Below are positions 1 to 64,000 of a stretch of 64,000 nucleotides of DNA, one piece after another. The translations under genes were made by a program, and so were the position numbers. This stretch comes from a virus (taxonomy: Duplodnaviria; Heunggongvirae; Uroviricota; Caudoviricetes), in IMG/VR virus record IMGVR_UViG_3300050120_000279. The stretch is one strand, 5' to 3'. The notes beneath the pieces are model-generated. The model saw nothing but the letters and a program-made list of their open reading frames with translations. It did no database searches and was not told where the DNA came from. How positions within the stretch are numbered: the first letter of the stretch is position 1; each line of letters opens with the position of its first letter.

Positions 1-659
1 TGCAGACGGTCAAATGGACCAAGAGCACCGATGAAGGTAAGGCTGTCGATGAGAGCATCACATTCACGACCAGCGACTCGGCTGTTGTGAACTGCGACGT
101 GGCTTCCAGCATCCAGCTGAACTACGACAAGGCTCCTGCCTTCTACGTGAAGTTTCGCGCTGATGACATCAGCAGCTTTGTCGATGGATTCTATCGCAAC
201 GTCGTTCGCAACCAGCTGAATGATGTTGGCGGTCAATACACCGTCGAACAGATCATGGGCAATAATGGTCCAATGATCGCGGCCGTAGAGGTCGCCGTTG
301 AGAAGCAGATGGCGCCGATCGGCATCAATGTCTCCAATCTGGGGTTCATCGGGGCATGTCGTCCTCCTCAGGTCGTGACCGACTCGATCAATGCCAAGCT
401 CGCGCAACAGCAGCGTTCCCTGCAGACAACGCAGGAGATCGCCCAGACTGAGGCACAAGCCAAGAAGCGTGTTGCAGAAGCTCAAGGTGAGGCAGATGCA
501 AACGTCATCTCAGCCACAGCTGAAGCCAAGGCCAATACCCTCCGCGCGCAGTCTTTGACGCCAGCGCTGATCGAGAACAATCGGATCAATCGTTGGGATG
601 GTCACCTGTCGCAGTACCAGGGCGGCGCGGGCGGCATAATCCTCAACCCGAACAAGTAA
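1..659 (+). CDS. SPFH/band-7 (HflK/HflC-prohibitin-like) domain protein, 5' end truncated by the window edge (frame stays open to position 3)
   Basis: C-terminal Ala/Glu/Gln-rich coiled region (QTTQEIAQTEAQAKKRVAEAQGEADANV...) typical of the SPFH C-terminus; no in-frame stop upstream of the annotated GTG. Confidence 0.5.
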   Translation, partial: QTVKWTKSTDEGKAVDESITFTTSDSAVVNCDVASSIQLNYDKAPAFYVKFRADDISSFVDGFYRNVVRNQLNDVGGQYTVEQIMGNNGPMIAAVEVAVEKQMAPIGINVSNLGFIGACRPPQVVTDSINAKLAQQQRSLQTTQEIAQTEAQAKKRVAEAQGEADANVISATAEAKANTLRAQSLTPALIENNRINRWDGHLSQYQGGAGGIILNPNK

Positions 660-723
660 TCGACTTTCCCTATTGGGATAGGGCCAGCCGGGAGCCTCTA
701 ATCTCGGCACACTTTAGGAGTAC

Positions 724-909
724 ATGATGAACAAGAAATCACTCGTTACCGGCATTGTTCTTTTCCTGATCTCGGGGACCTCGGCCGTTGTATGCGCAGA
801 ATCACATGATGCAACCAGTGTGTTCTTCGGATTCTTCGGGATCGTCACATTCATCATGGCAGTTGTCAAAACGATCCTTGGAACATTTCATAACGAGTTG
901 ACGACCTAA
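724..909 (+). CDS. small membrane protein (single hydrophobic helix)
   Basis: 61 aa ORF with a hydrophobic core, tightly packed between neighbouring genes. Confidence 0.35.
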   Translation: MMNKKSLVTGIVLFLISGTSAVVCAESHDATSVFFGFFGIVTFIMAVVKTILGTFHNELTT

Positions 910-1412
910 TGGCCATCGAAGTAAAAGCACCTGGCGACTTCAGCTATCACGCGAAGGAAGCCCGTTCGATTATCTTCCTGGGCGGGGTCATTGATATGGG
1001 GATTGCGCCCGATTGGCAGAAAGCCATCGTGGAAGCGCTCAAACCCTACCATGACGTGCTCATCCTGAATCCGCGGCGTACTTCGTGGGATTCCTCATGG
1101 GAACAGAGCATTGATAACGGTCTCTTCAAGGAACAGGTCCTTTGGGAGCTGGACGGACAAGAAGCTGCATCAATCAACATTTATGTCTTTGCTCCGGATG
1201 AGACGTCGGCCCTTTCCTCAAAGGCGCCAATCACTTTGATGGAACTTGGCTTATTCGTCGATTCGGCTGATACCTACATTGTTTGCCCTCCTGGTTACTA
1301 TCGCAAGGGAAATGTCGATATCGTCGCTGAGCGTTACCATGTGCCGGTCTACAACAACCTCGATGAACTGATCTGTGTGCTTCATGATCGACTTCTTGAG
1401 GAAGCTTGCTGA
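909..1412 (+). CDS. nucleoside 2-deoxyribosyltransferase-like protein (Nuc_deoxyri_tr2-type)
   Basis: IFLGG...MELG pattern and overall size typical of the phage Ndt-like family; overlapping ATG/TAA with upstream gene. Confidence 0.5.
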   Translation: MAIEVKAPGDFSYHAKEARSIIFLGGVIDMGIAPDWQKAIVEALKPYHDVLILNPRRTSWDSSWEQSIDNGLFKEQVLWELDGQEAASINIYVFAPDETSALSSKAPITLMELGLFVDSADTYIVCPPGYYRKGNVDIVAERYHVPVYNNLDELICVLHDRLLEEAC

Positions 1413-1603
1413 TGGATCCTCTCAAGCCGTCAACTGCTCTTTTGGTCAAATTGGGCTCACTGGCAGTTCATGCAGATGAGTACCTCTCGGACCAATCACA
1501 CGATTTCGACAAATATGCGATTCTGAGTCTTTTGGCCGATCAAGAGGTAAAGCACTTTCTGGCTGAAATGAGCAAGATGGGCTTTCTGCCTGTGAAGCGC
1601 TAA
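1406..1603 (+). CDS. hypothetical protein
   Basis: 65 aa ORF overlapping the stop of the upstream gene by 7 nt. Confidence 0.3.
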   Translation: MLMDPLKPSTALLVKLGSLAVHADEYLSDQSHDFDKYAILSLLADQEVKHFLAEMSKMGFLPVKR

Positions 1604-1716
1604 TAGGTAAAATCGCACACGCGCGACCCTGAAATTGGTTTACAAATTCCGGCGTTTCTTGCGAGCCGATCAGATTTGGGTTTGGCCAAGGAAACACGAC
1701 ATTTCGATTTACCCAT

Positions 1717-1804
1717 CGCCCGGTGGTGGAATTTGGCAGACACACCAGCTTGAGGTGCTGGCGCCCGTAAGGGCATGAGAGTTCGAGTCTCTTCTGGGCG
1801 ACCA
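1717..1804 (+). tRNA. tRNA-Leu (anticodon GAG), type II with long variable arm
   Basis: 7-bp acceptor stem CGCCCGG/CTGGGCG (one GU), anticodon stem CCAGC/GCTGG with loop TTGAGGT, variable arm GCCC-GTAA-GGGC, T-arm GAGAG-TTCGAGT-CTCTT, discriminator A and encoded CCA. Confidence 0.7.
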
Positions 1805-1818
1805 ATATAAGGAGCATC

Positions 1819-2142
1819 ATGGCTGAGAGCACTGACAAGGGTCCCAACTACAATTCGAATGGCTACCTCAGTCAAGAGGGGCGTGTGGCCGATGAGATGT
1901 CTCGGTCACGAACAGCTCTGCATGCTTCACACAAGCGCCTGCAGGACTTCGATAAGACTATCGCTACGGCCAAGAAGGTTATAGCAGACGGTGAGATCGA
2001 ACGGCCCGAACTAGTCCTCAAGTTTCAGAGAGCACAGAAGGAACACCAAGCGGCCCTCGATCATTACACCAACAACATCTGGATGGATATTCAGGTCAAG
2101 CCGAAGTTGCCACCAGCACCACCGGAGCCTTTGATCTCATGA
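1819..2142 (+). CDS. hypothetical protein
   Basis: ORF with AAGGAG RBS 8 nt upstream of the ATG. Confidence 0.45.
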   Translation: MAESTDKGPNYNSNGYLSQEGRVADEMSRSRTALHASHKRLQDFDKTIATAKKVIADGEIERPELVLKFQRAQKEHQAALDHYTNNIWMDIQVKPKLPPAPPEPLIS

Positions 2143-2687
2143 AAGTAGTCAATCTCTTTGCAGGACCTGGTGTGGGTAAATCCGTCATGGCCGCAGACAT
2201 CTTCTCGGTCATCAAGAAGAACGGCGGCAGCGCTGAGCTGGCTGGCGAATACGCCAAGGACATGGTCTACGAGAGTCGCATGAACATCCTGACGGATCAG
2301 GTGTACGTGCTGGCCAAGCAGAACCGTCGCCTTCATCGTCTTCGTGACAAGGTGGACTGGGTCATCTCTGACAGCCCTTTGCTGCTCTCCCCAGTGTACG
2401 CGCCGGCAGACTATTACCCGTCGTTCGTGGATCTGGCATTCGATGTTTTCGATAGCTATGAGAACATAAACCTGTTCTTGCAGCGGCCGGCCGATCGCAT
2501 CTATCAGGACGTAGGCAGGACTCAGAAGGCTGCTGAAGCCATTGAGTTCGACGATAAGATCAAGAACTTCCTCGATCAGCACAGGGTGCCGTACAAGGTT
2601 GTTCATCCTGGTAGAGACATCGTCGACTTCAACTTCCTCCGCATCTACTTGCTGTCGATGCTGGATTCCAATCTCGTCGCAGCATAA
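2139..2687 (+). CDS. P-loop NTPase (possible nucleotide/dNMP kinase-like)
   Basis: N-terminal Walker A GPGVGKS; ATGA overlap with upstream gene. Confidence 0.55.
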   Translation: MKVVNLFAGPGVGKSVMAADIFSVIKKNGGSAELAGEYAKDMVYESRMNILTDQVYVLAKQNRRLHRLRDKVDWVISDSPLLLSPVYAPADYYPSFVDLAFDVFDSYENINLFLQRPADRIYQDVGRTQKAAEAIEFDDKIKNFLDQHRVPYKVVHPGRDIVDFNFLRIYLLSMLDSNLVAA

Positions 2688-2764
2688 GCCTCTATAGCTC
2701 AGTGGACTAGAGCACGGAGCTTCTACCTCCGGTGTCGGGAGTTCGAATCTCTCTAGGGGCACCA
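2688..2764 (+). tRNA. tRNA-Arg (anticodon TCT)
   Basis: Acceptor GCCTCTA/TAGGGGC, D-arm TAGCTCAGTGGACTAGAGCA, anticodon stem CGGAG/CTCCG with loop CTTCTAC, T-loop GTTCGAATC, CCA encoded; starts immediately after the stop of the upstream gene. Confidence 0.8.
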
Positions 2765-2783
2765 TAACCGTCAAGGAGAAATC

Positions 2784-3020
2784 ATGTCAGAACTAACGTA
2801 TGAAGAGTTGCAAGCAAAGGTAGCCGCGCTCGAAGCAGAGAAGGCAGCCAAGGGCACCATCAGTTTCAAGGTCAGTGAAAAGGGAGCTGTCAGCGCGTAT
2901 GGGCTTGGTCGCTTTCCTGTCACCCTGTACGCGGAACAGTGGAAGAAGCTTCTTGAGAAGAAGGACGCCATTCTCGGCTTCATTGCTGACAACAGCGAGA
3001 AGTTGAAGACCAAAGAGTAA
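2784..3020 (+). CDS. hypothetical protein
   Basis: 78 aa ORF with AGGAG RBS. Confidence 0.4.
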   Translation: MSELTYEELQAKVAALEAEKAAKGTISFKVSEKGAVSAYGLGRFPVTLYAEQWKKLLEKKDAILGFIADNSEKLKTKE

Positions 3021-3034
3021 AGAAACGAGTCGAT

Positions 3035-3358
3035 ATGGCGCCGGTGAAGAAGCCTAAGCAGAAAGGTATTTGGATCCAGCGGGATGGAACACCGATCGCT
3101 GTCGTGGATATGAAGGAAACTCATATCCAATACACGATTGCCATGCTCCGGCGTCGTGTGGCCAAGGAAGAGATCGAGCTCAAGAAGGCTATGGTCGGCT
3201 TTGAGCCGGTCACCAACACGATCCCCCGTTTCATGGCTTCGATCAATATGCTCCTGGCTGAGCTGGGACGCCGCGGATTCGAAGAACGCCAGATGAATGA
3301 CTGGACTGCCTTCATCGAGTTGGAGCTGAGGGGGCCGGGCTATGAGAGGATCGCATGA
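3035..3358 (+). CDS. hypothetical protein
   Basis: 107 aa ORF. Confidence 0.4.
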   Translation: MAPVKKPKQKGIWIQRDGTPIAVVDMKETHIQYTIAMLRRRVAKEEIELKKAMVGFEPVTNTIPRFMASINMLLAELGRRGFEERQMNDWTAFIELELRGPGYERIA

Positions 3359-3561
3359 TGATTAGCTCGTTCCATCGTCTTCATCTCCCCTCTGGAAGTG
3401 AAACGATTGGCCACTTCACATTGGTTCATCATGAGATGGGAGCTAATCCCCAGGTTATCTCAGCCGAAGGTTCTGACAACCATGTACAGGTTGAACTGCA
3501 CTTAGCTTTAGAGTGTGTAAACCGTTGGAATCATGGCAAGGACTGGAAATACTGGATCTAG
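3355..3561 (+). CDS. hypothetical protein
   Basis: 68 aa ORF, ATGA overlap with upstream gene. Confidence 0.35.
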   Translation: MMISSFHRLHLPSGSETIGHFTLVHHEMGANPQVISAEGSDNHVQVELHLALECVNRWNHGKDWKYWI

Positions 3562-3995
3562 GCAGCTTTGATCCAGCCAAACTGAATTGCGGTTCGTCTC
3601 CGATGACACTTGCAGCACCTGACATCGCACTTGGCAATCTCTTTCTTGATAGTGCTCCATGACATAACACTATTGACCATGTTCGAGATTGCTTTGGTCT
3701 TCTCAGATGGTTTGCGATGATCAAAGTCCAGGCAGATTGGATCTGTTTCGCCGCAGTCAATGCACGGATGTTCTTTCAGATATTCGAGAAGTTTAGTCCG
3801 ATTCTCTGTCTTATAGCGCTTGTTGTTTATCTGAACTTGAGCATTGTGTTTGATCTTGTTATCTTGATGCCACTGACTACTGTATTCAGCTTGGCATACT
3901 AGGCACTGTGAATAGTACCAGCCCTTTGCTTTGTTCTTGAATCGGAAGTTGCTAAGAGGCTGAGGTCCACATTTCGTACAGGTTCTATTAGTCAT
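3558..3995 (-). mobile_element. HNH homing endonuclease (His-Me finger) in an AT-rich island
   Basis: CIDCGETDPICLDFDHRKP and CDVRCCKCHRRRT zinc/HNH motifs; only minus-strand gene in a 56-kb plus-strand block; local AT content clearly above surroundings. Confidence 0.7.
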
Positions 3996-4005
3996 GGGCC
4001 TGTCT

Positions 4006-4038
4006 AGTATAGGGAACTCTAACAGTTTTACAAGTTAG
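4006..4038 (-). promoter_or_regulatory. sigma70-like promoter for the HNH gene (-35 TTGTAA, 16-nt spacer, -10 TATACT on minus strand)
   Basis: Reverse complement of 3996..4052 reads TTGTAA-n16-TATACT-n9-ATG. Confidence 0.3.
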
Positions 4039-4050
4039 AGTCCTCATCAA

Positions 4051-4127
4051 GCGCGATTAGTTCAGTGGTTAGAACGGGAGACTCTAAATCTCTGTCGTCG
4101 GGGGTTCGAATCCCTCATCGCGCACCA
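4051..4127 (+). tRNA. suppressor tRNA, anticodon CTA (reads UAG amber)
   Basis: Acceptor GCGCGAT/ATCGCGC, D-arm GTTC-AGTGGTTA-GAAC, anticodon stem GGAGA/TCTCT with loop CTCTAAA (U33, CUA, A37), T-arm GGGGG-TTCGAAT-CCCTC, discriminator A, CCA encoded. Confidence 0.6.
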
Positions 4128-4146
4128 CAACTAAAGAAGGAGATAT

Positions 4147-4437
4147 ATGGCACAGCCAATATCGAGTCAGTTTTGTTATATACATGTCCGTGGGCACAAA
4201 CCAGGGGATCGAATCGGAATTGTACAGTATCTCGATACAGGGTACTTCCCAACACAACTCGACAACCCTAATCAGAAAGAAGCTGACGAGGTAGATGAGA
4301 CCATCGATTCTTTGAATGGTCGACTTGATATTTCCGTCGATGTCCGTTACGCAATGGAAGCAGGTTCGATGTTCGGCTGGCGTGTGCCGGCAGCTAGGGC
4401 AGCCCTGGAACACTTTGGTTCCCCCGAACTAACCTAA
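4147..4437 (+). CDS. hypothetical protein
   Basis: 96 aa ORF with GAAGGAG RBS. Confidence 0.45.
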   Translation: MAQPISSQFCYIHVRGHKPGDRIGIVQYLDTGYFPTQLDNPNQKEADEVDETIDSLNGRLDISVDVRYAMEAGSMFGWRVPAARAALEHFGSPELT

Positions 4438-4448
4438 CAGGAGTAGGT

Positions 4449-4703
4449 ATGCCAGGTTTCATTGATTTCGATACGAAGACTATCACGTTCGAGACAGGTC
4501 CTTTCCTCGAAGTCGACTGTCTTTGTTGCTATGACAATCATCCTGACAAGACCCCTTTCAACAGGCCATTCATTGTCTGTCGTACATGTGGCAACAAGCG
4601 CTGCCCGAAGGCAACGAACCATAACCTGGCATGTTCCGGAAGCAATGAGCCTGGCCAGCAGGGAAGTGAATGGGGCGAACACGAGCCCTGTGCCAAGGAG
4701 TAA
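4449..4703 (+). CDS. small Cys-rich (probable zinc-binding) protein
   Basis: 84 aa with CxC...CxxC...C clusters; AGGAG RBS. Confidence 0.4.
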   Translation: MPGFIDFDTKTITFETGPFLEVDCLCCYDNHPDKTPFNRPFIVCRTCGNKRCPKATNHNLACSGSNEPGQQGSEWGEHEPCAKE

Positions 4704-4705
4704 TC

Positions 4706-4948
4706 ATGTCAGTGAACATCGATCTAAAGAACATGGATTGGGGCCTCCTCCGCCGGCAGAAACGGCATTTGGTGACCATGGCAAACGACTACTCCAAGAA
4801 TGCCTTGAAGTGTCTCAAGCCAGAAGAAGCCAAAGTGCTCGACGGCATCATCAGTTTGATCGATGCGATCCAGGACAATGCTGTAGAGTCCGGCCAGCTC
4901 ACAGAGCAAGAAGTATTCAAAGCAAAGATGCCGCGGAGAGTCAAATGA
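4706..4948 (+). CDS. hypothetical protein
   Basis: Internal ATG of ORF 4670..4948 placed just after the stop of the upstream gene. Confidence 0.35.
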   Translation: MSVNIDLKNMDWGLLRRQKRHLVTMANDYSKNALKCLKPEEAKVLDGIISLIDAIQDNAVESGQLTEQEVFKAKMPRRVK

Positions 4949-5169
4949 TTGCTGATCTACATGAGAACGCTGAAGCCATTGATGCTTGTACAGACCCAAT
5001 CTGGGGTGTGAACGTCGCGTTCAATGTACAGGCAAAGACTCAGGATGAAGCATGGAACAAACTCTCCCGCTACCTGGGCAAGACTTTCAATGGCCATTAC
5101 GAGTCACTGGAATCGCCAGTCCTCCAGCCACACATTACTGCTGATGATTGCGAAACGCTCATCACATAA
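4945..5169 (+). CDS. hypothetical protein
   Basis: In-frame ATG within the longer Arg/Ser-rich ORF 4462..5169; ATGA overlap with upstream gene. Confidence 0.3.
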   Translation: MIADLHENAEAIDACTDPIWGVNVAFNVQAKTQDEAWNKLSRYLGKTFNGHYESLESPVLQPHITADDCETLIT

Positions 5170-5663
5170 TGCAAGTACTCTACTGTAGTGACGGCAGAGA
5201 AGTTCTAGTGGATGATGAAGACTATCCATTGTTGAAGCGGCATACTTGGACATCTGTTCCAGGACGCAATACCTGGTATGCGCTGACGACATTAGGGGCG
5301 AAGACAGTGATGATGCATTCCCTGATCAGTCCAATGCCGTCTCCGTTTCATACAGATCACTGGGACGGCAATGGTCTAAACAACCAGAAGCTAAACCTTC
5401 GCCGAGCGACCATCTCTGAGAATGCAATGAACAGGGGACCAGAAGCTGGCAAGTTGTACAAAGGAACTCATGCCTATAAAGGCAAGTTCCGCGCAAAGAT
5501 TCAATACGAAGGTAAGCAGGTCAATCTCGGTACATTTGTCACCGAGGAGGAAGCTGCAAAGAGGTACGACGAAGCTGCGCTGGAATTCCACGGCAAGTTT
5601 GCTTATCTCAATTTCCCTTTGTGTTTACCAGTCTCGGGAGCCTCGGCTCCTCAACACACGTAA
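5169..5663 (+). mobile_element. HNH homing endonuclease with C-terminal AP2 DNA-binding domain
   Basis: HTDHWDGNGLNNQKLNLR (HNH_3-type) followed by the AP2-like YKGKFRAKIQYEGKQVNLGTFVTEEEAAKRYDEAALEFHGKFAYLNF. Confidence 0.7.
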
Positions 5664-5689
5664 GAGAAACAGACTATTTGTTCTGTACA

Positions 5690-5723
5690 CAAGACCTCGG
5701 TTCGATTCCGAGCGGGTCCACCA
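5690..5723 (+). other. tRNA-like 3' fragment (T-arm CTCGG-TTCGATT-CCGAG, acceptor 3' strand CGGGTCC, A, CCA) with no matching 5' half
   Basis: Canonical GGTTCGATTCC T-loop and encoded CCA; no complementary 5' acceptor strand within 120 nt upstream. Confidence 0.3.
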
Positions 5724-5814
5724 TAGAGCCTACCGGCTGCACGTTTGTCGGGATGGACAACATCTTCGGATGTCCCGAATTCATTCTGCCGACACAGTGT
5801 CCGGGTGTGAGTGA

Positions 5815-6033
5815 TTGCATTCGGTAAGTTCTATTGTGGGCCCGTCATGGTTTCGATTGGGTATTGGGTGGATAGCTGACGTGTCGGATCGGAAGCCCAC
5901 GTTACGGGAAGCCAAGACTACAACTGCCAAAAGCAATGTTGTTGCCGGTATCAAAGCCAAGGTGCTGTCTTTCGGCGCGCGCGTAAGCGCTGCGACCGCG
6001 ATGCCCACCATGGGTTTTGCCGCTGCTGCCTAA
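5815..6033 (+). CDS. hypothetical small protein (hydrophobic segment, Ala-rich C-terminus)
   Basis: 72 aa ORF in a 450-bp gap; followed by hairpin GCCCCG-n7-CGGGGC at about 6080..6098. Confidence 0.25.
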   Translation: MHSVSSIVGPSWFRLGIGWIADVSDRKPTLREAKTTTAKSNVVAGIKAKVLSFGARVSAATAMPTMGFAAAA

Positions 6034-6116
6034 GAAACAGCAACAGAGTTAGAGCCACTCTGTCCCTCAGAGCTCTCAAGCCCCGTGTAAAGCGGGGCAC
6101 TTCTATTGGAGGCAGC

Positions 6117-6395
6117 ATGACAGATCAGCTGTATATAGTTCTGCATACTCATCGATTTGGCAGCAGCACCTATGTTGTCAAGAGCGATCGTATGCCAACG
6201 GAACTTCAAGTAATCCGTTGTTTGGAACTCGACTATGAAGGGACTCGGGATGAGTCTATTGCCATCAATCTCTTGGAATCAAATGAGCCAGCGATTCTGG
6301 ATTACATTCCTGGATTAGATGATGCTGACTTCCGTTCCGAGGTGGACTACAACGGGACGGCTCTTCGTGATCATGAGGACGACGTCGATGGCTAA
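6117..6395 (+). CDS. hypothetical protein
   Basis: 92 aa ORF, GGAGG RBS. Confidence 0.4.
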   Translation: MTDQLYIVLHTHRFGSSTYVVKSDRMPTELQVIRCLELDYEGTRDESIAINLLESNEPAILDYIPGLDDADFRSEVDYNGTALRDHEDDVDG

Positions 6396-6687
6396 ACTGA
6401 TCCGGTTCGATGGTACGGAAGAGGAAGTCTTTCCGGCCGACAAGAAGAGTGGGTTCAGTCTGGGCGAGATGTATGCATTGCTTGGATGCGAGATGATCGA
6501 AGTGGTCTATCTCGCCAATGAGAAAGAGATCCTAATCATCGATGAAGAAGGCAAGCTCCGTCAGGATTGGCTTGAACGACTCAACGAGAAGGCTACTCAG
6601 TTGTTCTTCGAAGGGCGAGTTCCGAACGGTGACATCATCACCGGTAATGCTCTCCTGATAGTGGATGATGGTACAGAGTTTCAGTAA
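6388..6687 (+). CDS. hypothetical protein
   Basis: ATG overlapping the stop of the upstream gene; 99 aa. Confidence 0.4.
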   Translation: MAKLIRFDGTEEEVFPADKKSGFSLGEMYALLGCEMIEVVYLANEKEILIIDEEGKLRQDWLERLNEKATQLFFEGRVPNGDIITGNALLIVDDGTEFQ

Positions 6688-6693
6688 CAACTA

Positions 6694-6723
6694 AGCCCCG
6701 GTCAATTGATCGGGGCTTTTGCT
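6694..6723 (+). terminator. rho-independent terminator (AGCCCCG-loop-CGGGGCTTTTGCTTTG)
   Basis: GC-rich 6-7 bp stem followed by a T-rich tract directly after the stop at 6687. Confidence 0.55.
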
Positions 6724-6746
6724 TTGCCCACTCCAGTATTCCCCTG

Positions 6747-7013
6747 ATGGGAGGATCTCTAATGCCAGATGAAACTGAAGCTATCCGCCGCGGCCTACTG
6801 GCTGCGATCAATGACGAGCCCCAGGATCGTACAGCCCTCGAGCAGTTCTACGGCAAAGTGTGGACGTTAGCCGAATTGGGCGAAGAGTTTGTCATCAAGC
6901 AGTTTGCAGCTCCCCTCATCGTAGTCAAGCGTTTATCAGACGGCGTGCTCGGAACGATGTACTTCCAGCACAGCCCACGTTTCTACTTCAACTTCAAGGA
7001 AGACACGAAGTAA
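6747..7013 (+). CDS. hypothetical protein
   Basis: 88 aa ORF after terminator; GGGAGG RBS. Confidence 0.4.
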   Translation: MGGSLMPDETEAIRRGLLAAINDEPQDRTALEQFYGKVWTLAELGEEFVIKQFAAPLIVVKRLSDGVLGTMYFQHSPRFYFNFKEDTK

Positions 7014-8281
7014 TGGCAATCATTTACTACGATGGCTGCGACGCATGCGCACAGCGAAAATGGCTGAACGATGATCGAACAGATCTGGAAGCAGCTAATC
7101 CTTCTGTGATCAAACATACCTGCATTCTAGGGCAGGAAAGAAAGGCTTCAACAAGTATGGAAACGCACCCAATTCTGTTTCACATGGGAGCCAATGGTCT
7201 CCAACAATGGCGTGTTTGGACAGTCGGCGCTACCATCTTCTCCGAACACGGTCTCGTCGACGGGGCCAAGGTCAGTCACGAGAAGGTTTGTGAGTCCAAG
7301 AACGTCGGTCGTTCCAATGAGACGACACCTGAAGCTCAAGCAGTAGCGGAAGCTGCCGCTCTGTGGGTTCACAAGCGTGAGCGCAAGTACACGGAAGACC
7401 CTGCCGGAACCAAGACGGACATCTTCTTGCCCATGCTGGCGCCGAATGACAAGTGGCCAGAGACGAAGAAGCACATCAAGTATCCTGCGTTTCTTCAGCC
7501 CAAGTTGGACGGTAATCGCTCCGTCGGCCGGCTTGATGGCGATGAGGCTGTGCTGACCTCCCGTGAGGGCAAGCCCCAGGACTTCCTACCGCATATCAAT
7601 GCGGAGCTAAAGGCCCTGGGTCTCAGCGAGGACTATTTCCTCGATGGCGAGCTCTACTGTCATGGACAGAGCCTGCAGACGATCAACAGCTGGATCAAGA
7701 AGGCTCGGCCGGAGTCGATGCAGATCAAGTACCACATCTATGATCTCCCCGTCGTCAATGGCAAGACGGACCTTTCCCTAGCCGATCGCCTGGCGAATCT
7801 GGACCAGCTCTTTCTTGACACCTTCGATGGCAAGTGCCAGTTCCTTGAACTCGTACCAACCGAGATCGTCAATAACGAAGAGGAAGTGATGACCTGGTTC
7901 AAGCACTACCGCGACCTTGGCTACGAGGGAGTGATGGTCAAGAACACGGCCGGAAAGTACAAACAGAAGAGTCGCTCGAAGGACGTCGCCAAGGTCAAGC
8001 CGTTCGAAGACGCCGAATTCAAGGTGGTTGGTTTCACGGGCATGGAAGTCTACAAGGACGAAGTGCTCTGGATCTGCGAGACCAAGGAAGGCAGGACCTT
8101 CAAGGTCACGCCGAATGGTTCACGGGAACAGCGCAAGGAATGGTTTGCCACGGCTGACCAGTACATCGGTCGGATCCTGACGGTGACGTTCATGGGTTAT
8201 ACCGAGGACGGTATCCCGAACATCGCCAAGGGCAAAGCTTTCCGCCTGGAGAGTGATCTTCCTAAAGAGAGCGCGGCGTGA
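7013..8281 (+). CDS. ATP-dependent DNA ligase
   Basis: Adenylation motif I KLDGNR, motif III FLDGELY, motif IV YEGVMVK, motif V AKVKPFED; TAATG overlap with upstream gene. Confidence 0.85.
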   Translation: MAIIYYDGCDACAQRKWLNDDRTDLEAANPSVIKHTCILGQERKASTSMETHPILFHMGANGLQQWRVWTVGATIFSEHGLVDGAKVSHEKVCESKNVGRSNETTPEAQAVAEAAALWVHKRERKYTEDPAGTKTDIFLPMLAPNDKWPETKKHIKYPAFLQPKLDGNRSVGRLDGDEAVLTSREGKPQDFLPHINAELKALGLSEDYFLDGELYCHGQSLQTINSWIKKARPESMQIKYHIYDLPVVNGKTDLSLADRLANLDQLFLDTFDGKCQFLELVPTEIVNNEEEVMTWFKHYRDLGYEGVMVKNTAGKYKQKSRSKDVAKVKPFEDAEFKVVGFTGMEVYKDEVLWICETKEGRTFKVTPNGSREQRKEWFATADQYIGRILTVTFMGYTEDGIPNIAKGKAFRLESDLPKESAA

Positions 8282-8487
8282 TCCAGCTTTGGCTGCGACG
8301 GATCGTTTCTCTACCCTTCCTGCTCATTACCCTGGCGGTATGGATCATCGGTGACTTGCTCCGGTTCTGCAGCTACTTGCTTATCGGAACTATCGAGTGG
8401 ATCGAAGACGGCGATTGGCCTGGATTCAGCTGGCGCAAAGCTACCCAGATGTCACGGATAGCTTTTCTCTGGTGGCCTAAATACTAA
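8278..8487 (+). CDS. small membrane protein (two predicted TM helices)
   Basis: 69 aa hydrophobic ORF; ATGA overlap with the ligase stop; contains the AGCTTTGGCTG motif at codons 3-6. Confidence 0.4.
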   Translation: MIQLWLRRIVSLPFLLITLAVWIIGDLLRFCSYLLIGTIEWIEDGDWPGFSWRKATQMSRIAFLWWPKY

Positions 8488-8495
8488 GGAGAACT

Positions 8496-8897
8496 ATGTC
8501 ACAAAGTGCTGGCGCTGCTGGCGTCTACGGCATCCTGCTGAATGATCTCGACTCCGCGGAAGTAGAGTTGATCGTCAAGAAGCTGGATGCCGCCCAGCTC
8601 GATTACACAATGGAAAACGAGTGGGATGAACTTGAGAATGGTCCTGAAGATGTCGAGGCAATCAAGCTGCTTCGAGCAGAACTGGATGCCTACTTCATCG
8701 GTAAGGGTGTTGTGATTCCGGAGAAGGCCAAGATTCATTGGACTGCCTTTGATGACGAGCGCCCTGCGTCTTGTGCCACCGATGGTGAGCAGTGGGTTCT
8801 TGGCTTTGGTCTTTTCACACTACCCAGTGAGTACCCGCAGCTGGATAAGACATTCACTGATTTATCTGCCTGGTACACCTGGGCTTGGATGGGATAG
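8496..8897 (+). CDS. hypothetical protein
   Basis: 133 aa ORF with GGAGAA RBS; ends with TAG. Confidence 0.4.
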   Translation: MSQSAGAAGVYGILLNDLDSAEVELIVKKLDAAQLDYTMENEWDELENGPEDVEAIKLLRAELDAYFIGKGVVIPEKAKIHWTAFDDERPASCATDGEQWVLGFGLFTLPSEYPQLDKTFTDLSAWYTWAWMG

Positions 8898-8903
8898 GGC
8901 ACC

Positions 8904-9551
8904 ATGGGAATCATCGAACGGATCCTCTTGAAGCTACTTCGTCATGAGGACATCACAGATAAGGCGGGGGTTCTTTACCTCCGCCGATTCTTCCTCATCA
9001 ACAGAGACAAGAAAGTCACCTGCCATGACGGTACAGTGCAGGAAAAGCGTTCCTGGCATGTCTACCTCCACAAGTTCTATCGCGGCGACACAGACAGGCA
9101 TCTCCATGACCATCCCTGGCCCTTCAAGAGCCTGATGCTGGCCGGAGGATACTGGGAGCACCGCGCGAACCCTGATCACGCCCGTTGGACTGCTCTGCAG
9201 GCTGAGGGTGGCATCGGTGACATGTGCCGGCTGATCGAGATCGATCTCATGGGTGGTACGGCTGGCCTTTATGACCCGCTGCTGTCCGAAGTCAACGAGA
9301 TCTACTGGCGTGCAGGTCAGCGCAAGAAGCCTGAACCTCCGCTGACGATCCGCAAGTGGTATCGACCTGGGTCATTCATCGGCCGCGGCGCCCGCTGGAC
9401 GCATCGCGTCGAGCTTCCTCAGTGCAAGTTTGCCTGGACCCTGGTCTTCACTGGAGTCAAGGAACGTGACTGGGGCTTCCACACGGAAAACGGCTGGTGC
9501 TTCTGGAAGAACTACTCCGAAGGCGTCTGCGCTGTAGGTACTGAGCAATAG
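8904..9551 (+). CDS. hypothetical protein (contains HLHDHPW His-rich motif)
   Basis: 215 aa ORF. Confidence 0.4.
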   Translation: MGIIERILLKLLRHEDITDKAGVLYLRRFFLINRDKKVTCHDGTVQEKRSWHVYLHKFYRGDTDRHLHDHPWPFKSLMLAGGYWEHRANPDHARWTALQAEGGIGDMCRLIEIDLMGGTAGLYDPLLSEVNEIYWRAGQRKKPEPPLTIRKWYRPGSFIGRGARWTHRVELPQCKFAWTLVFTGVKERDWGFHTENGWCFWKNYSEGVCAVGTEQ

Positions 9552-9563
9552 AAAGGCACGACG

Positions 9564-10808
9564 ATGTTCAATGATCCGGAATCAGACGCCCACATGGCGA
9601 TCATTACCCTGGAGAACGCAGGCTTCAAAGCTCATGCCATTGGAGGCTGTGTCCGGGATTTGATCCTGGGGCGGAAACCCAAGGATTATGACCTCGTCAC
9701 GAATGCTACGCCGGAAGAGATCATCAAACTGTTCCCTAAGACGGTCAATGTCGGCGCTGCTTTCGGTGTCATTGTAGCCGTTCTGGAGCATTCTCAGGTT
9801 GAGATCGCCACCTACCGTGCAGACGGAGTCTACTCGGATGGCCGTCGTCCGGACACCGTGATCTATGCCAAGACCCTCGAAGAAGATGTCAGACGCAGGG
9901 ACTTCACCATGAATGGCATTGCGGCCAGCGCCCTTGGCAATGGCGTCCACATGGACTCATGGACTAAGGACTATGTCCATGGGTACAAGGACATCGAAGC
10001 GAAGATCATTCGAACGATTGGCGATCCGGTTGAACGGTTCACCGAGGATCCTCTCCGCATGCTGCGTGCCATCAGGTTCTCGGCCCAGCTGGGGTTCACC
10101 ATCGAGAAGAAGACTTTTGCCGCTATCCAGAAGTGTGCCAAGCTCATCCAGAAGGTTAGTGCTGAACGGGTTCGGACAGAACTGATCAGCCTTCTCACCT
10201 CAGATGAACCAGGTATAGGTATCGCCAATCTTCTGCGGTCGGGGTTGCTGAACTATCGTATGCAGTGGCTCCTGGACCTCAAGTTCCCGCGTCTAATCAC
10301 ACTGCTGGAGCTTGTCAAGCACTCCGAACAGGATAGATATCCCTCAGGTTTCATGCTCGGAGTGTTTCTGGAGTCATTGAAGCCGGCAATGCTCGGTGTG
10401 GCCATCAAGGATCTGAAACTGTCCTATGGCGAAGAGGCTTGCATCAAGAAGATGTGGGACTGGCCCATGTTGCAGGATCTTCGATACGCTGCGGCACCGT
10501 GGCGTCCTCGTGTGAAACGTGCCATGCGCGAGCCGTACTTTGCTCAGGCGATGCGACTCTTTGAGTTGGATCAACTGAGTGGTATCGGACTCAATCCAGA
10601 ACCATTCCAAGAGGTCAATGACCTGGTGACGATTTGCAAACAGGAAGGTATTTATCCTGCAGCTTTCGTGGACGGTGATGACCTGATGGAGTATGGATAC
10701 GAGGGCAAAGCCATCGGCGACGCACTCTACCTGCTCGAATCCGCCCAGCTGGATGGCGCCATCGACAGTAAAGACCAAGCACTACGGTACATCGGAGCAA
10801 TCAAATGA
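9564..10808 (+). CDS. cca: tRNA nucleotidyltransferase (CCA-adding enzyme / poly(A) polymerase head-domain family)
   Basis: GGCVRDLILGRKPKDYDLVTNATPEE matches the class II nucleotidyltransferase head motif; RDF..NG region conserved. Confidence 0.8.
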   Translation: MFNDPESDAHMAIITLENAGFKAHAIGGCVRDLILGRKPKDYDLVTNATPEEIIKLFPKTVNVGAAFGVIVAVLEHSQVEIATYRADGVYSDGRRPDTVIYAKTLEEDVRRRDFTMNGIAASALGNGVHMDSWTKDYVHGYKDIEAKIIRTIGDPVERFTEDPLRMLRAIRFSAQLGFTIEKKTFAAIQKCAKLIQKVSAERVRTELISLLTSDEPGIGIANLLRSGLLNYRMQWLLDLKFPRLITLLELVKHSEQDRYPSGFMLGVFLESLKPAMLGVAIKDLKLSYGEEACIKKMWDWPMLQDLRYAAAPWRPRVKRAMREPYFAQAMRLFELDQLSGIGLNPEPFQEVNDLVTICKQEGIYPAAFVDGDDLMEYGYEGKAIGDALYLLESAQLDGAIDSKDQALRYIGAIK

Positions 10809-11308
10809 GCGCACCACGAACCATTGAGTACTTCGAAGGCAGGTTCTTCTTCCTGTCGAACTTCTTCCCCATCCTGCTTGAATACGATGGCGCGGTCTAC
10901 CCGACCAATGAGCATGCGTTTCAGGCAGCGAAGACAATCGATCCGTTGGAGCGTATTGTGTTCCAGGATCCAAAGTCCTCGCCTTCGGATGTGAAGAAGC
11001 TCGGCCGAGCCATCACCCTCCGGCATGATTGGGAACAGGTCAAGAACTCCATCATGAAGGAGCAGCTGTTGGAGAAGTTCTCCGACAGGCACCCCATCTA
11101 TCTGAAGGGATTGCTCAACACCGAGGACCGCACTCTTGTTGAGGGTAACCTCTGGCATGACAACATTTGGGGCAACTGCCATTGCATGGACAATCTCACT
11201 GTCCGCGTTCCATTCGGATCAAAGGCATTCTGTGTTAGTCCTGGACAGAACCGACTGGGTCTGGCTCTGATGGAAGTCAGAGCAGAACGTCTCGCATGCC
11301 AGTCCTAG
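10805..11308 (+). CDS. NADAR (YbiA-like) domain protein
   Basis: EYFEGRFFFLSNFFP...YPTNEHAFQAAK matches the NADAR/DUF1768 signature; ATGA overlap with cca. Confidence 0.75.
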   Translation: MSAPRTIEYFEGRFFFLSNFFPILLEYDGAVYPTNEHAFQAAKTIDPLERIVFQDPKSSPSDVKKLGRAITLRHDWEQVKNSIMKEQLLEKFSDRHPIYLKGLLNTEDRTLVEGNLWHDNIWGNCHCMDNLTVRVPFGSKAFCVSPGQNRLGLALMEVRAERLACQS

Positions 11309-11796
11309 CAGTCATCGGGTCGCGATCATTCAACTACCAGGACCGAGTCTGGGAATATCTGGACAAGGTCCTGGAGAAGACCGAGAACCTAAGTCTGGTC
11401 TCGGGCGCCTGCCCTCAAGGCGCTGATGCCCTCGCAGAATCCTGGGCAAAGAGGAGGGGTGTTCCTATCCTGTTGTATCCGGCCGACTGGTCGAAGGGTA
11501 AGGGCGCCGGCTTTGCACGTAACCAGAAGATCGTCAAGGCAGCTGATGTCGTGGTGTGTTTCTGGGATGGCACGAGCAAGGGAACTGTGGATTCAATCGA
11601 ACGTGCATGGAGATTGGGGATTAAGGTCATGGTTTCGACCCCTCAAAACCCAAAGATGGTGCTCGTCAAAGACTTCATGGAACTTGCGCAGCGTGCTTGT
11701 TTGCACCCCGGAATGAGGGACTGGTCTACAGGAACTTCGACCTTCTGTCCGGACTGTAATCACGTGTTCAACGTACAAGACAACCCAACTCAGTAG
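11296..11796 (+). CDS. DUF2493 (YspA-like SLOG family) Rossmann-fold protein
   Basis: VIGSRSF...SGACPQGADALAESWAKRRGV...YPADWSKGKGAGFARNQKIV matches the DUF2493 consensus. Confidence 0.65.
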   Translation: MPVLAVIGSRSFNYQDRVWEYLDKVLEKTENLSLVSGACPQGADALAESWAKRRGVPILLYPADWSKGKGAGFARNQKIVKAADVVVCFWDGTSKGTVDSIERAWRLGIKVMVSTPQNPKMVLVKDFMELAQRACLHPGMRDWSTGTSTFCPDCNHVFNVQDNPTQ

Positions 11797-11806
11797 GGAG
11801 CAGCAT

Positions 11807-12250
11807 TTGTTGAACGACAACACTTTAGAAGAAGTTACACCGAGTTCTTTCGCTATGGCGGAAGAGCGGTTCTATGTAATTGTTCCCGAGACTGTCCAAT
11901 CTGACATGACAAGTCACGATATGGAGTCCGGAAGACTCATGGCTCAGTCGTTTCATATAGGCAGAGTCGTTGAGTATCGAAGAGCCATGGCTGGAGCCCA
12001 GTCACAGGACATCACAACGATCGTTCTCGCGGTACGCAATACCCTGGAACTGAACAAAGTGATGACTGAGCTGGTAGGACAGCAGTTAGTTGATGACGGT
12101 AAAGGGAAGCCTCACTTCGCCGTCTCGCTATATCGTGACCACAACCCCCAGGTCTACCAGACGGACAGCCGTGTACTGACTGCTCTCTGTGTAGGTCCGG
12201 TTATCCGTTCCGCCGTCGAACACATCCTGGGACACCTGGAGACGTACTAG
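11807..12250 (+). CDS. peptidyl-tRNA hydrolase, PTH2 family
   Basis: MAQSFH..., ITTIVLAV, VSLYRDHNPQVYQTDSRVLTALCVGPV and C-terminal LGHLETY align to the PTH2 core (VAAQCSHA...[23 protein letters not shown]...TGHLKLY). Confidence 0.7.
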   Translation: MLNDNTLEEVTPSSFAMAEERFYVIVPETVQSDMTSHDMESGRLMAQSFHIGRVVEYRRAMAGAQSQDITTIVLAVRNTLELNKVMTELVGQQLVDDGKGKPHFAVSLYRDHNPQVYQTDSRVLTALCVGPVIRSAVEHILGHLETY

Positions 12251-12287
12251 CTTTGGCTGGACTTCCCCTGCACTGGATCCTAAAGAG

Positions 12288-12713
12288 ATGAAACGACACA
12301 CCTGTTTTGCCCTGCTGTTCTTGTCTCTCTCAGGGTTTGCCGCCATCCCCTCTCAAGGGGTTGTTGGTATGGCCACTTGGTATGGAAAACAACACCATGG
12401 GAGAAAGACCAGCAGTGGTCGCCGATTCAACGAACATGAGCTCACTGCCGCGTCTCCTACGTTGCCCTTCGGAACCCGCGTTCACGTCACCTTCCTGAAG
12501 ACTGGAAGGTCCGTTGACGTCGAGATTACCGATCGAGGTCCCTTCGGTAAGCACCGAATCCTCGATCTTTCTGAGGAAGCAGCGGATGAGATCGGACTCA
12601 AGCCCTACGGCGTAGGACGGATCAAATTAGAGGTCATCAATGAGCGCCAGCTTTCAGCAAATCACTCTTACCCTCGTCGTGAAGGAAGAGGACGTCGAAG
12701 CAGTGAAACGTGA
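12288..12713 (+). CDS. secreted RlpA-like double-psi beta-barrel protein with signal peptide
   Basis: N-terminal signal peptide; ATWYG..GRKTSSGRRFNEHELTAASPTLPFGTRVHVT..GRSVDVEITDRGP matches the RlpA/DPBB motif. Confidence 0.65.
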   Translation: MKRHTCFALLFLSLSGFAAIPSQGVVGMATWYGKQHHGRKTSSGRRFNEHELTAASPTLPFGTRVHVTFLKTGRSVDVEITDRGPFGKHRILDLSEEAADEIGLKPYGVGRIKLEVINERQLSANHSYPRREGRGRRSSET

Positions 12714-12834
12714 ACTGAACCAGTCCCTCGATTGTATCGGGGAAGAGTATCAGGTCCACAACGACAAGATCGAGGAAGAGGACTGCGATAGCCCTGAGTC
12801 CGAAGATCTGTACGAGTTCGAAGACGCGGCGTAA
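12640..12834 (+). CDS. small acidic protein
   Basis: 64 aa, Glu/Asp-rich C-terminal half; starts inside the 3' end of the RlpA-like gene. Confidence 0.3.
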   Translation: MSASFQQITLTLVVKEEDVEAVKRELNQSLDCIGEEYQVHNDKIEEEDCDSPESEDLYEFEDAA

Positions 12835-12886
12835 CAACCGCAAGCCGTAACAATCAACCGGACAAGTTCCGCTAGGAGAAAGAATC

Positions 12887-13375
12887 ATGGCATCAGTCGC
12901 AAGCATCACCCTGTTGGGCAACCTCGGAAAAGACCCAGTCCTCACCAAGGGTTCCGATGTATCGAAGTCATACTGCGATCTGTCGATTGCAGTTGAGATC
13001 TATGACGGCAAAGACGCCGCCGGCAAAGGCCAGTACAAGACCAACTGGTGGAACCCGCGTGTCTTCGGCCAGCAGGCGGAGTACATTGCCGGTGCAGCCA
13101 AGAAGGGCAACGCTGTTCTCGTGCTCGGCGATCTCGTCATCAATGAGAAGGACGGCAAGCAGTACAACAACGTCCGCGCCACCACTGTCCGCCTCGCTAC
13201 TCGCAACGAGAAGGGTTCTGGGGATCAAGCACAGCCCCAGGGCGAACAGACTCAGCAGACCAGCTCGGCGCCTGTGGCGCAGCAGGCAAGCGCTCCTGCC
13301 ACGGCCGCAGCTCTCCCGCCGGCTACTGTCCATGCCACCACGATGGAAGCAGTCGACGAAGACCTGCCGTTCTAA
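12887..13375 (+). CDS. ssb: single-stranded DNA-binding protein (SSB)
   Basis: OB-fold N-terminus (ITLLGNLGKDP), Gln/Pro-rich linker and acidic C-terminal tail ...DEDLPF. Confidence 0.8.
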   Translation: MASVASITLLGNLGKDPVLTKGSDVSKSYCDLSIAVEIYDGKDAAGKGQYKTNWWNPRVFGQQAEYIAGAAKKGNAVLVLGDLVINEKDGKQYNNVRATTVRLATRNEKGSGDQAQPQGEQTQQTSSAPVAQQASAPATAAALPPATVHATTMEAVDEDLPF

Positions 13376-13387
13376 CCACCAACCGTT

Positions 13388-13407
13388 GGGGAGGGGAAAC
13401 CCTCCCC
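13388..13407 (+). terminator. stable hairpin GGGGAGGG-GAAA-CCCTCCCC after ssb (terminator or RNA stability element; no clear U-tract)
   Basis: Perfect 8-bp GC stem with GNRA tetraloop 13 nt after the ssb stop. Confidence 0.35.
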
Positions 13408-13420
13408 GATATGAGGTCTC

Positions 13421-13747
13421 ATGTCCCTGAATAAAGCAATCAATTCGGTTGTTGCCCTCATCGAGGGACGAACTGATATCGCCAAAGAGATCTTCCGGGA
13501 TCCAACATCAGATGTTTCGAACATTCCTGATGTCATGGCACGCCTCGATGCCGCCGTTGAGAAAGCAGCCGCTAAGGCTATCCGTAATGGACTCATCCGC
13601 GCACTCGCCATAAGACCTGACGTAAAGATCTCCCCTAATGTCCTATCCCCCGAGAGGGCTTTCTACGACGGGGTCAACGCTATGGAGAAGCTCTTCGGCG
13701 ATATTGCCTTCACCTTGGAGCGTCATGCATCTGACGATCAATACTGA
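13421..13747 (+). CDS. hypothetical protein
   Basis: 108 aa ORF. Confidence 0.35.
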   Translation: MSLNKAINSVVALIEGRTDIAKEIFRDPTSDVSNIPDVMARLDAAVEKAAAKAIRNGLIRALAIRPDVKISPNVLSPERAFYDGVNAMEKLFGDIAFTLERHASDDQY

Positions 13748-14282
13748 CGGTGGCGGTCAAGCGAGTTCCGACGTCGGCGGTGACGCTGCGGCAGCATATG
13801 TCGTCCAGACTATCGAAGGGACTTATCTGGGAAGCTCCTCGTGTCAACTGGTGGGAACTAACAATGATGCCGAGTACCTTGGGGTCCTCATGGCCGTTAG
13901 GGACCTACGCGATCAACTCATTGCTCCCCACGAGGATATCGAAAGCGTCACTTTCATCGCTGATTCGCAGCTCATCGTCTACCACCTCACCGGCGACTGG
14001 AAGTGTAAGAGTTCTAAACTCCGAGTAACTCGGGACGAGATCCGAGCAATCGTAAAAGCTCTTCCTTTCCCAGTGTCCTTCACTTGGATGCGACGTGAAC
14101 ACAACAAGAACGCTGACACCCTTTGTGCCGATGCCATGGTGAACGGGCCGAAGCTCGACTTTACTGCGCCGATCCCACGTGATCCGCGTGTCAAGAAAGA
14201 TGGTACCCGTGCCAGAATCAGCAGAATCAAAGACTTCGCTTTCGCTATTGAACCTTTTGAGACTAGCGAGTACCGGCTATGA
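13725..14282 (+). CDS. rnh: ribonuclease H (RNase HI-like)
   Basis: INTDGG...GTNNDAEYLGVLMAV...DSQLIVYHLTGDW...WMRREHNKNADTLCADA matches the RNase H catalytic DEDD layout. Confidence 0.7.
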   Translation: MHLTINTDGGGQASSDVGGDAAAAYVVQTIEGTYLGSSSCQLVGTNNDAEYLGVLMAVRDLRDQLIAPHEDIESVTFIADSQLIVYHLTGDWKCKSSKLRVTRDEIRAIVKALPFPVSFTWMRREHNKNADTLCADAMVNGPKLDFTAPIPRDPRVKKDGTRARISRIKDFAFAIEPFETSEYRL

Positions 14283-14298
14283 AGATGGCTGGCTCGAC

Positions 14299-14547
14299 AT
14301 GTACTTCAAGAAGAAGACTGGTGAGCCCAAACGGCATGTAACTCGCGGCGGGGATACATTGGCACGCTTCATCGTCATAGAGCTGGCCGAAACCTTTGAC
14401 GAAGATATGAGTCAGGATGAACAGATCGAAGAAGCACAGCGTGCCCTTCAATCGGCGATCGTTGATCTCGAAGATGTGATCACTGCCCTTGGTTCCCCTG
14501 CAATGTTAGCTCAAGTCTTAGCGTGTAAGAAGGATAAGAAGTCATGA
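14299..14547 (+). CDS. hypothetical protein
   Basis: Internal ATG of ORF 14179..14547 downstream of the RNase H stop. Confidence 0.3.
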   Translation: MYFKKKTGEPKRHVTRGGDTLARFIVIELAETFDEDMSQDEQIEEAQRALQSAIVDLEDVITALGSPAMLAQVLACKKDKKS

Positions 14548-14741
14548 AGACATTCTCCGTAACCTTTACTTTTCGTGAGCTTCCCAGTCCCCATATGTAC
14601 CAGTCGACGACAGTCGACGCCAGCAGTATTGGCACTGCGGTGCGCCGCGCGGAGGAGATTATCCGTGCTAGGCCACATGTCAAAGGACGACGTATCACGC
14701 AGTGCGAGATTGATGTGAGCGAGTCTGGTGCTAGTACGTAG
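14544..14741 (+). CDS. hypothetical protein
   Basis: 65 aa, ATGA overlap with upstream gene; TAG stop. Confidence 0.35.
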   Translation: MKTFSVTFTFRELPSPHMYQSTTVDASSIGTAVRRAEEIIRARPHVKGRRITQCEIDVSESGAST

Positions 14742-14980
14742 TGCCTAACATCGCCGATAACTATCCGGCTGGTGCCTTTGACGGAGATAGCTGCTTCAGC
14801 ATTGGCCATATGGGTGGTTGCGGAGAAGACTGCAAAGTCCTCCACCGCGGCGAATGCGATATCGAAGAAGAGATGTTCGTTCAAATAGGCATCTGGCCCA
14901 ACAAGTTCCATGGTCCGGACTGGCCCCCAATCTGTGAAGAACCCCTGTATATGAAAAGGCTGGCTGATGACACCTATTGA
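14741..14980 (+). CDS. hypothetical Cys-rich protein
   Basis: 79 aa ORF starting with GTG directly at the upstream stop. Confidence 0.3.
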   Translation: MPNIADNYPAGAFDGDSCFSIGHMGGCGEDCKVLHRGECDIEEEMFVQIGIWPNKFHGPDWPPICEEPLYMKRLADDTY

Positions 14981-15524
14981 AGAGTTGAAGATGTACTGCA
15001 GCCAGTTTCGTATCGGGCAGGTTGTACGTACATCGCAAGGCTACGGCGTTGTCGAAGCAATCGATGCCGGGTTTCCTGGAGCATTTATCCGTGTACAGAT
15101 CGATGGTGCCGGCTCACCGGAGTTCAGCGCTCACAACGTGTATCAGCTTTCAGATCTGGACCGTACAGCTCGCCAAGCTATAGCTGAAGCTTGGGGTATC
15201 AACGCTTTCGGCAAACTGGAAGTTCATAATGTAGCCCAGCGAACGATTCGACTCAATGAAGAGTCTGTTGAAGCCTGTCAGGTAGCCAACGTGGACCCTG
15301 ATCTTCTTCACGAACAGATCGACGAAGTCTATAGCCGGCCTGTTGGCGAGCTCAACCAGGAGATTGGCGGGATTGGTCTCTGTGTTTTGCTGCTCGCTGC
15401 TTCTGCTGGACTTGATGCTGATCAAGAAGAGAACCGGGAAGTGAAACGGGTTCTCAACAAGCCGGTCAAGTACTTTACAGCGCGTAATGCTGACAAGAAC
15501 GCGCGTGGTTTCAGCGCAGTCTAG
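14967..15524 (+). CDS. hypothetical protein
   Basis: 185 aa ORF. Confidence 0.4.
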   Translation: MTPIEELKMYCSQFRIGQVVRTSQGYGVVEAIDAGFPGAFIRVQIDGAGSPEFSAHNVYQLSDLDRTARQAIAEAWGINAFGKLEVHNVAQRTIRLNEESVEACQVANVDPDLLHEQIDEVYSRPVGELNQEIGGIGLCVLLLAASAGLDADQEENREVKRVLNKPVKYFTARNADKNARGFSAV

Positions 15525-15532
15525 GAGACACC

Positions 15533-15784
15533 ATGCAGCAGTATTCATATCAAGTTCCCTCCCATCCAAAGGGAGGCATCGCATTCATGTTTGACGTCAT
15601 TGCTGAAGACCCATTCGATTCATTGGTCAAGGCTCGGGCACTGCTGGAAGAGCAGTCCGATGATGAGGGCAATCTGCATATCGATCTCACCTTTGGCTTG
15701 ACAGCAGGGAAGCTGAAGATCTTTGCAGGCGCCATCGACAACGACTCGTTGATCGACGTCAAGGAAATACCGGACCTGATGTAA
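15533..15784 (+). CDS. hypothetical protein
   Basis: 83 aa ORF with GGAGAC RBS. Confidence 0.35.
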   Translation: MQQYSYQVPSHPKGGIAFMFDVIAEDPFDSLVKARALLEEQSDDEGNLHIDLTFGLTAGKLKIFAGAIDNDSLIDVKEIPDLM

Positions 15785-15845
15785 GCAATTGCCCTGTAGT
15801 AGATCGGCACCTTTCGAATCACACTCAGACATAAGTTAGGAAACA

Positions 15846-18086
15846 ATGGAATCTATTCGCGGTACCATCACGAAGTTCGTTTATAAGCACCCGACCTCCG
15901 GATGGAAGGTCGCCAAGTTCAAGCCGTCGGACGGCACCCCTGAGTTCGATATCAAGGGTGAAATCGCCGAGTCCAATCTCGACTTCGAACTGACGATCAA
16001 GGGCGACTGGGTAGAGAACGGCACCTATGGTCGTGGCTTTCAGGTCAATAACTGTATCCGCATCCCGCCGACTACGAGCGAAGCCCTACAGCAATGGCTC
16101 GTCTCCAACATCAAGGGTATCGGCGCTGGCATGGCGAAGAAGATCTTCGAGAAGTTCGGCACAGAGCTTCGGAATGTTATCGAGACCGACCCCGCGCAGC
16201 TGGCTGAAATCAAAGGCTTGACGAAGGCTACGGCTCTCAACATCAACATGACCTGGATCGCGGATGCTCTTGACCGTGAGGTGCAGCTCATTCTGTCTCA
16301 GGGGAACATCTCTGACAAGCTGTCCAAGAAGGTCATCAAAGAGTATGGCACTGACTCTGTTCAGGTTATTCAGGACAACCCCTACAAGCTCACCAAGGTC
16401 TCCGGCATCGGCTTCAAAACCGCTGACAAGATGGCATTGGGTATGGGCTGGTCGGAACAGCGCCCTGAACGTCTCGATGCGGCCATCAGCTTCCTTCTCT
16501 TCGAAGCCTATGACAATGGGCATTCTTTCCTGCACAAGAGCGAGTTGATCGAGAAGATCTGCCGGCTCGCTGAGCTGGAAGGACCGAATGGCACAGAGTT
16601 GCTGCCCGAGGCCAATGCCATCGCGGCCATCGATCGCGTTATCGAGATGGAAGACGTCGTGCTCGAGGTTCTCAAGACCGGAACTGTCACCCACTACCTG
16701 TGCTATCTCCCGTTTGTTCACAAGCTGGAAGTAGAAGCGGCGACACGCATCGCTGAGCTGCAGACCACACCTCACCCTACGGTCAAGAACATCGACAAGA
16801 TCCTGGCCAAGGTGGAGGTCGAACTAGGGCTTCAGCTGTCAGATCGGCAGCAGGATGGAGTTGTCTCCGTACTCAGCAACAACTGCTCGATCATCACAGG
16901 TCTGCCTGGCACCGGAAAGACCTCGACCGTCAAGGCCTTGGTTCACACGGCGCGTGCCCTTGGTCTGGCTGTGCAGCTGGCCGCCCCAACAGGCCGTGCG
17001 GCGAAGCGCCTGAGCGAAGTGACTGGTATGCAGGCTCTGACGATTCACCGTCTGCTTCGGTTCGACTATGAAACCGGGGACTTTCACTATAACGCGAAGA
17101 ACAAACTCCCAGTGGGCATGCTCATCCTTGATGAAGCATCCATGATTGATCTTTCGTTGATGGTCTCCGTGCTTCGCGCGGTGCCAGATGACTGCTCGAT
17201 TGCATTCATTGGGGATATCAATCAGCTTCCAAGTGTGGGCGCCGGCGTTGTCCTAAAGGATCTGATCAATTCGAGGCAGGTTCATACGACTGTACTCGAC
17301 AAGATCTTCCGCCAGGCTGAGGGCTCTCTGATCATTCAGAATGCTCACCGCATTCACAAAGGGGAGATGCCTCAGTTCCCACCCAAGGGAGCTGATGGGG
17401 ATAGCTTCTGGATTCCTGTACCTCGCGTCAAGAACGACGACACCGGTAAAACTACCGATGATGTGGAGTTCGTCAAATCGAAACTGGTTGACATCTACAA
17501 GCGACTTGAAGCGAAAGGCTTTGATCCGGTTCAGGATATCCAGGTGTTGACGCCCATGCGGGTTGGTCCCGCCGGCTACAACGTCTTCAACCAGGTGATC
17601 CAGCAGATCGTAAACCCGGAAGGTGAGCGCGTCGAGATCAACGGGAACCTGTTCCGTGTCGGCGATCGCATCATGCAGACGAAGAATGACTATACGTTGG
17701 AAGTATTCAACGGAGACGTCGGCTTCGTTCGTGAGGTGAAGATGGATGAGAAAGGATTACTCATCGAGTGGTCCGATCGTCAGCAACTCTATCCCTTTGA
17801 CATGGTGGAGAATCTCGCGTTGTCCTATGCGGTGTCTGTTCACAAAGCCCAAGGGTCCGAATTTCCGGTTACGATTATCCTCTTGCTGAACCATCACTAC
17901 GTTCTTCTTGATCGGAACATGATCTACACCGCAGGGACCCGAGCGAAGAAGATGTGCATCTATCTGGCCTCTCAAGGCGCGATGGAGCTCGCAGTGAAGA
18001 CGCAACATGTTCTGAAGCGCAACAGCCTGCTGGCTCAACGCATCAAGCACGCTGTCAAGAGTGAACAGAAACTGCTAGCGGCGTAA
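15846..18086 (+). CDS. RecD-like (RecD2) ATP-dependent DNA helicase
   Basis: Walker A ITGLPGTGKTST, Walker B LILDEASM, C-terminal SYAVSVHKAQGSEFPVTII; N-terminal HhH-containing region. Confidence 0.8.
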   Translation: MESIRGTITKFVYKHPTSGWKVAKFKPSDGTPEFDIKGEIAESNLDFELTIKGDWVENGTYGRGFQVNNCIRIPPTTSEALQQWLVSNIKGIGAGMAKKIFEKFGTELRNVIETDPAQLAEIKGLTKATALNINMTWIADALDREVQLILSQGNISDKLSKKVIKEYGTDSVQVIQDNPYKLTKVSGIGFKTADKMALGMGWSEQRPERLDAAISFLLFEAYDNGHSFLHKSELIEKICRLAELEGPNGTELLPEANAIAAIDRVIEMEDVVLEVLKTGTVTHYLCYLPFVHKLEVEAATRIAELQTTPHPTVKNIDKILAKVEVELGLQLSDRQQDGVVSVLSNNCSIITGLPGTGKTSTVKALVHTARALGLAVQLAAPTGRAAKRLSEVTGMQALTIHRLLRFDYETGDFHYNAKNKLPVGMLILDEASMIDLSLMVSVLRAVPDDCSIAFIGDINQLPSVGAGVVLKDLINSRQVHTTVLDKIFRQAEGSLIIQNAHRIHKGEMPQFPPKGADGDSFWIPVPRVKNDDTGKTTDDVEFVKSKLVDIYKRLEAKGFDPVQDIQVLTPMRVGPAGYNVFNQVIQQIVNPEGERVEINGNLFRVGDRIMQTKNDYTLEVFNGDVGFVREVKMDEKGLLIEWSDRQQLYPFDMVENLALSYAVSVHKAQGSEFPVTIILLLNHHYVLLDRNMIYTAGTRAKKMCIYLASQGAMELAVKTQHVLKRNSLLAQRIKHAVKSEQKLLAA

Positions 18087-18095
18087 AGGAAACCC

Positions 18096-18467
18096 ATGAA
18101 CAAGATGTTGTCCCTGGTCACTCACGCAATAGTGAGTGTACCGACTCAGAAGGATGCCAAGGCTAGTAACACCTATGCAATGGTGACTCTGTGCTTTGGA
18201 CCTGGTGACGACACAGCTCTGTCTGGTTTCAGATACACCCGCAACGAAGAAGGCAAGCCCATGTGGCAGGTTCCGATGTTCGATTCCTATCGAGACGAAC
18301 GCCATGTGAGCTTGCCGGTTTTCAAGGGGGCTCTGTTCCTGGACTGCACGCGGATCGCATCTGCCTCAGTCGCAGCCATTACGAAACAGCTCGGCAAATC
18401 CAGCTGGGGCAAACAGTATCACGTATTCAAAGACCGGGTTGAGGAAATCGACCTACCGAAAGAGTGA
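18096..18467 (+). CDS. hypothetical protein
   Basis: 123 aa ORF. Confidence 0.4.
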   Translation: MNKMLSLVTHAIVSVPTQKDAKASNTYAMVTLCFGPGDDTALSGFRYTRNEEGKPMWQVPMFDSYRDERHVSLPVFKGALFLDCTRIASASVAAITKQLGKSSWGKQYHVFKDRVEEIDLPKE

Positions 18468-18471
18468 AGAC

Positions 18472-19332
18472 ATGGCAAAGAAAGCAGTTGTAGAAATCTC
18501 CCCGAGCTCCAATGAGTTCACACGCTATCCGTACCTGGATTCCGAAGGTCGTCTGACAGAGCGCGCTCTCTTTCAGCTCAACAAGCCGTTCGATCCTATG
18601 GACCTGAAGTGGCTACCGACGGACGTCAAGCGTGAAGGAAATGACGAGACGGCTTTGGCGCTCGTCTACACCGACCCCCGCACCTATCACGAGCGTCTGG
18701 ATCTGGTGTTCGGACCCGGCAATTGGGGCAGTTCGATCTCCTTCACGACGGCCTCGTACTTCAAGGCGATCCCGAAGAAGATGGGCTACGGCGCCAACAA
18801 GGACACCGTCCTATCTGAGGCTCGGGATGTCACTGGTTTCAAGATCTTTGCCATCGTGAACCTTCAGATCGCCGGCCTTGGGACCAAGTCCTCGACCGGG
18901 GAAGAGGATACCAGCGACGGCAATGCGGCTACTTCGGCTGAGGCTCAGGCCTTCAAGCGCGCCTGCTCGCAGATCGGAATCGGAAGGTATTTCTACTCAT
19001 TCCCCCGGGAGCGCATGCCCTACGGCTATGGCAAGTTCAAGGAGTTCCCGAAGCTCCCTCCCTTCGCCATCCCCCAGGCTGAGTGCGCTCAGGAGGGCTT
19101 GCCGCTTCCAGAGAGCTTCACCTTCGTCAACAACAAGGGTGTCGACGAGACGTGGAGCAAGGCCAAGGTCATCGAGACCTCCCAGAAGTACTTCGGGAAG
19201 ATCTACAGTGGCCCGGTCCTGATCGAGAAGATCCAGGAACTCCGTGTTGAGAAGGAACGCAAGGCTGCGCAGACCAAGCCTGCTGCTGTCGTTCCGGCAG
19301 CTGAGACACCAGTAGAGGAGAAAGCCGCTTGA
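18472..19332 (+). CDS. Rad52/Sak-like single-strand annealing protein (candidate)
   Basis: AEAQAFKRACSQIGIGRYFY resembles the Rad52-family C-terminal core motif; start set to the ATG after GAGTGA RBS. Confidence 0.5.
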   Translation: MAKKAVVEISPSSNEFTRYPYLDSEGRLTERALFQLNKPFDPMDLKWLPTDVKREGNDETALALVYTDPRTYHERLDLVFGPGNWGSSISFTTASYFKAIPKKMGYGANKDTVLSEARDVTGFKIFAIVNLQIAGLGTKSSTGEEDTSDGNAATSAEAQAFKRACSQIGIGRYFYSFPRERMPYGYGKFKEFPKLPPFAIPQAECAQEGLPLPESFTFVNNKGVDETWSKAKVIETSQKYFGKIYSGPVLIEKIQELRVEKERKAAQTKPAAVVPAAETPVEEKAA

Positions 19333-20546
19333 AGTTCAAGATGAAAGTCGGCGAGCTCGTAGAGAAGATTTCGCAGGCGGCGATCACCATCGACATCAAG
19401 TCGGTGGACCAGCCGAACAGCAAAGTCTTTCTACGGGCCGCCCAAGGTAAGGACGGCAACGGTGTCGTCTATTTCTACTCGACCACACAGAAGGCTCGGA
19501 CGTTTCTCAAGAATGAAGCTGAGATCATTGAAGCGGGCGAAGGCCTGATCGATGCAGCCAAGCTCTTGGGTGGGCTCCAGGGCCGGGACTCCGAACTGAT
19601 TGCTCAGGTAGATGTGCAGGATAAGAAGATCATTGTGTCCATTGGGCGCAATCGCTTCCAGCTTCCCGTCTCTGCCGGCAGTGAGAGGTTGTCCAAGGAA
19701 GTGGATCTCCTCCCGTTCAAGGTACCCGCTCTGGCAACGATTCAGGCTGGTCTTCTGCTCGAGTTCATCCGCCGGACGACCTTCTGTATATCTTCGGCCA
19801 GCAACAGCCAGCAGAAGTTCGCCATGGATGTCCTTCATCTCAAGAAGAACGGGGCCGTCTACCAGGGTCAGGCGACGGATGGCAACATCTTCTCGCTGCA
19901 TTATGGCCCAGCCGAGGGTGAGAACGAGCTGCCCAGCCTTCTGATTCCGCAGGATGTACTGGATCCGCTCCAGAAGATCCTCGGGAAGCATAGGGATGAG
20001 GAGATCGAACTGATCAGCGCCTCCTATCCGGACACCGTTCAGGAACTCTTCTTCCGTGGGAAGGGCGTTCTGTTCGGATGCTCACTCCGCAGCGGCCGAT
20101 TCCCCAACATCAGTCTCCTCGCTGAACAGCACAAGCCCGCTTTCGAGTTCACTACGAATCGTGAAGAGCTGAAGGGTGCCCTGGTACGCGCGAGTAACTT
20201 CGTCGTCGAGGGGGTCCGGAACGTGCAGTTCCTCTTCGAGAACAAGGGCATCGTCAAGATCAAAGCGAACAATGACTACTCCGATATCAAGGAGGAGTTG
20301 GAGTTCGAGGTGATCTCTGGTGAGTTTGTGCCCATGCAGGTCACGCTTGCACTGGACTACATCGCCAATGTAGTGGGAACTCTGAAGGGTGACTCGATCA
20401 TCCTCGGCGTCCACCCGGAGAAGCTGAAGGCGTTGGTAGCACGCAGAGAGGATCGTACGGATGAAGAAGAGTCCAAGCTCATCGTCGGTTCCACTTACGC
20501 CATTAGCCCAGTCAAACCTACAGCACCAGGAACCAAGCATGGATGA
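19329..20546 (+). CDS. DNA polymerase sliding clamp (DnaN-like beta clamp)
   Basis: N-terminal MKFKM...ELVEKISQ...GRNRFQLPV pattern parallels DnaN (MKF..ERE.L...SGRSRFSL); about 400 aa, three-domain size. Confidence 0.6.
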   Translation: MKFKMKVGELVEKISQAAITIDIKSVDQPNSKVFLRAAQGKDGNGVVYFYSTTQKARTFLKNEAEIIEAGEGLIDAAKLLGGLQGRDSELIAQVDVQDKKIIVSIGRNRFQLPVSAGSERLSKEVDLLPFKVPALATIQAGLLLEFIRRTTFCISSASNSQQKFAMDVLHLKKNGAVYQGQATDGNIFSLHYGPAEGENELPSLLIPQDVLDPLQKILGKHRDEEIELISASYPDTVQELFFRGKGVLFGCSLRSGRFPNISLLAEQHKPAFEFTTNREELKGALVRASNFVVEGVRNVQFLFENKGIVKIKANNDYSDIKEELEFEVISGEFVPMQVTLALDYIANVVGTLKGDSIILGVHPEKLKALVARREDRTDEEESKLIVGSTYAISPVKPTAPGTKHG

Positions 20547-20721
20547 GCTCGTTCTCTTTCTGGCAGCCAGATTCCTCTCTAAGAGCTTCTGGCTGCTGGT
20601 ACTGAGCACGTTCTTCGGTGTGTTGCTCTTCGCTATGAGGTCCTACTACCGCAACGAAGTGTTTCAGGACGCGACCAAAGCGTCGTGGCGCATGGGGAGA
20701 GGCAATGCAAATCGGTTTTAG
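20539..20721 (+). CDS. small membrane protein
   Basis: Hydrophobic 60 aa ORF (internal ATG of 20461..20721). Confidence 0.3.
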   Translation: MDELVLFLAARFLSKSFWLLVLSTFFGVLLFAMRSYYRNEVFQDATKASWRMGRGNANRF

Positions 20722-21430
20722 GATACTGGAAGACTTTGAACAAGAGGACATCAACGAGGTGCTCAAGGAGCTCTCGGTGTTCTGTTCCTCCTGCAGGCTT
20801 TCCCAGAGCCATCCCTTCAACCGGGGGATGGTTACTCGGGGGAATCCGCTCGCCAAGATCGCGATCGTCGGCGCCCAACCCAACGACTCGGAAACTGAAA
20901 AGGGTGTGCCCCTCGTGGGCATGGCCGGCAAAGAGTTCGAGAAATGGATGAACCATATCGGTGTCGACACACAGCGCGACACCTTCGTTACCAATGTGAT
21001 CCAGTGCCAGCCTCCGAAGAAGAAGATCAACAATCGGATGCGCACCAGGGATCCTGAGAAAGATGAGATCAATGCCTGCTTCGGCCCACGTGCCCTTAGA
21101 GTGCTTCGCGCTATGCCTAACCTTGAGGTCGTTATTGTTCTGGGTTGGATTGCGGCGAAGGCCTTTCTGGGGACCTCGAACGACGAGAATGTCCCGAAAA
21201 CCAAGACGCATGAGGGGCAGTGGTTTGAGTCCTCGCTTCTCCCCGGCAAGGCGATCTTCTGCATTAGCAATCCGATAGACATTATCCACCTTGAGAGCCC
21301 TGAAAAGCGCATGGTCATCCAGAAGTTCCTCGACTACTTCAAGCGTGAAGTGTTCGAGCAGAAGAAGGTCCTTGGGCTAGCCAAGGTTGCCCAGGAGCGC
21401 CGTGAGGAGCTTGGGCTTGGAGTATTCTAA
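20705..21430 (+). CDS. uracil-DNA glycosylase superfamily protein (family 4-like)
   Basis: IVGAQPNDSETEKGVPLVGMAGKEF and NVIQCQPPKKKINNRMRTRDPEKDEINAC correspond to UDG family 4 motifs (GE.PG...PFVG.AG and N.V.CRPP.NR.P...E...C). Confidence 0.6.
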   Translation: MQIGFRILEDFEQEDINEVLKELSVFCSSCRLSQSHPFNRGMVTRGNPLAKIAIVGAQPNDSETEKGVPLVGMAGKEFEKWMNHIGVDTQRDTFVTNVIQCQPPKKKINNRMRTRDPEKDEINACFGPRALRVLRAMPNLEVVIVLGWIAAKAFLGTSNDENVPKTKTHEGQWFESSLLPGKAIFCISNPIDIIHLESPEKRMVIQKFLDYFKREVFEQKKVLGLAKVAQERREELGLGVF

Positions 21431-21747
21431 TGCCCCTACCCATGAGGGAACAGGAACTTGTTGACACTGGCGCCCCGAAGGTCTTCGCCTTCTGGAAGTA
21501 TGATCTGTTCCCCTTCATGCTCGGAGGTGAAGGCTACCTCGTTGAATGGGGCAAGGTTTACGTTCCGTCGTACCAGAACACGTTCAAACCGATCATCACT
21601 CTCAATAAGGCAGATGGTCAAAAGCTTCACGACGAACTGAAGATCCTTGAGCATGAACATTATGCAGCGAAGCAGCAACTCGCAGAAAGATTCCGCGGAC
21701 AACGCGATGGCATCTTGAAGCGTCACGGACAGGAGTATCCAAAGTGA
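21430..21747 (+). CDS. hypothetical protein
   Basis: 105 aa ORF. Confidence 0.35.
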   Translation: MPLPMREQELVDTGAPKVFAFWKYDLFPFMLGGEGYLVEWGKVYVPSYQNTFKPIITLNKADGQKLHDELKILEHEHYAAKQQLAERFRGQRDGILKRHGQEYPK

Positions 21748-22010
21748 AGAAGTATGTCATCGAGTTTCTGTATTGCGATAACAACCAGTTGTATCAGGAA
21801 GATGTCGAACTGACTCTTGATCAGCGAGCACGCCTGCTGATCTTCCTCTGTGGACTTGAGACTAATGGTGTCATCGAGAGTACAGAAGAGGCCAGTGAGT
21901 TCATTTATGAATACACCGAACCCAACTTCATCAAGTTTGATCGACTAAAGGCTCTATGGAGCCAAGGATCGCTGATAGATTCTGCCGATATGTATGGAGT
22001 AATTCTATGA
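21744..22010 (+). CDS. hypothetical protein
   Basis: 88 aa ORF. Confidence 0.35.
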   Translation: MKKYVIEFLYCDNNQLYQEDVELTLDQRARLLIFLCGLETNGVIESTEEASEFIYEYTEPNFIKFDRLKALWSQGSLIDSADMYGVIL

Positions 22011-23065
22011 CGACCAGAAGAAACCTGAGTGTTGAACTGCGGCCTCAGCGCCTATCCGAGTTGGTTGGCCAGGAGGGTGTCGTTGCCAGTCTTCGACGCA
22101 ATTTCGGTGCCGGCAGCGTGCCCATTGGTATCCTGCTGACCGGCTCCTTTGGTCAGGGTAAAACGACGATCGCTCGAATTCTGGGTATGGCTTTCAACTG
22201 CACTCACCAGGTCCAGTTTGGTGAGACCTGTGTCGATTGTCTCGACAATGCAGACATGTTCAACATCTTTGAGCTGAACTGTGCGGACTTGACGACCATC
22301 GACCAGATGAAAGAGTTCCTGCCCAAACTCTTACCGTACCCGAACTTTGGTAAGTATCGGATCATCATCCTCGATGAAGCACAGCAGATGTCGGACAAGG
22401 CTCAGCAGATCTTGCTGACCCCGCTCGAGGAGCTGGACTCCCATAACATCTTTATCTTCTGCACATCGAACCCGGCAAAGATCAATCAGGCTGTGAAGGA
22501 CAGGTGTAAGCCGTTCGCTATTCCTGATCTGAAACCGGCCGGCGTGACTGCTCTGGTCAACAGGACCGTGGAGCTGGCTGTCTCCCGCTATGGAATGCCT
22601 TCCATCCCGATGGATCCTCTCATCGAGATGCTGCATACCGCTCAGGTGTTCAGCTCGCGCAATGTAGTCATGGCTGTCGAGATGTTCCTTGAAGGGTCGA
22701 CGGCGGCCCAGGCGATCGTCATCAAGGACGCGGGCGAGGTAGACTACTTCTCCCTCAATGCCGCTGTAGGGCAGGGTAAGTGGGAACCAGCTCGTAAGAT
22801 TCTCCAGATGGCCAAGCCGGCGGATGGTGCCCAGGTGAAGATGCGTCTCTCAGCATTCTTCCGGTACAAGTTGCTGGAAACCCCTGCTGGGAGCCGGGCC
22901 GATCTTCTGTCACTCTTTATAAGGGAGTTGGGAGATGCGGCCGCTGTCGAGTCTGGTCTTGAATTATCCCTTGTCGTCAGTGCGGTCTACCGGATCTGCC
23001 AGACGATCGAGAACGTGAAGAGCAAGACTTCCACTAACAATCCAGTGTTGATCAAGGCGGCGTAA
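22007..23065 (+). CDS. clamp loader AAA+ ATPase subunit (DnaX/RFC-like)
   Basis: Walker A GILLTGSFGQGKTT, Walker B IIILDEAQQMS, sensor region; located just downstream of the clamp gene. Confidence 0.65.
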   Translation: MTTRRNLSVELRPQRLSELVGQEGVVASLRRNFGAGSVPIGILLTGSFGQGKTTIARILGMAFNCTHQVQFGETCVDCLDNADMFNIFELNCADLTTIDQMKEFLPKLLPYPNFGKYRIIILDEAQQMSDKAQQILLTPLEELDSHNIFIFCTSNPAKINQAVKDRCKPFAIPDLKPAGVTALVNRTVELAVSRYGMPSIPMDPLIEMLHTAQVFSSRNVVMAVEMFLEGSTAAQAIVIKDAGEVDYFSLNAAVGQGKWEPARKILQMAKPADGAQVKMRLSAFFRYKLLETPAGSRADLLSLFIRELGDAAAVESGLELSLVVSAVYRICQTIENVKSKTSTNNPVLIKAA

Positions 23066-23991
23066 TGAAAGTACTTACAGACGAGCAGCTGACTCTCATG
23101 CAACAGCACGCAGACCAGCCGATTCCGCCGTTTGCGCCCCATCCTGATCGGCACTACCGGGCGGTGGACACCTACCTGGAGAGCTGGCCGAATGATCTTC
23201 GGTCACTCTCGGTAGCTCAGATCGATATCCCACTGACCCTGGAGGAGTGCACGATCCTGGGTTCGCAGATCGCGGACTTCGGACAGTCGTTTGCACCCGA
23301 ACCCCTACCAGCACATGATCTGATTGCGAAGGTGCAAACAGCTTCCGAGAAGATGCCTGGTCCGTTCTTCGTCCGCCTGGGTTCACGAAGCCCCAAGGAT
23401 GCCCTTTACTGGTTCAAGGACGAGATGAAGGTCGACAATGGAGAGGAAGCTCTCCAACTGCTGACCGCTAGCTCCGAACGTGTCTGGGAAGATCTCCGGA
23501 TCGGCCTGCACTTCGGGTATGCCTCGCACATCTTCCTTCGCCAGTGGACGGAGATGCCTGAATGGTCCGAGTTCCGGTGCTTCATGAAGGGCCGGAAGCT
23601 CATTGCTGTCTCGCAGTACTACTATCGCCAGGCGCACCGTGAACTGATCGAGGACTACGACGGCATCAAGTGGGCCATCGAACAGTTCTTCACCCGTCAG
23701 TTCAAGCATCTTTCACATCTGGATGACGTGGTCTTTGATGTCTTCGTCAAGCAGAAGACCAATGCCGGCACGTTCAATAGCGGTGTCTGTGGCGTGCCTC
23801 CTTGGCGGGCCTGGGAGATCAAGCTCCTCGAGATCAACCCATACTGGAACCTGTGCGATCCTTGCCTCTTCAACTGGAGTGAGCTGGATGCACTAGCCGA
23901 AGGCGGAACTGAATACCAGTTCCGTTTCATCGAGCAGACTGAGCAGTTGATAGGCCACAAGTATTCGGTCGTCAAAGCTGACCAGCTCTAA
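23065..23991 (+). CDS. Cdc123/D123-like ATP-grasp family protein (candidate)
   Basis: FFVRLGSRSPKDA and SEFRCFMKGRKLIAVSQYYY match the two hallmark motifs of the Cdc123 ATP-grasp clade. Confidence 0.5.
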   Translation: MKVLTDEQLTLMQQHADQPIPPFAPHPDRHYRAVDTYLESWPNDLRSLSVAQIDIPLTLEECTILGSQIADFGQSFAPEPLPAHDLIAKVQTASEKMPGPFFVRLGSRSPKDALYWFKDEMKVDNGEEALQLLTASSERVWEDLRIGLHFGYASHIFLRQWTEMPEWSEFRCFMKGRKLIAVSQYYYRQAHRELIEDYDGIKWAIEQFFTRQFKHLSHLDDVVFDVFVKQKTNAGTFNSGVCGVPPWRAWEIKLLEINPYWNLCDPCLFNWSELDALAEGGTEYQFRFIEQTEQLIGHKYSVVKADQL

Positions 23992-24054
23992 GCCTATCCC
24001 TGTATTTGGCCCGGCAGGTCCGACCAATACAGTCGTGTTCTGAAAGGAATACCC

Positions 24055-26505
24055 GTGCAGAAGAAGTCAAGTAGCAAAGCTGTCGACGAGCCAGTGTCGT
24101 CACAGATGCAGATCAAGAAGCGCAATGGTTCTTTGGAGCCTGTCGACCTGAACAAGATTGTCCGTGCAATCGGACGTTGCTGTAATGGTTTACCCAATGT
24201 CGATCCGATTCGTGTGGCCTCAAAGACCATCAGCGGTATCTTCAATGGCGCAACCACCCAGCAGCTGGATGAACTGTCCATTCAGACGGCCGCGGCGCTT
24301 ATCTCAGAGGAGCCAGAGTACTCAAAGCTGGCAGCGAACCTCATGGCGGAGTACATCCGTAAGGAAGTAGCCAACCAGGAGATCCATTCGTTCTCCCATG
24401 CCATGACCGTGGGCCATGAGCAGGGGCTGATCAATGATCGTCTTCTGGAGTTCGTCAAGATCAATGCACGCAAGCTGAACAACGCGATCAAGGAAGAGCA
24501 CAGCGAGCTGTTCGAGTACTTCGGTATCCGGACTGTTTACGACCGCTATCTTCTTCGTCATCCTGTGAGCCGTAAGGTGATCGAGACACCTCAGTACTTT
24601 ATGATGCGTGTCGCTGCTGCCTTGGCTATGACCGTGGCCGATGCTCTTGAGACCTACCGTCTCATCAGCAACATGAACTACATCCCGTCGACCCCGACGT
24701 TGTTCAATGCGGGCACGACTCACGAGCAGATGTCCAGCTGCTACCTAATGGCTCCTCCCGAGGACTCCATCGAGGGCATCTACGAGATCTATGGTGAGAT
24801 CGCATTCAACTCCAAGTTCGCTGGTGGTATCGGCAGTCCCTGGGGTACGATTCGGTCGGCTGACTCGCTCATCAAAGGCACCAACGGCAAGTCCAATGGC
24901 ATTCTCCCCTGGCTCAAGACACTGGACTCGTCCGTGGCTGCAGTCAATCAGGGCGGACGCCGTAAGGGAGCCGCCGCGGTCTACCTACCAACTTGGCATG
25001 CTGACATCGAGGATTTCCTTGAGCTGCGCAACAATACCCTCGACGCGAACAAAGCGACACGCAATCTGAACCTGGCCCACTGGGTCCCGGATCTGTTCAT
25101 GGACGCGGTTGATCAGGACCGCGACTGGTATTTGTTCGATCCCAAGGATGTACCTGACTTCAACGAGAGCTTCGGTATCGATTTCGACAACGCCTATTCA
25201 GACGCTGTCACTGCCGGCAAGTTCAAGAAGAAGGTCAAGGCTCGTGACCTGTATGCCAAGATGATGCTTACCCTCGCAGAAACCGGCAACGGTTGGATGT
25301 GCTGGTCTGATCGGTCAAACGTCAAGTCGAACCAGACGGGTATGGGAGATGTCATTCATTCCTCGAACCTCTGCACAGAGATCCTCGAGGTGACCAAGCG
25401 CAAGGATTCAGACACCGAGACGGCTGTCTGCAACCTGGCTTCCGTGGTTCTTCCGTCGTACTGGGACCGTATCAAGGGCTCGTTCGATTACAAGACCATG
25501 GTGAAGGATATCAAACAGATCGTCCGTCAGCTGGATCGCGTGATCGACCTGAACTTCTACCCGATCGTATCGGCTGAGGTCTCGAACAAGAAGTGGCGTC
25601 CCATTGGTTTGGGTGTCATGGGCCTACAGGATGTGTTCTTCCTCGCCGGCCTGCCGTTCGATAGTCCTGAGGCCGTATCGCTCTCGACGAAGATCCAGGA
25701 AGAGATCTACTACGCGGCAATGTCTGCGTCATGTGATCTCGCGGAGAAAGAGGGTTCGTTTCCCAACTTCTCCAAGACCCGAACAGCTCTGGGCAAGTTG
25801 CAGTTCGATCTCTGGGACGTAGTTCCGGCAGACAAAGCACGCTGGGATGCTCTCAAGGATCGTATTGCCTCAACAGGCCTGCGAAACTCGTTGGTCATCG
25901 CCATCGCGCCGACGGCTACCATCGGATCTATCATCGGAGTCTACGAGTGCATCGAGCCGCAGGTTTCGAACCTGTTCAAGCGCGAGACACTGTCGGGCGA
26001 GTTCATCCAACTCAACCGGTACCTGGTAGCCGACCTCAAGAAGATCAATCTCTGGAACGAGGACATCCGTTCCAAGATCAAAATCGCTGATGGGTCGATT
26101 GCAGGCATCGAGGAGATCCCGGTGAACCTCCGACTGCTTTACCGCACGGTCTGGGAGCTGTCACAGAAAGACCTGATCGACATGGCGGCCGCCCGCGGCC
26201 CTTATATCGACCAGAGTCAGTCTCTGAATCTGTTCATCGAGAATCCTACGGTGGGCAAGCTGTCCTCGATGTACATGTATGCCTGGAAGAAGGGCTTGAA
26301 GACGACGTACTACCTGCGCTCGCGCGGTGCTTCGTCGATCGCCAAGACCACGGTAACCTCTGCTCCTACGACCAGTGCGTTTCCTCCAGCCATGCGTGAA
26401 GTGAAGACAGACCCGGCGCTGCAGCATCTTCTGGATGCAGCAGCGATGGGCGCGGCAATAGCGTGTTCTCTTGAGAACCCTGAATCGTGTGAGGCTTGTC
26501 AGTAA
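24055..26505 (+). CDS. nrdA: ribonucleotide reductase class Ia large subunit NrdA with N-terminal ATP-cone
   Basis: ATP-cone (QIKKRNGSLEPVDLNKIVRAI), catalytic NLCTEI, C-terminal redox Cys pair; GTG start with AAGGAA RBS (alternative ATG at 24106). Confidence 0.9.
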   Translation: MQKKSSSKAVDEPVSSQMQIKKRNGSLEPVDLNKIVRAIGRCCNGLPNVDPIRVASKTISGIFNGATTQQLDELSIQTAAALISEEPEYSKLAANLMAEYIRKEVANQEIHSFSHAMTVGHEQGLINDRLLEFVKINARKLNNAIKEEHSELFEYFGIRTVYDRYLLRHPVSRKVIETPQYFMMRVAAALAMTVADALETYRLISNMNYIPSTPTLFNAGTTHEQMSSCYLMAPPEDSIEGIYEIYGEIAFNSKFAGGIGSPWGTIRSADSLIKGTNGKSNGILPWLKTLDSSVAAVNQGGRRKGAAAVYLPTWHADIEDFLELRNNTLDANKATRNLNLAHWVPDLFMDAVDQDRDWYLFDPKDVPDFNESFGIDFDNAYSDAVTAGKFKKKVKARDLYAKMMLTLAETGNGWMCWSDRSNVKSNQTGMGDVIHSSNLCTEILEVTKRKDSDTETAVCNLASVVLPSYWDRIKGSFDYKTMVKDIKQIVRQLDRVIDLNFYPIVSAEVSNKKWRPIGLGVMGLQDVFFLAGLPFDSPEAVSLSTKIQEEIYYAAMSASCDLAEKEGSFPNFSKTRTALGKLQFDLWDVVPADKARWDALKDRIASTGLRNSLVIAIAPTATIGSIIGVYECIEPQVSNLFKRETLSGEFIQLNRYLVADLKKINLWNEDIRSKIKIADGSIAGIEEIPVNLRLLYRTVWELSQKDLIDMAAARGPYIDQSQSLNLFIENPTVGKLSSMYMYAWKKGLKTTYYLRSRGASSIAKTTVTSAPTTSAFPPAMREVKTDPALQHLLDAAAMGAAIACSLENPESCEACQ

Positions 26506-26757
26506 ATGGTCACTTATCACGTAGTTGTGAGCGATGACATGGACATTGTCTTTGTAGGTAATGTTGATGCCTCCAATGACAGCGGCCACGGCCGCCACCG
26601 GCTAAAGGCGGACATCGAGAAGATGTTCCTTGACTTCGGACCTACCTATCGCGTGGAGATCACTCTCGCGGCAGTAGCCTCCCGGCCAGAAGTACTCCTC
26701 CACGAACTCAAGACTGTTCTCACAGGGCTTGAAGGCAACGCAACCAAGGAGCTGTAA
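26506..26757 (+). CDS. hypothetical protein
   Basis: 83 aa ORF, TAAATG overlap with nrdA. Confidence 0.35.
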   Translation: MVTYHVVVSDDMDIVFVGNVDASNDSGHGRHRLKADIEKMFLDFGPTYRVEITLAAVASRPEVLLHELKTVLTGLEGNATKEL

Positions 26758-26891
26758 ATGTGCGCTGAAGATTACGAAGATGAAGACTTCGACGACGAAG
26801 AGGACGATGACGAAGATGATGACGACCTCGATGACGACTTCGATGATGAGGACGAGGACGATTGCGACGAAGACGATGAGGATGACTGTTG
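26758..26891 (+). CDS. 44-aa polyacidic micro-protein (about 90 percent Asp/Glu)
   Basis: ATG directly after the upstream TAA; MCAEDYEDEDFDDEEDDDEDDDDLDDDFDDEDEDDCDEDDEDDC; stop overlaps the next ATG (ATGA-type coupling). Confidence 0.35.
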
Positions 26892-27203
26892 ATCGTCATT
26901 CACTCTGACATGGAGTCTCCTGGCTCAACGGAATCTGCGCAGGCTGCGCGGGTGTTCAGGGCCGGGAGAGCTTTCTCCCATTTGTGTGCCGATACCGAAG
27001 ACGAACTTCGTGCCTATGCCAAAGCGATCGGTCTCAACATGAGATGGATCCAGAACCCTGGAAATCCACAGCGCGTTCACTTCGATGTGACCGGCGCCTG
27101 GCTTACCAGAATCCGCAACGACGACCGTGTAGTCAACATGACCATGCGTGAGTGGGTCGATTGGTATTCCGCACGGAATAAGCGATACGAGGTACTTGGA
27201 TGA
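26889..27203 (+). CDS. hypothetical protein (possibly DUF4031-like, VHFDVT motif)
   Basis: 104 aa ORF. Confidence 0.35.
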   Translation: MIVIHSDMESPGSTESAQAARVFRAGRAFSHLCADTEDELRAYAKAIGLNMRWIQNPGNPQRVHFDVTGAWLTRIRNDDRVVNMTMREWVDWYSARNKRYEVLG

Positions 27204-27349
27204 GGACTAATTCGTATCCTGGTTGGCGCACGATGACCTCTGTCCAACGACGTAACGCCAAGATGGACCGTATCTGGGAAGCCGCGAAGGATGCTCAGAC
27301 AAGGTTCAATGCATCGAGTCGTGAACCCGCTACAACCAAGTAACAAAGG

Positions 27350-28375
27350 ATGCTACACATGAGCAATACCAAAGATGATCTTCTGTCCCCCGGCTTCGAT
27401 CTCAATCTTCGACCTATGAAATACCCAGACTTCTATGAGATGGTGGGCCTGGCAGAGAAGAACACCTGGACTGTTGAAGAGGTGGACTTTTCCACCGATC
27501 TCGTCGATCTCCGAACTAAGGTGACGACCGCTGAGAAGCATATGATCCAGCGCCTGGTCGCGTTCTTTGCCACCGGGGATTCCATCGTCTCGAACAACCT
27601 GGTGTTGAATCTTTACACCCACCTGAACTCTCCGGAAGCTCGCCTGTATCTTTCACGCCAGCTCTGGGAGGAAGCCCTGCACGTCAAGTTCTATCTGACA
27701 TTGCTGGATAACTACATCCCGGAACCTTCGGAACGCAACGCAGCCTTCGCCGCGGTGGATAACATCCCATCGATCCAGAAGAAGGCTGAGTTCGCCACCA
27801 AGTGGATCGATTCGATCAACGATCTGCACCGTATCGAGTCCACTGAGGACAAGAAGCGCTTCCTTCTGTGTCTCATCTGCTTTGCTGCATGTATCGAAGG
27901 CATGTTCTTCTTCGCTGCGTTCGCCTATGTGTACTTCCTCCGCTCGAAGGGTCTGCTTCATGGCCTTGCGACTGGGACCAACTGGGTTTTCAGGGACGAA
28001 TCGGCTCACATGGCGTTTGCCTTTGCTGCGATCGACGTGATCCGGGTTCAGTCTCCGGAACTGTTCGACGAGGATCTCAACAACCGGATTATCGAGCTCA
28101 TCGAAGATGCGATTGATACCGAGGTTCAGTTCGCCGAAGATCTTCTGTCGGGTGGAGTCGTCGGGCTCAGCGCCAAGGACATGCGTCAGTACTTGGAGTA
28201 TGTTGCTGACCAGCGCTTCGCGCGCTTGGGCATCAACTACAGCTACGGGTCGACCAATCCCTTTCCGTTCATGGAACTCCAAGACGTGCAGGAGCTGACG
28301 AACTTCTTCGAGCGACGTGTCTCTGCATACCAGGCCAATGTCACGGGAACCGTCGGTTTCGACGAGACCTTTTAG
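27350..28375 (+). CDS. nrdB: ribonucleotide reductase class Ia small subunit NrdB
   Basis: Di-iron/tyrosyl radical motifs (EEALHVKFY, FAACIEGMFFFAAFAYVYFL, NWVFRDESAHMAF); alternative start at 27359 with better RBS spacing. Confidence 0.9.
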   Translation: MLHMSNTKDDLLSPGFDLNLRPMKYPDFYEMVGLAEKNTWTVEEVDFSTDLVDLRTKVTTAEKHMIQRLVAFFATGDSIVSNNLVLNLYTHLNSPEARLYLSRQLWEEALHVKFYLTLLDNYIPEPSERNAAFAAVDNIPSIQKKAEFATKWIDSINDLHRIESTEDKKRFLLCLICFAACIEGMFFFAAFAYVYFLRSKGLLHGLATGTNWVFRDESAHMAFAFAAIDVIRVQSPELFDEDLNNRIIELIEDAIDTEVQFAEDLLSGGVVGLSAKDMRQYLEYVADQRFARLGINYSYGSTNPFPFMELQDVQELTNFFERRVSAYQANVTGTVGFDETF

Positions 28376-28415
28376 GTAGCTTTGGCTGCGGCCACAGGGA
28401 GCATAGATCTAAGTC

Positions 28416-28667
28416 ATGAACGCAAAGACCATACGAGTAGAAGTCAGCGCAATAGATGTGCAGGGTAGTGTCGTGATCGATGATCTCAGTATTACGGCCG
28501 ACACTATCCTGCGGGATGGTCTGCGATTGGTTGGTGGGAGCACCTACGGATTCCTCGAACTCCGTCTCCTCATACCAAAAGATCGTCTTGATGATGTCAC
28601 CCGCGCTGTACGCCAAGGGAAGGTCGAACTTTTGATCGATAGCATCCCGGCCCGGGTAGCTGCGTGA
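28416..28667 (+). CDS. hypothetical protein
   Basis: 83 aa ORF. Confidence 0.35.
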   Translation: MNAKTIRVEVSAIDVQGSVVIDDLSITADTILRDGLRLVGGSTYGFLELRLLIPKDRLDDVTRAVRQGKVELLIDSIPARVAA

Positions 28668-29080
28668 ACAACAACGAAGTGAAGCAGGTCACGGAGTCTG
28701 TTGAGCGCACCTTCGCCAAGGCCGTCAAGGCTACGAAAGAAGATCCGGCTGGAGATATCTACAAGGTCACTCTGCCATTTCTGGATCGGAAGGGTGAACC
28801 CTTCTGTCTGTGGACGTTTCGCCAACCCAAGAGCAAGAAGATCATCCTCTCGGACAGCCGGCGGATCACGAACAGTTTGGGTGTTGCCGGTGCCACTAAC
28901 CTCAAAGCCGTCCAGCTCCTGGTGGGAACCTATGGTCTCACTCTCATGGAAGACAAGACGGTCATGGATATATCCAACCGGCCCCTCACGAAGAGGGTGT
29001 CATCGTTCCTGCAAGCCCTTGTTGCCGTTGATGGCACCCTGAGGATGTGGGACCAGATGAGGGAAGAAGTAAAAGCATGA
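28664..29080 (+). CDS. hypothetical protein
   Basis: 138 aa ORF, GTGA overlap. Confidence 0.35.
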   Translation: MNNNEVKQVTESVERTFAKAVKATKEDPAGDIYKVTLPFLDRKGEPFCLWTFRQPKSKKIILSDSRRITNSLGVAGATNLKAVQLLVGTYGLTLMEDKTVMDISNRPLTKRVSSFLQALVAVDGTLRMWDQMREEVKA

Positions 29081-29304
29081 CGTCTGCAGCACAGGATAAA
29101 GAGTTTATTGAGGCTACGATCTCCAGGACCCTTTTGGAGGATTCCATTGCCTGGCTTCGAAAGAATGTCGACATTGAGGAGCTCGTGGGTATCAGGGATC
29201 TTAAAGAGTACGTCCGCGGGTACACAGATCTCAACGACATCATTGAGTTCAAAGCTCTGAGAGAGTGGGCGCTCGCCAACGGATTCAAAGAAGTAGAGGA
29301 GTAA
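29047..29304 (+). CDS. hypothetical protein
   Basis: 85 aa ORF. Confidence 0.35.
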   Translation: MGPDEGRSKSMTSAAQDKEFIEATISRTLLEDSIAWLRKNVDIEELVGIRDLKEYVRGYTDLNDIIEFKALREWALANGFKEVEE

Positions 29305-29307
29305 GTA

Positions 29308-29787
29308 ATGGAATATCTAGCACGCGAAGATGAGTACCGCCCGCAAGAGGACGTAGCCGAGATGATGGTCATCTTCGGCCAGCAAGTCCGTACCTTGCCC
29401 GACATGATCATGGACCCTAAAGAGCGCTTGCTCACAGCGAACCTGGTCCTGGAAGAAGCCCTCGAGTTCTGTGTAGCTATGGGCTTCAACGCTGTCGAAC
29501 AGGAAGATGGTTCGATTGGCCTGGAACTCCATGGTCGAGACCCTGATCTGGTTGGAGCTTGTGATGCGATCGGCGATATGCTCGTCGTGGATTACGGAGC
29601 TGCTAACCGGCTGGGTGTCAAAGCGAAGGACCTCTTTCATGAGGTGGACCGCTCGAACAAGACCAAGTTCCACATTGATGGGGAAGGCAATCGCTACGTG
29701 AAGCGCCGCGAGTCTGATGGCAAGGTGATCAAGCCGGACCACTATTCGCCTGCCGATATCGAGGGTGTTCTCTGTCGCGCTAGGTAG
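29308..29787 (+). CDS. MazG-like nucleoside triphosphate pyrophosphohydrolase (candidate)
   Basis: All-alpha EExxE/LELHG..D..GD.L pattern and size typical of phage MazG. Confidence 0.5.
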   Translation: MEYLAREDEYRPQEDVAEMMVIFGQQVRTLPDMIMDPKERLLTANLVLEEALEFCVAMGFNAVEQEDGSIGLELHGRDPDLVGACDAIGDMLVVDYGAANRLGVKAKDLFHEVDRSNKTKFHIDGEGNRYVKRRESDGKVIKPDHYSPADIEGVLCRAR

Positions 29788-29848
29788 TTCCCCTGATTCA
29801 CGCCGGTCTTCGGGCCGGTTACCTTCTGAATATGAAACGAGAAGCACT

Positions 29849-30598
29849 ATGCACAGCGGATTCTTCATCACGATCGAGGGCATCGACGGAATAGGCAAGT
29901 CTACCCAGATCAAACTCCTCGTGGATGCCATCAAGTCGGCAGGCCAGGCGGTATATCTAACCAAGGAACCTGGTGACAAGTTCACTGGCTCCATCATTGG
30001 CGCACCTATCCGGCATATGCTGTTCACCGATCCCGGTACGCAAGCTTTGGGTCCTGGCATTGGAGATCTACTTTTCCTCGCCGATCACATGCAGAATGTC
30101 TACGAAATCAAGAAGTATCTGGAGACCGGAGTTACGGTCATCTCAGATCGCTATGCTGATTCCCAGTTCGCCTATGCGGCCAGTCCTACTAAGAAGGCTC
30201 CTGCCTGGGCCAACAAGCTATTCGCAGAGCACTACGGGGTGATTCCCGACCTTACCCTCCTGATGGTCGCTCGTGGACCGAGTGCGCTATCTGATCCGTT
30301 TGCAGCAGAGGATATCGGATGGGCTTTACAGCGTGCTAATGCGCGCCGCGGCGTCGAAGCCGGTAAGCAAGACGGCAAAGCGTGGAATGATATCGAGGCC
30401 CAGCGAACCATTCAGAATGCGTATCTAACAGGACTGACTGGCAAAGCTCGCACTGCGATCATCAACATCTGGGATAGCAGCTCTGCCGAGACCGTCCATG
30501 AATTGATCATGGCTGCTATTCTCCTGGCACAGTCCCGTCACGGCGAAGGCAAGCAGCCCAACCTTCCACTTGTGGAATTGGTAGCCGAAGCGGCATAG
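29849..30598 (+). CDS. tmk: thymidylate kinase
   Basis: FITIEGIDGIGKSTQ P-loop, DRY motif (ISDRYADS), lid region. Confidence 0.8.
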   Translation: MHSGFFITIEGIDGIGKSTQIKLLVDAIKSAGQAVYLTKEPGDKFTGSIIGAPIRHMLFTDPGTQALGPGIGDLLFLADHMQNVYEIKKYLETGVTVISDRYADSQFAYAASPTKKAPAWANKLFAEHYGVIPDLTLLMVARGPSALSDPFAAEDIGWALQRANARRGVEAGKQDGKAWNDIEAQRTIQNAYLTGLTGKARTAIINIWDSSSAETVHELIMAAILLAQSRHGEGKQPNLPLVELVAEAA

Positions 30599-31941
30599 TG
30601 GCTCGTAGAGGACAGGTCTTCGAGCCGGTAGCGACCGCGCTCGAAGATCACGTACCGGTGAACTATAAAGTGATCGGTACCGCGGACTGGTTTGCCTCAC
30701 GGTTTGAACCAGATGCGGTTGATGAAGCCGACAAGATCGTTATCAGCAATGGTAGCGACCTGGCTCCCCACAAAGAATGGATCAGCCGGCAGAAGGCCAT
30801 CGGTGCGGATACCGAGACCACCGGCAGGATCGTCAAGGGCAACAAAGGCTACTCGATGAACCCCGTAAATGAAGGGACTCGACTAGTGCTGCTGCAACTC
30901 GGCACTGAAGAACGCACTTACCTGATTGATCCTGATCTCGTGGAGGAGTTCCGTGAACCTTTGGAGTCCACCAAGATCCTGAAGATCCTACAGAACGCTC
31001 TGTATGACTTCAAGTGGTTGATGACCAAGAAGAACGTCCACATGACTAGGATCTACGACACCATGCTGGCTGAGCAGGTACGCACTGCCGGCTTGATGGG
31101 TGTCAAGGTAGGCCTGGCGGATATGGCTCGCAAGTATGACCCCTATTACCTGATCTCGAAGGCCGTTCGCGGTCTCTTCGTAGAGCTGAATGAGGGGAAG
31201 ATGAGCCGGCCAATGGTGTACTACGCGGCTCGCGATATCCCGTTGATGTTCCCCATATTTCGGGCACAGCTCAAGGATCTGAAGGCCAATGGCCTGGAGA
31301 GCACCGCGCAGCTGGAGTTCGACTGCATCCCCTGTACGGCTGAGATGGAACTGGGCGGGGTCTTCTTGAAGACTGCACCTTTGGACCTGCTCATTCAGTA
31401 TTGGCAGGACAAGCAGGAGGCTATGGGCAATCAGATCCTCGCCATGTACAGCGAGGAGTTGAAGAACAGAGGTATCGGCAGTTCCTCTTTGATTCCCGAC
31501 CTCGATGAAGCATTTGACCTTGGCTCTGCCGCACAGAAACTCGTAGCCCTCCGAGCACTGGGCTTCGAGCTCGATGATACGAAGCGCGAAACCTTGATGG
31601 AACTCGATCACCCCATAGCGAAACTGCTTGGTGAGTATTCGAACGTCACCAAGATGACGTCTACGTACGGCGACAACATGCGACAGAAGATCAACGAGTT
31701 CACAGGCATGTGGCACCCACGATTCGCGCAGATGGGCTCCGGTGAGATGGAAGCTGCTTCTGGACGCGACAACACGACTACGACGGCGACCGGCCGTTAC
31801 GTTTCAGACGCACAGCAGTTCCCGCGCAAGACGGAGCGGTATGCCAATGAGAAGGACCAGGTCCTCCTGGGCCTTGTGGCAGATCACTTCAAAGCGCAGA
31901 TCGCTGATGTCGAGAAACGGGATAAGGACATAGCAGCATGA
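30598..31941 (+). CDS. family A DNA polymerase, N-terminal part (3'-5' exonuclease plus thumb region)
   Basis: Exo I GADTETTG, Exo III YAARDIPLMFPIF; ends before polymerase motif A. Confidence 0.8.
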   Translation: MARRGQVFEPVATALEDHVPVNYKVIGTADWFASRFEPDAVDEADKIVISNGSDLAPHKEWISRQKAIGADTETTGRIVKGNKGYSMNPVNEGTRLVLLQLGTEERTYLIDPDLVEEFREPLESTKILKILQNALYDFKWLMTKKNVHMTRIYDTMLAEQVRTAGLMGVKVGLADMARKYDPYYLISKAVRGLFVELNEGKMSRPMVYYAARDIPLMFPIFRAQLKDLKANGLESTAQLEFDCIPCTAEMELGGVFLKTAPLDLLIQYWQDKQEAMGNQILAMYSEELKNRGIGSSSLIPDLDEAFDLGSAAQKLVALRALGFELDDTKRETLMELDHPIAKLLGEYSNVTKMTSTYGDNMRQKINEFTGMWHPRFAQMGSGEMEAASGRDNTTTTATGRYVSDAQQFPRKTERYANEKDQVLLGLVADHFKAQIADVEKRDKDIAA

Positions 31942-32372
31942 GCAAGCAAGTTCAGCACGAAACAGTGAAGTTCAAGCTGTCTGATGTAGACGATGAGGAA
32001 CTCCGGACCAAACTCGAGCACAAGTTTCTCGTGTACGAGAACCTCAAGCGCGAGCAGGTCAAGGCAATCCGTGAGGCGCAGCGTGCTGCAGCCCGTGGAA
32101 CTATGGCATTGGCCGAGGTTCAGTTGTCGGAATCGGAGCTTCTGATCGAGGCTTCTGAAGCCTTCGATTTGATCTCTACCGAGCCGGCCTGGATCATCCG
32201 TCGTTCTCCCAATGGCGCGGTCATCTTCGAATGCATGCTCACTCAGACGGACATCCAGAACGTCCAGCGAGGGCAGATCAAGCAGATGAAGGAACAGATC
32301 AAGCCCACGGTGGATGACGACGACGATGAAGACGACTCTGCCTCGGATGAAGGTATGTTTCGCAAGGAATAA
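31938..32372 (+). CDS. hypothetical protein inserted between the two polymerase genes (acidic C-terminus)
   Basis: 144 aa ORF, ATGA overlap with upstream gene; ends DDDDDEDDSASDEGMFRKE. Confidence 0.4.
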   Translation: MSKQVQHETVKFKLSDVDDEELRTKLEHKFLVYENLKREQVKAIREAQRAAARGTMALAEVQLSESELLIEASEAFDLISTEPAWIIRRSPNGAVIFECMLTQTDIQNVQRGQIKQMKEQIKPTVDDDDDEDDSASDEGMFRKE

Positions 32373-32375
32373 CAC

Positions 32376-33329
32376 ATGGACGTTGGAGATCTCGTAAAGC
32401 TTGATGTACGAGACGGCGTCGATATCATGGGCTCCTTCCTCGGGATCTTCCAGGACCGTGAATGGTACTGGAGTCTCGAGGACAAGGTAACACTCTGGCG
32501 GGTACCGGACATTAGAGAGTGCATTGCGGCCCAGCCGGGCCACAAGGTTCTCTCTGCCGACTACAGTCAGATCGAAGTAAAGCTGATGGCGCACCTGTCC
32601 AGGGATCCAGTCCTGATAGCGGCCATCAATTCGAAGAAGGATATCCATTGCTTTACTGCGACGGAAGTCTTCGGGAAGAAGCTGAACTTCACCTACGAAG
32701 ACATCTTCAATGCGACCCAGCATAAGGACGCAAAGAAGCATCCTCGGCACAAGGAACTCAAGCGACTTCGCTCGAACATCAAGGTAGTGACGTTCGGTGT
32801 CCCCTATGGCGCCGGTGCTAAACGCGTCGCCGCAATGACAGGAATGACGGACGTCGAAGCTCAGGCGTTCATCGATGAATACTTCCTGAAGTTCCAAGTA
32901 TTGAAGGCCTGGCTCGAAGCCCAGGGTAATTTGGCTCTCAAAGAAGGATACACAGCGACACCGAACGGCCGCCGCCGTTTCTACACGCTGCCTCCCAAGG
33001 GAGACCCAGATTACGACGGTCAGTTGGCGCAGATCAGGCGCTGGGCAGGTAACCACCCGATCCAGGCAGCTAATGCCGACATGCTCAAGCTCGCGATTCG
33101 CAAGATTTATCTAGCGATCCGTGGGGGAATAGCGACCGGCCCTAAGCTGTACGACGCAAGGTTGTCTCTGGTCGTGCATGACGAAATCGTAATGATCTGT
33201 GCGGATAAGGATGTTGATGCCGTATCCAAGATCATCGACCGGGCAATGACGGAAGCGTACGACGAGATCATTCCAGATATCTGGAACACGATCGTAGTTG
33301 TGGCTGACGACATCTGGGAGAAGGTCTAG
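32376..33329 (+). CDS. family A DNA polymerase, C-terminal part (palm/fingers with motifs A, B, C)
   Basis: Motif A LSADYSQIEVKLMAHLS, motif B RLRSNIKVVTFGVPYGAGAKRV, motif C LVVHDEIVMIC. Confidence 0.8.
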   Translation: MDVGDLVKLDVRDGVDIMGSFLGIFQDREWYWSLEDKVTLWRVPDIRECIAAQPGHKVLSADYSQIEVKLMAHLSRDPVLIAAINSKKDIHCFTATEVFGKKLNFTYEDIFNATQHKDAKKHPRHKELKRLRSNIKVVTFGVPYGAGAKRVAAMTGMTDVEAQAFIDEYFLKFQVLKAWLEAQGNLALKEGYTATPNGRRRFYTLPPKGDPDYDGQLAQIRRWAGNHPIQAANADMLKLAIRKIYLAIRGGIATGPKLYDARLSLVVHDEIVMICADKDVDAVSKIIDRAMTEAYDEIIPDIWNTIVVVADDIWEKV

Positions 33330-33345
33330 CACACGAAGGAACTCT

Positions 33346-33594
33346 ATGAACCGCGCCGATCTGGTGGATGCAGTTGCCAAAACCGGACTCACCATTCGGG
33401 AGGCGCGGGGTGTAGTGAGTGTTGTCTTTGGCTCGATACAGGGTGCTCTCGAAGATGGAGAAACGGTAAAGCTACCGTTTGGAACCTTCGAAGTCGTCGA
33501 GCAGTCCCGCCGTCCGAAACGAGGCTGGCTGCTGGGTCGAGTCCGAGTGACATACAAGCAGCGGAAGTACATCAGATTCACCTTTGGAGAATAG
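33346..33594 (+). CDS. HU/IHF-family DNA-binding protein
   Basis: MNRADLVDAVAKTGLTIREARGVVSVVFGSI...GETVKLPFGTFEV follows the HU fold signature. Confidence 0.6.
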   Translation: MNRADLVDAVAKTGLTIREARGVVSVVFGSIQGALEDGETVKLPFGTFEVVEQSRRPKRGWLLGRVRVTYKQRKYIRFTFGE

Positions 33595-33596
33595 CA

Positions 33597-34337
33597 ATGC
33601 CCAGCGGCGGTATGGATGCAAACCCATTTGGCGGCAACGCCAGACTAGACCGGATCGACTTTCTCGACTATGCCAGTGGCACGGACTCACCGTGGAAGCT
33701 GTTGTATTTGAAGGTCATTTCGGATGCCGTGAGTGATTACCTTTACTTCGGCCTGGGGAAGAATGGAACCGTAGCGGATGACTTCTTCTATGCGACTGAA
33801 TACTTCTTCAAGTGTCGGAGTTTTCTGCCTGAGACCTGGAAGCACGCGAACTCGATGCGACACGCCTATGTCGATGAAGTATCGGGCAAACGGGTATCGT
33901 CCCACCTGACCCTCACTGACGAGGAACTACGTCAGGCATGCTTCGATCGTCACTATGAGATCGCGGAGCTTCATAATCTCATGCCTTTCGATCAGTTTAT
34001 CGAGTGGCTCAAGGTTCGACGGTCAGAGATCCTCGAAGAGAACAAAGCGCAGGTCAACGCTTACATCGATCTTCTCCAGCGCACGGCGCTGCGTGAAGTT
34101 ATCGGTGGTCAGCAGATCCCGTTCAAGCTGGATTCAGCAGACCGAATGCAAGTGCTGACACGGCCGACAAGCCCGGAACAAGTAGCGGAGCTGGTGTTCT
34201 ACGCTCCTCGCTACCGTAGGCAGAATCGACCCCATCGTCAGGTGACCCGCCGAGAGATCAGGATTGCCAGTCCCCATGTTTACCGCCACGTAGCGGTGCC
34301 CAGTGGACAGACGCAATTCGCTCTGGAAGCGGCATAA
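33597..34337 (+). CDS. hypothetical protein
   Basis: 246 aa ORF. Confidence 0.4.
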   Translation: MPSGGMDANPFGGNARLDRIDFLDYASGTDSPWKLLYLKVISDAVSDYLYFGLGKNGTVADDFFYATEYFFKCRSFLPETWKHANSMRHAYVDEVSGKRVSSHLTLTDEELRQACFDRHYEIAELHNLMPFDQFIEWLKVRRSEILEENKAQVNAYIDLLQRTALREVIGGQQIPFKLDSADRMQVLTRPTSPEQVAELVFYAPRYRRQNRPHRQVTRREIRIASPHVYRHVAVPSGQTQFALEAA

Positions 34338-34353
34338 CAATCAAAGGAAGTGC

Positions 34354-34506
34354 ATGGCTACCCTAAAGAGCTTGGCGGTAGTATTCGCCGTCGTTCTAGC
34401 CGCTGTCATTATTGACAGCGGTTTTCTTTATCACCAGGCGTCGACAGGGAGGAAGCTCCCGTTCAAGTTGAGCCTCATTCCCAAGCTTGGTGGAGAGTTA
34501 TCGTGA
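34354..34506 (+). CDS. small membrane protein
   Basis: 50 aa hydrophobic ORF with AAAGGAAG RBS. Confidence 0.25.
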   Translation: MATLKSLAVVFAVVLAAVIIDSGFLYHQASTGRKLPFKLSLIPKLGGELS

Positions 34507-37328
34507 TCAAACGACCCCGCCCCCAGCTGGGGCAGATGCCTTTCGAGTTGCCCGAGATCCGGGACTTCTCAAAGCCAGCCGTTCTGCTGCACAAGAACGC
34601 GCGGTACGTGTTATTCAAGCCCCAGGACCCTCTGGCTGCTGCCATTCTCGCTGACGTAACCGACCGTATGGACAAGGTCTGGGCCATGCGTCAAGGGAAA
34701 TACTGGCACATCAATGAAGCCGGCAAGAAGGTTTTCGTCGATGATTGGGCCAAGATTCAGATCTGGAGACACCTCGGCGGCGATGTCGGTCAACATCCTC
34801 TATGCGAAGTCCTTCGGGCACGTGGCATTGAGATCGGCGTTGTACCCACCCTTGCAAACTATATCAAGAAGGAGATGCGCCAGGTCGAGCTGGAGAACAC
34901 TGGGTACCCCGTGCCGGTCGCGGCGGGCGCCTCTATGCTCTTCGAGCGCTGCAGTGTAGGTACCAACCTCCTTTGCACCCAGGAGTACCGCGATCCGGGC
35001 ACTGGCGACGTCATCTTCAAGAAGGACAGCCACTATATGGTGGTCAAGGCCGGCAGCGAAGGCGTTGACACCATCAAGATCAGCAAGAACCCTCTGCTCA
35101 ACAATGCCGCGGTCAAGGATAACGACGATGCATTCGAGTGGTCGGAGTTCAACGCTCCGATGGAAGAGTACTTCGATGACACCGAGGACATGGATCTTGG
35201 GCTCACCGTAGCCGAAGCCTATCCTGAGCGTGTCGCTGCCATGCGCAAGAAGATCGACGCCCTTGGCTGGGAGTTGTTCGAGCATGTCAAGGTCGATGCC
35301 GCAATGGAGGTCCTCAAGAGATCCAGCATCAACGGCAAGCTCATGCGAATGGGCAAGACGTCGGAAGCTCTGGTTATCTCCCAGCTGTGGGGCACCAAGA
35401 AGATCGGTGTCTTCGGCTCGAAGAATGTATGTCTCACCTGGATGAAGGAGTGCAAGCGGTTGGGGATTACGGACTATGTCCTGGTCGACACCCTTTCAGA
35501 TCTTGATAAGCCGGGCCGGCTGTATCTCATGAGATATGGTTGGGCGCGCCAGCAGCGTGACCCCACGGAGGAACAGCGTAACGACAAGACGAACTACCTC
35601 CGCGGTGGCGAGCGATCGCACCAGGTAAAGGTTGCTGGTAGTAGCAAGACAGTTTTGGCGCGGTATTCGGTCCTGGGGCATCACCCTTGCCCGCACTGCA
35701 AGGTTTCGATGGTCCGCCCTGTCCACAAGACGGATGGCACAGGCAAGATCTATCGAACAGACTGGACTCCGCTTTACGGGTTCATGTGTGTCAACAAGGA
35801 TTGCACCTGGACTACCGACAACCGGAAGAAGAAGGGCTCCGCCTGGCAGTCGAAGCAGATTGTCATACACAAACCGGGGACGTACGTGGACTGGGGCCTT
35901 GCGGCTCACAGCCAGTGCTCTCATGAAAATGTGCCTGGCCGGCAGTGTCTGGAATGCAAGGAGACAGATGGAGTCTGGATCCCCCAGATCACCAAGCGCT
36001 TGAAGCGACGTTTCGGAGGGATTATTCCCGACGAAGTCCACAACATGAAGGACCCCACCAGCCAGACCTACCGTGCGATCTCGCGCATGCGGGCAAGGCG
36101 GAAGTATGCAGCTACCGGAACCCTGGTGTCAAACGGCCCCATGGATCCGTATTGGATCTTCCAGTGGATGTTCCGTGGACCGAACGCCATCTTCAACTAT
36201 TCCTACGGGAAGGGTGCGAAGGAGTACGAGGCCAGGTTCTGCGATCACGCGATTCTGGAGAAGCCCGCCGGTCTCGATGAAGAGACAGGTGAGGTGCTCA
36301 AGAAGATCGTCAAGAAGCGTCTGCCGTTCCTCAAGAACCCCACGGACTGGTGGAAGTTCATCTGCTCGAAGTTCCTTCGCCGGAACTACTCGGATCCGCT
36401 ATACGAGCAGTCGCTGCTCGAAGCCGGCATGTTCAAGCCGGAGATCAATATCCAGAAGCTCATCTGCCCGATGACTCCGCCTCAGATCAAACTGATGCTG
36501 TCAGCGCTCAAGGACTTCAAGGATATCTACGAGAAGCACAAGCTCGAGGCCGAGAGCAAGAACAAGGAAGTCAACAAGGCGTTTGTCATCAGTCAGATGA
36601 GCAACATGTGTACCATCGCCACCGCACCTGAAGCGATCAACGACAAGCTGGGAATCACAGCTTATGAAGGTCCCAATGGCGGCGGCAAGGTATACCCCAT
36701 CACGATGCTCGTACGCAATCGCGTGGCATCCGGTGGGAAAGTACTCATCCTGTCTGACTACGTTCACATGCAGAAGGCAATCGAGGCTGAGCTGATGGCT
36801 CTTGGCATCGGAGTGCTCCGGTTCAAGACCAGCTGGTCGACTGAAGAGCGCCTGGAAGCACAGGATAGGTTCGCTGATGATCCAACTATCGGTGCCATGG
36901 TCGCGGGAACGCGCGCTGTGTCTGAGAGTCTGGACTTCTCGGTAGCCGACACAGCGATCTGCTGTGACGTGCTCTGGTCTCCTGCCTTCCAACAGCAGGC
37001 ATGGAGCCGTATTCTGCAGGCAACAAAGCGTATGCGTATCTGTGACATCTTCCTGGCTCTCTCAGAGAACTCGATCGATGAGCACAAGTACGACACCTTC
37101 TACGCCAAGACCGTAGCGAGTGAGCAGTCCCAGGACCGTCGTGTTGTCAGCCGTCGTTCACAGACGGTAGACATCAAGTGGTTCGCTGATCGCGTCATTG
37201 AAGAGGCAGCTAACCTGTCGATTCAGATGCGTGATCTTGGACTGGACTTCGAGGGCAGCGGCGATAGCGAAAGCACCTTCATGGTTCCTGTCATGGGCAT
37301 GGGCCTGATGGAAGAACGCGCAATCTAA
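34503..37328 (+). CDS. SNF2-family (DExH) helicase with zinc-ribbon insertions
   Basis: DEVHNMKD (motif II), ATGTLVSNGPMD (motif III), C-terminal QAWSRILQ (motif VI); several CxxC pairs. Confidence 0.65.
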   Translation: MIKRPRPQLGQMPFELPEIRDFSKPAVLLHKNARYVLFKPQDPLAAAILADVTDRMDKVWAMRQGKYWHINEAGKKVFVDDWAKIQIWRHLGGDVGQHPLCEVLRARGIEIGVVPTLANYIKKEMRQVELENTGYPVPVAAGASMLFERCSVGTNLLCTQEYRDPGTGDVIFKKDSHYMVVKAGSEGVDTIKISKNPLLNNAAVKDNDDAFEWSEFNAPMEEYFDDTEDMDLGLTVAEAYPERVAAMRKKIDALGWELFEHVKVDAAMEVLKRSSINGKLMRMGKTSEALVISQLWGTKKIGVFGSKNVCLTWMKECKRLGITDYVLVDTLSDLDKPGRLYLMRYGWARQQRDPTEEQRNDKTNYLRGGERSHQVKVAGSSKTVLARYSVLGHHPCPHCKVSMVRPVHKTDGTGKIYRTDWTPLYGFMCVNKDCTWTTDNRKKKGSAWQSKQIVIHKPGTYVDWGLAAHSQCSHENVPGRQCLECKETDGVWIPQITKRLKRRFGGIIPDEVHNMKDPTSQTYRAISRMRARRKYAATGTLVSNGPMDPYWIFQWMFRGPNAIFNYSYGKGAKEYEARFCDHAILEKPAGLDEETGEVLKKIVKKRLPFLKNPTDWWKFICSKFLRRNYSDPLYEQSLLEAGMFKPEINIQKLICPMTPPQIKLMLSALKDFKDIYEKHKLEAESKNKEVNKAFVISQMSNMCTIATAPEAINDKLGITAYEGPNGGGKVYPITMLVRNRVASGGKVLILSDYVHMQKAIEAELMALGIGVLRFKTSWSTEERLEAQDRFADDPTIGAMVAGTRAVSESLDFSVADTAICCDVLWSPAFQQQAWSRILQATKRMRICDIFLALSENSIDEHKYDTFYAKTVASEQSQDRRVVSRRSQTVDIKWFADRVIEEAANLSIQMRDLGLDFEGSGDSESTFMVPVMGMGLMEERAI

Positions 37329-37340
37329 TCACCTCAATAG

Positions 37341-37374
37341 AAACAGGGAGACGTCCTCAGGGCTCTCCCTGTTT
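37341..37374 (+). terminator. strong hairpin terminator AAACAGGGAGA-n12-TCTCCCTGTTT
   Basis: 11-bp perfect stem 13 nt after the stop of the SNF2 helicase gene. Confidence 0.55.
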
Positions 37375-37406
37375 CGCTGAGACTTCACAGTTCATAGGAT
37401 AAGCAC

Positions 37407-38123
37407 ATGATTCAGCTGGTCGATCGCGGACCTGACAAGAGTCTGATCCGGTTCACACCGCGGCACAGGTTTCGCAGTACTGCACCGACATTGGAATGCG
37501 AACTGATCTCTGGTCACTTCTGTCCATGGTGCGCCAACATCATTCAGGCCTTCTACACAACGACTAAGCCAGTGGACCTCAGTTTGTACGAGGAGACGCG
37601 GGTGATTAGTCAGGGTGAGAAGAACGAAGGTGAACTTCTCAAGATCGTTCCCGGCGAGGAAGGGAAGACCGCCTACAAAGACGAGTTCTTCAAGACTCCG
37701 AAGGGTAACTCGCAGCGTATCACCCTGAAGAACCACGTCGTCAACTGGAAGGGTACAGGCAACCGTGATGACTACTTCGAGCCCGGAGAACGGTGCTGTA
37801 TCTACACCTCAGTCATCAGTATGCAGGGCCGTGACATGGCTCATGACCTCGCAATCGTTGCGGGGTACAACCTCGATTCAGCGGAACGGTATATCAAGAC
37901 CAATCCTACTGCCGAATTCATTGTGAAGTGGCTGAAGACGGAAGTCTCCTGGTCAACTCTGGAGATGAAGTCAGTGATGCCCGTTGGAGTAGCCCCGCCG
38001 GCTCTTCTGATCAAACGATCGACCATGAAGTCCCAGTTCATAAACCTGGTAACCCTTCTGTATTCCAAGTGGGATGCGCATGTCGCAACGCTTGCTGTAC
38101 CTGTGGAAGCCACAACCGTATAA
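37407..38123 (+). CDS. hypothetical protein
   Basis: 238 aa ORF. Confidence 0.4.
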   Translation: MIQLVDRGPDKSLIRFTPRHRFRSTAPTLECELISGHFCPWCANIIQAFYTTTKPVDLSLYEETRVISQGEKNEGELLKIVPGEEGKTAYKDEFFKTPKGNSQRITLKNHVVNWKGTGNRDDYFEPGERCCIYTSVISMQGRDMAHDLAIVAGYNLDSAERYIKTNPTAEFIVKWLKTEVSWSTLEMKSVMPVGVAPPALLIKRSTMKSQFINLVTLLYSKWDAHVATLAVPVEATTV

Positions 38124-38131
38124 GGAGACGT

Positions 38132-38536
38132 ATGTCTGCATTTCGTCAGATGAACACTGTCATGAATGACAGCGCCGCGTTGGTCAAGTCGCTCAAGAAG
38201 CGCTTCAAGGAAGTGGAGAAGCATGTCTCTCCGCAGAGCTTGTATGGCCACCACAACGATATCCGCCCGGAGAAAGCCGAGATCTGTATTCGTCGCAAGC
38301 ATGTCGGTAGCGCGTCGAACGATATCGGATTCGCTAAGAACGAGAAGGGCAACTACACCGCCATCATCTCGGCTTACGACCAGGGCAAGTACAACGAGAA
38401 GTGGTTGGACGCCCTGACTACCGACTACCAGGTTGAGAAGGCCATGTCCGTCATGGGCGAATTCAACACCGAGCTCGAAGAACAGACCACCCTTCCCGAT
38501 GGCAGCGTGCAGATGCGCTTCCTCGTTCACGCCTAA
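38132..38536 (+). CDS. hypothetical protein
   Basis: ATG with AAGGAG RBS inside ORF 37928..38536. Confidence 0.4.
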   Translation: MSAFRQMNTVMNDSAALVKSLKKRFKEVEKHVSPQSLYGHHNDIRPEKAEICIRRKHVGSASNDIGFAKNEKGNYTAIISAYDQGKYNEKWLDALTTDYQVEKAMSVMGEFNTELEEQTTLPDGSVQMRFLVHA

Positions 38537-38548
38537 GAATAGGACACC

Positions 38549-38749
38549 ATGTCAGAGCCGAGATATGCAGTTGTAACCATCGCTCCCAAGGGGAAGACGA
38601 TGACAGTAGACCTGGAAGAGTTCCATGGTCAAGGGTGTGGCGCCATCATGGAGGCTTTCGATTCCATGGGTACGGTGACACACGAGATCCACAAGCCCGA
38701 GTACGCCGAGAACAACCACAACGGTGCTGGTTTGACTACGGGCAACTAG
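38549..38749 (+). CDS. hypothetical protein
   Basis: 66 aa ORF. Confidence 0.3.
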   Translation: MSEPRYAVVTIAPKGKTMTVDLEEFHGQGCGAIMEAFDSMGTVTHEIHKPEYAENNHNGAGLTTGN

Positions 38750-38759
38750 GTAAAGACAC

Positions 38760-39380
38760 ATGGCTAAATTCAACGATCTTACGGGTAGGACCTTCGGACT
38801 ATTGACGGTCCTGCCTGGGCCATCTCGCAAAGTGGGGACGGATAAACGTGTTCGTACGTTTTGGCGTGTCAAATGTGCCTGTGGCAATGAAGATGAAGGC
38901 CAAAGCAATGTACTAACTAGCGGTCATAAGCTAAGTTGCGGTTGTCGTATTGGCAGTTCTCTACCCGAAGGGGTAGCTGAATCAAGACGTCGCTACGGAA
39001 GCTATAAAGCAGGGGCCAAAGCACGCGGCTTCGAATGGCATTTGTCTCTCGAAGAGTTCGTAAAGATTGGATCTCAAGCGTGTGTTTACTGTGAGATTGA
39101 ACCCACTGAAAAGAAGCTCCGACCAGATCTCAACGGTGGCCTCATATTCAATGGAGTTGATCGTGTTGATAGTAGCAAATCTTATACCGAAGACAACTGC
39201 GTGGCGTGCTGTTCGGTGTGTAACCGCATGAAAGGAATACTAAGCGCAGATGAATTCATCGAACAATGCCGACAGGTCGCACAGAAAGCCGGCCAATGTA
39301 CATCCATAATCTCATTGAATCCACTTCTAGTAATGGACCAGGTCGGAGAGCTGGAGTCTGGTTTGCAGGATGTAGCTTAA
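38760..39380 (+). mobile_element. HNH-type homing endonuclease in an AT-rich island
   Basis: N-terminal W.VKCACGNE...SCGC zinc cluster and C-terminal GVDRVDSSKSYTEDNCVACCSVCNRMKG (IDRID...N...CN..K-type HNH); GC content drops locally; 3' end overlaps the nrdG start. Confidence 0.55.
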
Positions 39381-39922
39381 AATGCCACGGCTGCTGGAAT
39401 GCAGAGACACACCGACATGGTGGTGGCAAATACGTAACAGTCGAGGATCTTGCACAGCAGATCCTTTCTATTGATGGCATTGAAGGTGTCACTTTCTCAG
39501 GTGGCGAACCGATACAGCAAGCCCCGAGTCTAGCCCGGCTCGTCGAGCGTCTGAAGACGGCGCGTCCCGATTTCTCCATCGGCATGTACACCGGCTACAC
39601 AGAGAAGGAACTGGATGAAGGATCCTTCGAGTGGCATGTCAGCCCCATGGTCTTTCCTGGCTCACCTATCCTCTGGAAGATCATCAAACGTCACCTCGAC
39701 TTCGCAGTGATGGGACGGTACAACCAGCTCCAACGTACGAGTGAGCTGTCGCTTCGTGGGTCTGCCAATCAGAAGGTTGTCTTCTTCTCCGATCGGTACA
39801 ACGAAGCTTCACTGAAACCTCAATACGTCGAGATCACCATTGCTCCCGGTGGTGTGACAAAACTCACTGGCTTTCCCATCGGAATCCAGGACCAGGTAAC
39901 GAAAGGTCTATCAGGCCAATGA
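39296..39922 (+). CDS. nrdG: anaerobic ribonucleotide reductase activating protein NrdG (radical SAM)
   Basis: NGPGRRAGVWFAGCSLKCHGCWNAETH (CxxxCxxC), SGGEP, TGYTEKEL, RGSANQKV all parallel E. coli NrdG; no nrdD in the window. Confidence 0.7.
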   Translation: MYIHNLIESTSSNGPGRRAGVWFAGCSLKCHGCWNAETHRHGGGKYVTVEDLAQQILSIDGIEGVTFSGGEPIQQAPSLARLVERLKTARPDFSIGMYTGYTEKELDEGSFEWHVSPMVFPGSPILWKIIKRHLDFAVMGRYNQLQRTSELSLRGSANQKVVFFSDRYNEASLKPQYVEITIAPGGVTKLTGFPIGIQDQVTKGLSGQ

Positions 39923-40320
39923 CATCAAAGGAGCCACACCGCGTGACAGATACCACATTTGTGCAGCAAGAGGTCATCGATGCATCAACCCTGAATCCGA
40001 GTGAGCTTCGCTGCCCACAGTGCAAAGGGGACACCTTAGTGCTCTCTGGCCAGGCTCAACTGGAGCAGCGAGAGATCATGGAGCACGGTATCGTCACGGA
40101 TCGCCAGCCCAATCCCAAGGATGCTGGCTCATTCGATGTCACGCGCATCGATTGTGTCCCCTGTGCCAAGACCTTCCATCTCCGGAGCCCGAAGCTGTTC
40201 GCTCTGGAGCGTGAGAACTCCGACTTGAAGTTCAAGGTGGGAGAGCTGATGCGGCAGGTCGGCGAAGTACCGGATGGTGGTCCTGGCAGCCTCGGCGCCG
40301 AGTACGGATTCCGGAACTAG
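39919..40320 (+). CDS. zinc-ribbon protein, hypothetical
   Basis: CPQCKG...CVPCAK; 133 aa; TAG stop. Confidence 0.4.
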   Translation: MTSKEPHRVTDTTFVQQEVIDASTLNPSELRCPQCKGDTLVLSGQAQLEQREIMEHGIVTDRQPNPKDAGSFDVTRIDCVPCAKTFHLRSPKLFALERENSDLKFKVGELMRQVGEVPDGGPGSLGAEYGFRN

Positions 40321-40329
40321 AGGGAACAC

Positions 40330-40602
40330 ATGCGTTCAGCAGATGACCTTATTACCGTTAAGGCAACGATCACCCGACGACTGACCCTGGACCGTGAACG
40401 CCTTGAAAGCGATCCGGTCTGGAGTCAAGTCTCGCAGCAACTTGGCTATGTGACTGGCGATCCTCTCACCGAGGAGCTCGTGAGCACCTACCTCAATCAT
40501 TACATCGTGCGTGATCAGTTCCCGCACCAGACACCGACCACTAATGGGCCGGGTGACATTGATGCAGTACAGCTGGAGGTAACATGGCCGGAATCGCAGT
40601 AG
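40330..40602 (+). CDS. hypothetical protein
   Basis: 90 aa ORF. Confidence 0.35.
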   Translation: MRSADDLITVKATITRRLTLDRERLESDPVWSQVSQQLGYVTGDPLTEELVSTYLNHYIVRDQFPHQTPTTNGPGDIDAVQLEVTWPESQ

Positions 40603-42563
40603 TAGAGAGCAAACAGCCGGACTTTGTCCGAGCGATCTCGCAAGATTACAAGTCACAGATCTCACACGTTTTCATTCTTCATGGGAATGTGTATGACTTC
40701 TGCGACAACAGCGGCAAAGATCTGACGGTCCAGCAGGCGTTCAACACTGCATATGACGACGCGTTCCAGAAAGATATCTCCGAATACGCAGCTAAAGACA
40801 AGGTTGACATCGGGATCAGCGATGACACCGGTAAAACTGCCGCGAAGATCACACGCATTATGGCGACGTACAACATCAGCCGAGGCCTGGAGTTTCCACA
40901 TCCGGCCAGTCTCAAAGCTATTCAGTCACTGATGGCTGAGAAGCTTGGTGAACTTGTAAACGATAAGTTCATGCGTCCCGTCAGCGTTGGTAAGCTCATC
41001 GAGTTCATGAACCTGTGGTTCAACATCTCGAAGGCTCGGACAAAGGAGAACTTCAAGAACAAGGAAGAAGGCAAGACAGTTTTGCCTGAGCTCCTTGTTA
41101 CATGGATCATTCAGGATGCTGATTCGGTCTTCCCGAATGGAGACATAGCCAACCTGGGTCCCGATCGTACTCCTATCGTTTCGATCAGGCAGTGGGCGCA
41201 GGATGAGTGGCTTGGTTTCCGCAACCGCATCGTCTTGATGACGCGGCACGCGTCCGATTTGCACTCTTCCATTCGCAGTGAAATCTCCTCGATCCATATG
41301 GTTCGCAAGCCCAACCTGGCTGACCGCCTGGCGTACATCACTGACTTCGACAACACCGTCAAGATGCGTGCGAAGAACTCGAAGACCGGCAAGGTGAAGG
41401 TGTCGGACAACACCTCGGTCACTGGGATCAACTGGGCAGAAGGTTTCGACGGCGAGCAGTGCGCCATTCAGTCTGCCGGCATGAATCGGAAGCAGCTGAA
41501 GGACGTGTTCCTCCAGTCCTGGATCAATCAGCAGCCTGTTGATTACTCCGGAATCACTCAACGCAAGCAGCGCGCATTGCTCGACGAGTATCAGGGCATG
41601 CTGGACTTCAAAGAGCCGACGTTCGGCTTCGAGGAGATCGGCGGGCACGAACACTTCAAGAACTATTGCCGTCAGCGGATCATCACTCCTCTCAAGGAGC
41701 GGGATACGAAGACCTGTTCGCGGGGCGCGCTCATGACTGGGCCGCCGGGTACCGGTAAGTCCATGCTTGCCCTGGCTCTGGCTAAGGAAGCGCAGCTGAA
41801 CTTTATGCAAGTCGATCTCGGCAAGGTCTTTGCTGGCCTGGTCGGTGAGACCGAGAAGAACATGCGCAAGCTGATAGAGGCCATCGAGGCCGCGGCTCCC
41901 TGCATCGTGTTCATCGATGAAGTGGACTCCGTTCTGTCCGCTGGTCGCTCAAGTGGTGGAGATTCAGGTACTTCGGGACGAGTATTCAACTCCTTCATGA
42001 CGTTCCTTTCGGATCCTGGCCGCGTCGGTCGTGTCGTTGTCCTCATGGCATCGAACCGTCCTGACATGCTCGACACAGCACTCATTCGTGATGGACGTAT
42101 GGACGCCAAGATTCCGATCCTTCCTCCGTCAAAGGACGATGCGGTCGGGCGCAAGGCAATCATCAAAGCGCTGCTCACCAAGCACAACATTGCGTTCAGC
42201 CCAGACCTGGCTGGCACGATGACCGATGCAGACAACGGTCTCGGTCGTCTTCTGTTGGATGAGGAACGCACCTGGACCGGAGCTGAGATTGAATCTCTTC
42301 TTCGGAAGTCGATGTCGTCCGCTGCTTTCGCTGGTCGTAAGACCAAGGATGGCAAGAAGGACTACACGATTCAGGCTGCCGACTGGAACCACGCGATGGA
42401 TGTCATCATCCCGAACACTGGTGAAGTCGACATCCAGATTGGTCTGGCATTGCGCTTCGTGAACGACCTTGACTACTGCCCGAAGGCCTATTGGCCGAAC
42501 GTCAAGGCTGAGCAGGAACGCTATCGCCAGCAGCTGGTCGATCAGGAACGTCAGGCCGCTTAG
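40584..42563 (+). CDS. AAA+ ATPase (classical AAA clade) with a long N-terminal domain
   Basis: Walker A GPPGTGKSMLA, Walker B VFIDEVDS, second region of homology; 659 aa. Confidence 0.75.
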   Translation: MAGIAVVESKQPDFVRAISQDYKSQISHVFILHGNVYDFCDNSGKDLTVQQAFNTAYDDAFQKDISEYAAKDKVDIGISDDTGKTAAKITRIMATYNISRGLEFPHPASLKAIQSLMAEKLGELVNDKFMRPVSVGKLIEFMNLWFNISKARTKENFKNKEEGKTVLPELLVTWIIQDADSVFPNGDIANLGPDRTPIVSIRQWAQDEWLGFRNRIVLMTRHASDLHSSIRSEISSIHMVRKPNLADRLAYITDFDNTVKMRAKNSKTGKVKVSDNTSVTGINWAEGFDGEQCAIQSAGMNRKQLKDVFLQSWINQQPVDYSGITQRKQRALLDEYQGMLDFKEPTFGFEEIGGHEHFKNYCRQRIITPLKERDTKTCSRGALMTGPPGTGKSMLALALAKEAQLNFMQVDLGKVFAGLVGETEKNMRKLIEAIEAAAPCIVFIDEVDSVLSAGRSSGGDSGTSGRVFNSFMTFLSDPGRVGRVVVLMASNRPDMLDTALIRDGRMDAKIPILPPSKDDAVGRKAIIKALLTKHNIAFSPDLAGTMTDADNGLGRLLLDEERTWTGAEIESLLRKSMSSAAFAGRKTKDGKKDYTIQAADWNHAMDVIIPNTGEVDIQIGLALRFVNDLDYCPKAYWPNVKAEQERYRQQLVDQERQAA

Positions 42564-42593
42564 TACCCGTCCAGTCGCAGCTTTGCACCTAGT

Positions 42594-42615
42594 GGGGAGT
42601 CACCTTTGGCTCCCC
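42594..42615 (+). terminator. hairpin GGGGAG-n10-CTCCCC downstream of the AAA+ gene
   Basis: 6-bp GC stem in the 80-nt gap. Confidence 0.3.
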
Positions 42616-42642
42616 GCTCTAGCCCCGTACGGTGAAAACAGC

Positions 42643-43965
42643 ATGAATAGCTTCTCTCTTTTTGACTATCTCGACCCCACCATTATCAATGCAGAATCCT
42701 CGGAAAGCCGGGCTTCCAAGTCGCCGGCGGCATGGCCGTCTGAGGCATCTGCGTACCGTTCCGACCGCTCGTTCTTCCCGATCTACGGCGCCTGTATGCG
42801 TAAGGCGTTCTATCGGATGATCGCCTGGCCCAAACTCGAAGAGACCACCGCGGACAGCCCCTGGAAGTGGGTCATCGGCCGCGCCGTGGAAGACAAGCTC
42901 ACTGACTTGTGTGCTCTCGCCTCGGCGCAGTTCGAAGACAAACCTGTCGAGCCTGTTGTTCCCGGTACTCCTCCTAAGATTCGCTACGAGTCTCTGTATG
43001 TCGCCAACGGTGTAAAGCACTACATCAAGAGCGCATATCTCTCGATCGAAATGGACGTTGTCGTTCGTGACCCGAAGACCAACAAGGGTTGGATCGTCGA
43101 GTGCAAGAGCTATGACGGCTACTTTGCAGAAAAGCAGATTGAGAACGAGCTGAAGCCCAAAGAAGAGAACTTGATGCAAATCTGTCTCTATCTTTGGGAG
43201 GCTAAAAACGGGAAGCTTCTGAAGCACATGATTCTTGAGTCAATGAATGACCGCAAGAAGCTTGATGCCATTGGGGCCACTCATCGCAACCGCTGCGAAG
43301 CGAACGAAGAGAACCTCATGAAGATGAACGACGGAGAGATCGGCGCCAAGCTGGTTTACATCTCGCGCGGTGAATGCAACCGTACTGAATTCGACATCAG
43401 CATCATGCAGGCAGTGGATGGTTTCCACTACCCCGTGGTCAATGGCATTCCGTACAAGATCTTCAGCATCGAGTCGATCTACGATCGTTTCACCACGCTG
43501 CAGACCTACTGGTTCCGTGCCCGCACCGCGGCGCATGACAGCCTCGAGGAACGTGGCATTCTTCCGCCGCCGTCGGTCAACCTCTTGCTCAATCGCGGTG
43601 AGGTTCCGGACGATAACACGATCAAACGTGAGCTGACCAAAGACGAATGGGCTGCCGAGAAGGCTTACTTCGTCAAGCTGGAGAACGAAGTTCGGGCATT
43701 GCCTGAAAGCTTCTTCCCCAAGCCGGAGTACGAGTATGCCTATACCCCGGAGCGCATTCGTGAGCTGGGAGACGGTAAGCAGATCGGCAAGACCAAGTAT
43801 GACGACTGGAAGAAGGGCAAGATCACTCGCCTTGGCGATTGGCAATGCTCGTACTGCCCGTTCGCATCAACTGGATGCGTTGCAAAACAGCGCCCAGACC
43901 TGGCCTATCAGCTCTACGACATCGCCAACCTACCTGACGAACTTGAAGTCAGTTTCGGAGCCTAA
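42643..43965 (+). CDS. PD-(D/E)XK superfamily nuclease (candidate)
   Basis: IEMDVVVRD...GWIVECKSYDG fits the D-x(n)-E-x-K core; QICLYLWEAK resembles the YqaJ/lambda-exo Q motif. Confidence 0.5.
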   Translation: MNSFSLFDYLDPTIINAESSESRASKSPAAWPSEASAYRSDRSFFPIYGACMRKAFYRMIAWPKLEETTADSPWKWVIGRAVEDKLTDLCALASAQFEDKPVEPVVPGTPPKIRYESLYVANGVKHYIKSAYLSIEMDVVVRDPKTNKGWIVECKSYDGYFAEKQIENELKPKEENLMQICLYLWEAKNGKLLKHMILESMNDRKKLDAIGATHRNRCEANEENLMKMNDGEIGAKLVYISRGECNRTEFDISIMQAVDGFHYPVVNGIPYKIFSIESIYDRFTTLQTYWFRARTAAHDSLEERGILPPPSVNLLLNRGEVPDDNTIKRELTKDEWAAEKAYFVKLENEVRALPESFFPKPEYEYAYTPERIRELGDGKQIGKTKYDDWKKGKITRLGDWQCSYCPFASTGCVAKQRPDLAYQLYDIANLPDELEVSFGA

Positions 43966-43967
43966 AC

Positions 43968-44411
43968 ATGCCTGTCAGTTCCATCAGAGACATCATCAAG
44001 ATCACCTCGGAAGCTACACTCATGGAAGAGCTGGCCGTCTTCGAGAAGACTCTTGAGACCCGGATACTTCCCATTGAGAACCTTCTTCGTGTGGACGTCC
44101 GCGCTCAGTCCGACAATGAGCAGTCTGTAGAAGATCACATGACTGCCATTGAATCGAAGCGTCAGGACGCCGTTCGCTACCATGCGTTGGCAGCCTGCTT
44201 CTTGGAGCACTCAAAGAGCTCCTATTTCGCACTGAAGAAGGCCCCCGGTGTCACCGGCGAAGACAAGCGTGCCAAGGAGAAAATGCTCATGGCTCCGTTT
44301 GAAGGCCTCAGTGTGCGTACCGATGGACTCATTCGTTCGATCGACTCACGAGTCAACCTCTGCAAAGTACTACTGCGCTTGATGGATGAGCGCTTCACGA
44401 ACCAGCGGTAA
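43968..44411 (+). CDS. hypothetical helical protein (possible recombination mediator)
   Basis: 147 aa, immediately upstream of the RecA-like gene. Confidence 0.3.
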   Translation: MPVSSIRDIIKITSEATLMEELAVFEKTLETRILPIENLLRVDVRAQSDNEQSVEDHMTAIESKRQDAVRYHALAACFLEHSKSSYFALKKAPGVTGEDKRAKEKMLMAPFEGLSVRTDGLIRSIDSRVNLCKVLLRLMDERFTNQR

Positions 44412-44419
44412 GGAGCATC

Positions 44420-45640
44420 ATGACAACAAAGAAGGCAGCAAAGAAAGTCGCAAAGAAGAAGGAACCAGCAGAAGTTCTCACGATGGAAGAGATCTTCGAG
44501 AAGCAGCTCGCTGGGTTCGGTCTGGCCGGAGCTATGCGCCTGGCAGATGCCTACGATAACAACTACGAGGTCATCTCCTCGGGTTGGCCTGGAGTGGATC
44601 GTCTGATTAGTGACGATGCTGCGCTGCAGGGTATTCCCAAGCAGGTTCACATCGAGGTTTTCTCGGAGGTCGAGCATGCCGGCAAGACATCATTCACCCT
44701 GGCTATTGGAGTCAAGTGGCAGTATCTCGGTCTCAAGGTCGGCGTTGTAGACATTGAGCCGTCGATCACACTGGCCTACCTGAAACAGCTCGGGTTCATC
44801 ACGACCAAGGCTGAAGCTGAAGCCAAGAGTAAAGAGCTTGGGCGGACGATCTACGCTGTACGTTTGCTGCAGCCTCAGATCAAAGCCGATGCCTGCGAAA
44901 CCGAGATGGTCTATGTCGACAAGGTCCTGGATGTAGTCTCGATCGCTTCGAACCTGTTCGATCTTCTGATCATTGACTCTGTCGATGCACTCGTCTCAGA
45001 AGCGGACTCGATCAAAACAACGACCGAAGCCGACATGATGGGTGGCGTGTCCAAGCAGATCAAGTCTTTCATGCGGAAGAACACAAAGAACCGCGCGACG
45101 ATTCTGTACGTAAATCACATGAGCCAAGGCCTCGGCCAGTACGCGAAGGCGTACACCACCGGCGGCAAGGCGATCCCGCGGTACAGTACTCTGCGCTTCA
45201 AGATCGACCGTGTCGAGATGATTGTTCCTGTAAAGGGACAGGATCCGATCGGTTTCGTGAGTAAGATCACGATGATCAAGAACCGGCTCGGCCCTATCGG
45301 TCGATCGACTCTCCTGTACTACATCTTTGGTGAGGGCTTCTCGGTCAACTACGACTACTTCCTGACGGCGCTGAAGCTGGGTGTCATCACGAAGAAGGGT
45401 GGATGGCATTACTTCGGTCCGGATGCAGATAACTCGCTGCTTACGGTCAATGGCGAGCACAACATGTACCTGGCGTTGCGTGATGACCATCCGGAGCTCA
45501 TGGCAGATGTAAAGGCAATCATTGATGGTGTTGACGCTGAACCTGCAATCGAAGAAGAAGTCTCTGAAGAGGATCTGCTTGCCGGTATGGACGCAGTCGA
45601 TGAAGAGGAAGATGTTGAACCAGCAGCAGCTGCAGCTTAG
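44420..45640 (+). CDS. RecA/UvsX-like recombinase
   Basis: ISSGWPGVDRL...VHIEVFSEVEHAGKTSFTLAIG mirrors RecA (iSTGs..LD..LG.GG.P.GRi.EiyGpESSGKTTLaL); acidic C-terminal tail. Confidence 0.7.
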   Translation: MTTKKAAKKVAKKKEPAEVLTMEEIFEKQLAGFGLAGAMRLADAYDNNYEVISSGWPGVDRLISDDAALQGIPKQVHIEVFSEVEHAGKTSFTLAIGVKWQYLGLKVGVVDIEPSITLAYLKQLGFITTKAEAEAKSKELGRTIYAVRLLQPQIKADACETEMVYVDKVLDVVSIASNLFDLLIIDSVDALVSEADSIKTTTEADMMGGVSKQIKSFMRKNTKNRATILYVNHMSQGLGQYAKAYTTGGKAIPRYSTLRFKIDRVEMIVPVKGQDPIGFVSKITMIKNRLGPIGRSTLLYYIFGEGFSVNYDYFLTALKLGVITKKGGWHYFGPDADNSLLTVNGEHNMYLALRDDHPELMADVKAIIDGVDAEPAIEEEVSEEDLLAGMDAVDEEEDVEPAAAAA

Positions 45641-45655
45641 AGAAAGGGACGTGTA

Positions 45656-46222
45656 GTGGACATTCTGACGGTCATGCCCTGCGATGTTGGATCTGAGTGT
45701 AAGAACTCAACTCAACGCGCAGGGCTCCTGTCGGGCAAGTGCGGCCTATGCCGTTTCTCCCCGACGGGTCCAGCCTCCGGCATGAAGTATTGGAGGCCTG
45801 ACTCTCCATCAAAGCACCCTCTTGAGCTTGCTGAGAAGAAGCAGGCTGTGGTCGACAGGGTCAAAGCTCTGAAGGAACGCAAACTTACTGTCAGCAAGCC
45901 GAAGCAGAAGCTGCTACAGCAAGCGGCGCGCGCTGAGAAGGTAACTGAGAGGAATTTCATCCACTCAACCCGGAACTCTGGCCGTGTGAACCGAGACGGT
46001 GACCATGTAGTTGCCGGCGACATCACCCTGGATACAAAGCTGCAGACCAAGCGCACCAACCCCGTCGTGCTGATGCATGAGCTGGTGAAGGTGGGCAACG
46101 ATGCACGCGGAGCAGGGAAGCGGATGGGCGCATTGTGCCTACGGAACATGAACGGTATCGGCGTTGTCGCCATGACGGAAGCCGACTTTGCGTGGCTTAT
46201 ACAAGGACTAGCGAATGGGTGA
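45656..46222 (+). CDS. hypothetical protein
   Basis: 188 aa ORF. Confidence 0.4.
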   Translation: MDILTVMPCDVGSECKNSTQRAGLLSGKCGLCRFSPTGPASGMKYWRPDSPSKHPLELAEKKQAVVDRVKALKERKLTVSKPKQKLLQQAARAEKVTERNFIHSTRNSGRVNRDGDHVVAGDITLDTKLQTKRTNPVVLMHELVKVGNDARGAGKRMGALCLRNMNGIGVVAMTEADFAWLIQGLANG

Positions 46223-46445
46223 TACATCAGTTCCATTTCCATCGAAGATTCAGCCGACGACACCCTGGCCGAGACCTGACTCCAGCACTTTGAAGCCATG
46301 CCCCTTCTGCACTGCTGTCGGTCCTGATGAAAAGCGATCTGGCTGGGGCATGTTCTGGATTGAATGCCGTGAGTGCGACGCTCAAGGACCACACGAGAAT
46401 ACGGAACGCAAAGCAATCCACTCCTGGAACCACAGGTGTGAGTAA
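46215..46445 (+). CDS. Lar-family restriction alleviation protein (candidate anti-restriction)
   Basis: LKPCPFCTAVGP...WIECRECDAQGP...AIHSWNHR matches the Lar zinc-ribbon signature (KPCPFCG...C..C.A.GP...A...WN.R). Confidence 0.6.
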   Translation: MGDTSVPFPSKIQPTTPWPRPDSSTLKPCPFCTAVGPDEKRSGWGMFWIECRECDAQGPHENTERKAIHSWNHRCE

Positions 46446-46452
46446 AGGGACC

Positions 46453-49050
46453 ATGGGCACACTGAAGAAGTTCGACGAGATTCGTGATGAGATCAAGGGT
46501 TTTCTACCCCAGTACCTGGCGAAATTCGGTATCGACGCATCGGGGAAGAAGAGATTTCATTGCATTATGCCTGCGCACCAGGATGCCCACCCTAGTTCTG
46601 GTGTCATTCCGGGTACGGACCTGTTCCATTGCTTCTCCTGTGGCATGACTGGTGACATCTTCGACGCAGCTAATGCCAAGGAGAATAAGCCACTCACTGG
46701 CCGTGGGTTTATCACTGACAATCTCATGTACCTGGCCAAGACCTTCGGGATCTCGATGCCGGATCTGGACATCAGTGATGAGGAGATGTTCGAGATCGAT
46801 ATGCGCCGGGCTTACTCCCACGCATCGCGCATCCTCCTACAGTCCAAGAAGACGGAGCTCGTACTCAACAAGTTGATCAGCTATATGTGGCCGGCGGACA
46901 TGATCGCTGACCGTGCTATTGGCTCAGTCGAGAGCTATGACGACTACTTCCAGAAGATGACGAAGGTCCATGGTCATTCTTTGGACTTCCTCAAGCTGGC
47001 TGGACTTGCTGATGGCGCCGCCCGTGGCATCTTCAATGAGAACTGCTTGATCTATACCATCCGGGACGAGCATGGTTCTCCGATCGCTTTCTCTGCGCGC
47101 AATCTACGCTTTGAAGCGGAGAACATAGTTTATAAGGAGAAGCTTGCTGCCATCCTGGCCTCTGATGTGACTGAGTCTGCCAAGAATGAGCAGAAGCAGG
47201 CGCTTTGGAAGCCTCGCAAGTACATCAACAGCGCAGATTCGGTCCTGTTCAACAAGAGCAAGGTCCTGATGAACTTCGACCAGGCCAAGAAAGGTTCTCA
47301 CCATCAACTCCTGGTCTTCGAAGGTAACGCAGACTGCATGACGATGTACGCCGGCGGCGTAAAGACTGCGGTAGCTACATGTGGCACAGCGTTCACTAAC
47401 GATCACCTGGATATGGCGATCGCCAATGGCATCACGAAGATCACACTGGTCTATGACCCAGATAAAGCTGGCAAGGAAGCTACTGAGCGCTTCGTTGCTA
47501 TGCTCGAGCAATTCGGGGGACGGCCGGGGCTCGACGTCGAGATGATCCTGATGCCAGGGACGAGTGATCCGGACGCTTATGTGCGTTCCTTCGGGGATCT
47601 CAAGACCGGTGTATCGGAGTTCCGCAAGCTTCCCCGGACTGACTTGTTCAGTTGGCAGCTCAAGAAGAGCATTGATGAAGGAGCTGATCCCTACAAGATC
47701 GCTTCCGATTCGATCCCTCTGATCGTCAACATCGAGAACAACATCCTGCGTCTCCAGAAGGCTGACAAGCTGGCTGAGGGGACAGGGTTGCCTCGTGAGT
47801 TCATCCACCGCGAGCTGCTCCGTCTCCTGGACAGCAATGAGATGGAGGCTGAGGAAGAACGTATCGCCATCGCGCAGCAGACCATCAAGGCGCTGCAGCA
47901 GAACCCCAAGGCTATGGATTCCATCCTGGCCACTGCCATGACGCGCTACGACCAAGTGGCGGAGTCTCGGATGGGATACGATGCACAGTCGAACCTGAAG
48001 GCTTATCGCAATACCATCGACAAGATGGAAGCGTCGACCGACATGTTCGAGCTGGTGACTGGCTATACGACCTTCGACATGCTGATGGGTGGTATTCCGA
48101 AGGAAGGGGTCATGATCTCTTCTCCCGGCAAGCCTCACCACGGCAAATCGATTTGGTATGACAACCTGATTGTCGCCACCCTCCGTCTGAACCCTGGCCT
48201 GCAGATCCTACTGCACCATGTCGATGACCCTGCGCTGCTTCGGATCCCACGGCTGTTGGGGATTATGAGTGGCTTGTCCAGTCGTTCGATCGCCAAGGCA
48301 GGCGCCTCGCTCAGCAACTCCTTTGGGAGTGAGTTCGAGGAGCGTTATCGCAAGGCCGAGAACGAGCTGACCGGTTGGATCAAGGACGAACGTCTGATCC
48401 TGGCTGACCAGTCGATGCTTTCGAATAGCCTGACCGCGCATGAGCGTTGGATCAAGGAGATTCGCCGGCGAAACTCGAAGGGCTCATTCATCTCGATCGG
48501 AGATAACTTCCACCTCTTTGACATGCCTGGCATGGATCCTGGGGAAGGGAAGGTCCGTGAGATGTCACGGTTCATCTCGAACCTCCCGACCAAGCACGGC
48601 ATCACGACCATGTTCACCATGGAGCTACCGAAGGAAGCACTCCGCGCCGGCGTCCGGCCGAAGTACACCGACTCGAAGAACTCGGGTGGTATCTCCTTTG
48701 ACTCCAAGGTGAATATGAATGTCTATCAGGAGCTTCAGGACCTGGAAGATGGGTCCGTGATGACCTGGAGGTCCTCTGACCATATGGAAGAGGTCATTGG
48801 TCCTGATGGGCGACCCAGTATGGTCGAACGGGTCATGCCTATTGTTGAGATCAACGTGGACAAGAACAAGGTGACTGGTGAGAAGAAGACTATCTTCTTC
48901 CGCTTGGAGCCTATGAGCGGACAGATGCAGGAATGTACGCCGGCGGAACAGGCAACCCTGCAGATCACACTCGATCAAGCGAAACAGGAGCGCAAGAAGG
49001 ACAAGGGCGGTGTACCCGCCAATTCGCGCGCTAACTCCAGAGCATTCTAA
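46453..49050 (+). CDS. bifunctional DNA primase-helicase (T7 gp4-like)
   Basis: N-terminal CHC2 zinc finger (FHCIMPAHQDAHPSS...FHCFSCGMTGDIFD), TOPRIM-like middle, C-terminal RecA-fold ATPase with GKPHHGKS. Confidence 0.75.
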   Translation: MGTLKKFDEIRDEIKGFLPQYLAKFGIDASGKKRFHCIMPAHQDAHPSSGVIPGTDLFHCFSCGMTGDIFDAANAKENKPLTGRGFITDNLMYLAKTFGISMPDLDISDEEMFEIDMRRAYSHASRILLQSKKTELVLNKLISYMWPADMIADRAIGSVESYDDYFQKMTKVHGHSLDFLKLAGLADGAARGIFNENCLIYTIRDEHGSPIAFSARNLRFEAENIVYKEKLAAILASDVTESAKNEQKQALWKPRKYINSADSVLFNKSKVLMNFDQAKKGSHHQLLVFEGNADCMTMYAGGVKTAVATCGTAFTNDHLDMAIANGITKITLVYDPDKAGKEATERFVAMLEQFGGRPGLDVEMILMPGTSDPDAYVRSFGDLKTGVSEFRKLPRTDLFSWQLKKSIDEGADPYKIASDSIPLIVNIENNILRLQKADKLAEGTGLPREFIHRELLRLLDSNEMEAEEERIAIAQQTIKALQQNPKAMDSILATAMTRYDQVAESRMGYDAQSNLKAYRNTIDKMEASTDMFELVTGYTTFDMLMGGIPKEGVMISSPGKPHHGKSIWYDNLIVATLRLNPGLQILLHHVDDPALLRIPRLLGIMSGLSSRSIAKAGASLSNSFGSEFEERYRKAENELTGWIKDERLILADQSMLSNSLTAHERWIKEIRRRNSKGSFISIGDNFHLFDMPGMDPGEGKVREMSRFISNLPTKHGITTMFTMELPKEALRAGVRPKYTDSKNSGGISFDSKVNMNVYQELQDLEDGSVMTWRSSDHMEEVIGPDGRPSMVERVMPIVEINVDKNKVTGEKKTIFFRLEPMSGQMQECTPAEQATLQITLDQAKQERKKDKGGVPANSRANSRAF

Positions 49051-49070
49051 CCGGGGGCCGTAAGGCCTCC
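49051..49070 (+). terminator. hairpin GGGGGCC-GTAA-GGCCTCC after the primase-helicase gene
   Basis: 7-bp stem (one GU) in a 43-nt gap. Confidence 0.3.
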
Positions 49071-49093
49071 GCGCACCAAAGGAACCCACACTG

Positions 49094-49660
49094 ATGATTC
49101 AGTACCTCGTTTATCTATCCGGCCCAATCACGGGCCTCAATTACCAAGGTTCTACTGACTGGCGTGAGTACGTCACTCGTTCCTTTCCGCCGCACATTCA
49201 AGGGGTTTCCCCGATGCGTGGCAAGCGTTACTTGAACGATGGTAAGGTCATCGAGAACGGACGCTTCACGTTCCCTCTTTCGACTGACAGCGCCATCAAC
49301 TCCCGGGATCGATTCGACACCCTCAGGTCAACGGCCATCCTGGTCAACCTGCTCGGCGCCACCATGGGATCCCTCGGGACTGCCATGGAGATCGCCTGGG
49401 CACACGACCATGGCATTCCGATCATCGCTGCGATGGAGCCTGAGGGAAATCCTCACGACCATCCGATGATTCGGAGCTGCATCAATGTGCTCGTGACGAG
49501 TTTGGATGAAGCCATCGAGGCAGTTGTCTCCCTGGTCAGTCCCTCTGAGTCCCTGGCATGGACCAAGATTGAGCAGAACCAGATGCTGAGGGAAGAAGGT
49601 CGCTTCGATCTCAGAGCTGAGCCCCTCAAAGAAGTGAGCCATGCCACTCGCGCTAACTGA
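49094..49660 (+). CDS. nucleoside 2-deoxyribosyltransferase family protein (classical Nuc_deoxyrib_tr type)
   Basis: VYLSGPITG motif near the N-terminus, conserved MEIAWAHDHGIPIIA region. Confidence 0.6.
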   Translation: MIQYLVYLSGPITGLNYQGSTDWREYVTRSFPPHIQGVSPMRGKRYLNDGKVIENGRFTFPLSTDSAINSRDRFDTLRSTAILVNLLGATMGSLGTAMEIAWAHDHGIPIIAAMEPEGNPHDHPMIRSCINVLVTSLDEAIEAVVSLVSPSESLAWTKIEQNQMLREEGRFDLRAEPLKEVSHATRAN

Positions 49661-50342
49661 GGCAGTCCTGCATAGGCGCAGCCTGTGCAGCATGTATCAG
49701 AGCAATGTGGAAGATCACCTGACAGGGCCGGCGGAGCGTACCTTCCGCTGGGCCTTGAAGGAGCGATTCATCGGGAAGCTCCATAAGCCGGCGGATCTAC
49801 GGGAACATTTCGTGAGCGGCTGGTCCAAAGCCTGGAATCTTCCTGAAAAGGATGCCCGGTACTGGGAAGGCCCTAACAAGTCCCGAGCATTCGGCCGGCA
49901 TGTCTACGAGTTCCTGCTCAAGTATGAGATCGTCCAGCCCTACGAGCCCTATTCCTTGGAGCTGCCGGCCGGTACGGTCACTGGCGAGAACGCTATCGCC
50001 ATCTGGAAGTCACGACACAAGGGAGAGATTCCTCAGGTTGTGAGCATGCGGATCCGGCGCCCTCGAGATCTGCGCGTTCCGTTTTACCCGGCACTTGCCC
50101 AGTGGGTGGCCTCCCGGGAGGCCGCGGAGACCGTAGACCTGGGTCTTCTGACGGTTCCTGTTCTCGGCGATCGCTATGCGTCTACAGGGTTGAACGAAGC
50201 TTTGGCTCGCACCTGGCTGAATGCCATTGTGAAAGAAGCTGCAGACAACACGCTGTTTCCTCGTTATGGAACGCAGTGTGTGACCTGCTCTCACCCCTGT
50301 AAGGAGGTTCTTCGTGGACCGGATGACGATAGTTGGAACTGA
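49641..50342 (+). CDS. hypothetical protein
   Basis: 233 aa ORF. Confidence 0.4.
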   Translation: MPLALTEAVLHRRSLCSMYQSNVEDHLTGPAERTFRWALKERFIGKLHKPADLREHFVSGWSKAWNLPEKDARYWEGPNKSRAFGRHVYEFLLKYEIVQPYEPYSLELPAGTVTGENAIAIWKSRHKGEIPQVVSMRIRRPRDLRVPFYPALAQWVASREAAETVDLGLLTVPVLGDRYASTGLNEALARTWLNAIVKEAADNTLFPRYGTQCVTCSHPCKEVLRGPDDDSWN

Positions 50343-50545
50343 TGGGAAAGATAAGTACATCACCGAAGGGGTAGACGTTCAAGATGTTATGCCCGAAGGG
50401 GAGATCGAACATGATTCCTGTCTGCCGGGACACCATGAATTCCTCAATGTAACGGATGAAGATTACTCAGCTTGCACATTGTGTGGCTGGACTTTACAAG
50501 CACTACGAACCAAAGGAGAACGAGTTGTCCACTAACCAAGCACCC

Positions 50546-51118
50546 ATGGGTCGCGCGACCAACCTGCATGAACGCATTCACCAGACCGTGACCAAGGCCA
50601 ATGCGCCGATGAGCTGCGGAGCCTGCGGCGGTACACATTTCAACCTCGTTCGTGCTGAAGAGTTTACCGACAACGGTTATAACTCTGCCACCTTCCGCTC
50701 GATCTCCACCAATACCGATCCGGCGTATGTCTGCCTCTGTGGCCAGCCTTACCCTATGAAGGATTCGGCAGTCGGCAAGGGCTCAAGTGAGGGCAGCCGT
50801 GCGCGCTACCTCAAGTCGCTCAGCCTGGCCATCGACTATCGCAAGAAGCAGGGTCTCTCGGCCATTGCCGATGGTACTGTGTCGATCGCGGAGCACCAGC
50901 AGGTGGTTGAGCAGGTCAATGGCCTGATCGAGACAGTCGCCTGGCTGGAGGAGACTGTGAACCTGCTGGCTCACCCTGAGGAAGCGGCAGAGACCGAAGA
51001 GGGAACCGCTGAAGGCAAACCGGCCGTCGAAGCAACTCCCGAAACTCCCGCCAAAGCCGCCCCGGTCCCTGTTCAGAAGACCGGTGCCAAGCAAGCCAGC
51101 CGGCAGGGTCGAAACTAA
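50546..51118 (+). CDS. hypothetical protein with Ala/Pro/Glu-rich C-terminus
   Basis: Internal ATG of ORF 50456..51118; CGACGG..CLCG zinc-like cluster. Confidence 0.35.
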   Translation: MGRATNLHERIHQTVTKANAPMSCGACGGTHFNLVRAEEFTDNGYNSATFRSISTNTDPAYVCLCGQPYPMKDSAVGKGSSEGSRARYLKSLSLAIDYRKKQGLSAIADGTVSIAEHQQVVEQVNGLIETVAWLEETVNLLAHPEEAAETEEGTAEGKPAVEATPETPAKAAPVPVQKTGAKQASRQGRN

Positions 51119-51120
51119 AC

Positions 51121-51612
51121 ATGGCAACTCAGACGTTTAGAGATCCAGTTCGCAACCTGAACCCTGAGGTCCTCGGCAACCTGGAGTTGGTAGACACTCG
51201 CGTCTACCCGCTCCAAGGTGGCACGGGCCGCCGCTGGACGAACGAGATTGATCCTCGTCACGTCCACCTCATCAAGACTGGGACTACACCCGTCGGCGAT
51301 GATGTCACTTTCTATGAGCACATTGCTTCCATCAGGGACAAGCGCAGCCAGACATTCTATGTTGCGTTCCGTGAGACAGCTGATGCCCAGTATGCGCGCG
51401 AGAAGGACCTGAAGAAGTTTCCCAAGTGGGTTATGGATCTGGATCAGAAACAGGCTGAACGCCTGGTTCACATCTACATGGTAATGAAACACCCGAGCCA
51501 GGTGGCAGTCATGCGCAGCCACGAGGATTGGCTTGCTCCTATCGGCGACCCTGCGGTCTTCGATGCGTGCTGGCACTTCCTCGCTAAGCACAACGTTGTC
51601 AAAATGGCCTAA
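51121..51612 (+). CDS. hypothetical protein
   Basis: 163 aa, TAAACATG coupling. Confidence 0.4.
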   Translation: MATQTFRDPVRNLNPEVLGNLELVDTRVYPLQGGTGRRWTNEIDPRHVHLIKTGTTPVGDDVTFYEHIASIRDKRSQTFYVAFRETADAQYAREKDLKKFPKWVMDLDQKQAERLVHIYMVMKHPSQVAVMRSHEDWLAPIGDPAVFDACWHFLAKHNVVKMA

Positions 51613-51621
51613 GGAGATGAT

Positions 51622-52005
51622 GTGGTCTTTGTTGATCAGAATGGACCGCTGAGTCTTGGGGCTCACGAGCTACTGCAGAAGATAATGGGCTCGATCATGT
51701 CACAGATCGGGCCCAACATTATTGTGGTGAACTTCACGCCGAAGTGGATTCTTGGAGGTGCCGCCTGGGTAGGCCGTTTCGACTACATCGTAGGTACGTC
51801 TTATGGGGCCGTCCAGTCAGTAATGATCGAAGGTGATCTGAACTATGACTCTCTCATCATTCAGCGTATTGCTGCACAGCCTGCTCAGTTGTCACACCCC
51901 TCCAATCGTCGCCTATCAGCCGAAGAGAATGCTGCCATCTGGCGTTCGAGTCGCTCCCTCTTGCAGATCGAACTAGACGGCCCTGGCCTGGAACGGATTG
52001 GATAA
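51622..52005 (+). CDS. hypothetical protein
   Basis: 127 aa ORF. Confidence 0.35.
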   Translation: MVFVDQNGPLSLGAHELLQKIMGSIMSQIGPNIIVVNFTPKWILGGAAWVGRFDYIVGTSYGAVQSVMIEGDLNYDSLIIQRIAAQPAQLSHPSNRRLSAEENAAIWRSSRSLLQIELDGPGLERIG

Positions 52006-52529
52006 TGTCTGAGGCAGTATTCACGCAAAATGAACTGACAATGATGATGGATATTACTGTCCTCCAGGTCAAGCTGAAACAGGCCACGGAAGATATGGTC
52101 ATGACTAAAAACGAGCTATGGAAGCTAAACGAAAAGCTGTCTGAGCTTGGCCTTGCATTCGCTGCAATCAAACCCATCATGGGGTTTGCTGTAGGAACAC
52201 TGAGTGAATCTGGAGAGCCTATCACTGTCGTGAATGACGGAGTTTTCCTCACTGGAACTGATGCTCCGCCGCCGACATTTGCAATGGGTCAACAGCCCTA
52301 CACCCAGGGCGATTTGATTCTCGATCTCGGTAACGGCACCAAGGGTAAACTCACTGACTTCGATCCCATTACGGGCGTTGGAACAATCACAATTGTGATG
52401 GACAATCCGGTGGAATACATATCGGTTGGCCTCACAGTTGATGGAGTACCGATACCCACGGGCGCCGATGTTGCAATGATCGATGAGCTCATGTCGCAAC
52501 CCGATAATTTGATGGCGAGGGACTTCTAA
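52005..52529 (+). CDS. hypothetical protein
   Basis: 174 aa, TAATG overlap. Confidence 0.4.
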   Translation: MSEAVFTQNELTMMMDITVLQVKLKQATEDMVMTKNELWKLNEKLSELGLAFAAIKPIMGFAVGTLSESGEPITVVNDGVFLTGTDAPPPTFAMGQQPYTQGDLILDLGNGTKGKLTDFDPITGVGTITIVMDNPVEYISVGLTVDGVPIPTGADVAMIDELMSQPDNLMARDF

Positions 52530-53503
52530 TGGCAGCTCTGCTCTTCGTCAACAAGATCGAAGTCGATACGATCACGGATGCAGAGATGCGTTCGGCGAAC
52601 ACTCCATGGGCGATGGCAACCGGAACCAACATGCGACTGTGGATTCAGGTAGCCAATAATCCTGCCTTCTATCAGGTTCCTCCAGATGCTGACCTGGTAG
52701 GAGACCCGGCCACCGGTGGGCTAGTCGAGATCACTATCCTGCTTGATATCGATAAGGCTTCCAAGTATGTACAGGAAGGTCTTCTTCCTTTGTCCGTCAT
52801 GCGAGCCTGGGGTATGGATCCAACGGATTCTTTCTCCTATAAGGAACCAAAGAAAGCTCTGACCGAAGAAGAGATTGATGCACTCTCTATTGAGTCGACC
52901 TATGGCTTCGGCATTCTTACTGAAGCTCAGTCGATCGAGGTAGCCAAGAACATCAAGATCCCACAAGGATTTGAGTTGCCTCTGAGTGGTGTCGCCTGGG
53001 AAGCAAAGAAGCGCGTCCTGGAAGTAAAGAAGTTTACCAACCAGATCATCAGTTCCATTTCTAAGGAACAGCTTCAGATTGGATTCAATACAGCAAAGTC
53101 TGCCTCTGAAGGCATCACGATGACGGTTATTGGTCTGCCTCTGCGTGCAAACCCGATGCAGACTCTACAGGAGCTCTACTTGGAAACGCCTTCAGGTGGT
53201 CAGATCACCCTTCAAATGCTCATGGATGCGTATACGGCTGCTACGGTAAAGCCCGACCAGGCCGTTGCCCCTTACATCGATGAGATGACTGGGCTTGAAG
53301 TCGGCAAGATGGTCAAAGGCCCCAAGATGGGCGCATCGACCAAACCTGGCCCTGTTGCCCAGGCCGGGATAGACCTGGCTGCAGTTGATATGGCTAAACG
53401 TCTGAAGAACTTTGCTGATGAAGAAGCTGGTCGACAGGCAGCAGCTTTGGCTCAGGCACTTATGGATGTCAGGCTGGATCCATTCGCAGCACGAGAGGTC
53501 TAA
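52529..53503 (+). CDS. hypothetical protein
   Basis: 324 aa, TAATG overlap. Confidence 0.4.
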   Translation: MAALLFVNKIEVDTITDAEMRSANTPWAMATGTNMRLWIQVANNPAFYQVPPDADLVGDPATGGLVEITILLDIDKASKYVQEGLLPLSVMRAWGMDPTDSFSYKEPKKALTEEEIDALSIESTYGFGILTEAQSIEVAKNIKIPQGFELPLSGVAWEAKKRVLEVKKFTNQIISSISKEQLQIGFNTAKSASEGITMTVIGLPLRANPMQTLQELYLETPSGGQITLQMLMDAYTAATVKPDQAVAPYIDEMTGLEVGKMVKGPKMGASTKPGPVAQAGIDLAAVDMAKRLKNFADEEAGRQAAALAQALMDVRLDPFAAREV

Positions 53504-53703
53504 TGAACATTCAAGATGGCAAGAAGAAGCGTATGCCTGGCTCGCCGATCCTGGCGCCGAAGGGTAATGTCAAGGGCATTGGTCCCATGGGCATTTACAC
53601 TGGTGGCCTCGATCCCACCGTGGTCAAGCCTACACCTGGCATCGGTCCTCGGCGTATGGCGCCTGTGATCCTGCGCGGCGCGCCGGGCGGGCGGCTCAAG
53701 TAA
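53503..53703 (+). CDS. small Gly/Pro-rich protein
   Basis: 66 aa, TAATG overlap. Confidence 0.3.
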   Translation: MNIQDGKKKRMPGSPILAPKGNVKGIGPMGIYTGGLDPTVVKPTPGIGPRRMAPVILRGAPGGRLK

Positions 53704-54140
53704 TGGCGCAAGATCCCACCTGGTACGTCCCCGTTTGCGATCGCCTCTTGCAGAAGATTCAGCACTGGTACCAGGTCTATGACCGCGGTGTTGAGTCTGC
53801 TTCGCGCAAGTGGATCACCATGAACGCCCGGATCGTTGATCGGGTAACCATGTACGCCCACAACCTGAAGTTCAAGACTCAGGAGATCGATCATTTGGTC
53901 CGGCTTCTTGATGCACTGTCACCCCACCCGGAGCTGACCGCTGATTTCAAACTGGTTCGAGCTGCTATGCAGCGCGGCCGGCTCTACCCCGGTGGCGAGT
54001 ACGAGGTCACACTCAACTTCTACAAGCAGGATGTCGTGGACATTCTCAACGTGCTCATTCGCGCCAAGACCGGTCAACTCAAGACCGTTGAACAGCTTGC
54101 GAAGGAACAGGCAGCATCTGGAAAGGGCATGTTCGAATAA
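53703..54140 (+). CDS. hypothetical protein
   Basis: 145 aa, TAATG overlap. Confidence 0.4.
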   Translation: MAQDPTWYVPVCDRLLQKIQHWYQVYDRGVESASRKWITMNARIVDRVTMYAHNLKFKTQEIDHLVRLLDALSPHPELTADFKLVRAAMQRGRLYPGGEYEVTLNFYKQDVVDILNVLIRAKTGQLKTVEQLAKEQAASGKGMFE

Positions 54141-54709
54141 TGGCAAAGACAGCCAAGAAGAAGGCAGCATTCCTGGGAGTCGAGGCCGATCTTGTGGTCG
54201 GTCTCGACCTCAGCCTGGAGTCCCCAGGCTGGGCCCTCTGGAACAAGTTGACTGGTCTGTATGACAGTGGGTTCATCGACGTCAAGAAGCTGAAGATCGA
54301 TGGTATGCCACGGCTCCGGTTGATCCGGACCTACCTCATCGAGATCCTGGCCAAGGTGAACAAGCCCGACGATAAGATCGTGGTGTTCATTGAGGGCTAT
54401 GCCTTCGCTGCCAAGGGCAGGGGAGTCATCTCCCTGGGCGAACTCGGAGGAGTCATTCGTCTGCACATCACGGACAATGGTGGCAAGTTCTTCGAGATCC
54501 CTCCGTCGAGCCTGAAGAAGTTCATCATGGGCAAGGGCACTGGCGACAAGGCGGTCATGCTCAAGGATCTCTACAAGCGCTACGGCCATGACATCAACCA
54601 GAATGACGAGGGTGATGCGGTCTGTCTAGTCGAGCTGGGCCGAGCTTGTCTAGGCATTCCATCTAAGCCTTTGGTTCAGTTCCAGCAAGAGGTATTGTCA
54701 GCACTATGA
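54140..54709 (+). CDS. RuvC-like Holliday junction resolvase
   Basis: VVGLDLSLESPGWAL (first catalytic Asp), FIEGYAF (Glu), NDEGDAVCL (Asp pair) in RuvC order. Confidence 0.6.
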   Translation: MAKTAKKKAAFLGVEADLVVGLDLSLESPGWALWNKLTGLYDSGFIDVKKLKIDGMPRLRLIRTYLIEILAKVNKPDDKIVVFIEGYAFAAKGRGVISLGELGGVIRLHITDNGGKFFEIPPSSLKKFIMGKGTGDKAVMLKDLYKRYGHDINQNDEGDAVCLVELGRACLGIPSKPLVQFQQEVLSAL

Positions 54710-54900
54710 GTACACCAGTCGTCGAAGCAGAAGTCGAACGCATCTCTCATCTGCCGATGACCGTTGAAGTCATCAAGGCTCTTATCTCTGCTGACCCAGA
54801 AGTCAAGAAAGCTATGGCCTACAAGCTGGCCCTGGCTATCCCTCAACTTGAGGACTATCTGGGAACCTTGAAAGCAGCGTTCCAGATCGCTAACTCCTAA
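54706..54900 (+). CDS. hypothetical protein
   Basis: 64 aa ORF. Confidence 0.3.
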   Translation: MSTPVVEAEVERISHLPMTVEVIKALISADPEVKKAMAYKLALAIPQLEDYLGTLKAAFQIANS

Positions 54901-54917
54901 CCTTTCCGATCAACAAG

Positions 54918-56090
54918 ATGCAGCCGCCGTGTGGGGACACGAGGCCATCCCAGTTGCTCCGAAACTACTACCTATCGTCGTCCCATTACGCTTCAAAGTG
55001 GAAAGTGCGCGAAGTATCTGATCGCCACGACCGCGAGCTCATCAATGAGAAGGCCTACGAGTTCGCTACGACGAAGAACCCTGTGCTGCGTGAAGCTCTG
55101 CAGCTGGAAGTCCTCGAAGCATTCCACGCCTATCTCATCAAGTACTTCAACCTGATCGTCTTCGGCGATGTGCCGGCGCTCACCGGGCCGCAAGGCAAGG
55201 ATGCCCAGGCATTCCTGAAGCTGCTCATGCCCAAGGGAACGAAGAAGCCCACGCTTGCTGACCTTCAGAAGTCAGCGAAGCATCTGCACTTGGCCTTCAA
55301 GAACTGCATCACCTCGGATGAAGTCTACGACACCCTGGTTGCTGTGTTCCTGGACGTCGCTGCGCACTACGATCCGCACTACACGAAGAAGACGGAGGAG
55401 GTCTGCAATTTCATTGAGAAGCAACCGTCAGACGCCGTCATCAAGATCGATGAGTTCGGATCAGCTGTGGATTTCGATCCTCTTGGTTGCATCCGCGTTC
55501 TCGTCCGTCATAACTATCTTCAGTCCGTTTCGGGAGCGCGTAAAAAGGTTCTCGGTTATCAACGGGGGGAGAATTGGCCGCCCGCAAAGTCCTTCTTCGA
55601 AGCGGGACCGGTGGGTTTTACATACTTCCTCACGAAGTGGTTCCGTTATTACCTCCAGGCACACATTCAGACCCAGATGGGGCAGATTGAGTCGAAGGAG
55701 CACGTTATGCAGCTTGATCACATCGAGTCCAGTAACGTCGATGATGACGGGTGGAACATTGGCGGGCTCCCTCACGCGGATGGCAACTGGGTCGACCAGC
55801 GGGGTGTGCGTTGGGCGGCTGATCTATCGATGCTTGAGCATTGGAAGACGCTTGACGTCTCGCTGATCAATGATGCCTGGGTCAAGTCGACTGATGACCA
55901 CCTATTCAAGACCCTCACCCGTGAGGAGCGCTACCTGCTCCAGCTCGTATTCGTGAAGGAGCTCAACTGGACAGAGATTGCTGTCATCTTCGATAAGCGA
56001 TCGGAAACTGTCCGGGCCAAATTCGACGAGGTCATGGAATTCCTCGTTGTCCGCGGCAAGGAACGCCCCTGGCTAGCGACTGCCGCCTAA
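54918..56090 (+). CDS. sigma-70-family-like transcription factor (candidate phage sigma factor)
   Basis: C-terminal LTREERYLLQLVFVKELNWTEIAVIFDKRSETVRAKFDEVMEFL resembles sigma region 4 HTH. Confidence 0.45.
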   Translation: MQPPCGDTRPSQLLRNYYLSSSHYASKWKVREVSDRHDRELINEKAYEFATTKNPVLREALQLEVLEAFHAYLIKYFNLIVFGDVPALTGPQGKDAQAFLKLLMPKGTKKPTLADLQKSAKHLHLAFKNCITSDEVYDTLVAVFLDVAAHYDPHYTKKTEEVCNFIEKQPSDAVIKIDEFGSAVDFDPLGCIRVLVRHNYLQSVSGARKKVLGYQRGENWPPAKSFFEAGPVGFTYFLTKWFRYYLQAHIQTQMGQIESKEHVMQLDHIESSNVDDDGWNIGGLPHADGNWVDQRGVRWAADLSMLEHWKTLDVSLINDAWVKSTDDHLFKTLTREERYLLQLVFVKELNWTEIAVIFDKRSETVRAKFDEVMEFLVVRGKERPWLATAA

Positions 56091-56114
56091 ATCACCTACT
56101 GTGCAAGTAACAAA

Positions 56115-56141
56115 GCCCTGGGCCTCGTATAGGTCCGGGGC
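56115..56141 (+). terminator. hairpin terminator GCCCTGGGCCT-CGTAT-AGGTCCGGGGC followed by TTCGTCTGTATT
   Basis: 11-bp stem (two GU) 25 nt after the stop at 56090; marks the end of the plus-strand phage block. Confidence 0.4.
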
Positions 56142-56377
56142 TTCGTCTGTATTGAGAGCCGACTGCTCTGCTCTGAGTATCCCCTCTCTGTCTATTTCTC
56201 TTTCTTTCTCCCTATCTCCCTGATCTCAACTAGACAGTTTAGTTCTCTATACAGTTCACTATCCTTTCTCAGGACGTCCGGTCTTCAACGGAAAAGACTG
56301 AACATCAATGGATGAGTTTATAAACTTGCACTTGCCTTTGGTAAACAGGTGTGGCACTATACAGACCGAGGTGATCT

Positions 56378-56818
56378 GTGAGTCCACTAACAGGAATGAG
56401 AGCCGCTCTCCAGGAAGAGCTAAAGGGAATCGATAACACTTTGGAGCATATGGCCGCCAAGAGAACAGCGATCCTGAACCTGCTTGAGCTGTACGGCGTG
56501 CAAGATGAGAAGGTCCGAGCGACTGGAGCAAAGGCGACAGCGGCGCGGATCAAAAGTGTAGGGCCGGGTTCTCTGGATATGGCGCGCGTCGTCATTCGCA
56601 ACGCCGGCCGGCCGCTTAAGACGCTCGGTATTCGGGAGGCCATCGTAAAAACGTATGGCGTGGAACCCGCGAAGACACTAGAGAATATGCTCTGGAGGCA
56701 CTGCCGTAAAGAGGGTGGCCTGTTCTTCAAAGAAGAAGACGGAAGTATCGGAGTACGAGAAATGCAAGCTAAAGTGGTGACTGTAAGGGGTTTAGGTAAC
56801 CAGTCACAAGTTGCATAG
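56378..56818 (+). CDS. hypothetical protein
   Basis: 146 aa ORF (GTG; alternative ATG at 56396) preceded by a TTGCCT-n17-CACTAT promoter-like sequence. Confidence 0.35.
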   Translation: MSPLTGMRAALQEELKGIDNTLEHMAAKRTAILNLLELYGVQDEKVRATGAKATAARIKSVGPGSLDMARVVIRNAGRPLKTLGIREAIVKTYGVEPAKTLENMLWRHCRKEGGLFFKEEDGSIGVREMQAKVVTVRGLGNQSQVA

Positions 56819-57055
56819 TACCCAAAAGCGAAGATTATACGAACACGATACAAAGCGATCCACAGGGTAGAAATTACTCACCTGTGGGTCGTTTGTTCTT
56901 TGATCTATTTGTTTGCAATGACTTACCGATTTAGTCTAAGGGAAATACTTTCCCAATCTGTGTAATCACCCACTTGCATTTGGGTGGTTACTAAGCGTAG
57001 TGTTCGATGAGTAACACCCAAGGACAGCTTTTACCCCGAGAAAAGACCCCCGCAC

Positions 57056-57700
57056 ATGTATGCAATTCTGGCCGACGACGAACTGATGCTCCGTGAACTA
57101 CTCTCTGCTTCTCTAACGCATGCCTTCAAATTCGACATGCTCACGACCAATAATGCCGGCGACGCTGTCGAGCTGACCCGTAAGTACAATCCCGTTCTCG
57201 TGATCATGGACATGATGATGTCAGGCATGGGAACCTTCGATGCGATCGCCGAGATTCGACGCATGGCGCCGTACACCAAGGTCATGATTCTGAGTGGCCG
57301 AGCAGATGTTGACCTGTTGATTCGATCCCGGGCAGTCAAAGCGCACGGGTACTGCCTGAAGGGGGATCTGCCCGACGAGATCCACTACGCTGTCAAGACG
57401 GTGATGCGCGGTGGCATCTATATGCCGCCCTCGCTCTCCACCCACCTCCTCGATCCAGCCAGGGAAGGGCGCTCCGCTATTGACGCGCTCACTCCGAAAG
57501 AGCGATCGGCGCTAGGGCTTCTGGCCCAGGGCAAGACGATGAAGGAAGTGGCCTTCGTCATGCGGATCTCGGTCAAGACGGCTGAAACTCACCGAAACAA
57601 TCTGGGCCGCAAGCTCAATCACCCCACCAAGGCGCAGCTCATCTCGTTCGCAATCCAACACAAGCTGATCAGCCATTCCGATCTGGCAATCAGCGCCTGA
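57056..57700 (+). CDS. response regulator, REC domain plus LuxR/NarL-type HTH
   Basis: Receiver residues DD (LADDE), D (VIMDMM), S (ILSG), K (CLKGD); C-terminal LTPKERSALGLLAQGKTMKEVAFVMRISVKTAETHRNNLGRKL. Confidence 0.8.
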   Translation: MYAILADDELMLRELLSASLTHAFKFDMLTTNNAGDAVELTRKYNPVLVIMDMMMSGMGTFDAIAEIRRMAPYTKVMILSGRADVDLLIRSRAVKAHGYCLKGDLPDEIHYAVKTVMRGGIYMPPSLSTHLLDPAREGRSAIDALTPKERSALGLLAQGKTMKEVAFVMRISVKTAETHRNNLGRKLNHPTKAQLISFAIQHKLISHSDLAISA

Positions 57701-57741
57701 TATAGTTTCATCTGCTCCACTTTCCCAGGTCTACCAGTACC

Positions 57742-57778
57742 GTCATGCGGAGATTACCTCCCCTAATCTCCGCATGAC
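57742..57778. promoter_or_regulatory. perfect 14-bp inverted repeat GTCATGCGGAGATT-n9-AATCTCCGCATGAC
   Basis: Read directly; lies between the response regulator stop and the recombinase-like fragment. Confidence 0.45.
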
Positions 57779-57793
57779 CAACAAGGAGTAAGC

Positions 57794-57985
57794 ATGGCAC
57801 CCAAGGAAGAATGGACACCGGAATCCGTTGCTCGAATTCTCATGAACCCACGCTACTGCTTGAGCAATCCACCGGTCGTTCCCGAGGACGTCTGGATCAA
57901 GGCCAATGCCCGCACCATCGAGGACATCGGGGCAGAGGCATATCTCACCAGGCTCCTCAGCATTCTCAGGCCTGACTATACATAA
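57794..57985 (+). pseudogene. short ORF resembling the recombinase domain of large serine recombinases (possible remnant)
   Basis: WTPESVARILMNPRYC resembles the W..S.V..IL.NP.Y.G motif of the serine-recombinase Recombinase domain; only 63 aa. Confidence 0.25.
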
Positions 57986-58197
57986 TCACCGTTATCAGAC
58001 GTTCAGTAAGTCGCATATCATGAATGAGTTAGTCTCAAAGTCTTATGTGATACGTCAAGTTTATCTGCAAGAAAACGTGACCTATTCTTCTTGCTGAGCT
58101 TAAGAAGAAACCTCCTACTTTATCTTAAGAGGATGGGCTCCTGCGCCGCCGGCGGGATTGAGAAATACTACCTCACTTTATCTAAATGTAATGGGTC

Positions 58198-58235
58198 ATA
58201 TCCTGCACACAAGTAGCTGATATTGTGCAGGATAT
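58198..58235. repeat. 12-bp perfect inverted repeat ATATCCTGCACA-n14-TGTGCAGGATAT within a 500-bp AT-rich non-coding region
   Basis: Read directly; region 57986..58480 has no convincing ORF. Confidence 0.45.
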
Positions 58236-58367
58236 TTCTCGTTACTACCGGTCCTGCAAGGATGGCATTACACTGGGACCAGGCGTACACAACTGCTGCT
58301 GAGATCCGGGGGTTGCAAGTGGGCTCGCAGACGGAGTTCCAACCGAGGTTGCCCTGAAAAGCAACAA

Positions 58368-58389
58368 GGCCCTGGGTAGCACCAGGGCC
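58368..58389 (-). terminator. hairpin GGCCCTGG-n6-CCAGGGCC; on the minus strand it is followed by TTGTTGCTTTTCAG (terminator for the RHH gene transcript)
   Basis: 8-bp GC stem, U-rich tract on minus-strand reading. Confidence 0.4.
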
Positions 58390-58576
58390 TCTATCTCAGT
58401 TGTGTAGGAGTAGAAAGAATGCTGAAGCTAAGCAGTAGCATTCGTGTCCACCTTGTGATCCAGACTCGTCTGCGCTGGATTGCCGCCTTGGTTTACTGGT
58501 TCCTTCACCAGTAGGCCAGCTGCAACCCACCTGGCTGTTAGCAGCAGCCGGGTGGTTCTTCTACAGAATACGCCCC

Positions 58577-58900
58577 CTACTCCTCCAGATCAACTTCTTT
58601 CGCGGCCGCTGTCAGCTCCGGCGGAGACAGAAGGACCGGCAGCACCCGGGCCAGCGCTTCGTTCGCGATCGATGCCATCGTCACTCCATGTTTCTTGGCA
58701 GCCTTCTTGAGCTGGCGATGCAGGCTCACGGGCAGCCGCATGGGCCAGGAGACGAGGATGGGCCTCTTCCGGGTGATTTCCCTGTCCCGGATCTGCAAGG
58801 TCGCCAGGAGCTCCACAGCGAAGCTGGCGTTCACCTGGTCCGAATCGGTCGACGTGAGTTTGAAGTTAGCGCTTTCCATGCCATGCAGCATACCAGACAT
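58577..58900 (-). CDS. ribbon-helix-helix (CopG/Arc/ParG-like) DNA-binding protein
   Basis: C-terminal RLPVSLHRQLKKAAKKHGVTMASIANEALARVL has the beta-strand plus two-helix RHH layout. Confidence 0.5.
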   Translation of the reverse strand: MSGMLHGMESANFKLTSTDSDQVNASFAVELLATLQIRDREITRKRPILVSWPMRLPVSLHRQLKKAAKKHGVTMASIANEALARVLPVLLSPPELTAAAKEVDLEE

Positions 58901-58910
58901 TTGGCTAAAG

Positions 58911-59017
58911 TTATAGCGGAGAGTTATAGCGCCAAGGCTCCATTATAGGACGTTCTGGTTTCGAAACGCACGTCCTTCCTATGAGAGGGACCTGGCGCTA
59001 TAACGCGCAGCTATAAC
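58911..59017. promoter_or_regulatory. symmetric operator array: two direct TTATAGCG boxes (58911, 58924), a central imperfect palindrome ATAGGACGT...ACGTCCT..CTAT, and two inverted CGCTATAA/GCTATAAC boxes (58996, 59010)
   Basis: Read directly; positioned immediately upstream of the minus-strand RHH gene start at 58900. Confidence 0.45.
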
Positions 59018-59167
59018 TTTGTGTGTGGTAACTGCCCTGTTATCAACATTCAGGGCGCAGCCGATACTAGTCTCTCGATAAAGACAATACGAGAAGAACT
59101 AAAAGCAAAGACAACTACTAGAGGTCGTGTAAGCAACCTGAATGCAACAGGTTAGAAGCTTTTTGGC

Positions 59168-59270
59168 TTGCCAGTATGCGTGCAAGGGTTTGCCAGTATG
59201 CGTGGACCGGCTTGCTGGTATGCGTGCCAATCGCAAATCACCAATGAATTGAGGCTTGCTGGTATGCGTG
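59168..59270. repeat. iteron array: four copies of 15-bp TTGC[CT][AG]GTATGCGTG at 59168, 59190, 59212, 59256 (22-bp phasing)
   Basis: Read directly; directly downstream of (minus-strand) repA, typical plasmid oriV iteron arrangement. Confidence 0.6.
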
Positions 59271-59274
59271 GAGC

Positions 59275-60207
59275 TCAGGCCTCAAGACGAAACTCACGAG
59301 GCTTGGAGAGCACGGAGGGTCGCGTCAGTCGAAACTCGACGCTCTTCCCTACTTCTGTGAACTCCACAGCGGGGTATGCCTTCTGGACCTGGCGGAGAGC
59401 CTGGAGGAAATTGGTCCGGAAGTTCTTCATGAGGCCGACGTCCGGGCCGAACTGCAGCTTCAGTCCGATCCAAGTGATCCGGAGAATGCTCCGACCTTCC
59501 TTCTTCAGAATGAAAGCTTTGTATGTCAGCCAGACATAGATATCAACCGGAAGGCATGCCGGCCACAGAGACGCGATCGCGCGCAGATCGATCGGCACGG
59601 AGTGCTTCAGCAAGTCGTTGTAGAAGACCTCACCTAAAGTGATGGTTGAAGGTACGAGCAGAGTGTCAGTTGGGGTCGAGAACCGGGTTGGCCAAAGCAC
59701 GGCGCCGGAGGTGGCGATCTCAACCGATTGGAAGTTCATCACTTCCCCGCTCGGCACCTTATCGTTTGTCCAGTAGAGAATCCTGCTACCCAGAAGGCTG
59801 AACAAGGAGCGCTTGAACGGGGCGATGTTGCCCTTCTTGCCGCCGGAGTAGCTCTTGGCGCCGGAGATCTTCTGCATGAATTCGAACATGGAGCTACCCA
59901 GCGTGAGGGTACGGGATGCGTCCGGACTATTCTTCTTTCGTTGGACCTCGGCCGCGATCCAGGCAAGAATCCCACGAGGGTAAATACCATAGGGGACTCC
60001 GAGCATCGACGGGGTCTGAATGCTGAGATGGAATGGACCGCTATGCCGAACGTACTCATTCCCTTTGAATTGGTCGCGGGGCAGCGCGATCTGACACATG
60101 ATCTGGGGATAAAAGCCCATCGCCTTGGCAGCCAGGGTCTCTTCGTCCTCGATCTCCTTCAACGCCAGAGCCTGGCGGATGAGCCGTTGTTCTACATCCT
60201 TCCGCAT
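59275..60207 (-). CDS. plasmid replication initiator RepA-like protein (candidate, RPA-type)
   Basis: 310 aa ORF flanked by the iteron array and followed by partition genes; no catalytic motif identified by eye. Confidence 0.5.
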   Translation of the reverse strand: MRKDVEQRLIRQALALKEIEDEETLAAKAMGFYPQIMCQIALPRDQFKGNEYVRHSGPFHLSIQTPSMLGVPYGIYPRGILAWIAAEVQRKKNSPDASRTLTLGSSMFEFMQKISGAKSYSGGKKGNIAPFKRSLFSLLGSRILYWTNDKVPSGEVMNFQSVEIATSGAVLWPTRFSTPTDTLLVPSTITLGEVFYNDLLKHSVPIDLRAIASLWPACLPVDIYVWLTYKAFILKKEGRSILRITWIGLKLQFGPDVGLMKNFRTNFLQALRQVQKAYPAVEFTEVGKSVEFRLTRPSVLSKPREFRLEA

Positions 60208-60254
60208 CGTGACACTTTACCATGCAAGCGGTTGAGGCATACCATAAGTGAGTC

Positions 60255-60860
60255 ATGCCACCGCCTCGTACTTGGCTTCCGCGCATCGACGAGATTCTGA
60301 GTACCCTACGGGCCTCCACAGTCGAATTCTATGACCGCACGGGAGTTGAACGTCTATTTGAGGTTCAGAGACGTACCGCTATCCTGCTCATGAACGCAGC
60401 CGGCCCTCAGAAAACAGGGACCGGGTCAATGGTCCTGACTTCTAAGCTCATTATCTTCGTCGAAGATATCCAGGCTAACCATAGCCAAGATGTATCGCGT
60501 CGCGAGATAACTCTCAAGCATTTGGATGTCGCTTCGACTCACTGGAAGGGCGTGCGGGCTCAGGTCACCGACGCTTCCCTGCCCTCAACCTTTCCCGTTA
60601 CCGATGAGATCCGCAGCACGGTCTTCAGTGGATTGTCGAAGGACATCGAAATCAGAAGAGGTCGCATCACGATCCGCTTCGAACCAGACGATCCGCTAGA
60701 TGCCTGTACCAAGCTCTATGCGTTGAGTATGGCTTTGACGAATGACTTTGGTGGCTTCATCCATGCGCTCAAAGAAAAGGCAGCCTCCAAAGAGGCCACC
60801 ATAAACAATCTCCTCGAATCTCTGGAGAGTCAACGCAGTACACACTTACCTGAGGATTAG
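60255..60860 (+). CDS. hypothetical protein divergently transcribed from repA
   Basis: 201 aa ORF 48 bp from the repA start. Confidence 0.4.
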   Translation: MPPPRTWLPRIDEILSTLRASTVEFYDRTGVERLFEVQRRTAILLMNAAGPQKTGTGSMVLTSKLIIFVEDIQANHSQDVSRREITLKHLDVASTHWKGVRAQVTDASLPSTFPVTDEIRSTVFSGLSKDIEIRRGRITIRFEPDDPLDACTKLYALSMALTNDFGGFIHALKEKAASKEATINNLLESLESQRSTHLPED

Positions 60861-61255
60861 CGTACTCCGAAGTAGTGAACCAGGGCATCCTCGATAACCG
60901 CATCGCGAGTGATCTTCTTGTAACCTTTTGACTTCATCTCATAAACCTTGTCATTGATGAGCTTGTTGAGAGTCTGACGAATCGATTGTGAGATTCGTTC
61001 TTTCGGTTCATCTGGTGAGAATCTATTCTGCGCCAGAGCTTCGACGCTTGTGCCGTCATGCTCGACCTGGGTGTAAAGAACGGTGGTCTCTTCATGGACT
61101 GCCAGTTCAGTTGGGACCGGCGGGGACGAGCGCTGCACTTCCCTGCCCTGCGCAACCAGTTCAGGAGCTGGTCTGGTGACCATAGGTTCCTTGGGGATCA
61201 CGATCTCATCTTCCTCGACCGCGCCTAAGCTGAAACGGGAGTTGCCTTTAGACAT
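60857..61255 (-). CDS. ParG-like centromere-binding protein (C-terminal RHH) partner of ParA
   Basis: Immediately downstream of parA; C-terminal KITRDAVIEDALVHYFG RHH-like segment; N-terminal part disordered (alternative start at 61183). Confidence 0.4.
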   Translation of the reverse strand: MSKGNSRFSLGAVEEDEIVIPKEPMVTRPAPELVAQGREVQRSSPPVPTELAVHEETTVLYTQVEHDGTSVEALAQNRFSPDEPKERISQSIRQTLNKLINDKVYEMKSKGYKKITRDAVIEDALVHYFGVR

Positions 61256-61905
61256 TCCACTACCTCCTTGGTGAGTTTCTTGTAGAGACGAGCGGCCGCT
61301 GACTTGGGGGCATACTCGAAGATGCTCTGCCCTGTTCCACCGAACTCGGCGATCGCCGCGGCGTCAGGGATCTCAGTGGTCAGGATCGATGTGTTGTGGT
61401 GGCTACTGAACAGACGCAGTAGGTTGGCACGTGCATCTTTATCTATCGATCGGGAGACATGCTTGGCATTGACGAACAGGAGAAATCTGGTCGATGCATG
61501 CCGGCTCTGTACTCCCTTCACGAATTTGGCCAGGGCCTTAGTTGCCTCGAAGTCAAATGCGGTTGCACGCACCGGACACAGAACAGCATCACTCGACTCG
61601 ACTGCGGTCTGTGTAATGTCGAGAATGTTGCCTGGGCAGTCGACCAGGACGACGTCTAGCGAGGAGTTGGCCCGCTGACGCTGTAGCTCGTCTTCCAACA
61701 TGCCTTGGGGGATGGATGTGACACTGAATGCAGGGAGGTCTGTCTTGTCGCGGATCAGGCTCCACTTACGGAAGGTGGCCTGTGGGTCGGTGTCGATGAC
61801 TGCCACCTTGTACCCAGACCCAAGCAGGGCCGCCGCCACGTTGATGGCTGTGGTGGTTTTCCCCGGTCCGCCCTTCTGGTTAGCTACGCTTATGATTGTG
61901 GCCAT
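61225..61905 (-). CDS. parA: ParA partition ATPase
   Basis: Deviant Walker A VANQKGGPGKTTTAIN, IDTDPQ, VVLVDCPG motifs. Confidence 0.85.
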   Translation of the reverse strand: MATIISVANQKGGPGKTTTAINVAAALLGSGYKVAVIDTDPQATFRKWSLIRDKTDLPAFSVTSIPQGMLEDELQRQRANSSLDVVLVDCPGNILDITQTAVESSDAVLCPVRATAFDFEATKALAKFVKGVQSRHASTRFLLFVNAKHVSRSIDKDARANLLRLFSSHHNTSILTTEIPDAAAIAEFGGTGQSIFEYAPKSAAARLYKKLTKEVVECLKATPVSA

Positions 61906-61970
61906 ACACAGGACTATATCCAGCCTCGGAGCTGCTGGGGAGTGCAAGGGAAGGTACACGGTCGTACTCA

Positions 61971-62061
61971 TGTGTCCAGACACACAGACACACGGACGCA
62001 TAGACACATGGATATCTGCGCGCTCCCTCTCCTACCCAAGGCGTTGGGTGTGGAGAGGGGC
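61971..62061. repeat. candidate parC-like centromere/operator region: palindrome TGTGTC-CA-GACACA, three direct AGACACA repeats (61978, 61986, 62002) and nested palindrome CCCTCTCC-ACCCAA-GGCG-TTGGGT-GGAGAGGG
   Basis: Read directly; upstream of the minus-strand parA start. Confidence 0.35.
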
Positions 62062-62455
62062 CAGCAGTGAAGCGCCGGGGAGCGCTACCTCACGAGGAAC
62101 AGTCCGTGTCGGTTGATGTTGGGCCGCGAGCGCAGCATCCGGTCAATCAACACACGACGGTAGCTCAACCTGTTGAAGTCTGAGTTGATACGTGCAAGCT
62201 CCGCCTGCAACATAGTGACGACGGAAGCTGTACTCGATATCTCTTTCATGAATCCAAGGTAAAAGGGAATTCGTAACCGCAGTATCAACAAACCTGAGGA
62301 GCTAGGACCAGAGAATCCCTTAGTGTGCTAATGTAAGGCTGTGCAGTAACCGTGCAACTTCCCCTACAGCGCTGCGTCCTACCCTAGTTGTTTATAAGTC
62401 CTTACAGGACAATGATTTACTGCATTTCCTATTCTGCTTTATTCGAGACCACTCA

Positions 62456-63085
62456 ATGGCCTATTTAGCTAGCACTCAACGTATTGTCGTGGCCGCAGCG
62501 GCACTCTTCGCAAAGAAGGGTTTCCGCGATACCGCGACGCGCGAGATCGCCAAGTATGCTGGAGTTAATCAGACGACCATCTTCCGACAGTTCAAAGGAA
62601 AGCACGAATTGAGTCTGGCAGCTATCGACCACCTGGCGACGGAAGCAAACTTTCACGCCCGGCTGGAGAAGGCGATCAATCAGTGCCGGCCAGAGAGTCC
62701 GGCTTCGGCTATGGCCATTGTCGAATTCTTCATAGATATTTATCAGAAGAACAACGACTTCGTAATGATCGTATGGAACGCCATCGTCGAGCGACAAGAT
62801 CCCTCTGCTGACAAAGATCTTCGTGGAGACGTTCGAATGAAGTACACGATCCCACTTCGACAGTTTCTTCAGAAGTTCTGTCAATCCAGTACAGATGCCG
62901 GTTACCTTGTGGGTGATCCTGACCTGAATTCAGAAGTACTTTACGGTCTCGTCATTTATATGCTGCAGAACAATCTTGTTCGACAATACAATTCCGATGG
63001 ACCAACGAGAATGGGCCAGGGAATAAAGACCCTGGCCCAGCAGATTGTGTATCAGTGGTTGAATGGTTGTGGAGTTCGGTCTTAG
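62456..63085 (+). CDS. TetR-family transcriptional regulator
   Basis: N-terminal HTH AAALFAKKGFRDTATREIAKYAGVNQTTIFRQFKGKHEL. Confidence 0.8.
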   Translation: MAYLASTQRIVVAAAALFAKKGFRDTATREIAKYAGVNQTTIFRQFKGKHELSLAAIDHLATEANFHARLEKAINQCRPESPASAMAIVEFFIDIYQKNNDFVMIVWNAIVERQDPSADKDLRGDVRMKYTIPLRQFLQKFCQSSTDAGYLVGDPDLNSEVLYGLVIYMLQNNLVRQYNSDGPTRMGQGIKTLAQQIVYQWLNGCGVRS

Positions 63086-63372
63086 GAACCTGAAGGTGGA
63101 ATGACGGTCTGAGATACATCGGCGCCGGGAGGGCTAAAGCCGAGGTACGTGGAAAGCGCTGTCCACAGACTCGTTACCGAAGCGGTGACTTTTGCCAGGA
63201 GACCTTCCAGGGTCAACACACTTTGCGTGAGATCTACTTTGAGACCATTGATTCGGGCATTGGTCTGAGTGGTGAAGCCGACAGCGGGAGCGATGAGACC
63301 TTGGCCATCAAGCATAGAAACACGGACAGCGAGGTTATTGAGCTGAGTCTGGAGATCAGGAGTCTGGGACAT
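63082..63372 (-). CDS. hypothetical protein
   Basis: 96 aa ORF downstream of the Gly-rich gene on the minus strand. Confidence 0.35.
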   Translation of the reverse strand: MSQTPDLQTQLNNLAVRVSMLDGQGLIAPAVGFTTQTNARINGLKVDLTQSVLTLEGLLAKVTASVTSLWTALSTYLGFSPPGADVSQTVIPPSGS

Positions 63373-63382
63373 GGGTTCCTTC

Positions 63383-63952
63383 TTACTGGTGCATTAGTTG
63401 CGCTTCACGACCCAAATATCGGCGTGCGTTGAGCAGGGAACCGGAGAGTTCCTGCTCAGCCTTTTGACGCATGTTGTAGGCAGGGAGAGTATCGGTGTAG
63501 CCGCCGAATCGGATGGACTGACTACCTGTTGCTTTAATCTTATTGATGAGTCTGGTTGTGCCCGTTCGAGCCAATACGTCGCCCGCCATTGACCCAATAC
63601 CATCGCCTATGACACCACCAACGAAGGTGCCGACACCCGGGGCAATGAAGGTCCCGATGGTCTCGCCGACGGTTGCGCCCACAGCATACCCGCCCATGCC
63701 GACTGCTTGAGCAGCCACTGCGCTAGCGCCTGCAGTGAACATGTTTCCACGCGCCGCCATGCCGCTGGAGATGCCAACGTCTGTTAGCCCCAGAGAGAAT
63801 GTGGCCCAGTTGAGGGGGTTCTTTCCTCCACCGGCTCCGCGGCTCAGGACTTCGATCGCAGTATCGAAGAGATCAAACTTCTGGCCAGTGGTGGTATTCG
63901 CCAGAAGCCCATCGTCTTTCGGATCCTTATGTTTGTTCCGACGCCACAGCAT
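63383..63952 (-). CDS. glycine-zipper (GxxxG-repeat) membrane-active protein, bacteriocin/microcin-like candidate
   Basis: Central segment of repeated G/A-x3-G motifs (GTFIAPGVGTFVGGVIGDGIGSMAG); charged N-terminus ending in GAGGG; no signal peptide. Confidence 0.35.
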   Translation of the reverse strand: MLWRRNKHKDPKDDGLLANTTTGQKFDLFDTAIEVLSRGAGGGKNPLNWATFSLGLTDVGISSGMAARGNMFTAGASAVAAQAVGMGGYAVGATVGETIGTFIAPGVGTFVGGVIGDGIGSMAGDVLARTGTTRLINKIKATGSQSIRFGGYTDTLPAYNMRQKAEQELSGSLLNARRYLGREAQLMHQ

Positions 63953-64000
63953 GCTATTATCCTTTTGCCATGAAGAACCGAAGACAATCTATTCAGCAGG

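Follow-up and report, generated by a model that had tools for sequence, protein, structure and literature searches.

Introduction

Cdc123 is essential in eukaryotes, where it binds domain III of eIF2-gamma and promotes alpha-gamma assembly of the translation factor eIF2. With respect to ATP, the protein has to date been shown only to bind and hydrolyze it, and rat CDC123 has ATPase activity. To our knowledge, neither a ligase activity nor a ligation product has been shown for any member of the Cdc123/D123 family, and we know of no functional study of prokaryotic members beyond one negative toxicity test. [quoted passage not shown] The same analysis gave R2K.1 for eukaryotes, giant viruses, and bacteria and R2K.2 alone for tailed phages, and it reported in 2015 the linkage of VgrG, a WHH nuclease toxin, SUKH, and D123 (Burroughs, Zhang & Aravind; PMC4431377). 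Its authors weighed a “secondary toxin” role for the D123 linked to type VI secretion systems (T6SS) and proposed host-protein modification for the R2K proteins of phages (PMC4431377). In Pectobacterium, no immunity gene adjoins D123 (PCBA_RS05775), and expression of this D123 in E. coli was not toxic, but the WHH nuclease was non-toxic in that assay as well (bioRxiv 10.1101/391854), which makes the assay a weak one. A search for experimental work on Cdc123-like proteins of bacteria or phages led only to the 2015 analysis, one line in a jumbo-phage survey of 2021, and the Pectobacterium preprint of 2018.

Here we describe a D123 gene in an uncultured tailed phage of approximately 85–88 kb, of which 64,000 nucleotides (IMG/VR record IMGVR_UViG_3300050120_000279, hereafter the window) were analyzed. 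The protein is a new stand-alone tailed-phage member of a known, biochemically unsolved family. Our main reading, to which we give a probability of roughly 60%, is that the gene is an accessory one encoding a predicted catalytically competent, stand-alone D123 whose role would most likely lie in phage–host conflict or in conditioning of host factors. The finding by itself shows no new mechanism, and the apparent tie to replication, which first set the gene apart, is not supported.

Family assignment and active site

The D123 coding sequence (23065..23991, + strand) begins with ATG and is complete, encoding 308 amino acids. The preliminary description had recognized a Cdc123/D123-like ATP-grasp protein here from two Cdc123-type motifs, and had named a comparison with PF07065 and structure prediction against Cdc123 as the ways to check it. 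The reading frame and both motifs are present, and both comparisons bear the identification out. The PF07065 (D123) profile matched with E = 3.3e-30 and 105.7 bits, far above its gathering cutoff of 24, over aa 85–295 (profile positions 74–278 of 300), so the motif likeness is well past chance. The structure model is confident and contains the two-lobed grasp fold (RAGNYA plus a protein-kinase/PIPK-like lobe), and by alignment and Foldseek the protein resembles solved Cdc123 over both domains in sequence and in structure, the Foldseek alignments covering 268–296 columns of Cdc123. Assignment to the Cdc123/D123 (R2K.1) family, drawn from profile, sequence, and structure together, is solid. Pfam models of the sister families R2K_2 and R2K_3 did not match the protein at E <= 0.1, matches to these families in D123 relatives were sub-threshold (about 16–19 bits), and a search for fused domains in longer relatives (356–408 aa) yielded only D123. 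The nearest structural neighbors outside the family are LysX/ArgX, RimK, and Ddl. No PHROGs, PADLOC, or NCBIfam model matched the protein, and thus none that would back a role in conflict. The protein is a fold and family relative of Cdc123 and not a functional Cdc123, since bacterial hosts do not have eIF2.

Conservation was assessed in an alignment of 61 sequences 35–63% identical to the window protein, in which 22 invariant columns take in every catalytic position. An N-terminal pre-ATP-grasp domain (aa 1–84; 23065..23316, +) was delimited from the invariant residues, the secondary structure of the model, and the Foldseek alignments; T36 and W41 are invariant within its YLESWPNDL segment, and the first 30 or so residues are common only to the closest relatives. 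The first motif, FFVRLGSRSPKDA (aa 101–113; 23365..23403, +), was aligned residue by residue to human Cdc123 (8phd), pairing R104 with K104, the strand-2 basic residue, S109 with A109, and K111 with R111, with D112 following; the roles of K104, A109, and R111 in Cdc123 have been described (PMC4431377, PMC12860950). Position 104 is R in 59 of the 61 relatives and K in the other two, and R108, S109, K111, and D112 are each found in 61/61. K111 is the second, clade-defining basic residue of R2K and aligns with the ATP-contacting R111 of the human protein; in the loop that follows strand 2, GSRSPKDALYWFKD, no ssxGbGl-like motif was seen. The second motif, EFRCFMKGRKLIAVSQ (aa 169–184; 23569..23616, +), corresponds in the alignment to EFRCFVK in the human and yeast proteins and has E169, R171, and C172 invariant. 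[quoted passage not shown]

Further along the kinase-like lobe, D225 (codon 23737..23739, +) is the strand-4 acidic residue aligned with human D233 and is present in 61/61, as is the ExN Mg/ATP motif E256-I-N258 (23830..23838, +), the counterpart of human D246-x-N248. In a wider set that includes bacterial loci, 38 sequences have E at position 256 and 4 have D. Between the strands carrying D225 and ExN lies a variable loop (aa 231–249; 23755..23811, +) that falls in an alignment gap against 8phd and 4zgo, has no counterpart in Cdc123, and is modeled with lower confidence (block pLDDT 65–74). Human K104, R111, D233, and D246xN248 thus pair one-to-one with R104, K111, D225, and E256-x-N258, and with R171 included the predicted ATP/Mg-binding and catalytic positions are all kept; the ATP-grasp active site of Cdc123 is conserved from human to bacteria. 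The arginine at the strand-2 position, where the clade definition has its lysine, counts against the main reading.

Bacterial cassettes and distribution among phages

Bacterial relatives are 28–45% identical, approximately 250–300 aa long, and have the same invariant residues. At least 15 of the 25 analyzable bacterial loci show the order VgrG, DUF4123, a 135-aa protein, WHH/Colicin-DNase toxin, SUKH, and D123, with D123 as the last gene of the cassette, straight after SUKH; in 11 loci the two overlap by 4 nt. Behind D123, the loci analyzed have no conserved gene that might serve as its own immunity. Phage copies stand alone, without these partners. HMMs of the SUKH, WHH-toxin, and 135-aa neighbors detected nothing at E <= 1 in 17 phage loci and nothing at E <= 10 in the six-frame translation of the window, where D123 is not embedded in a VgrG/PAAR–toxin–SUKH locus. 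Phage D123 most likely shares its gene pool with the D123 genes found in the T6SS toxin-immunity cassettes of bacteria. A neighbor-joining tree set the phage sequences apart from the T6SS-linked ones with bootstrap values of only 32–56%, and monophyly of phage D123 is not claimed.

Placement at the end of a cassette with no immunity gene of its own, together with the harmlessness of the Pectobacterium homolog in E. coli and the isolation of the phage copies, would be consistent with an immunity-like or counter-defense enzyme, that is, a D123 captured by the phage that, during infection, neutralizes host nuclease or tRNase toxins or repairs the damage they cause; the bacterial enzyme would then act on the immunity side of the WHH-nuclease/SUKH cassettes. 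One jumbo-phage group, in which the neighbors of D123 include RNA ligase and further genes of repair or conflict, would fit as well. The argument for such an enzyme is one of context throughout, however: the E. coli result comes from the weak assay noted above, we know of no reaction through which an ATP-grasp enzyme would neutralize an HNH-type nuclease, and the D123 protein has no PADLOC match. We regard counter-defense as possible but unlikely.

Among deposited phage genomes the gene is absent: tblastn against 50,697 genomes (INPHARED) returned nothing at E 1e-5 nor at E 5, and megablast with the 9-kb neighborhood returned nothing. Among metagenomic phage contigs the family does recur, many of these contigs being longer than 100 kb. 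In jumbo-phage contigs D123 sits among genes for RNA ligase, HD_4, NADAR, YAcAr, and R2K_2/3, and in one of them (L003) D123 and R2K_2/3 are present as separate genes. The preliminary description had spoken of rare bacterial and phage members; the bacterial half agrees with the published R2K.1 distribution, and the phage half does not, only R2K.2 being reported there for tailed phages (PMC4431377). Because of this, and because INPHARED and PHROGs have no match, R2K.1 in tailed phages is not a documented category.

Genomic neighborhood

Upstream of D123 is a clamp-loader ATPase (DNA_pol3_delta2/AAA; phrog_5846; 21956..23065, +), identified with Pfam and PHROGs, whose start may lie further downstream because its first 55 nt or so overlap an ORF at 21744–22010. 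Downstream is the large subunit of a class I ribonucleotide reductase (RNR; ATP-cone, Ribonuc_red_lgN, and barrel; 24055..26505, +), identified in the same way, and the RNR small subunit is annotated at 27350..28375. D123 is therefore set between clamp-loader and RNR genes just as first described. The TAA of the clamp loader and the ATG of D123 share one base in a TAATG junction read directly from the sequence (23063..23067, +), and no promoter-like or terminator-like site was found between these two genes or ahead of the RNR gene. The stop/start overlap suggests co-transcription and translational coupling of clamp loader and D123. Against PADLOC the small flanking ORFs had no match, and their PHROG matches, to families without an assigned function, were all marginal (E about 3e-3 to 5e-3).

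Such a setting might point to a helper of the replication and dNTP module, an ATP-dependent assembly chaperone, as Cdc123 itself is, acting on the clamp loader, on the clamp, or on RNR alpha2-beta2. Consistent with this, the order clamp loader, D123, class I RNR is kept in three contigs with just 51–60% identity among their D123 proteins, and L053, the sole relative in the lineage without D123, also has a different RNR. Yet those three contigs (the window, L001, and L019) are related, and they are the only ones with the order. Their flanking genes are 45–82% identical, so that common descent accounts for the arrangement; the window clamp loader is 52–56% identical to its orthologs in L001, L019, and L053, and the RNR large subunit 82% identical to that of L001. 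L053 is equally related to the window and has two small ORFs after the clamp loader, followed by an RNR only 24% identical. Another D123 (P0004), 59% identical and inside the same clade with 100% bootstrap support, sits among small ORFs near an integrase with no replication genes nearby, and no clamp loader or RNR was found within 10 kb of 15 other phage D123 loci. There was no neighbor common to all phage D123 loci, and thus none to suggest a target, only lineage-specific blocks being shared. Scanning with the clamp loader, so as to sample the lineage independently of D123, yielded no relative in IMG/VR and recovered L053 and L054 from metagenomes. Add to this the toxin-immunity location of the bacterial relatives, and a replication helper appears improbable.

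The tie to a replication module implied by the preliminary description thus did not hold beyond close relatives, for which reason the position beside replication genes is not a functional clue. It is lineage synteny in a variable slot, D123 is not part of the replication machinery, and we treat it as an accessory gene of this phage.

Possible functions

If the main reading of a competent accessory enzyme is correct, D123 would, judging from gene order, be transcribed together with the replication genes, and its product would bind ATP-Mg in the grasp cleft and spend ATP on a protein substrate. That substrate would not be encoded beside D123; a protein of the host, or some other widely conserved protein, is most likely. 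Such an enzyme could work in either of two ways. A carboxylate could be activated as an acyl-phosphate and an amino acid or peptide then ligated, as in LysX/ArgX, RimK, and Ddl; alternatively, binding and release of a client could be gated by ATP, the one behavior shown to date for Cdc123. The modification or host-takeover role suggested in the preliminary description is a reasonable candidate.

The phage has plasmid-type maintenance genes (RepA_C and ParA) and is possibly a phage-plasmid. It also carries translation-related cargo in the form of tRNAs, tmRNA, and a CCA-adding enzyme; the tmRNA is of the permuted type, which suggests a host among the alpha- or beta-proteobacteria or the cyanobacteria. 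An amber-suppressor tRNA raised the question of TAG recoding; TAG ends 13 of 52 ORFs on the + strand and no convincing read-through pattern was seen, so recoding was set aside.

A more speculative version, with a low probability in our estimation, is that tailed phages would have a widespread D123 lineage of their own, separate from the T6SS toxin-immunity cassettes, whose conserved client would be an EF-Tu-like translational GTPase, the bacterial counterpart of eIF2-gamma, modified or remodeled in an ATP-dependent manner during infection. eIF2-gamma and EF-Tu share a three-domain architecture, and this homology of client class, the tRNAs, tmRNA, and CCA-adding enzyme of the phage, and the RNA-repair neighbors in jumbo loci would all be in keeping with such a client. 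If true, the ancestral activity behind the eukaryotic eIF2 assembly factor would be revealed and the family would gain its first biochemical reaction.

Also of low probability is a host shut-off toxin that would inactivate an essential host protein by ATP-dependent modification. The predicted active site is intact, and proposals in this direction have been made for T6SS-linked D123 and for phage R2K, but the bacterial genes have no cognate immunity gene, expression of the Pectobacterium homolog did not inhibit growth of E. coli, and RepA_C and ParA fit poorly with a constitutively lethal product, a difficulty that regulation could resolve. Finally, a non-enzymatic remnant or pseudo-enzyme keeping only the fold is very improbable, for while the family has no known activity beyond ATP binding and hydrolysis and arginine stands in place of the strand-2 lysine, the ORF is intact, the model is confident, and catalytic and ATP-binding positions are invariant across the alignment.

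Recognition of a predicted competent accessory D123 in this phage extends the family to tailed phages, where it recurs in metagenomic contigs and is absent from INPHARED and PHROGs, and adds a candidate protein-modifying or remodeling activity to the auxiliary repertoire of phages. With its compact 308 aa, conserved site, and freedom from toxin or immunity partners, the phage version would offer a simple entry to the substrate of the family.

Comparison with described systems

Eukaryotic Cdc123 (4ZGN/4ZGO/4ZGP/4ZGQ, 8PHD/8PHV) is 21–26% identical to the window protein. It has low-complexity inserts and a long C-terminal tail, neither of which occurs in the window protein, whereas the window protein has its own 19-residue loop. 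The basic pair is reversed, with strand-2 Arg and loop Lys in the phage and K104/R111 in human Cdc123, and the known client of Cdc123, domain III of eIF2-gamma, is absent from bacteria and phages. Giant-virus Cdc123-like proteins (Clandestinovirus, Lausannevirus, Yasminevirus, CroV, and others) gave the best viral matches in the structure library (E 1.8e-15 to 1e-9) at 11–24% identity, but they belong to viruses of eukaryotes, whose hosts, unlike the host here, have eIF2; these versions are said to group with Legionella/amoeba-type versions (PMC4431377). RimK-, LysX-, and ArgX-type protein-carboxylate amino-acid ligases are 9–12% identical. R2K.2 (PF18299) and R2K.3 (PF14243/DUF4343) share with the window protein the R2K clade, a stand-alone existence in phages, and a predicted role in host-protein modification; they have already been reported from tailed and jumbo phages, and the window protein matches neither model. 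Bacterial R2K.1 proteins at T6SS loci, such as that of Pectobacterium, are usually translationally coupled to SUKH, whereas in no frame of the window is there a SUKH, WHH, or 135-aa partner for D123, and these bacterial proteins are the closest relatives of the window D123 with a described context.

Results

The D123 gene, a Cdc123-family (R2K.1, PF07065) ATP-grasp ORF, starts with ATG and occupies 23065-23991 on the plus strand, encoding 308 aa with both diagnostic motifs quoted in the preliminary description, at aa 101-113 and aa 169-184. It does lie, as proposed there, between clamp loader and ribonucleotide reductase (RNR) genes: upstream is a clamp-loader ATPase (21956-23065; DNA_pol3_delta2/AAA, phrog_5846), downstream the large subunit of a class I RNR (24055-26505), with the RNR small subunit at 27350-28375. 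At the junction of the two genes, TAATG, the last base of the clamp-loader TAA stop is also the first of the D123 ATG, and no promoter-like or terminator-like site was found among clamp loader, D123 and RNR. The longest-ORF start of the clamp loader (21956) overlaps a preceding 88-aa ORF (21744-22010) by 55 nt; because the corresponding overlap is only 4 nt in L001 and L019, two metagenomic contigs of the same lineage, 21956 is probably too far upstream to be the true start in the window.

The proposed membership in the Cdc123/D123 family held in comparisons of both sequence and structure. Pfam D123 (PF07065) matched with E = 3.3e-30 and 105.7 bits, where the curated cutoff is 24, and the Pfam search reported none of the sister R2K families for this protein. 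Among PDB sequences, phmmer found human Cdc123 (8PHD, 2.3e-12) and Schizosaccharomyces pombe Cdc123 (4ZGN/O/P, ~1e-10), and a profile of 61 relatives found the same two proteins at 7.4e-30 and 5e-19, respectively. The AlphaFold2 model built from the alignment of these relatives was confident (mean pLDDT 91.6, pTM 0.86), and the top ten Foldseek matches to it in PDB were all Cdc123 chains (E 6.7e-16 to 1e-13; highest TM 0.79), with generic ATP-grasp enzymes next, at E near 1e-3. This ranking puts protein-carboxylate amino-acid ligases among the nearest structural neighbours outside the Cdc123 family.

The ATP-grasp active site is intact. In the first motif the alignment happens, by coincidence, to give the window protein the same numbering as human Cdc123, so that R104 stands opposite K104, which is the basic residue of strand 2, K111 opposite R111, and S109 opposite A109. 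Human R111 is the second basic residue defining the "R2K" clade and touches ATP (PMC4431377, PMC12860950), and A109 is the classical tsD123 mutation site, in the ATP pocket (PMC12860950). R171 falls within EFRCF, D225 aligns with human D233 and E256-x-N258 with D246-x-N248. In the 61 relatives, which are only 35-63% identical to the window protein, S109, K111, R171, D225 and E256-x-N258 are invariant; at position 104, 59 of them have Arg and 2 have Lys. Purifying selection of this kind at active-site positions argues for an ATP-using enzyme over a decayed remnant, and the same conservation makes a pseudo-enzyme improbable.

Genes in the window are nearly all on the plus strand. Besides the clamp loader and both RNR subunits, those identified include a beta-clamp, UDG, DnaG-type primase, UvsX-like recombinase, SNF2-type helicase, AAA ATPase and sigma-like factor, as well as an ATP-dependent DNA ligase, a CCA-adding/poly(A) polymerase-type enzyme, a RecD2-type helicase and a Rad52-like protein. 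A family A DNA polymerase is split (30598-33329, plus strand) into a piece with the 3'-5' exonuclease and N-terminal polymerase part (30598-31941), a 144-aa ORF (31938-32372) and a palm/fingers piece (32376-33329). RNA genes comprise tRNAs, one of them an amber suppressor with anticodon CTA (4051-4127, plus strand; labelled "Pyl" by ARAGORN, Rfam tRNA 64.9 bits), and a permuted, two-piece tmRNA (5656-6033, plus strand; RF04321, 76.1 bits, gathering score 47) with the ARAGORN-predicted tag peptide AATAMPTMGFAAAA. Such two-piece genes are characteristic of Alphaproteobacteria, of some Betaproteobacteria and of cyanobacteria, and thus may hint at the host. Despite the suppressor tRNA, TAG ends 13 of the 52 plus-strand ORFs. 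Same-frame ORFs parted by TAG were seen at 8496-8897, 8904-9551 and 9564-10808, at 44420-45640 and 45656-46222, and at 32376-33329 and 33597-34337; partial read-through of TAG is possible.

Towards the end of the window lie genes of the plasmid-maintenance type, a RepA_C replication initiator (59275-60207, minus strand), a ParA partition ATPase (61225-62007, minus strand) and a TetR regulator (62456-63085, plus strand). A separate sequencing run, from another sample, also yielded this phage, as contig SRR35930614_532 (88,212 bp), positions 1-11545 of which are 100% identical to window 52456-64000; past the window end this contig carries minus-strand genes including a tail-fibre/virion protein and a beta-helix protein. 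RepA_C and ParA at 59-62 kb, with tail-fibre genes just past the window end, suggest a plasmid-like prophage state. The element is a tailed phage of ~85-88 kb, possibly a phage-plasmid, and no close relative of it was found among deposited phage genomes.

A word-indexed search gave 142 relatives of D123, nearly all metagenomic, with PF07065 in all 120 listed, and an exhaustive search of 1.84 billion cluster representatives gave 1407 proteins at E <= 1e-3, 367 at E <= 1e-10 and 87 at E <= 1e-30. With tblastn, none of 50,697 deposited phage genomes matched D123 even when E was relaxed to 5, and no PHROG family was found for it. Good matches in a viral structure library were giant-virus Cdc123 proteins plus one unnamed entry at rank 2, with named tailed viruses giving weak ATP-grasp matches only.

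A pattern-limited scan, with each bacterial species represented by one genome, yielded 31 D123 loci, in myxobacteria (Archangium, Vitiosangium), Acidobacteriota (Pyrinomonadaceae, Holophagae, Acanthopleuribacter, Sulfidibacter), Methylococcaceae, Bacteroidales, Desulfobacterales and a few Alphaproteobacteria. Of the 25 analysable loci, at least 15 have D123 as the last gene of a conserved cassette, ordered VgrG, sometimes a DUF4123 adaptor, a ~135-aa protein matching nothing in Pfam/NCBIfam, a WHH/Colicin-DNase toxin, a SUKH (SMI1_KNR4) immunity protein and D123 (for example L025, 153-6777). In 11 loci the SUKH and D123 reading frames share 4 nt, and downstream of D123 no gene is conserved. 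The link to T6SS and polymorphic toxins has been known since 2015 (PMC4431377). Profile HMMs of the three cassette partners ~135-aa protein, WHH toxin and SUKH matched nothing in any frame of the window or in any phage locus. In a neighbour-joining tree phage D123 proteins grouped together, apart from the T6SS-linked ones, with bootstrap of only 32-56%, and we therefore do not claim monophyly. One 190-kb jumbo-phage-like contig (L003) holds two R2K-clade families, an R2K_2/R2K_3-type ATP-grasp (2770-3618) and D123 (8001-8888), about 4.4 kb apart. In one group of huge-phage contigs (L006, L011, L014; 168-388 kb) D123 adjoins genes for an RNA-ligase-like protein, a thioredoxin and a RelA/SpoT-type hydrolase (HD_4), and NADAR and YAcAr genes are also nearby, a vicinity of RNA-repair and ADP-ribose conflict genes.

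Discussion

Patterns detected are most consistent with an enzyme that uses ATP and has as its target a non-adjacent protein, probably one of the host, a reading to which we would give roughly a 60% chance. D123 would bind ATP-Mg and act on a protein encoded elsewhere than beside its own gene, either by activating a carboxylate and ligating an amino acid, by analogy with RimK/LysX, or through ATP-gated client binding as in Cdc123; within this reading a ligase is somewhat more likely than a pure chaperone. Cdc123 binds ATP and eIF2-gamma domain III and eIF2 assembly depends on it; as of 2022 "No enzymatic activity" was on record, and ATPase activity was reported in late 2025 (PMC12860950).

The position of D123 on the immunity side of bacterial cassettes, the absence of a dedicated immunity gene and a negative toxicity test together point to an auxiliary or protective rather than toxic role, and to a target general enough to serve a T6SS-armed bacterium and a phage alike. 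The test comes from a Pectobacterium preprint, the only experimental work on bacterial D123 found in the literature: the gene, located near a WHH nuclease gene and without its own immunity gene, was not toxic in E. coli, a result of limited weight as the WHH nuclease was also non-toxic in that assay (bioRxiv 10.1101/391854). An immunity-like counter-defence enzyme, which the cassette position would also fit, is an alternative of low probability, and a shut-off toxin is disfavoured.

A chaperone of the replication module, as the neighbours might imply, is also disfavoured, and the link to this setting implied in the preliminary description was not supported. UDG, a small ORF, clamp loader, D123 and class I RNR also follow one another in L001 and L019 (D123 60% and 51% identical to the window protein), but the flanking proteins there share 45-82% identity with their window counterparts, and common descent explains the order. 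Metagenome contigs were also searched with a clamp-loader alignment, which samples the lineage without conditioning on D123. An equally related contig, L053 (UDG 77%, small ORF 48% and clamp loader 56% identical), lacks D123 in the slot downstream of the clamp loader; two small ORFs and then a different RNR, 24% identical to the class I enzyme, follow instead, which shows module replacement. This RNR is long (ORF up to 1048 aa) and lies at 2785-5931, where the window has D123 and class I RNR. At another locus (P0004) a D123 59% identical to the window protein, and in the same 100%-bootstrap clade, sits among small ORFs near an integrase. Neither clamp loader nor RNR was found within 10 kb of D123 at any of 15 further phage-like loci (12 from IMG/VR contigs of 17-388 kb, 8 of these >100 kb), nor was any neighbour common to all of them. 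D123 is therefore accessory and occupies a variable slot; it does not belong to the replication/dNTP machinery, and the feature that seemed special falls away as synteny.

What is new is R2K.1 proper in tailed phages, stand-alone and recurrent, including in this ~85-kb phage and in many contigs >100 kb, and without the toxin-immunity partners of the bacterial copies. Burroughs, Zhang and Aravind defined the R2K clade with three families, assigning R2K.1 to eukaryotes, to giant viruses and to bacteria, with R2K.2 the only one reported from tailed phages (PMC4431377), so that of the "rare bacterial and phage members" assumed in the preliminary description the bacterial ones were already documented and the phage ones were not; a 2021 survey of jumbo phages notes a sporadic occurrence of "the R2K family" within one subgroup. 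The phage gene offers a convenient handle on an unsolved enzyme family, not a new mechanism. The family to which D123 clearly belongs is already described, and a role of the type predicted here, peptide-ligase activity on proteins in biological conflicts, has already been proposed for the clade; the amino-acid ligase neighbourhood of the model likewise agrees with the 2015 placement of the clade near RimK-like enzymes (PMC4431377). As far as the alignment goes, the sole departure from the published definition is that the strand-2 Lys, described as "absolutely conserved" (PMC4431377), is Arg in this prokaryotic and phage group.

Follow-up and report, generated by a model that had tools for sequence, protein, structure and literature searches.

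The window, by which we mean the whole 64,000-nucleotide stretch of viral DNA that was analysed, carries a module of a large phage devoted to replication and nucleotide metabolism. It encodes SSB, a RecD2-like helicase, a Rad52-like protein, a sliding clamp and a clamp loader, as well as a split family-A DNA polymerase, a radical-SAM protein, a RecA-like protein and a primase. A DNA ligase, a CCA/poly(A) polymerase-like enzyme, and NADAR and SLOG proteins are also present, together with a D123-like protein, nrdAB, a MazG-like protein and thymidylate kinase. Between about 6.3 and 58 kb nearly all genes lie on the + strand, tightly packed and with overlaps of 1 or 4 nt. Searches of GenBank and INPHARED by megablast, blastn and tblastn returned no close phage relative, and the best nrdA relatives in IMG/VR are 61% identical and non-syntenic, and none of them has an acidic micro-ORF. 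The phage lineage is previously undescribed.

Between the genes for the large and small RNR subunits lies a series of small genes, in the order nrdA, 83-aa ORFan, acidic ORF, DUF4031, 47-aa ORF and nrdB. The acidic ORF has 44 codons, most of them for Asp or Glu. The features of the locus are as follows.

24055..26505, + strand: nrdA, class I RNR large subunit with an ATP-cone; the first of a run of coupled cistrons
26506..26757, + strand: 83-aa ORFan directly 5′ of the acidic ORF; no family, low-confidence model
26746..26751, + strand: Shine-Dalgarno sequence AAGGAG, 6 nt 5′ of the acidic-ORF ATG and within the final K-E-L codons of the 83-aa gene
26755..26760, + strand: TAAATG junction; the 83-aa ORF stops immediately before the ATG of the acidic ORF
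26758..26892, + strand: acidic micro-gene, 44 codons plus TGA; called as a gene in Logan contig L081 and kept in the relative L085/L084
26878..26882, + strand: GAGGA, within the final codons of the acidic ORF and 6 nt 5′ of the downstream TTG
26889..26892, + strand: TTGA, shared by the DUF4031 gene (TTG start) and the acidic ORF (TGA stop)
26889..27203, + strand: DUF4031 gene, 104 aa, directly 3′ of the acidic ORF in the window; in the relative a 62-aa gene intervenes
27350..28375, + strand: nrdB, RNR small subunit, which closes the nrdA–nrdB interval holding the small genes

The acidic ORF is ATG-initiated and encodes the 44-residue product MCAEDYEDEDFDDEEDDDEDDDDLDDDFDDEDEDDCDEDDEDDC, which may also be written as MCAEDYEDEDFDDEEDDDEDDDDLDDDFDDEDEDDC followed by DEDDEDDC. 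Asp (25 residues) and Glu (10 residues) account for 35 of the 44 positions, or 79.5%, a value below the roughly 90 percent that a first-pass annotation of the window had ascribed to it. There is no K, R or H. With 35 acidic and zero basic residues in 44 aa, the product has the net negative charge and small size that are traits of DNA mimics. Three Cys, at positions 2, 36 and 44, interrupt the acidic background, where only two had been counted before, and they are accompanied by Tyr6, Phe11, Leu24 and Phe28.

The ORF described earlier as lying among TAAATG-coupled neighbours is indeed there: it runs in the same reading frame as the 83-aa ORF, whose own junction with nrdA is likewise TAAATG. The 3′ junction had been given as ATGA and is in fact TTGA; JGI and Logan both call the 104-aa DUF4031 product from the TTG at 26889, and the relative uses ATG there. 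GAGGA at 26878..26882 is probably the ribosome-binding site of this downstream gene, and the surrounding GATGAGGATGACTG is nucleotide-identical in the relative. The embedded site could by itself explain part of the nucleotide conservation at the 3′ end of the ORF. Without the acidic ORF, the two + strand genes beside it would be 131 nt apart, a gap that it fills exactly, and neither a promoter-like site nor a convincing terminator was found on either side of it. Its description as coupled between nrdA and nrdB holds insofar as it sits inside that interval, but it adjoins neither gene, having the 83-aa ORFan on its 5′ side and DUF4031 on its 3′ side.

A composition of this kind is far beyond chance. 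A six-frame scan of the 64-kb window found no other stretch with at least 60% D/E over 20 residues, and across 80 viral loci with a related nrdA such stretches occur only inside proteins of at least 418 aa, never in a small ORF. The ORF at 12640..12834, which had been put forward as a second acidic one, is only 31% D/E and is not comparable. In contig L081, assembled by Logan from another sample and 100% identical to the window, the 44-aa ORF is called as a gene. The JGI annotation apparently lacks it, as the exact sequence is missing from the protein collection in which its neighbours are present.

The peptide itself is unusable in homology searches, and we therefore took the neighbouring genes as anchors. 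A phmmer search with the acidic peptide against 5.8 billion proteins scored nothing, and composition correction probably suppresses a query of this kind. Degenerate DNA patterns for the conserved N- and C-termini matched nothing in viral_contigs or genome_contigs, and the only match of a metagenome scan, among the matches listed, was a chance one to a bacterial 2-oxoglutarate dehydrogenase contig (L082). The anchors led to two contigs of a relative, both from sample SRR29078296: the DUF4031 cluster to L084 and the nrdA cluster to L085. On L085, nrdA and a homolog of the 83-aa gene are followed by ..AAGGAGCTGTAAATG TGC GGT GCT GAC TAC.., and the acidic ORF translates as MCGADYEDDEDDDLEDD up to the contig end. 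L084 opens inside the same frame, with ..DFDDDDDFDDEEDDDCDDDDEDDC-stop, and continues with a 62-aa gene that is absent from the window and joined by a TAATG overlap, then DUF4031 and, directly after it, nrdB. Both contigs break within the acidic tract, and the relative's ORF was accordingly compared without its middle, over 41 alignable codons. The two ends are frame-compatible, which gives the relative an acidic ORF of at least 41–42 codons. A third lineage, on a 931-bp JGI contig (P0002, P0010), carries the 83-aa homolog and the 62-aa gene.

The relative keeps the TAAATG start, an N-terminus of the form MC..DYED and a C-terminus of the form F..C..EDDC-stop. Cys2 and Tyr6 are conserved, as are a Phe that lies 17 residues before the end and the Cys at −9 and −1; the codon of the last Cys shows a synonymous TGT/TGC change between the two genomes. 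The stretch that contains the Shine-Dalgarno sequence, AAGGAGCTGTAAATGTGCG, does not differ between the window and L085. The ORF retains its own stop despite being followed by a different gene, DUF4031 in the window and the 62-aa gene in the relative. The invariant landmarks thus comprise an N-terminal Cys, a single Tyr, two or three Phe/Leu and a pair of C-terminal Cys.

These features are retained at considerable divergence. In the genes that flank the ORF, dS between the window and the relative is 0.55–0.93 and dN is 0.035–0.10, with a four-fold divergence of 0.397 (607 sites). Where the acidic ORF can be aligned (41 codons), the first, second and third codon positions differ at 4, 6 and 17 sites, respectively. 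Pooled pS is about 0.73 (11/15 sites) against a pN of about 0.15 (16/108), and most of the non-synonymous changes are exchanges between Asp and Glu. We simulated neutral evolution of the window sequence with the empirical four-fold substitution matrix in 200,000 runs. Simulated descendants held 8.4 acidic codons out of 41 on average and 21 at most, whereas the relative has 31. Neutral drift is rejected, as none of the 200,000 runs reached the observed acidic content; all three Cys survived in 1.8% of them. A ribosome-binding site, a conserved open frame and a third-position excess of substitutions together pass a generic test for protein-coding sequence. We consider it very probable that the acidic ORF is a protein-coding gene under purifying selection, a judgement that draws on two sequenced lineages, in one of which the middle of the ORF is missing.

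The same observations bear on the possibility that the tract is a non-functional low-complexity spacer, namely a decayed GAY/GAR repeat that is open by chance, or else an antisense gene for poly-Ser. Several facts lean that way. GAN repeats are by construction open in five of six frames, Tandem Repeats Finder reports weak periods of 6, 9 and 15 in the tract, the ORF is apparently uncalled by JGI, and both contigs of the relative break inside it. Against this stand the simulation and the conserved start, stop, Cys and aromatic positions. The repeat is also very impure, with 63–75% matches, and uses all four D/E codons, so that slippage, which homogenises, cannot explain how the tract has been maintained. 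This explanation is largely refuted, and we assign it a very small probability.

Because GAN repeats are open in five frames, the alternative frames were checked individually. An antisense poly-Ser (TCN) ORF was rejected: in the relative, TAG stands directly before the Ser run and there is no start codon, the extent of the frame is not conserved, and the neighbouring genes all lie on the + strand. Third-position changes would be silent in the antisense TCN frame just as they are in the D/E frame, and codon usage for D/E and for antisense Ser did not tell the two readings apart. In the +2 frame (ANG codons) the variable base falls on the second codon position and the observed changes would all be non-synonymous and radical; this frame was likewise discarded. 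Only the D/E frame has a conserved ribosome-binding site, ATG and stop. An RNA element was dismissed as well, since the segment 26730..26920 folds more weakly than its shuffles (z +1.62) and matches no Rfam family. The claim of the first-pass annotation that this is a genuine coupled micro-gene and not a low-complexity spacer is thus borne out by a relative that, at such flanking dS values, keeps the ORF, its start context, its Cys, Tyr and Phe residues and its stop. Conservation in related genomes had been named beforehand as the observation on which that claim would stand or fall, and with the ORF conserved in L085/L084 it stands.

The 83-aa neighbour is itself an orphan. It has no relative in IMG/VR and no Pfam match, and among 5.8 billion proteins it has one other cluster, P0002, which is 86% identical and stems from the 931-bp JGI contig. 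A profile search of 1.84 billion representatives returned only its own cluster. AlphaFold2 models the protein as β-β-α-β-α with low confidence (pLDDT 65), and a Foldseek comparison of this model with solved folds matched none, the best hit being the designed protein Top7 (E 0.52). The 83-aa gene and the acidic ORF co-occur in every lineage found, they share a frame across a junction that is identical in the relative, and P0001 and P0002 agree in all of the final 30 residues of the 83-aa protein. These facts would suit an acidic ORF that is a detached tail of the 83-aa protein, a tail reached by reading through TAA to give a 128-aa fusion, or one half of a non-covalent pair. The TAA is conserved, however, and TAA is the most efficient stop codon, which counts against read-through; the window has a single suppressor-type tRNA, and its codon is TAG instead of TAA. 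With no cluster beyond its own among the 1.84 billion representatives, the 83-aa protein has no version there with a fused acidic tail, and the acidic ORF has a strong Shine-Dalgarno sequence and an ATG of its own. We regard a role as a tail of the 83-aa protein as highly improbable.

The position of the acidic ORF raises the question of a role in RNR function. Its three thiols and 35 carboxylates could in principle bind a divalent cation such as Fe2+ or Mn2+ and buffer the metal, or hand it over when the NrdB cofactor is assembled. In favour of such a metal-binding accessory, the ORF lies within the nrdA–nrdB interval in both genomes and all three Cys are conserved, the last of them through a synonymous change, and NrdB carries the E-x-x-H...Y motif of a metal/tyrosyl-radical subunit, as read from its sequence. 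On the other side, the peptide resembles none of NrdI, NrdH and YfaE and no metallochaperone, and Pfam profiles of the NrdI, NrdH/glutaredoxin and YfaE types (flavodoxin, thioredoxin-fold, 2Fe-2S ferredoxin) matched neither the acidic nor the 83-aa ORF. Three Cys alone make no standard metal site. The interval is also plastic, with unrelated small genes that come and go: the relative has the extra 62-aa gene and lacks the 47-aa gene. Given this plasticity, position argues only weakly for a role in RNR, and we think a metal-binding accessory function doubtful.

Family searches with the acidic peptide were negative throughout. Pfam, PHROG, phmmer and a tblastn search of 50,697 phage records gave no match, with a sensitivity limited by low-complexity filters; by these same searches it resembles no described DNA-mimic family. 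Among the small neighbours, Pfam and PHROGs recognised only DUF4031. In single-sequence mode AlphaFold2 assigned no secondary structure to the acidic peptide, with a mean pLDDT of 56.7 and a pTM of 0.12, and produced no stable fold that would place carboxylates in the geometry of DNA phosphates. A content of 80% D/E would be incompatible with a hydrophobic core, and the peptide is predicted to be unfolded and presumably unable to fold alone.

Two specific forms of tail mimicry were considered and rejected. The phage SSB (12887..13375) ends canonically in ..DEDLPF, while the acidic peptide ends in ..EDDC and is a separate cistron, which does not fit imitation of the SSB C-terminal tip. Nor does the peptide resemble the C-terminal tail of NrdB: it ends in Cys, as against ..GFDETF, and there is no real similarity. 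More generally, the peptide has none of the architecture of the SSB, T7 gp2.5 or gp4 type, in which an acidic tail with an aromatic or hydrophobic C-terminus is borne by a DNA-binding domain.

Translation of such a sequence may have consequences of its own. In E. coli, N-terminal D/E runs cause premature abortion of translation by intrinsic ribosome destabilisation, an effect that worsens at low Mg2+ (bioRxiv 10.1101/2021.02.02.429294; PMC11162784), and full-length acidic peptide may for this reason be made inefficiently. The published risk threshold is at least three acidic residues among the six that follow Met (PMC11162784). In the window these six are CAEDYE, three of them acidic; positions 4–10 are acidic at six of seven places, and there is a run of 12 D/E. 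The ORF therefore has the sequence properties of a destabilising chain, and could act as a valve on coupling within the RNR operon, if it is not simply translated with poor yield.

In the first case the gene would work in cis, and the act of translation would matter and not the product. The D/E chain would destabilise the 70S ribosome from residue 4 onwards, so that a tunable share of ribosomes aborts before reaching the downstream start; the aborted fraction would depend on Mg2+ and ABCF factors and would set the expression of the later genes up to nrdB. Intrinsic ribosome destabilisation is maximal at N-termini, becomes stronger at low Mg2+ and is used by mgtL for sensing, and poly-acidic runs of this type are missing from the E. 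coli proteome (PMC11162784). Coupling links the ORF to both of its neighbours, and the downstream gene of the window begins with a weak TTG that overlaps the stop. The window also contains a tmRNA gene, a sign that the phage invests in translation quality control. Several observations are hard to reconcile with regulation in cis. The conserved Cys2, Tyr6, Phe and two C-terminal Cys would be superfluous for a purely charge-driven stall, the downstream gene has its own GAGGA ribosome-binding site, and the ORF is kept although the gene downstream of it differs between genomes. At the locus we detected no RNA switch structure, no convincing terminator and none of the alternative structures that mark MgtL-like leaders. 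In the relative, moreover, only two of the first six residues (CGADYE) are acidic, although the following DYEDDE has five of six. Regulation by abortive translation is the main rival to the interpretation that we favour, and we judge it unlikely without dismissing it.

The best-supported reading is that the product acts in trans: a coupled micro-gene of a new phage lineage would supply a disordered polyanion that engages a basic partner. We hold this reading tentatively, by analogy with other acidic phage and cellular proteins, and would not quite grant it an even chance. The gene would be co-transcribed with nrdA, and its translation would be coupled to the upstream cistron through AAGGAG and then TAAATG. 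With its 35 carboxylates the peptide could imitate the charge of single-stranded nucleic acid and sit on the basic surface with which a host or phage protein, for instance a nucleoid protein, a polymerase or a defence nuclease, binds nucleic acid, and the few aromatic and Cys residues might supply specificity of binding. That the peptide accumulates, acts in trans and has a binding partner is what we infer. The functions suggested earlier for the ORF, as a DNA-mimic anti-restriction protein, a nucleoid-protein decoy or a binder of basic partners, are plausible on the same analogies. The phage does encode an HU-like protein, as had been stated (33298..33594, PF00216).

If the polyanion is made and active, it would be a minimal electrostatic decoy of 44 residues, with no fold, 35 negative charges and a few Cys and aromatic anchors, and it would make it very easy to study how phages disarm basic proteins that bind DNA or RNA, whether these belong to the host or to defence systems. 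The gene is also a natural extreme test case for the weakness of bacterial ribosomes on N-terminal poly-acidic chains: either the host translates such a D/E sequence efficiently, or the phage uses abortion for regulation inside the RNR operon. Conserved genes that fall under the usual cut-off of 50–60 aa and lie within ‘low-complexity’ DNA drop out of phage annotations.

A bolder possibility joins the two modes. One gene would then have two roles, serving as a ribosome valve in the RNR operon that is sensitive to Mg2+ and the nucleotide pool, while completed chains act as a minimal disordered nucleic-acid mimic; D/E peptides of about 45 aa would represent a recurrent and unrecognised class of phage genes. 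We consider this combination a long shot. Were it true, it would be the first case of a virus that uses intrinsic ribosome destabilisation, and the peptide would be smaller than any known DNA/RNA-mimic effector; genes of about 45 codons rich in D/E would have escaped most annotation through length cut-offs and low-complexity filters.

Among known systems, the disordered acidic domain of SPO1 Gp44 (residues 56–122) offers a close parallel to the polyanion that we favour. It binds RNAP β/β′ and has been described as a flexible single-stranded-DNA mimic (PMC8208478). Like the acidic peptide it is phage-encoded and strongly negative, is a random coil by prediction or simulation, and is proposed to bind a basic surface (PMC8208478). 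Gp44, however, is a 237-aa protein of three domains, of which the acidic region is one, and it also has a DNA-binding anchor, whereas the peptide stands alone at 44 aa, is far more acidic (80%), has conserved Cys and shares no sequence similarity with it. The folded mimics T7 Ocr, ArdA, T4 Arn, phi29 p56 and SPO1 Gp46, the last of which inhibits HU (PMC8892312), are also small acidic products of early or accessory genes that serve as decoys for DNA-binding proteins. They differ in having a defined fold that places carboxylates like DNA phosphates and in being 20–35% acidic, while the peptide is predicted to be unstructured and matches no Pfam, PHROG or PADLOC-era family.

E. coli MgtL shares with the acidic ORF its position 5′ of other cistrons, a very short reading frame and D/E-rich codons after the start (Chadani et al. 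2017; bioRxiv 10.1101/2021.02.02.429294; PMC11162784). It has only 17 aa with proline interruptions (EPDP), and its action depends on an RNA switch within a 5′ leader; the acidic ORF has 44 aa and no Pro, lies inside an operon, has no detected RNA structure and conserves non-acidic residues. D/E repeats of DNA/RNA-binding proteins have been described as mimics of nucleic acid (PMC10250230; Wang et al. 2014, cited in PMC5897797). Prothymosin-α and other eukaryotic D/E repeats resemble the peptide in their extreme Asp/Glu content, disorder and charge complementarity with basic nucleic-acid-binding surfaces, but they are mostly parts of larger proteins and have no evolutionary link to the phage micro-protein.

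Proteins with D/E stretches have also been noted in the replication modules of the Microbacterium phages Ilzat (gp35) and Eleri (gp34) (PMC5897797). Ilzat gp35, a 281-aa protein, was rejected as an analogue. In IMG/VR, at least 120 loci hold 12 or more consecutive GAN codons; among the matches listed, the median ORF with such a run is 265 aa long, and a few are small stand-alone ORFs. The clearest small acidic ORF among the matches listed is that of IMG/VR locus L168 (4698..4835), with 45 aa and 69% D/E. GGAG stands 8 nt before it, its stop overlaps the following gene (ATGA), and it lies in an early or replication-type module. It thereby resembles the window ORF in size, in coupling through a Shine-Dalgarno sequence and an overlapping stop, in the spaced aromatics on a D/E background and in genomic position. 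It differs in lacking Cys and in containing more Trp and Ile; its spaced residues are Phe, Trp and Ile. The two sequences have no alignable similarity, which makes an independent origin likely and the two genes analogues. The acidic peptide is akin to the acidic decoy proteins of phages while being a member of no family. Acidic micro-genes recur in phages, and the ORF of the window is the most extreme among the matches listed, with direct evidence of purifying selection.

Gene content between nrdA and nrdB differs from the window to its relative, which is represented by two Logan contigs from sample SRR29078296, L085 on the nrdA side and L084 on the nrdB side. Genes in this interval and its surroundings:

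Window 23065..23991, + strand: D123/CDC123-family protein (PF07065, E 3e-30)
Window 27200..27343: basic 47-aa ORF, missing from the relative
L084 77..265: extra 62-aa acidic gene of the relative, 3' of the acidic micro-ORF, with no counterpart in the window

Because the relative lacks the 47-aa ORF, its nrdB directly follows the DUF4031 gene, at a TAATG junction (L084 576). The DUF4031 gene itself starts with TTG in the window but with ATG in the relatives. Upstream, the D123/CDC123-family gene is flanked by the clamp loader and nrdA; D123/CDC123 proteins form an ATP-grasp family that is mostly eukaryotic.

Both contig breaks of the relative fall within the acidic tract, at the end of L085 (2980) and the start of L084 (1), and the two ends are frame-compatible. 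Low complexity may have broken the assembly here; alternatively, the D/E tract may vary in length within the population. The exact 44-aa product of the micro-ORF (26758..26892) is missing from a collection of 15 billion proteins, which does include the products of its neighbours (83 aa, 104 aa and 47 aa) encoded on an 85,452-bp JGI contig. The micro-ORF was apparently passed over in the JGI annotation; it is present in the Logan gene calls.

Replication genes of the window include the following:

Window 30598..31941, + strand: family-A DNA polymerase, 3'-5' exonuclease and start of the polymerase domain
Window 31938..32372, + strand: intervening 144-aa ORF, without any Pfam match
Window 32376..33329, + strand: remaining polymerase domain
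Window 33298..33594, + strand: HU-like gene (PF00216, E 8.4e-12)
Window 12887..13375, + strand: SSB gene

The family-A DNA polymerase is split into two ORFs, and the HU-like gene lies immediately after it. Its PF00216 match bears out the first-pass annotation, which held that the phage encodes an HU-like protein, and the product is a candidate basic partner of an acidic peptide. The phage SSB ends in a canonical acidic tip, ..MEAVDEDLPF, and the phage therefore employs the standard SSB-tail interaction code. That tip is not copied in the micro-peptide, and we rejected the idea that the peptide is a copy of the SSB tail.

The window also carries stable RNA genes and, towards its 3' end, regulators:

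Window 5656..6033, + strand: tmRNA gene, permuted (two-piece) type (Rfam RF04321, 76.1 bits, E 8e-13)
Window 4051..4127, 2688..2764 and 1717..1804, + strand: three tRNA genes (ARAGORN)
Window 57056..57700, + strand: LuxR-family response regulator, bacterial-type
Window 62456..63085, + strand: TetR-family protein, bacterial-type

ARAGORN extends the tmRNA gene to 5631..6124, with tag peptide AATAMPTMGFAAAA. tmRNA genes are uncommon in phages; that this one is permuted is a hint that the host may be an alphaproteobacterium or a cyanobacterium. By ARAGORN, one tRNA has a CTA anticodon (amber-suppressor type, labelled 'Pyl') and the others are tRNA-Arg(TCT) and tRNA-Leu(GAG); Rfam agrees on the first two genes listed. 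The CTA anticodon suggests that TAG read-through or recoding is possible in this phage. The TAA preceding the acidic ORF is unaffected by this tRNA. Mixed gene orientation begins where the two regulators sit; these may be auxiliary genes or mark a module edge.

Comparable small acidic ORFs occur in other viral contigs, the first in an IMG/VR 3300-series contig unrelated to the window:

L168 4698..4835, + strand: 45-aa ORF, MDELNEDLFDEDFEVDGIDWEDDDIDWDEIDEFDEDDEEDEDDDE

Among the matches listed, further small acidic ORFs lie in contigs L200, L163 and L097. The L168 ORF, which has WhiB-like and SpoVS-like genes nearby, is preceded by GGAG and overlaps the next gene via ATGA.

What the first reader, a model, noticed from the sequence alone, without database searches (positions are those of the whole stretch)
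30598..33329. Family A DNA polymerase split into two genes by a 144-aa ORF
The 3'-5' exonuclease motifs (DTETTG, YAARD) are in 30598..31941. Polymerase motifs A (DYSQIE), B (K...YG) and C (VHDE) are in 32376..33329. Between them lies an independently coupled ORF (31938..32372) with no endonuclease or intein features. Either the polymerase works as a two-subunit enzyme, or this is a degenerate mobile-element insertion.
Basis: partly seen in the sequence, partly recalled or inferred. Interest (0 to 1): 0.55.

Follow-up and report, generated by a model that had tools for sequence, protein, structure and literature searches.

The report
Three-gene split family A DNA polymerase
An uncultured phage encodes its replicative DNA polymerase as two separate proteins, cut just before the catalytic site, with a conserved small helical protein of unknown fold always encoded between them; the layout is inherited across a whole phage lineage, so it looks like a working multi-subunit enzyme, not a broken gene.

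Summary
ORF 30598-31941 carries the 3'-5' exonuclease, the thumb and the TGR/QQFP segment. ORF 32376-33329 carries motifs A, B and C. A 144-aa ORF (31938-32372) lies between them. The break is clean: profile positions resume within 3-15 residues. It falls about 16 residues before the motif A aspartate.

It is neither an artefact nor a recent insertion. The 120 best database relatives of the C part are all stand-alone proteins of 216-360 aa. All 10 relatives with the region sequenced have N part, middle gene, C part in that order. The middle ORF belongs to a conserved family of about 70 clusters at 50% identity, always stand-alone. It has a long helix, a beta-hairpin, a second helix and an acidic tail with an [LM][FY] pair. 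It has no endonuclease, intein or other known domain or fold. No ribozyme was found and the reading-frame relations vary.

The most likely reading is an ancient gene fission giving a non-covalently assembled polymerase, with the middle protein as a lineage-specific partner. That role is inferred, not shown. Split family A polymerases are already known, but with different break points and unrelated intervening ORFs. This is a new variant of a known kind, of moderate interest.

The parts
30598..31941 (+). Polymerase N subunit (447 aa): 3'-5' proofreading exonuclease, thumb, and the TGR...QQFP primer-binding segment of the polymerase domain. It ends in a lineage-specific helical tail of about 36 aa.
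   Evidence: PF01612 E 6e-15 and PF00476 profile positions 59-132. PHROG 17 positions 651-991. NF011539 positions 44-374. D71, E73, D137, Y209 and D213 are invariant in 7 genomes.
30808..30825 (+). Exo I motif DTETTG (N-part residues 71-76).
   Evidence: Read directly from the translation. Invariant in alignment A4.
31219..31236 (+). Exo III motif YYAARD (N-part residues 208-213).
   Evidence: Y209 and D213 are invariant.
31831..31938 (+). N-part tail (residues 412-447, TERYANEKDQVLLGLVADHFKAQIADVEKRDKDIAA). It is an extension after QQFPRK that unsplit polymerases lack.
   Evidence: Conserved 'ERY + amphipathic helix' in all relatives. Absent from the unsplit cr108_1 and PA-SR01 polymerases. 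Predicted helical in the fused model, pLDDT 69-81.
31938..32372 (+). Middle protein (144 aa). It belongs to a conserved stand-alone family: long helix 20-72, helix 77-81, beta-hairpin 84-101, helix 103-121, disordered acidic tail.
   Evidence: Homologues lie between the two polymerase halves in all 10 related loci checked. 69 clusters were found by profile search. 70 representatives at 50% identity, all stand-alone. AF2 pLDDT 86.6. No Pfam, PHROG, NCBIfam or PDB hit.
32301..32369 (+). Acidic C-terminal tail of the middle protein (residues 122-144) with the MF pair (DEGMFRKE). Possibly a short linear docking motif.
   Evidence: Across 124 family members the last 35 residues average 10.4 acidic and 2.7 basic residues, and 104 of 124 carry x[LM][FY] there. 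Disordered in the model.
32376..33329 (+). Polymerase C subunit (317 aa): palm and fingers with motifs A, B and C, preceded by a lineage-specific head of about 45 aa.
   Evidence: PF00476 E 9e-51. Taq 594-816 aligned to residues 46-300. NF004397 positions 649-872. Core pLDDT above 90.
32376..32510 (+). C-part head (residues 1-45), ending in the conserved REWYW...WRVPD motif just before the canonical IRE-CIAA strand.
   Evidence: W[RK][VI]PxIRE is present in 88 of 115 full-length C-part relatives, at a median offset of 42. Absent from unsplit polymerases. Low confidence (pLDDT below 50) in the fused model.
32559..32576 (+). Motif A DYSQIE (C-part residues 62-67).
   Evidence: Present in 110 of 120 relatives.
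32769..32810 (+). Motif B RSNIKVVTFGVPYG (C-part residues 132-145). Phe occupies the position equivalent to Pol I F762.
   Evidence: The pattern R...K...FG..YG is present in 119 of 120 relatives.
33174..33185 (+). Motif C VHDE (C-part residues 267-270).
   Evidence: Present in 116 of 120 relatives.
34398..34423 (+). First strong + strand intrinsic-terminator-like hairpin downstream. No terminator lies between the three genes, so they sit in one operon.
19329..20546 (+). Context only: phage-encoded DnaN-type beta sliding clamp.
   Evidence: TIGR00663 E 5e-18 over profile positions 1-357 of 367. PHROG 947 E 1e-25.
21956..23065 (+). Context only: DnaX-like clamp-loader ATPase.
   Evidence: TIGR02397 E 2e-37. 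PF13177 E 2e-18. An orthologue lies upstream of the split polymerase in L013.

Best explanation
This is a naturally and anciently split family A replicative DNA polymerase.

The gene underwent fission inside the polymerase domain, in the short loop between the QNIP-type primer-binding segment and the beta-strand that leads into motif A. The enzyme is now made as two polypeptides:
- exonuclease + thumb (447 aa);
- palm/fingers with motifs A, B and C (317 aa).

These must associate non-covalently to form one active site with proofreading. Each new terminus has gained a conserved extension: a helix of about 36 aa on the N part and a beta-rich head of about 45 aa on the C part.

A conserved 140-160-aa coiled-coil-type protein with an acidic [LM][FY]-bearing tail is always encoded between the halves and is translationally coupled to them. 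The most likely role of this middle protein is as a lineage-specific partner of the polymerase. It may help hold the two halves together through its long helices and hairpin. It may also tether the enzyme to another replisome component through its tail.

Shown: the split, its position, its conservation, the conservation and novelty of the middle protein, and the absence of splicing elements. Inferred: non-covalent assembly of the halves, and any role of the middle protein.
For: 1. The break is clean on three independent profiles and against Taq.

2. All 120 best relatives of the C part are stand-alone proteins of 216-360 aa carrying only PF00476. They come from JGI, ENA, Logan and NCBI assemblies, so this is not an assembly artefact.

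3. Gene order N part, middle, C part holds in L001-L007, L009, L010 and L013, down to 42-50% polymerase identity.

4. Exonuclease motifs I-III and polymerase motifs A-C are conserved, so both halves are under purifying selection.

5. Middle-protein homology: phmmer E 1e-51 to 7e-13; HMM E 2e-28 and 2.5e-43 for L009 and L010; 69 clusters; 70 representatives at 50% identity, none fused; invariant V41, R45, W85 and E98; model pLDDT 86.6.

6. The tail and head extensions are conserved as protein and are absent from unsplit relatives.

7. ATGA overlap, a 3-nt spacer, separate Shine-Dalgarno sequences and no internal terminator.

8. Published precedents that split polymerases and split RNR function:
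- S-SBP1-type exo/pol split in T7-like cyanophages (PMC10201439);
- MEP401/402, cultured phages with a similarly split PolA (PMC10580990);
- phage Aeh1 NrdA and T4-like gp43, as cited in PMC2677866.
Against: No experiment or confident complex model supports physical assembly. My fused AF2 model (N tail + middle + C part) gave pTM 0.55, a disordered C head and lower confidence for the middle protein. It therefore showed no docking. That run had a shallow, unpaired alignment, lacked the body of the N part, and returned no coordinates.

The middle gene's conserved position could simply reflect the strong synteny of the whole replication module (Tmk, N part, middle, C part, HU, SNF2) and not a functional link.

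In L006 and L009 unrelated ORFs sit next to the middle gene between the halves. Strict adjacency to both halves is therefore not required.

No fused (Rosetta-stone) form was found.
Confidence: 0.72

Rival explanations
1. The middle protein is a passenger. The polymerase is a functional two-subunit enzyme, but the intervening gene has an unrelated job (regulation, anti-defence, a recombination accessory). It keeps its place only because the replication module is highly syntenic.
For: - No detectable similarity to any polymerase accessory protein.
- No docking in the fused model.
- Other unrelated ORFs can occupy the same inter-half space.
- In MEP401 an unrelated 77-aa ORF sits at the analogous place.
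- Neighbouring genes (Tmk, HU, SNF2 helicase) are also syntenic.
Against: - It is present in every one of the 10 relatives checked, while other neighbours vary. Tmk is replaced by dUTPase in L007 and L013. HU is missing in L006, L009, L010 and L013.
- Its start usually overlaps the N-part stop (ATGA), which favours stoichiometric co-translation.
- The conserved N tail and C head imply a docking partner at the break.
Confidence: 0.25
2. The arrangement is the scar of a mobile-element invasion. A free-standing homing endonuclease, an intron-borne ORF or a split intein hit the conserved pre-motif-A site. The middle ORF is the degenerate or domesticated remnant of that element.
For: - Homing endonucleases are known to fracture phage replication genes at conserved sites, with or without inteins (PMC2677866).
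- Group I introns interrupt phage PolA genes (references in PMC10580990).
- The break lies next to the most conserved motif of the enzyme.
- The inter-half space behaves as an insertion hot spot in L006 and L009.
- MEP401-type phages were split independently within about 15 residues of the same site.
Against: - No HNH, GIY-YIG, LAGLIDADG, Vsr or Hint domain in any of 66 family members.
- No Rfam intron or ribozyme at E up to 10.
- The tail (36 aa) plus the head (45 aa) are too short for a Hint domain. There is no Cys/Ser at the start of the tail and no HN + Cys/Ser/Thr junction at the end of the head (sequence).
- No flanking direct repeats.
- The middle protein is under clear purifying selection across the clade, so it is not degenerating.
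Confidence: 0.15
3. A single polypeptide is produced after all, by RNA splicing, protein trans-splicing, ribosomal frameshifting or bypassing, or stop-codon read-through. Alternatively the split is a sequencing or assembly error or a pseudogene.
For: - In this window the middle ORF and the C part are in the same frame, separated only by TAA CAC.
- The genome carries an amber-suppressor-type tRNA.
Against: - The stops are TGA and TAA, not TAG.
- Frame relations differ among relatives: a 2-nt gap in L001, a 1-nt overlap in L004, L005 and L013, and up to 1.9 kb with four extra ORFs in L006.
- The N-part frame runs into several stops after its TGA.
- No ribozyme and no intein blocks.
- The same split is seen in more than 100 independent assemblies.
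- All catalytic residues are conserved.
Confidence: 0.03

Closest known systems
MEP401/MEP402-type split PolA of OM43 (Methylophilales) phages, Zobellviridae-related (PMC10580990; OP830906)
   Same: A family A polymerase encoded by two genes. The N gene carries the exonuclease plus the first part of PF00476 and the C gene carries the rest. A small ORF of unknown function lies between them, all on one strand. The break is inside the polymerase domain just upstream of motif A.
   Different: - The break point is not identical. MEP401 gp13 ends after the strand IKTLFLSRYGE and gp15 starts MILNADAKALEW, about 10-15 residues later than here.
- The termini have no added tail or head.
- gp14 is 77 aa and unrelated to the middle family (0.3 bits).
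- The polymerases are only distantly related, and the phages are 43-kb podoviruses, not genomes of 85-226 kb.

The two splits are most simply read as independent events.
S-SBP1 / S-TIP37-type split PolA of T7-like cyanophages, clade B (Czernecki et al. 2023, PMC10201439; PMC12695635)
   Same: A natural fission of a phage PolA into two adjacent genes. The products are predicted to reassemble into the canonical fold. The split is fixed in a clade.
   Different: There the cut lies between the exonuclease and polymerase domains. No intervening gene was described for those splits in the passages read. Here the cut is inside the polymerase domain, with the thumb and the catalytic palm on different chains, and a conserved third gene lies between the halves.
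'Fractured genes' and intein-less endonuclease-fractured genes (Dassa et al. 2009, PMC2677866; Aeh1 nrdA/mobE; T4-like gp43 A/B)
   Same: An essential replication enzyme is broken into two co-oriented genes at a conserved site. A free-standing ORF lies between them and its end is coupled to the downstream half. The halves are expected to reconstitute activity.
   Different: No split-intein halves and no recognisable endonuclease. The intervening protein is a conserved non-nuclease family that is co-inherited with the split across a deep clade.
Group I intron-interrupted phage PolA genes (LUZ24-like 'DNA polymerase part I/II', T7-like phiI/W31, SPO1-type; cited in PMC10580990, PMC3890496)
   Same: They are annotated as two polymerase ORFs with an intervening ORF.
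   Different: Those are spliced at the RNA level into one mRNA. Here no intron RNA is detectable, and the intervening 435 nt are wholly occupied by a conserved coding sequence.

Membership tests
Family A DNA polymerase with proofreading (Pol I / T7 gp5 type) | 3'-5' exonuclease domain with Exo I (DxE), Exo II (NxxxD/YD) and Exo III (YxxxD) motifs | tested here: met
   PF01612 E 6e-15. DTETTG, QNALYDF and YYAARD are present and invariant in 7 genomes.
Family A DNA polymerase with proofreading (Pol I / T7 gp5 type) | Polymerase motifs A (DYSQIE), B (RxxxKxxxFGxxYG) and C (HDE) | tested here: met
   PF00476 E 9e-51. Alignment to Taq 594-816. Motif counts are 110, 119 and 116 of 120 relatives.
Family A DNA polymerase with proofreading (Pol I / T7 gp5 type) | Single polypeptide carrying the exonuclease, thumb, palm and fingers | tested here: not met
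   Two ORFs separated by a third. The break corresponds to the Pol I loop around residues 683-688, which is Taq 588-593.
Fractured gene (split intein + free-standing homing endonuclease; Dassa 2009) | N-intein at the C-terminus of the upstream half and C-intein at the N-terminus of the downstream half | tested here: not met
   No Hint or intein Pfam hit at E up to 1. The tail is 36 aa and the head 45 aa. There is no Cys/Ser first residue and no HN-Cys/Ser/Thr junction. The Cys in RECIAA is not conserved in L006 or L007.
Fractured gene (split intein + free-standing homing endonuclease; Dassa 2009) | Intervening gene encodes a homing endonuclease (GIY-YIG, HNH, Vsr-like, LAGLIDADG) | tested here: not met
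Fractured gene (split intein + free-standing homing endonuclease; Dassa 2009) | Both halves and the insert are on the same strand, in the original order, at one locus | tested here: met
Group I intron-interrupted polymerase gene | Self-splicing ribozyme core flanking or containing the intervening ORF | tested here: not met
   Rfam at E up to 10 on 31500-32800 gave only two chance hits. There were no intron hits at gathering threshold over the whole window. The whole gap is conserved coding sequence. Splicing itself cannot be tested with these tools.
S-SBP1-type exo/pol split PolA (Czernecki 2023) | Break between the exonuclease domain and the polymerase domain | tested here: not met
   The N part extends to PF00476 position 132 and contains the TGR...QQFP segment.
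MEP401-type split PolA with small intervening ORF | Same break point and homologous intervening ORF | tested here: not met
   The break is 10-15 residues later in MEP401. gp14 scores 0.3 bits against the middle-family HMM.
Beta-clamp-binding protein (speculative role for the middle protein's tail) | Clamp-binding motif of the QL[SD]LF / QxxMF type that binds the hydrophobic cleft of DnaN | tested here: inconclusive
   The tail has a conserved x[LM][FY] pair in 104 of 124 members but lacks the conserved Gln/Leu of the canonical motif. A phage DnaN and a DnaX-like protein are encoded in the window. Binding cannot be tested here.

The most novel reading that the evidence does not exclude
The middle protein is a true third subunit of a family A holoenzyme. 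Its long helix and hairpin would clasp the helical tail of the N subunit and the beta head of the C subunit, making the split polymerase assembly-competent. Its acidic [LM][FY] tail would tether the enzyme to the phage's own DnaN-type sliding clamp, which a DnaX-like loader would load. If so, this phage lineage has built a Pol III-like, clamp-dependent, multi-subunit replicase around a Pol I-type catalytic core.
Probability: 0.2. Interest if true: 0.75.

Novelty: new variant of a known kind. Interest (0 to 1): 0.5.

Why it matters
Family A polymerases are the textbook single-chain polymerases and the workhorses of biotechnology. Natural splits show where the fold tolerates a chain break.

This break puts the DNA-gripping thumb and proofreading site on one chain and the catalytic palm and fingers on another. 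It has been stable across a deep lineage of large uncultured phages. Two things follow.

- A natural design for split-polymerase engineering. It offers conditional reconstitution and a docking module made of the tail, the head and perhaps the middle protein.
- A testable case of how a monomeric replicase becomes multi-subunit. An orphan protein family is tied to the break, and the lineage co-encodes a beta clamp and a clamp loader.

A practical point for annotation pipelines: the 317-aa and 447-aa 'DNA polymerase I' fragments in metagenomes are not truncated genes and should be annotated as subunits.

Tried and rejected
1. Nucleotide search of the phage collection found no match. Protein searches found only relatives below 35% identity, so the lineage has no cultured member in that collection.

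2. IMG/VR scans with the C part and the middle ORF found no relatives.

3. A single-sequence search with the middle ORF found only itself. This was misleading. Synteny and a profile then recovered the family.

- The structure tool refuses concatenated database rows.
- MAFFT misplaces rows when three families are aligned under a fused query.
- The only workable design was the last 60 aa of the N part + middle + C part, with 8 middle rows and 45 C rows. It gave pTM 0.55 with a disordered head and is inconclusive.
- No coordinates are returned, so contacts could not be read.

5. Fold searches of the middle-protein model found only generic long-helix matches:
- PDB by Foldseek, best E 0.39;
- BFVD, best E 0.065.

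6. A PDB profile search gave only E of 0.17 or worse (Cgi121, PER2), judged to be noise.

7. The read-through idea (middle and C part in the same frame here) was rejected because the frames differ in relatives.

The metagenome scan with the clamp protein found nothing.

9. UvsY-like, SSB-like or nuclease identity for the middle protein was considered and rejected for lack of any sequence or fold signal.


Full report
**1. The observation**

The window contains three tightly packed + strand ORFs at exactly the coordinates given: 30598-31941 (447 aa, GTG start), 31938-32372 (144 aa) and 32376-33329 (317 aa).

- The first ORF matches the 3'-5' exonuclease domain PF01612 (residues 65-223, E 6e-15) and the first part of the family A polymerase domain PF00476 (profile positions 59-132).
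- The third ORF matches the rest of PF00476 (E 9e-51).
- The middle ORF matches nothing in Pfam, PHROGs or NCBIfam.
- The middle ORF starts in an ATGA overlap with the N-part stop. The C-part ATG follows the middle ORF's TAA after three bases. Both have an AAGGA Shine-Dalgarno sequence 8-9 nt upstream.
- No + strand terminator and no above-chance promoter lies between the genes. The first strong terminator-like hairpin is at 34398-34423.

**2. Where the polymerase is cut**

Three independent profiles show a clean break with nothing missing.
- PHROG 17: N part to position 991, C part from 995.
- NF011539: N part to 374, C part from 389.
- Taq polymerase: aligns from residue 594 to C-part residue 46.

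The N part ends with ATGRYVSDAQQFPRK. By my reading, from knowledge of Pol I, this is the counterpart of TGRLSS..NLQNIPVR. A 36-aa extension follows it.

The C part begins with a 45-aa extension. It then continues with IRECIAAQPGHKVLSADYSQIE, the strand that leads into the motif A aspartate.

So the exonuclease, the thumb and the primer-binding segment are on one chain, and the catalytic palm and fingers are on the other. Two unsplit, distantly related phage polymerases (crAss-like cr108_1 and Pseudanabaena phage PA-SR01) join these two segments by a loop of only 2-8 residues. The tail and the head are therefore additions specific to the split lineage.

**3. The split is real, old and fixed**

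The large protein database returned 587 relatives of the C part at E up to 1e-10. The best 120 (100% down to about 45% identity) are all stand-alone proteins of 216-360 aa with PF00476 only. They come from JGI, ENA, Logan and NCBI assemblies on contigs up to 226 kb.

I fetched the genomic neighbourhood of ten relatives spanning 42-77% polymerase identity: L001-L007, L009, L010 and L013. Every one has an N part of 432-448 aa, then a gene of 139-157 aa, then a C part of 296-343 aa, in that order on one strand.

Exonuclease motifs I-III are invariant in seven aligned genomes. Motifs A, B and C are present in 110, 119 and 116 of 120 relatives. Assembly error, a recent frameshift and a pseudogene are excluded.

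**4. The middle ORF is a conserved protein family**

A single-sequence search found only the ORF itself. The syntenic ORFs are nevertheless clearly homologous:
- 48-56% identity in the close relatives;
- phmmer E 1e-51 to 7e-13;
- HMM E 2e-28 and 2.5e-43 for L009 and L010.

A profile search recovered 69 clusters of 101-160 aa without any Pfam domain. For 35 of these, the longest-contig length equals that of one of the listed C-part proteins.

An exhaustive HMMER scan of 1.84 billion representatives found 70 clusters. All are stand-alone, and none is fused to a polymerase or to anything else. The only exception is one 1876-aa hit at E 1e-3 with six stretches, which I take to be coiled-coil noise.

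V41, R45, W85 and E98 are invariant in 66 sequences.

AlphaFold2 gives a confident model (mean pLDDT 86.6):
- a 53-residue helix (20-72);
- a short helix;
- a beta-hairpin (84-101);
- a helix (103-121);
- a disordered acidic tail.

Across 124 members the last 35 residues average 10.4 acidic and 2.7 basic residues. 104 members carry an x[LM][FY] pair there, with a median of 13 residues following it.

**5. Splicing and recoding are excluded as far as sequence can tell**

- Rfam at E up to 10 found no intron or ribozyme in 31500-32800, and none at gathering threshold over the whole window.
- The 435 nt between the halves are entirely conserved coding sequence.
- The tail and the head together (about 81 aa) are too short for a Hint domain. 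They lack the Cys/Ser first residue and the HN-Cys/Ser/Thr junction.
- In this window the middle ORF and the C part share a frame (TAA CAC ATG). In L001 the gap is 2 nt. In L004, L005 and L013 the genes overlap by 1 nt. In L006 three further ORFs (about 1.3 kb) separate the middle gene from the C part. In L009 an unrelated 118-aa ORF separates the N part from the middle gene. Read-through, frameshifting and bypassing are therefore not conserved options.
- No direct repeats flank the middle ORF.

**6. How it most likely works**

The best-supported reading is an obligate heteromeric family A replicase produced by gene fission. The two catalytic chains are translated from one operon and assemble non-covalently. 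This has been proposed from models for the S-SBP1-type exo/pol split (PMC10201439). PMC2677866 cites experiments showing that the two parts of the split NrdA of phage Aeh1 form a functional ribonucleotide reductase.

Conserved extensions on both new termini argue that the break has been stabilised by added docking surfaces.

The middle protein is the only gene that is always found between the halves, while other neighbours vary. Its start usually overlaps the N-part stop. Its isolated 53-residue helix is the kind of element that needs a partner helix. I therefore consider it more likely than not (about 0.55-0.6) to be a polymerase-associated subunit.

That role is an inference. My one attempt to test it structurally was inconclusive. 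The fused query was the last 60 aa of the N part, the middle protein and the C part. It gave pTM 0.55, a confident polymerase core, and a disordered head and linker. The alignment was shallow and unpaired because of tool constraints.

**7. Replisome context**

The window is the replication module of a large uncultured phage. The record holding the identical C and middle proteins is 85,452 bp. It encodes:
- ligase, CCA-adding enzyme, a RecD/Dda-like helicase and a Rad52-like protein;
- ribonucleotide reductase, a MazG-like protein, thymidylate kinase and HU;
- an SNF2 helicase, an AAA+ ATPase, UvsX and a primase-helicase.

It also encodes a full-length DnaN-type beta clamp (TIGR00663, E 5e-18) and a DnaX-like clamp-loader ATPase (TIGR02397, E 2e-37). 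No ORF in the window is long enough for a typical Pol III alpha subunit.

A DnaX-like orthologue lies about 8 kb upstream of the split polymerase in the distant relative L013.

A family A polymerase next to a beta clamp and a clamp loader is unusual. The middle protein's acidic [LM][FY] tail is a candidate tether, but it lacks the Gln/Leu of canonical clamp-binding motifs. I rate this idea at about 0.2.

**8. Comparison with what is known**

Split family A polymerases are documented.
- *T7-like cyanophages of the S-SBP1/S-TIP37 type* are cut between the exonuclease and polymerase domains (PMC10201439, PMC12695635). That is a different site, and no intervening gene was described for them in the passages I read.
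[quoted passage not shown] I fetched MEP401. Its break lies 10-15 residues later, after the strand that precedes motif A. Its termini carry no extensions, and its 77-aa gp14 is unrelated to the family here. This is the closest analogue in form, and most simply an independent event in the same region of the fold.
- *'Fractured genes'* (PMC2677866) need split inteins and an endonuclease. Both features were tested here and not met.
- *Intron-interrupted PolA genes* need a ribozyme, which was not found.

The finding is therefore a new variant of a known kind. It has a new break point and conserved terminal extensions. An orphan protein family is co-inherited with the break, and the arrangement is fixed across a broad uncultured lineage. 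None of the papers found in five searches of the held library describes this lineage or the middle protein.

**9. Verdict**

- The 'two-subunit enzyme' reading is supported.
- The 'degenerate mobile element' reading is not supported for the present state and is untestable as an origin.
- Interest is moderate (0.5). It is not a new principle, but it is a clean, conserved and experimentally tractable case of a monomeric polymerase turned multi-subunit.
- There is an outside chance (about 0.2) that the middle protein reveals a clamp-linked PolA holoenzyme.

Noticed in passing
window 5656-6033 (+): A permuted (two-piece type) tmRNA gene in a phage genome. Rfam RF04321 scores 76 bits against a gathering score of 47. 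ARAGORN also calls it, with tag peptide AATAMPTMGFAAAA. From my own knowledge, permuted tmRNAs are typical of Alphaproteobacteria and a few other lineages, so this may hint at the host.
   Followed up: partly
window 4051-4127 (+); also 1717-1804 and 2688-2764: A tRNA with anticodon CTA, an amber-suppressor type that ARAGORN labels tRNA-Pyl, next to tRNA-Leu(gag) and tRNA-Arg(tct). This may point to TAG read-through or recoding somewhere in this phage. It does not affect the polymerase genes, whose stops are TGA and TAA.
   Followed up: partly
window 19329-20546 and 21956-23065 (+); L013 533-1615: The phage encodes a full-length DnaN-type beta clamp and a DnaX-like clamp-loader ATPase. The only polymerase in the window is the split family A enzyme, and no ORF is long enough for a typical Pol III alpha subunit. 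The DnaX-like gene is also upstream of the split polymerase in a distant relative on a 216-kb contig.
   Followed up: partly
L006/L014 (3080-5014 of L006) and L009 4238-4594: The space between the polymerase halves collects extra small ORFs in some relatives. L006 has a 64-aa ORF plus three ORFs of 145, 116 and 149 aa, and the first and third look paralogous. L009 has a 118-aa ORF. None is related to the middle family, so this looks like a local insertion hot spot.
   Followed up: partly
window 23065-23991 (+): A D123/Cdc123-family protein (PF07065, E 3e-30) lies directly after the DnaX-like gene. This is an unusual domain for a phage replication module.
   Followed up: no
window 32370-32378: The middle ORF and the C part are in the same reading frame, separated only by TAA CAC. 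A single read-through would fuse them. The frame relation is not conserved in relatives, so it is probably coincidental.
   Followed up: yes
L008 (MEP401, OP830906) 6111-8221: The cultured OM43 phage MEP401 has a family A polymerase split within about 15 residues of the same site, but with an unrelated 77-aa intervening ORF. This suggests the pre-motif-A loop region is a recurrent fission point in phage PolA.
   Followed up: yes
window 18439-19332 and 44420-45640 (+): A Rad52/Rad22-like annealing protein (PF04098, E 1.6e-4, just above threshold) and a UvsX-like recombinase are both encoded, so the replication module carries two recombination systems.
   Followed up: no
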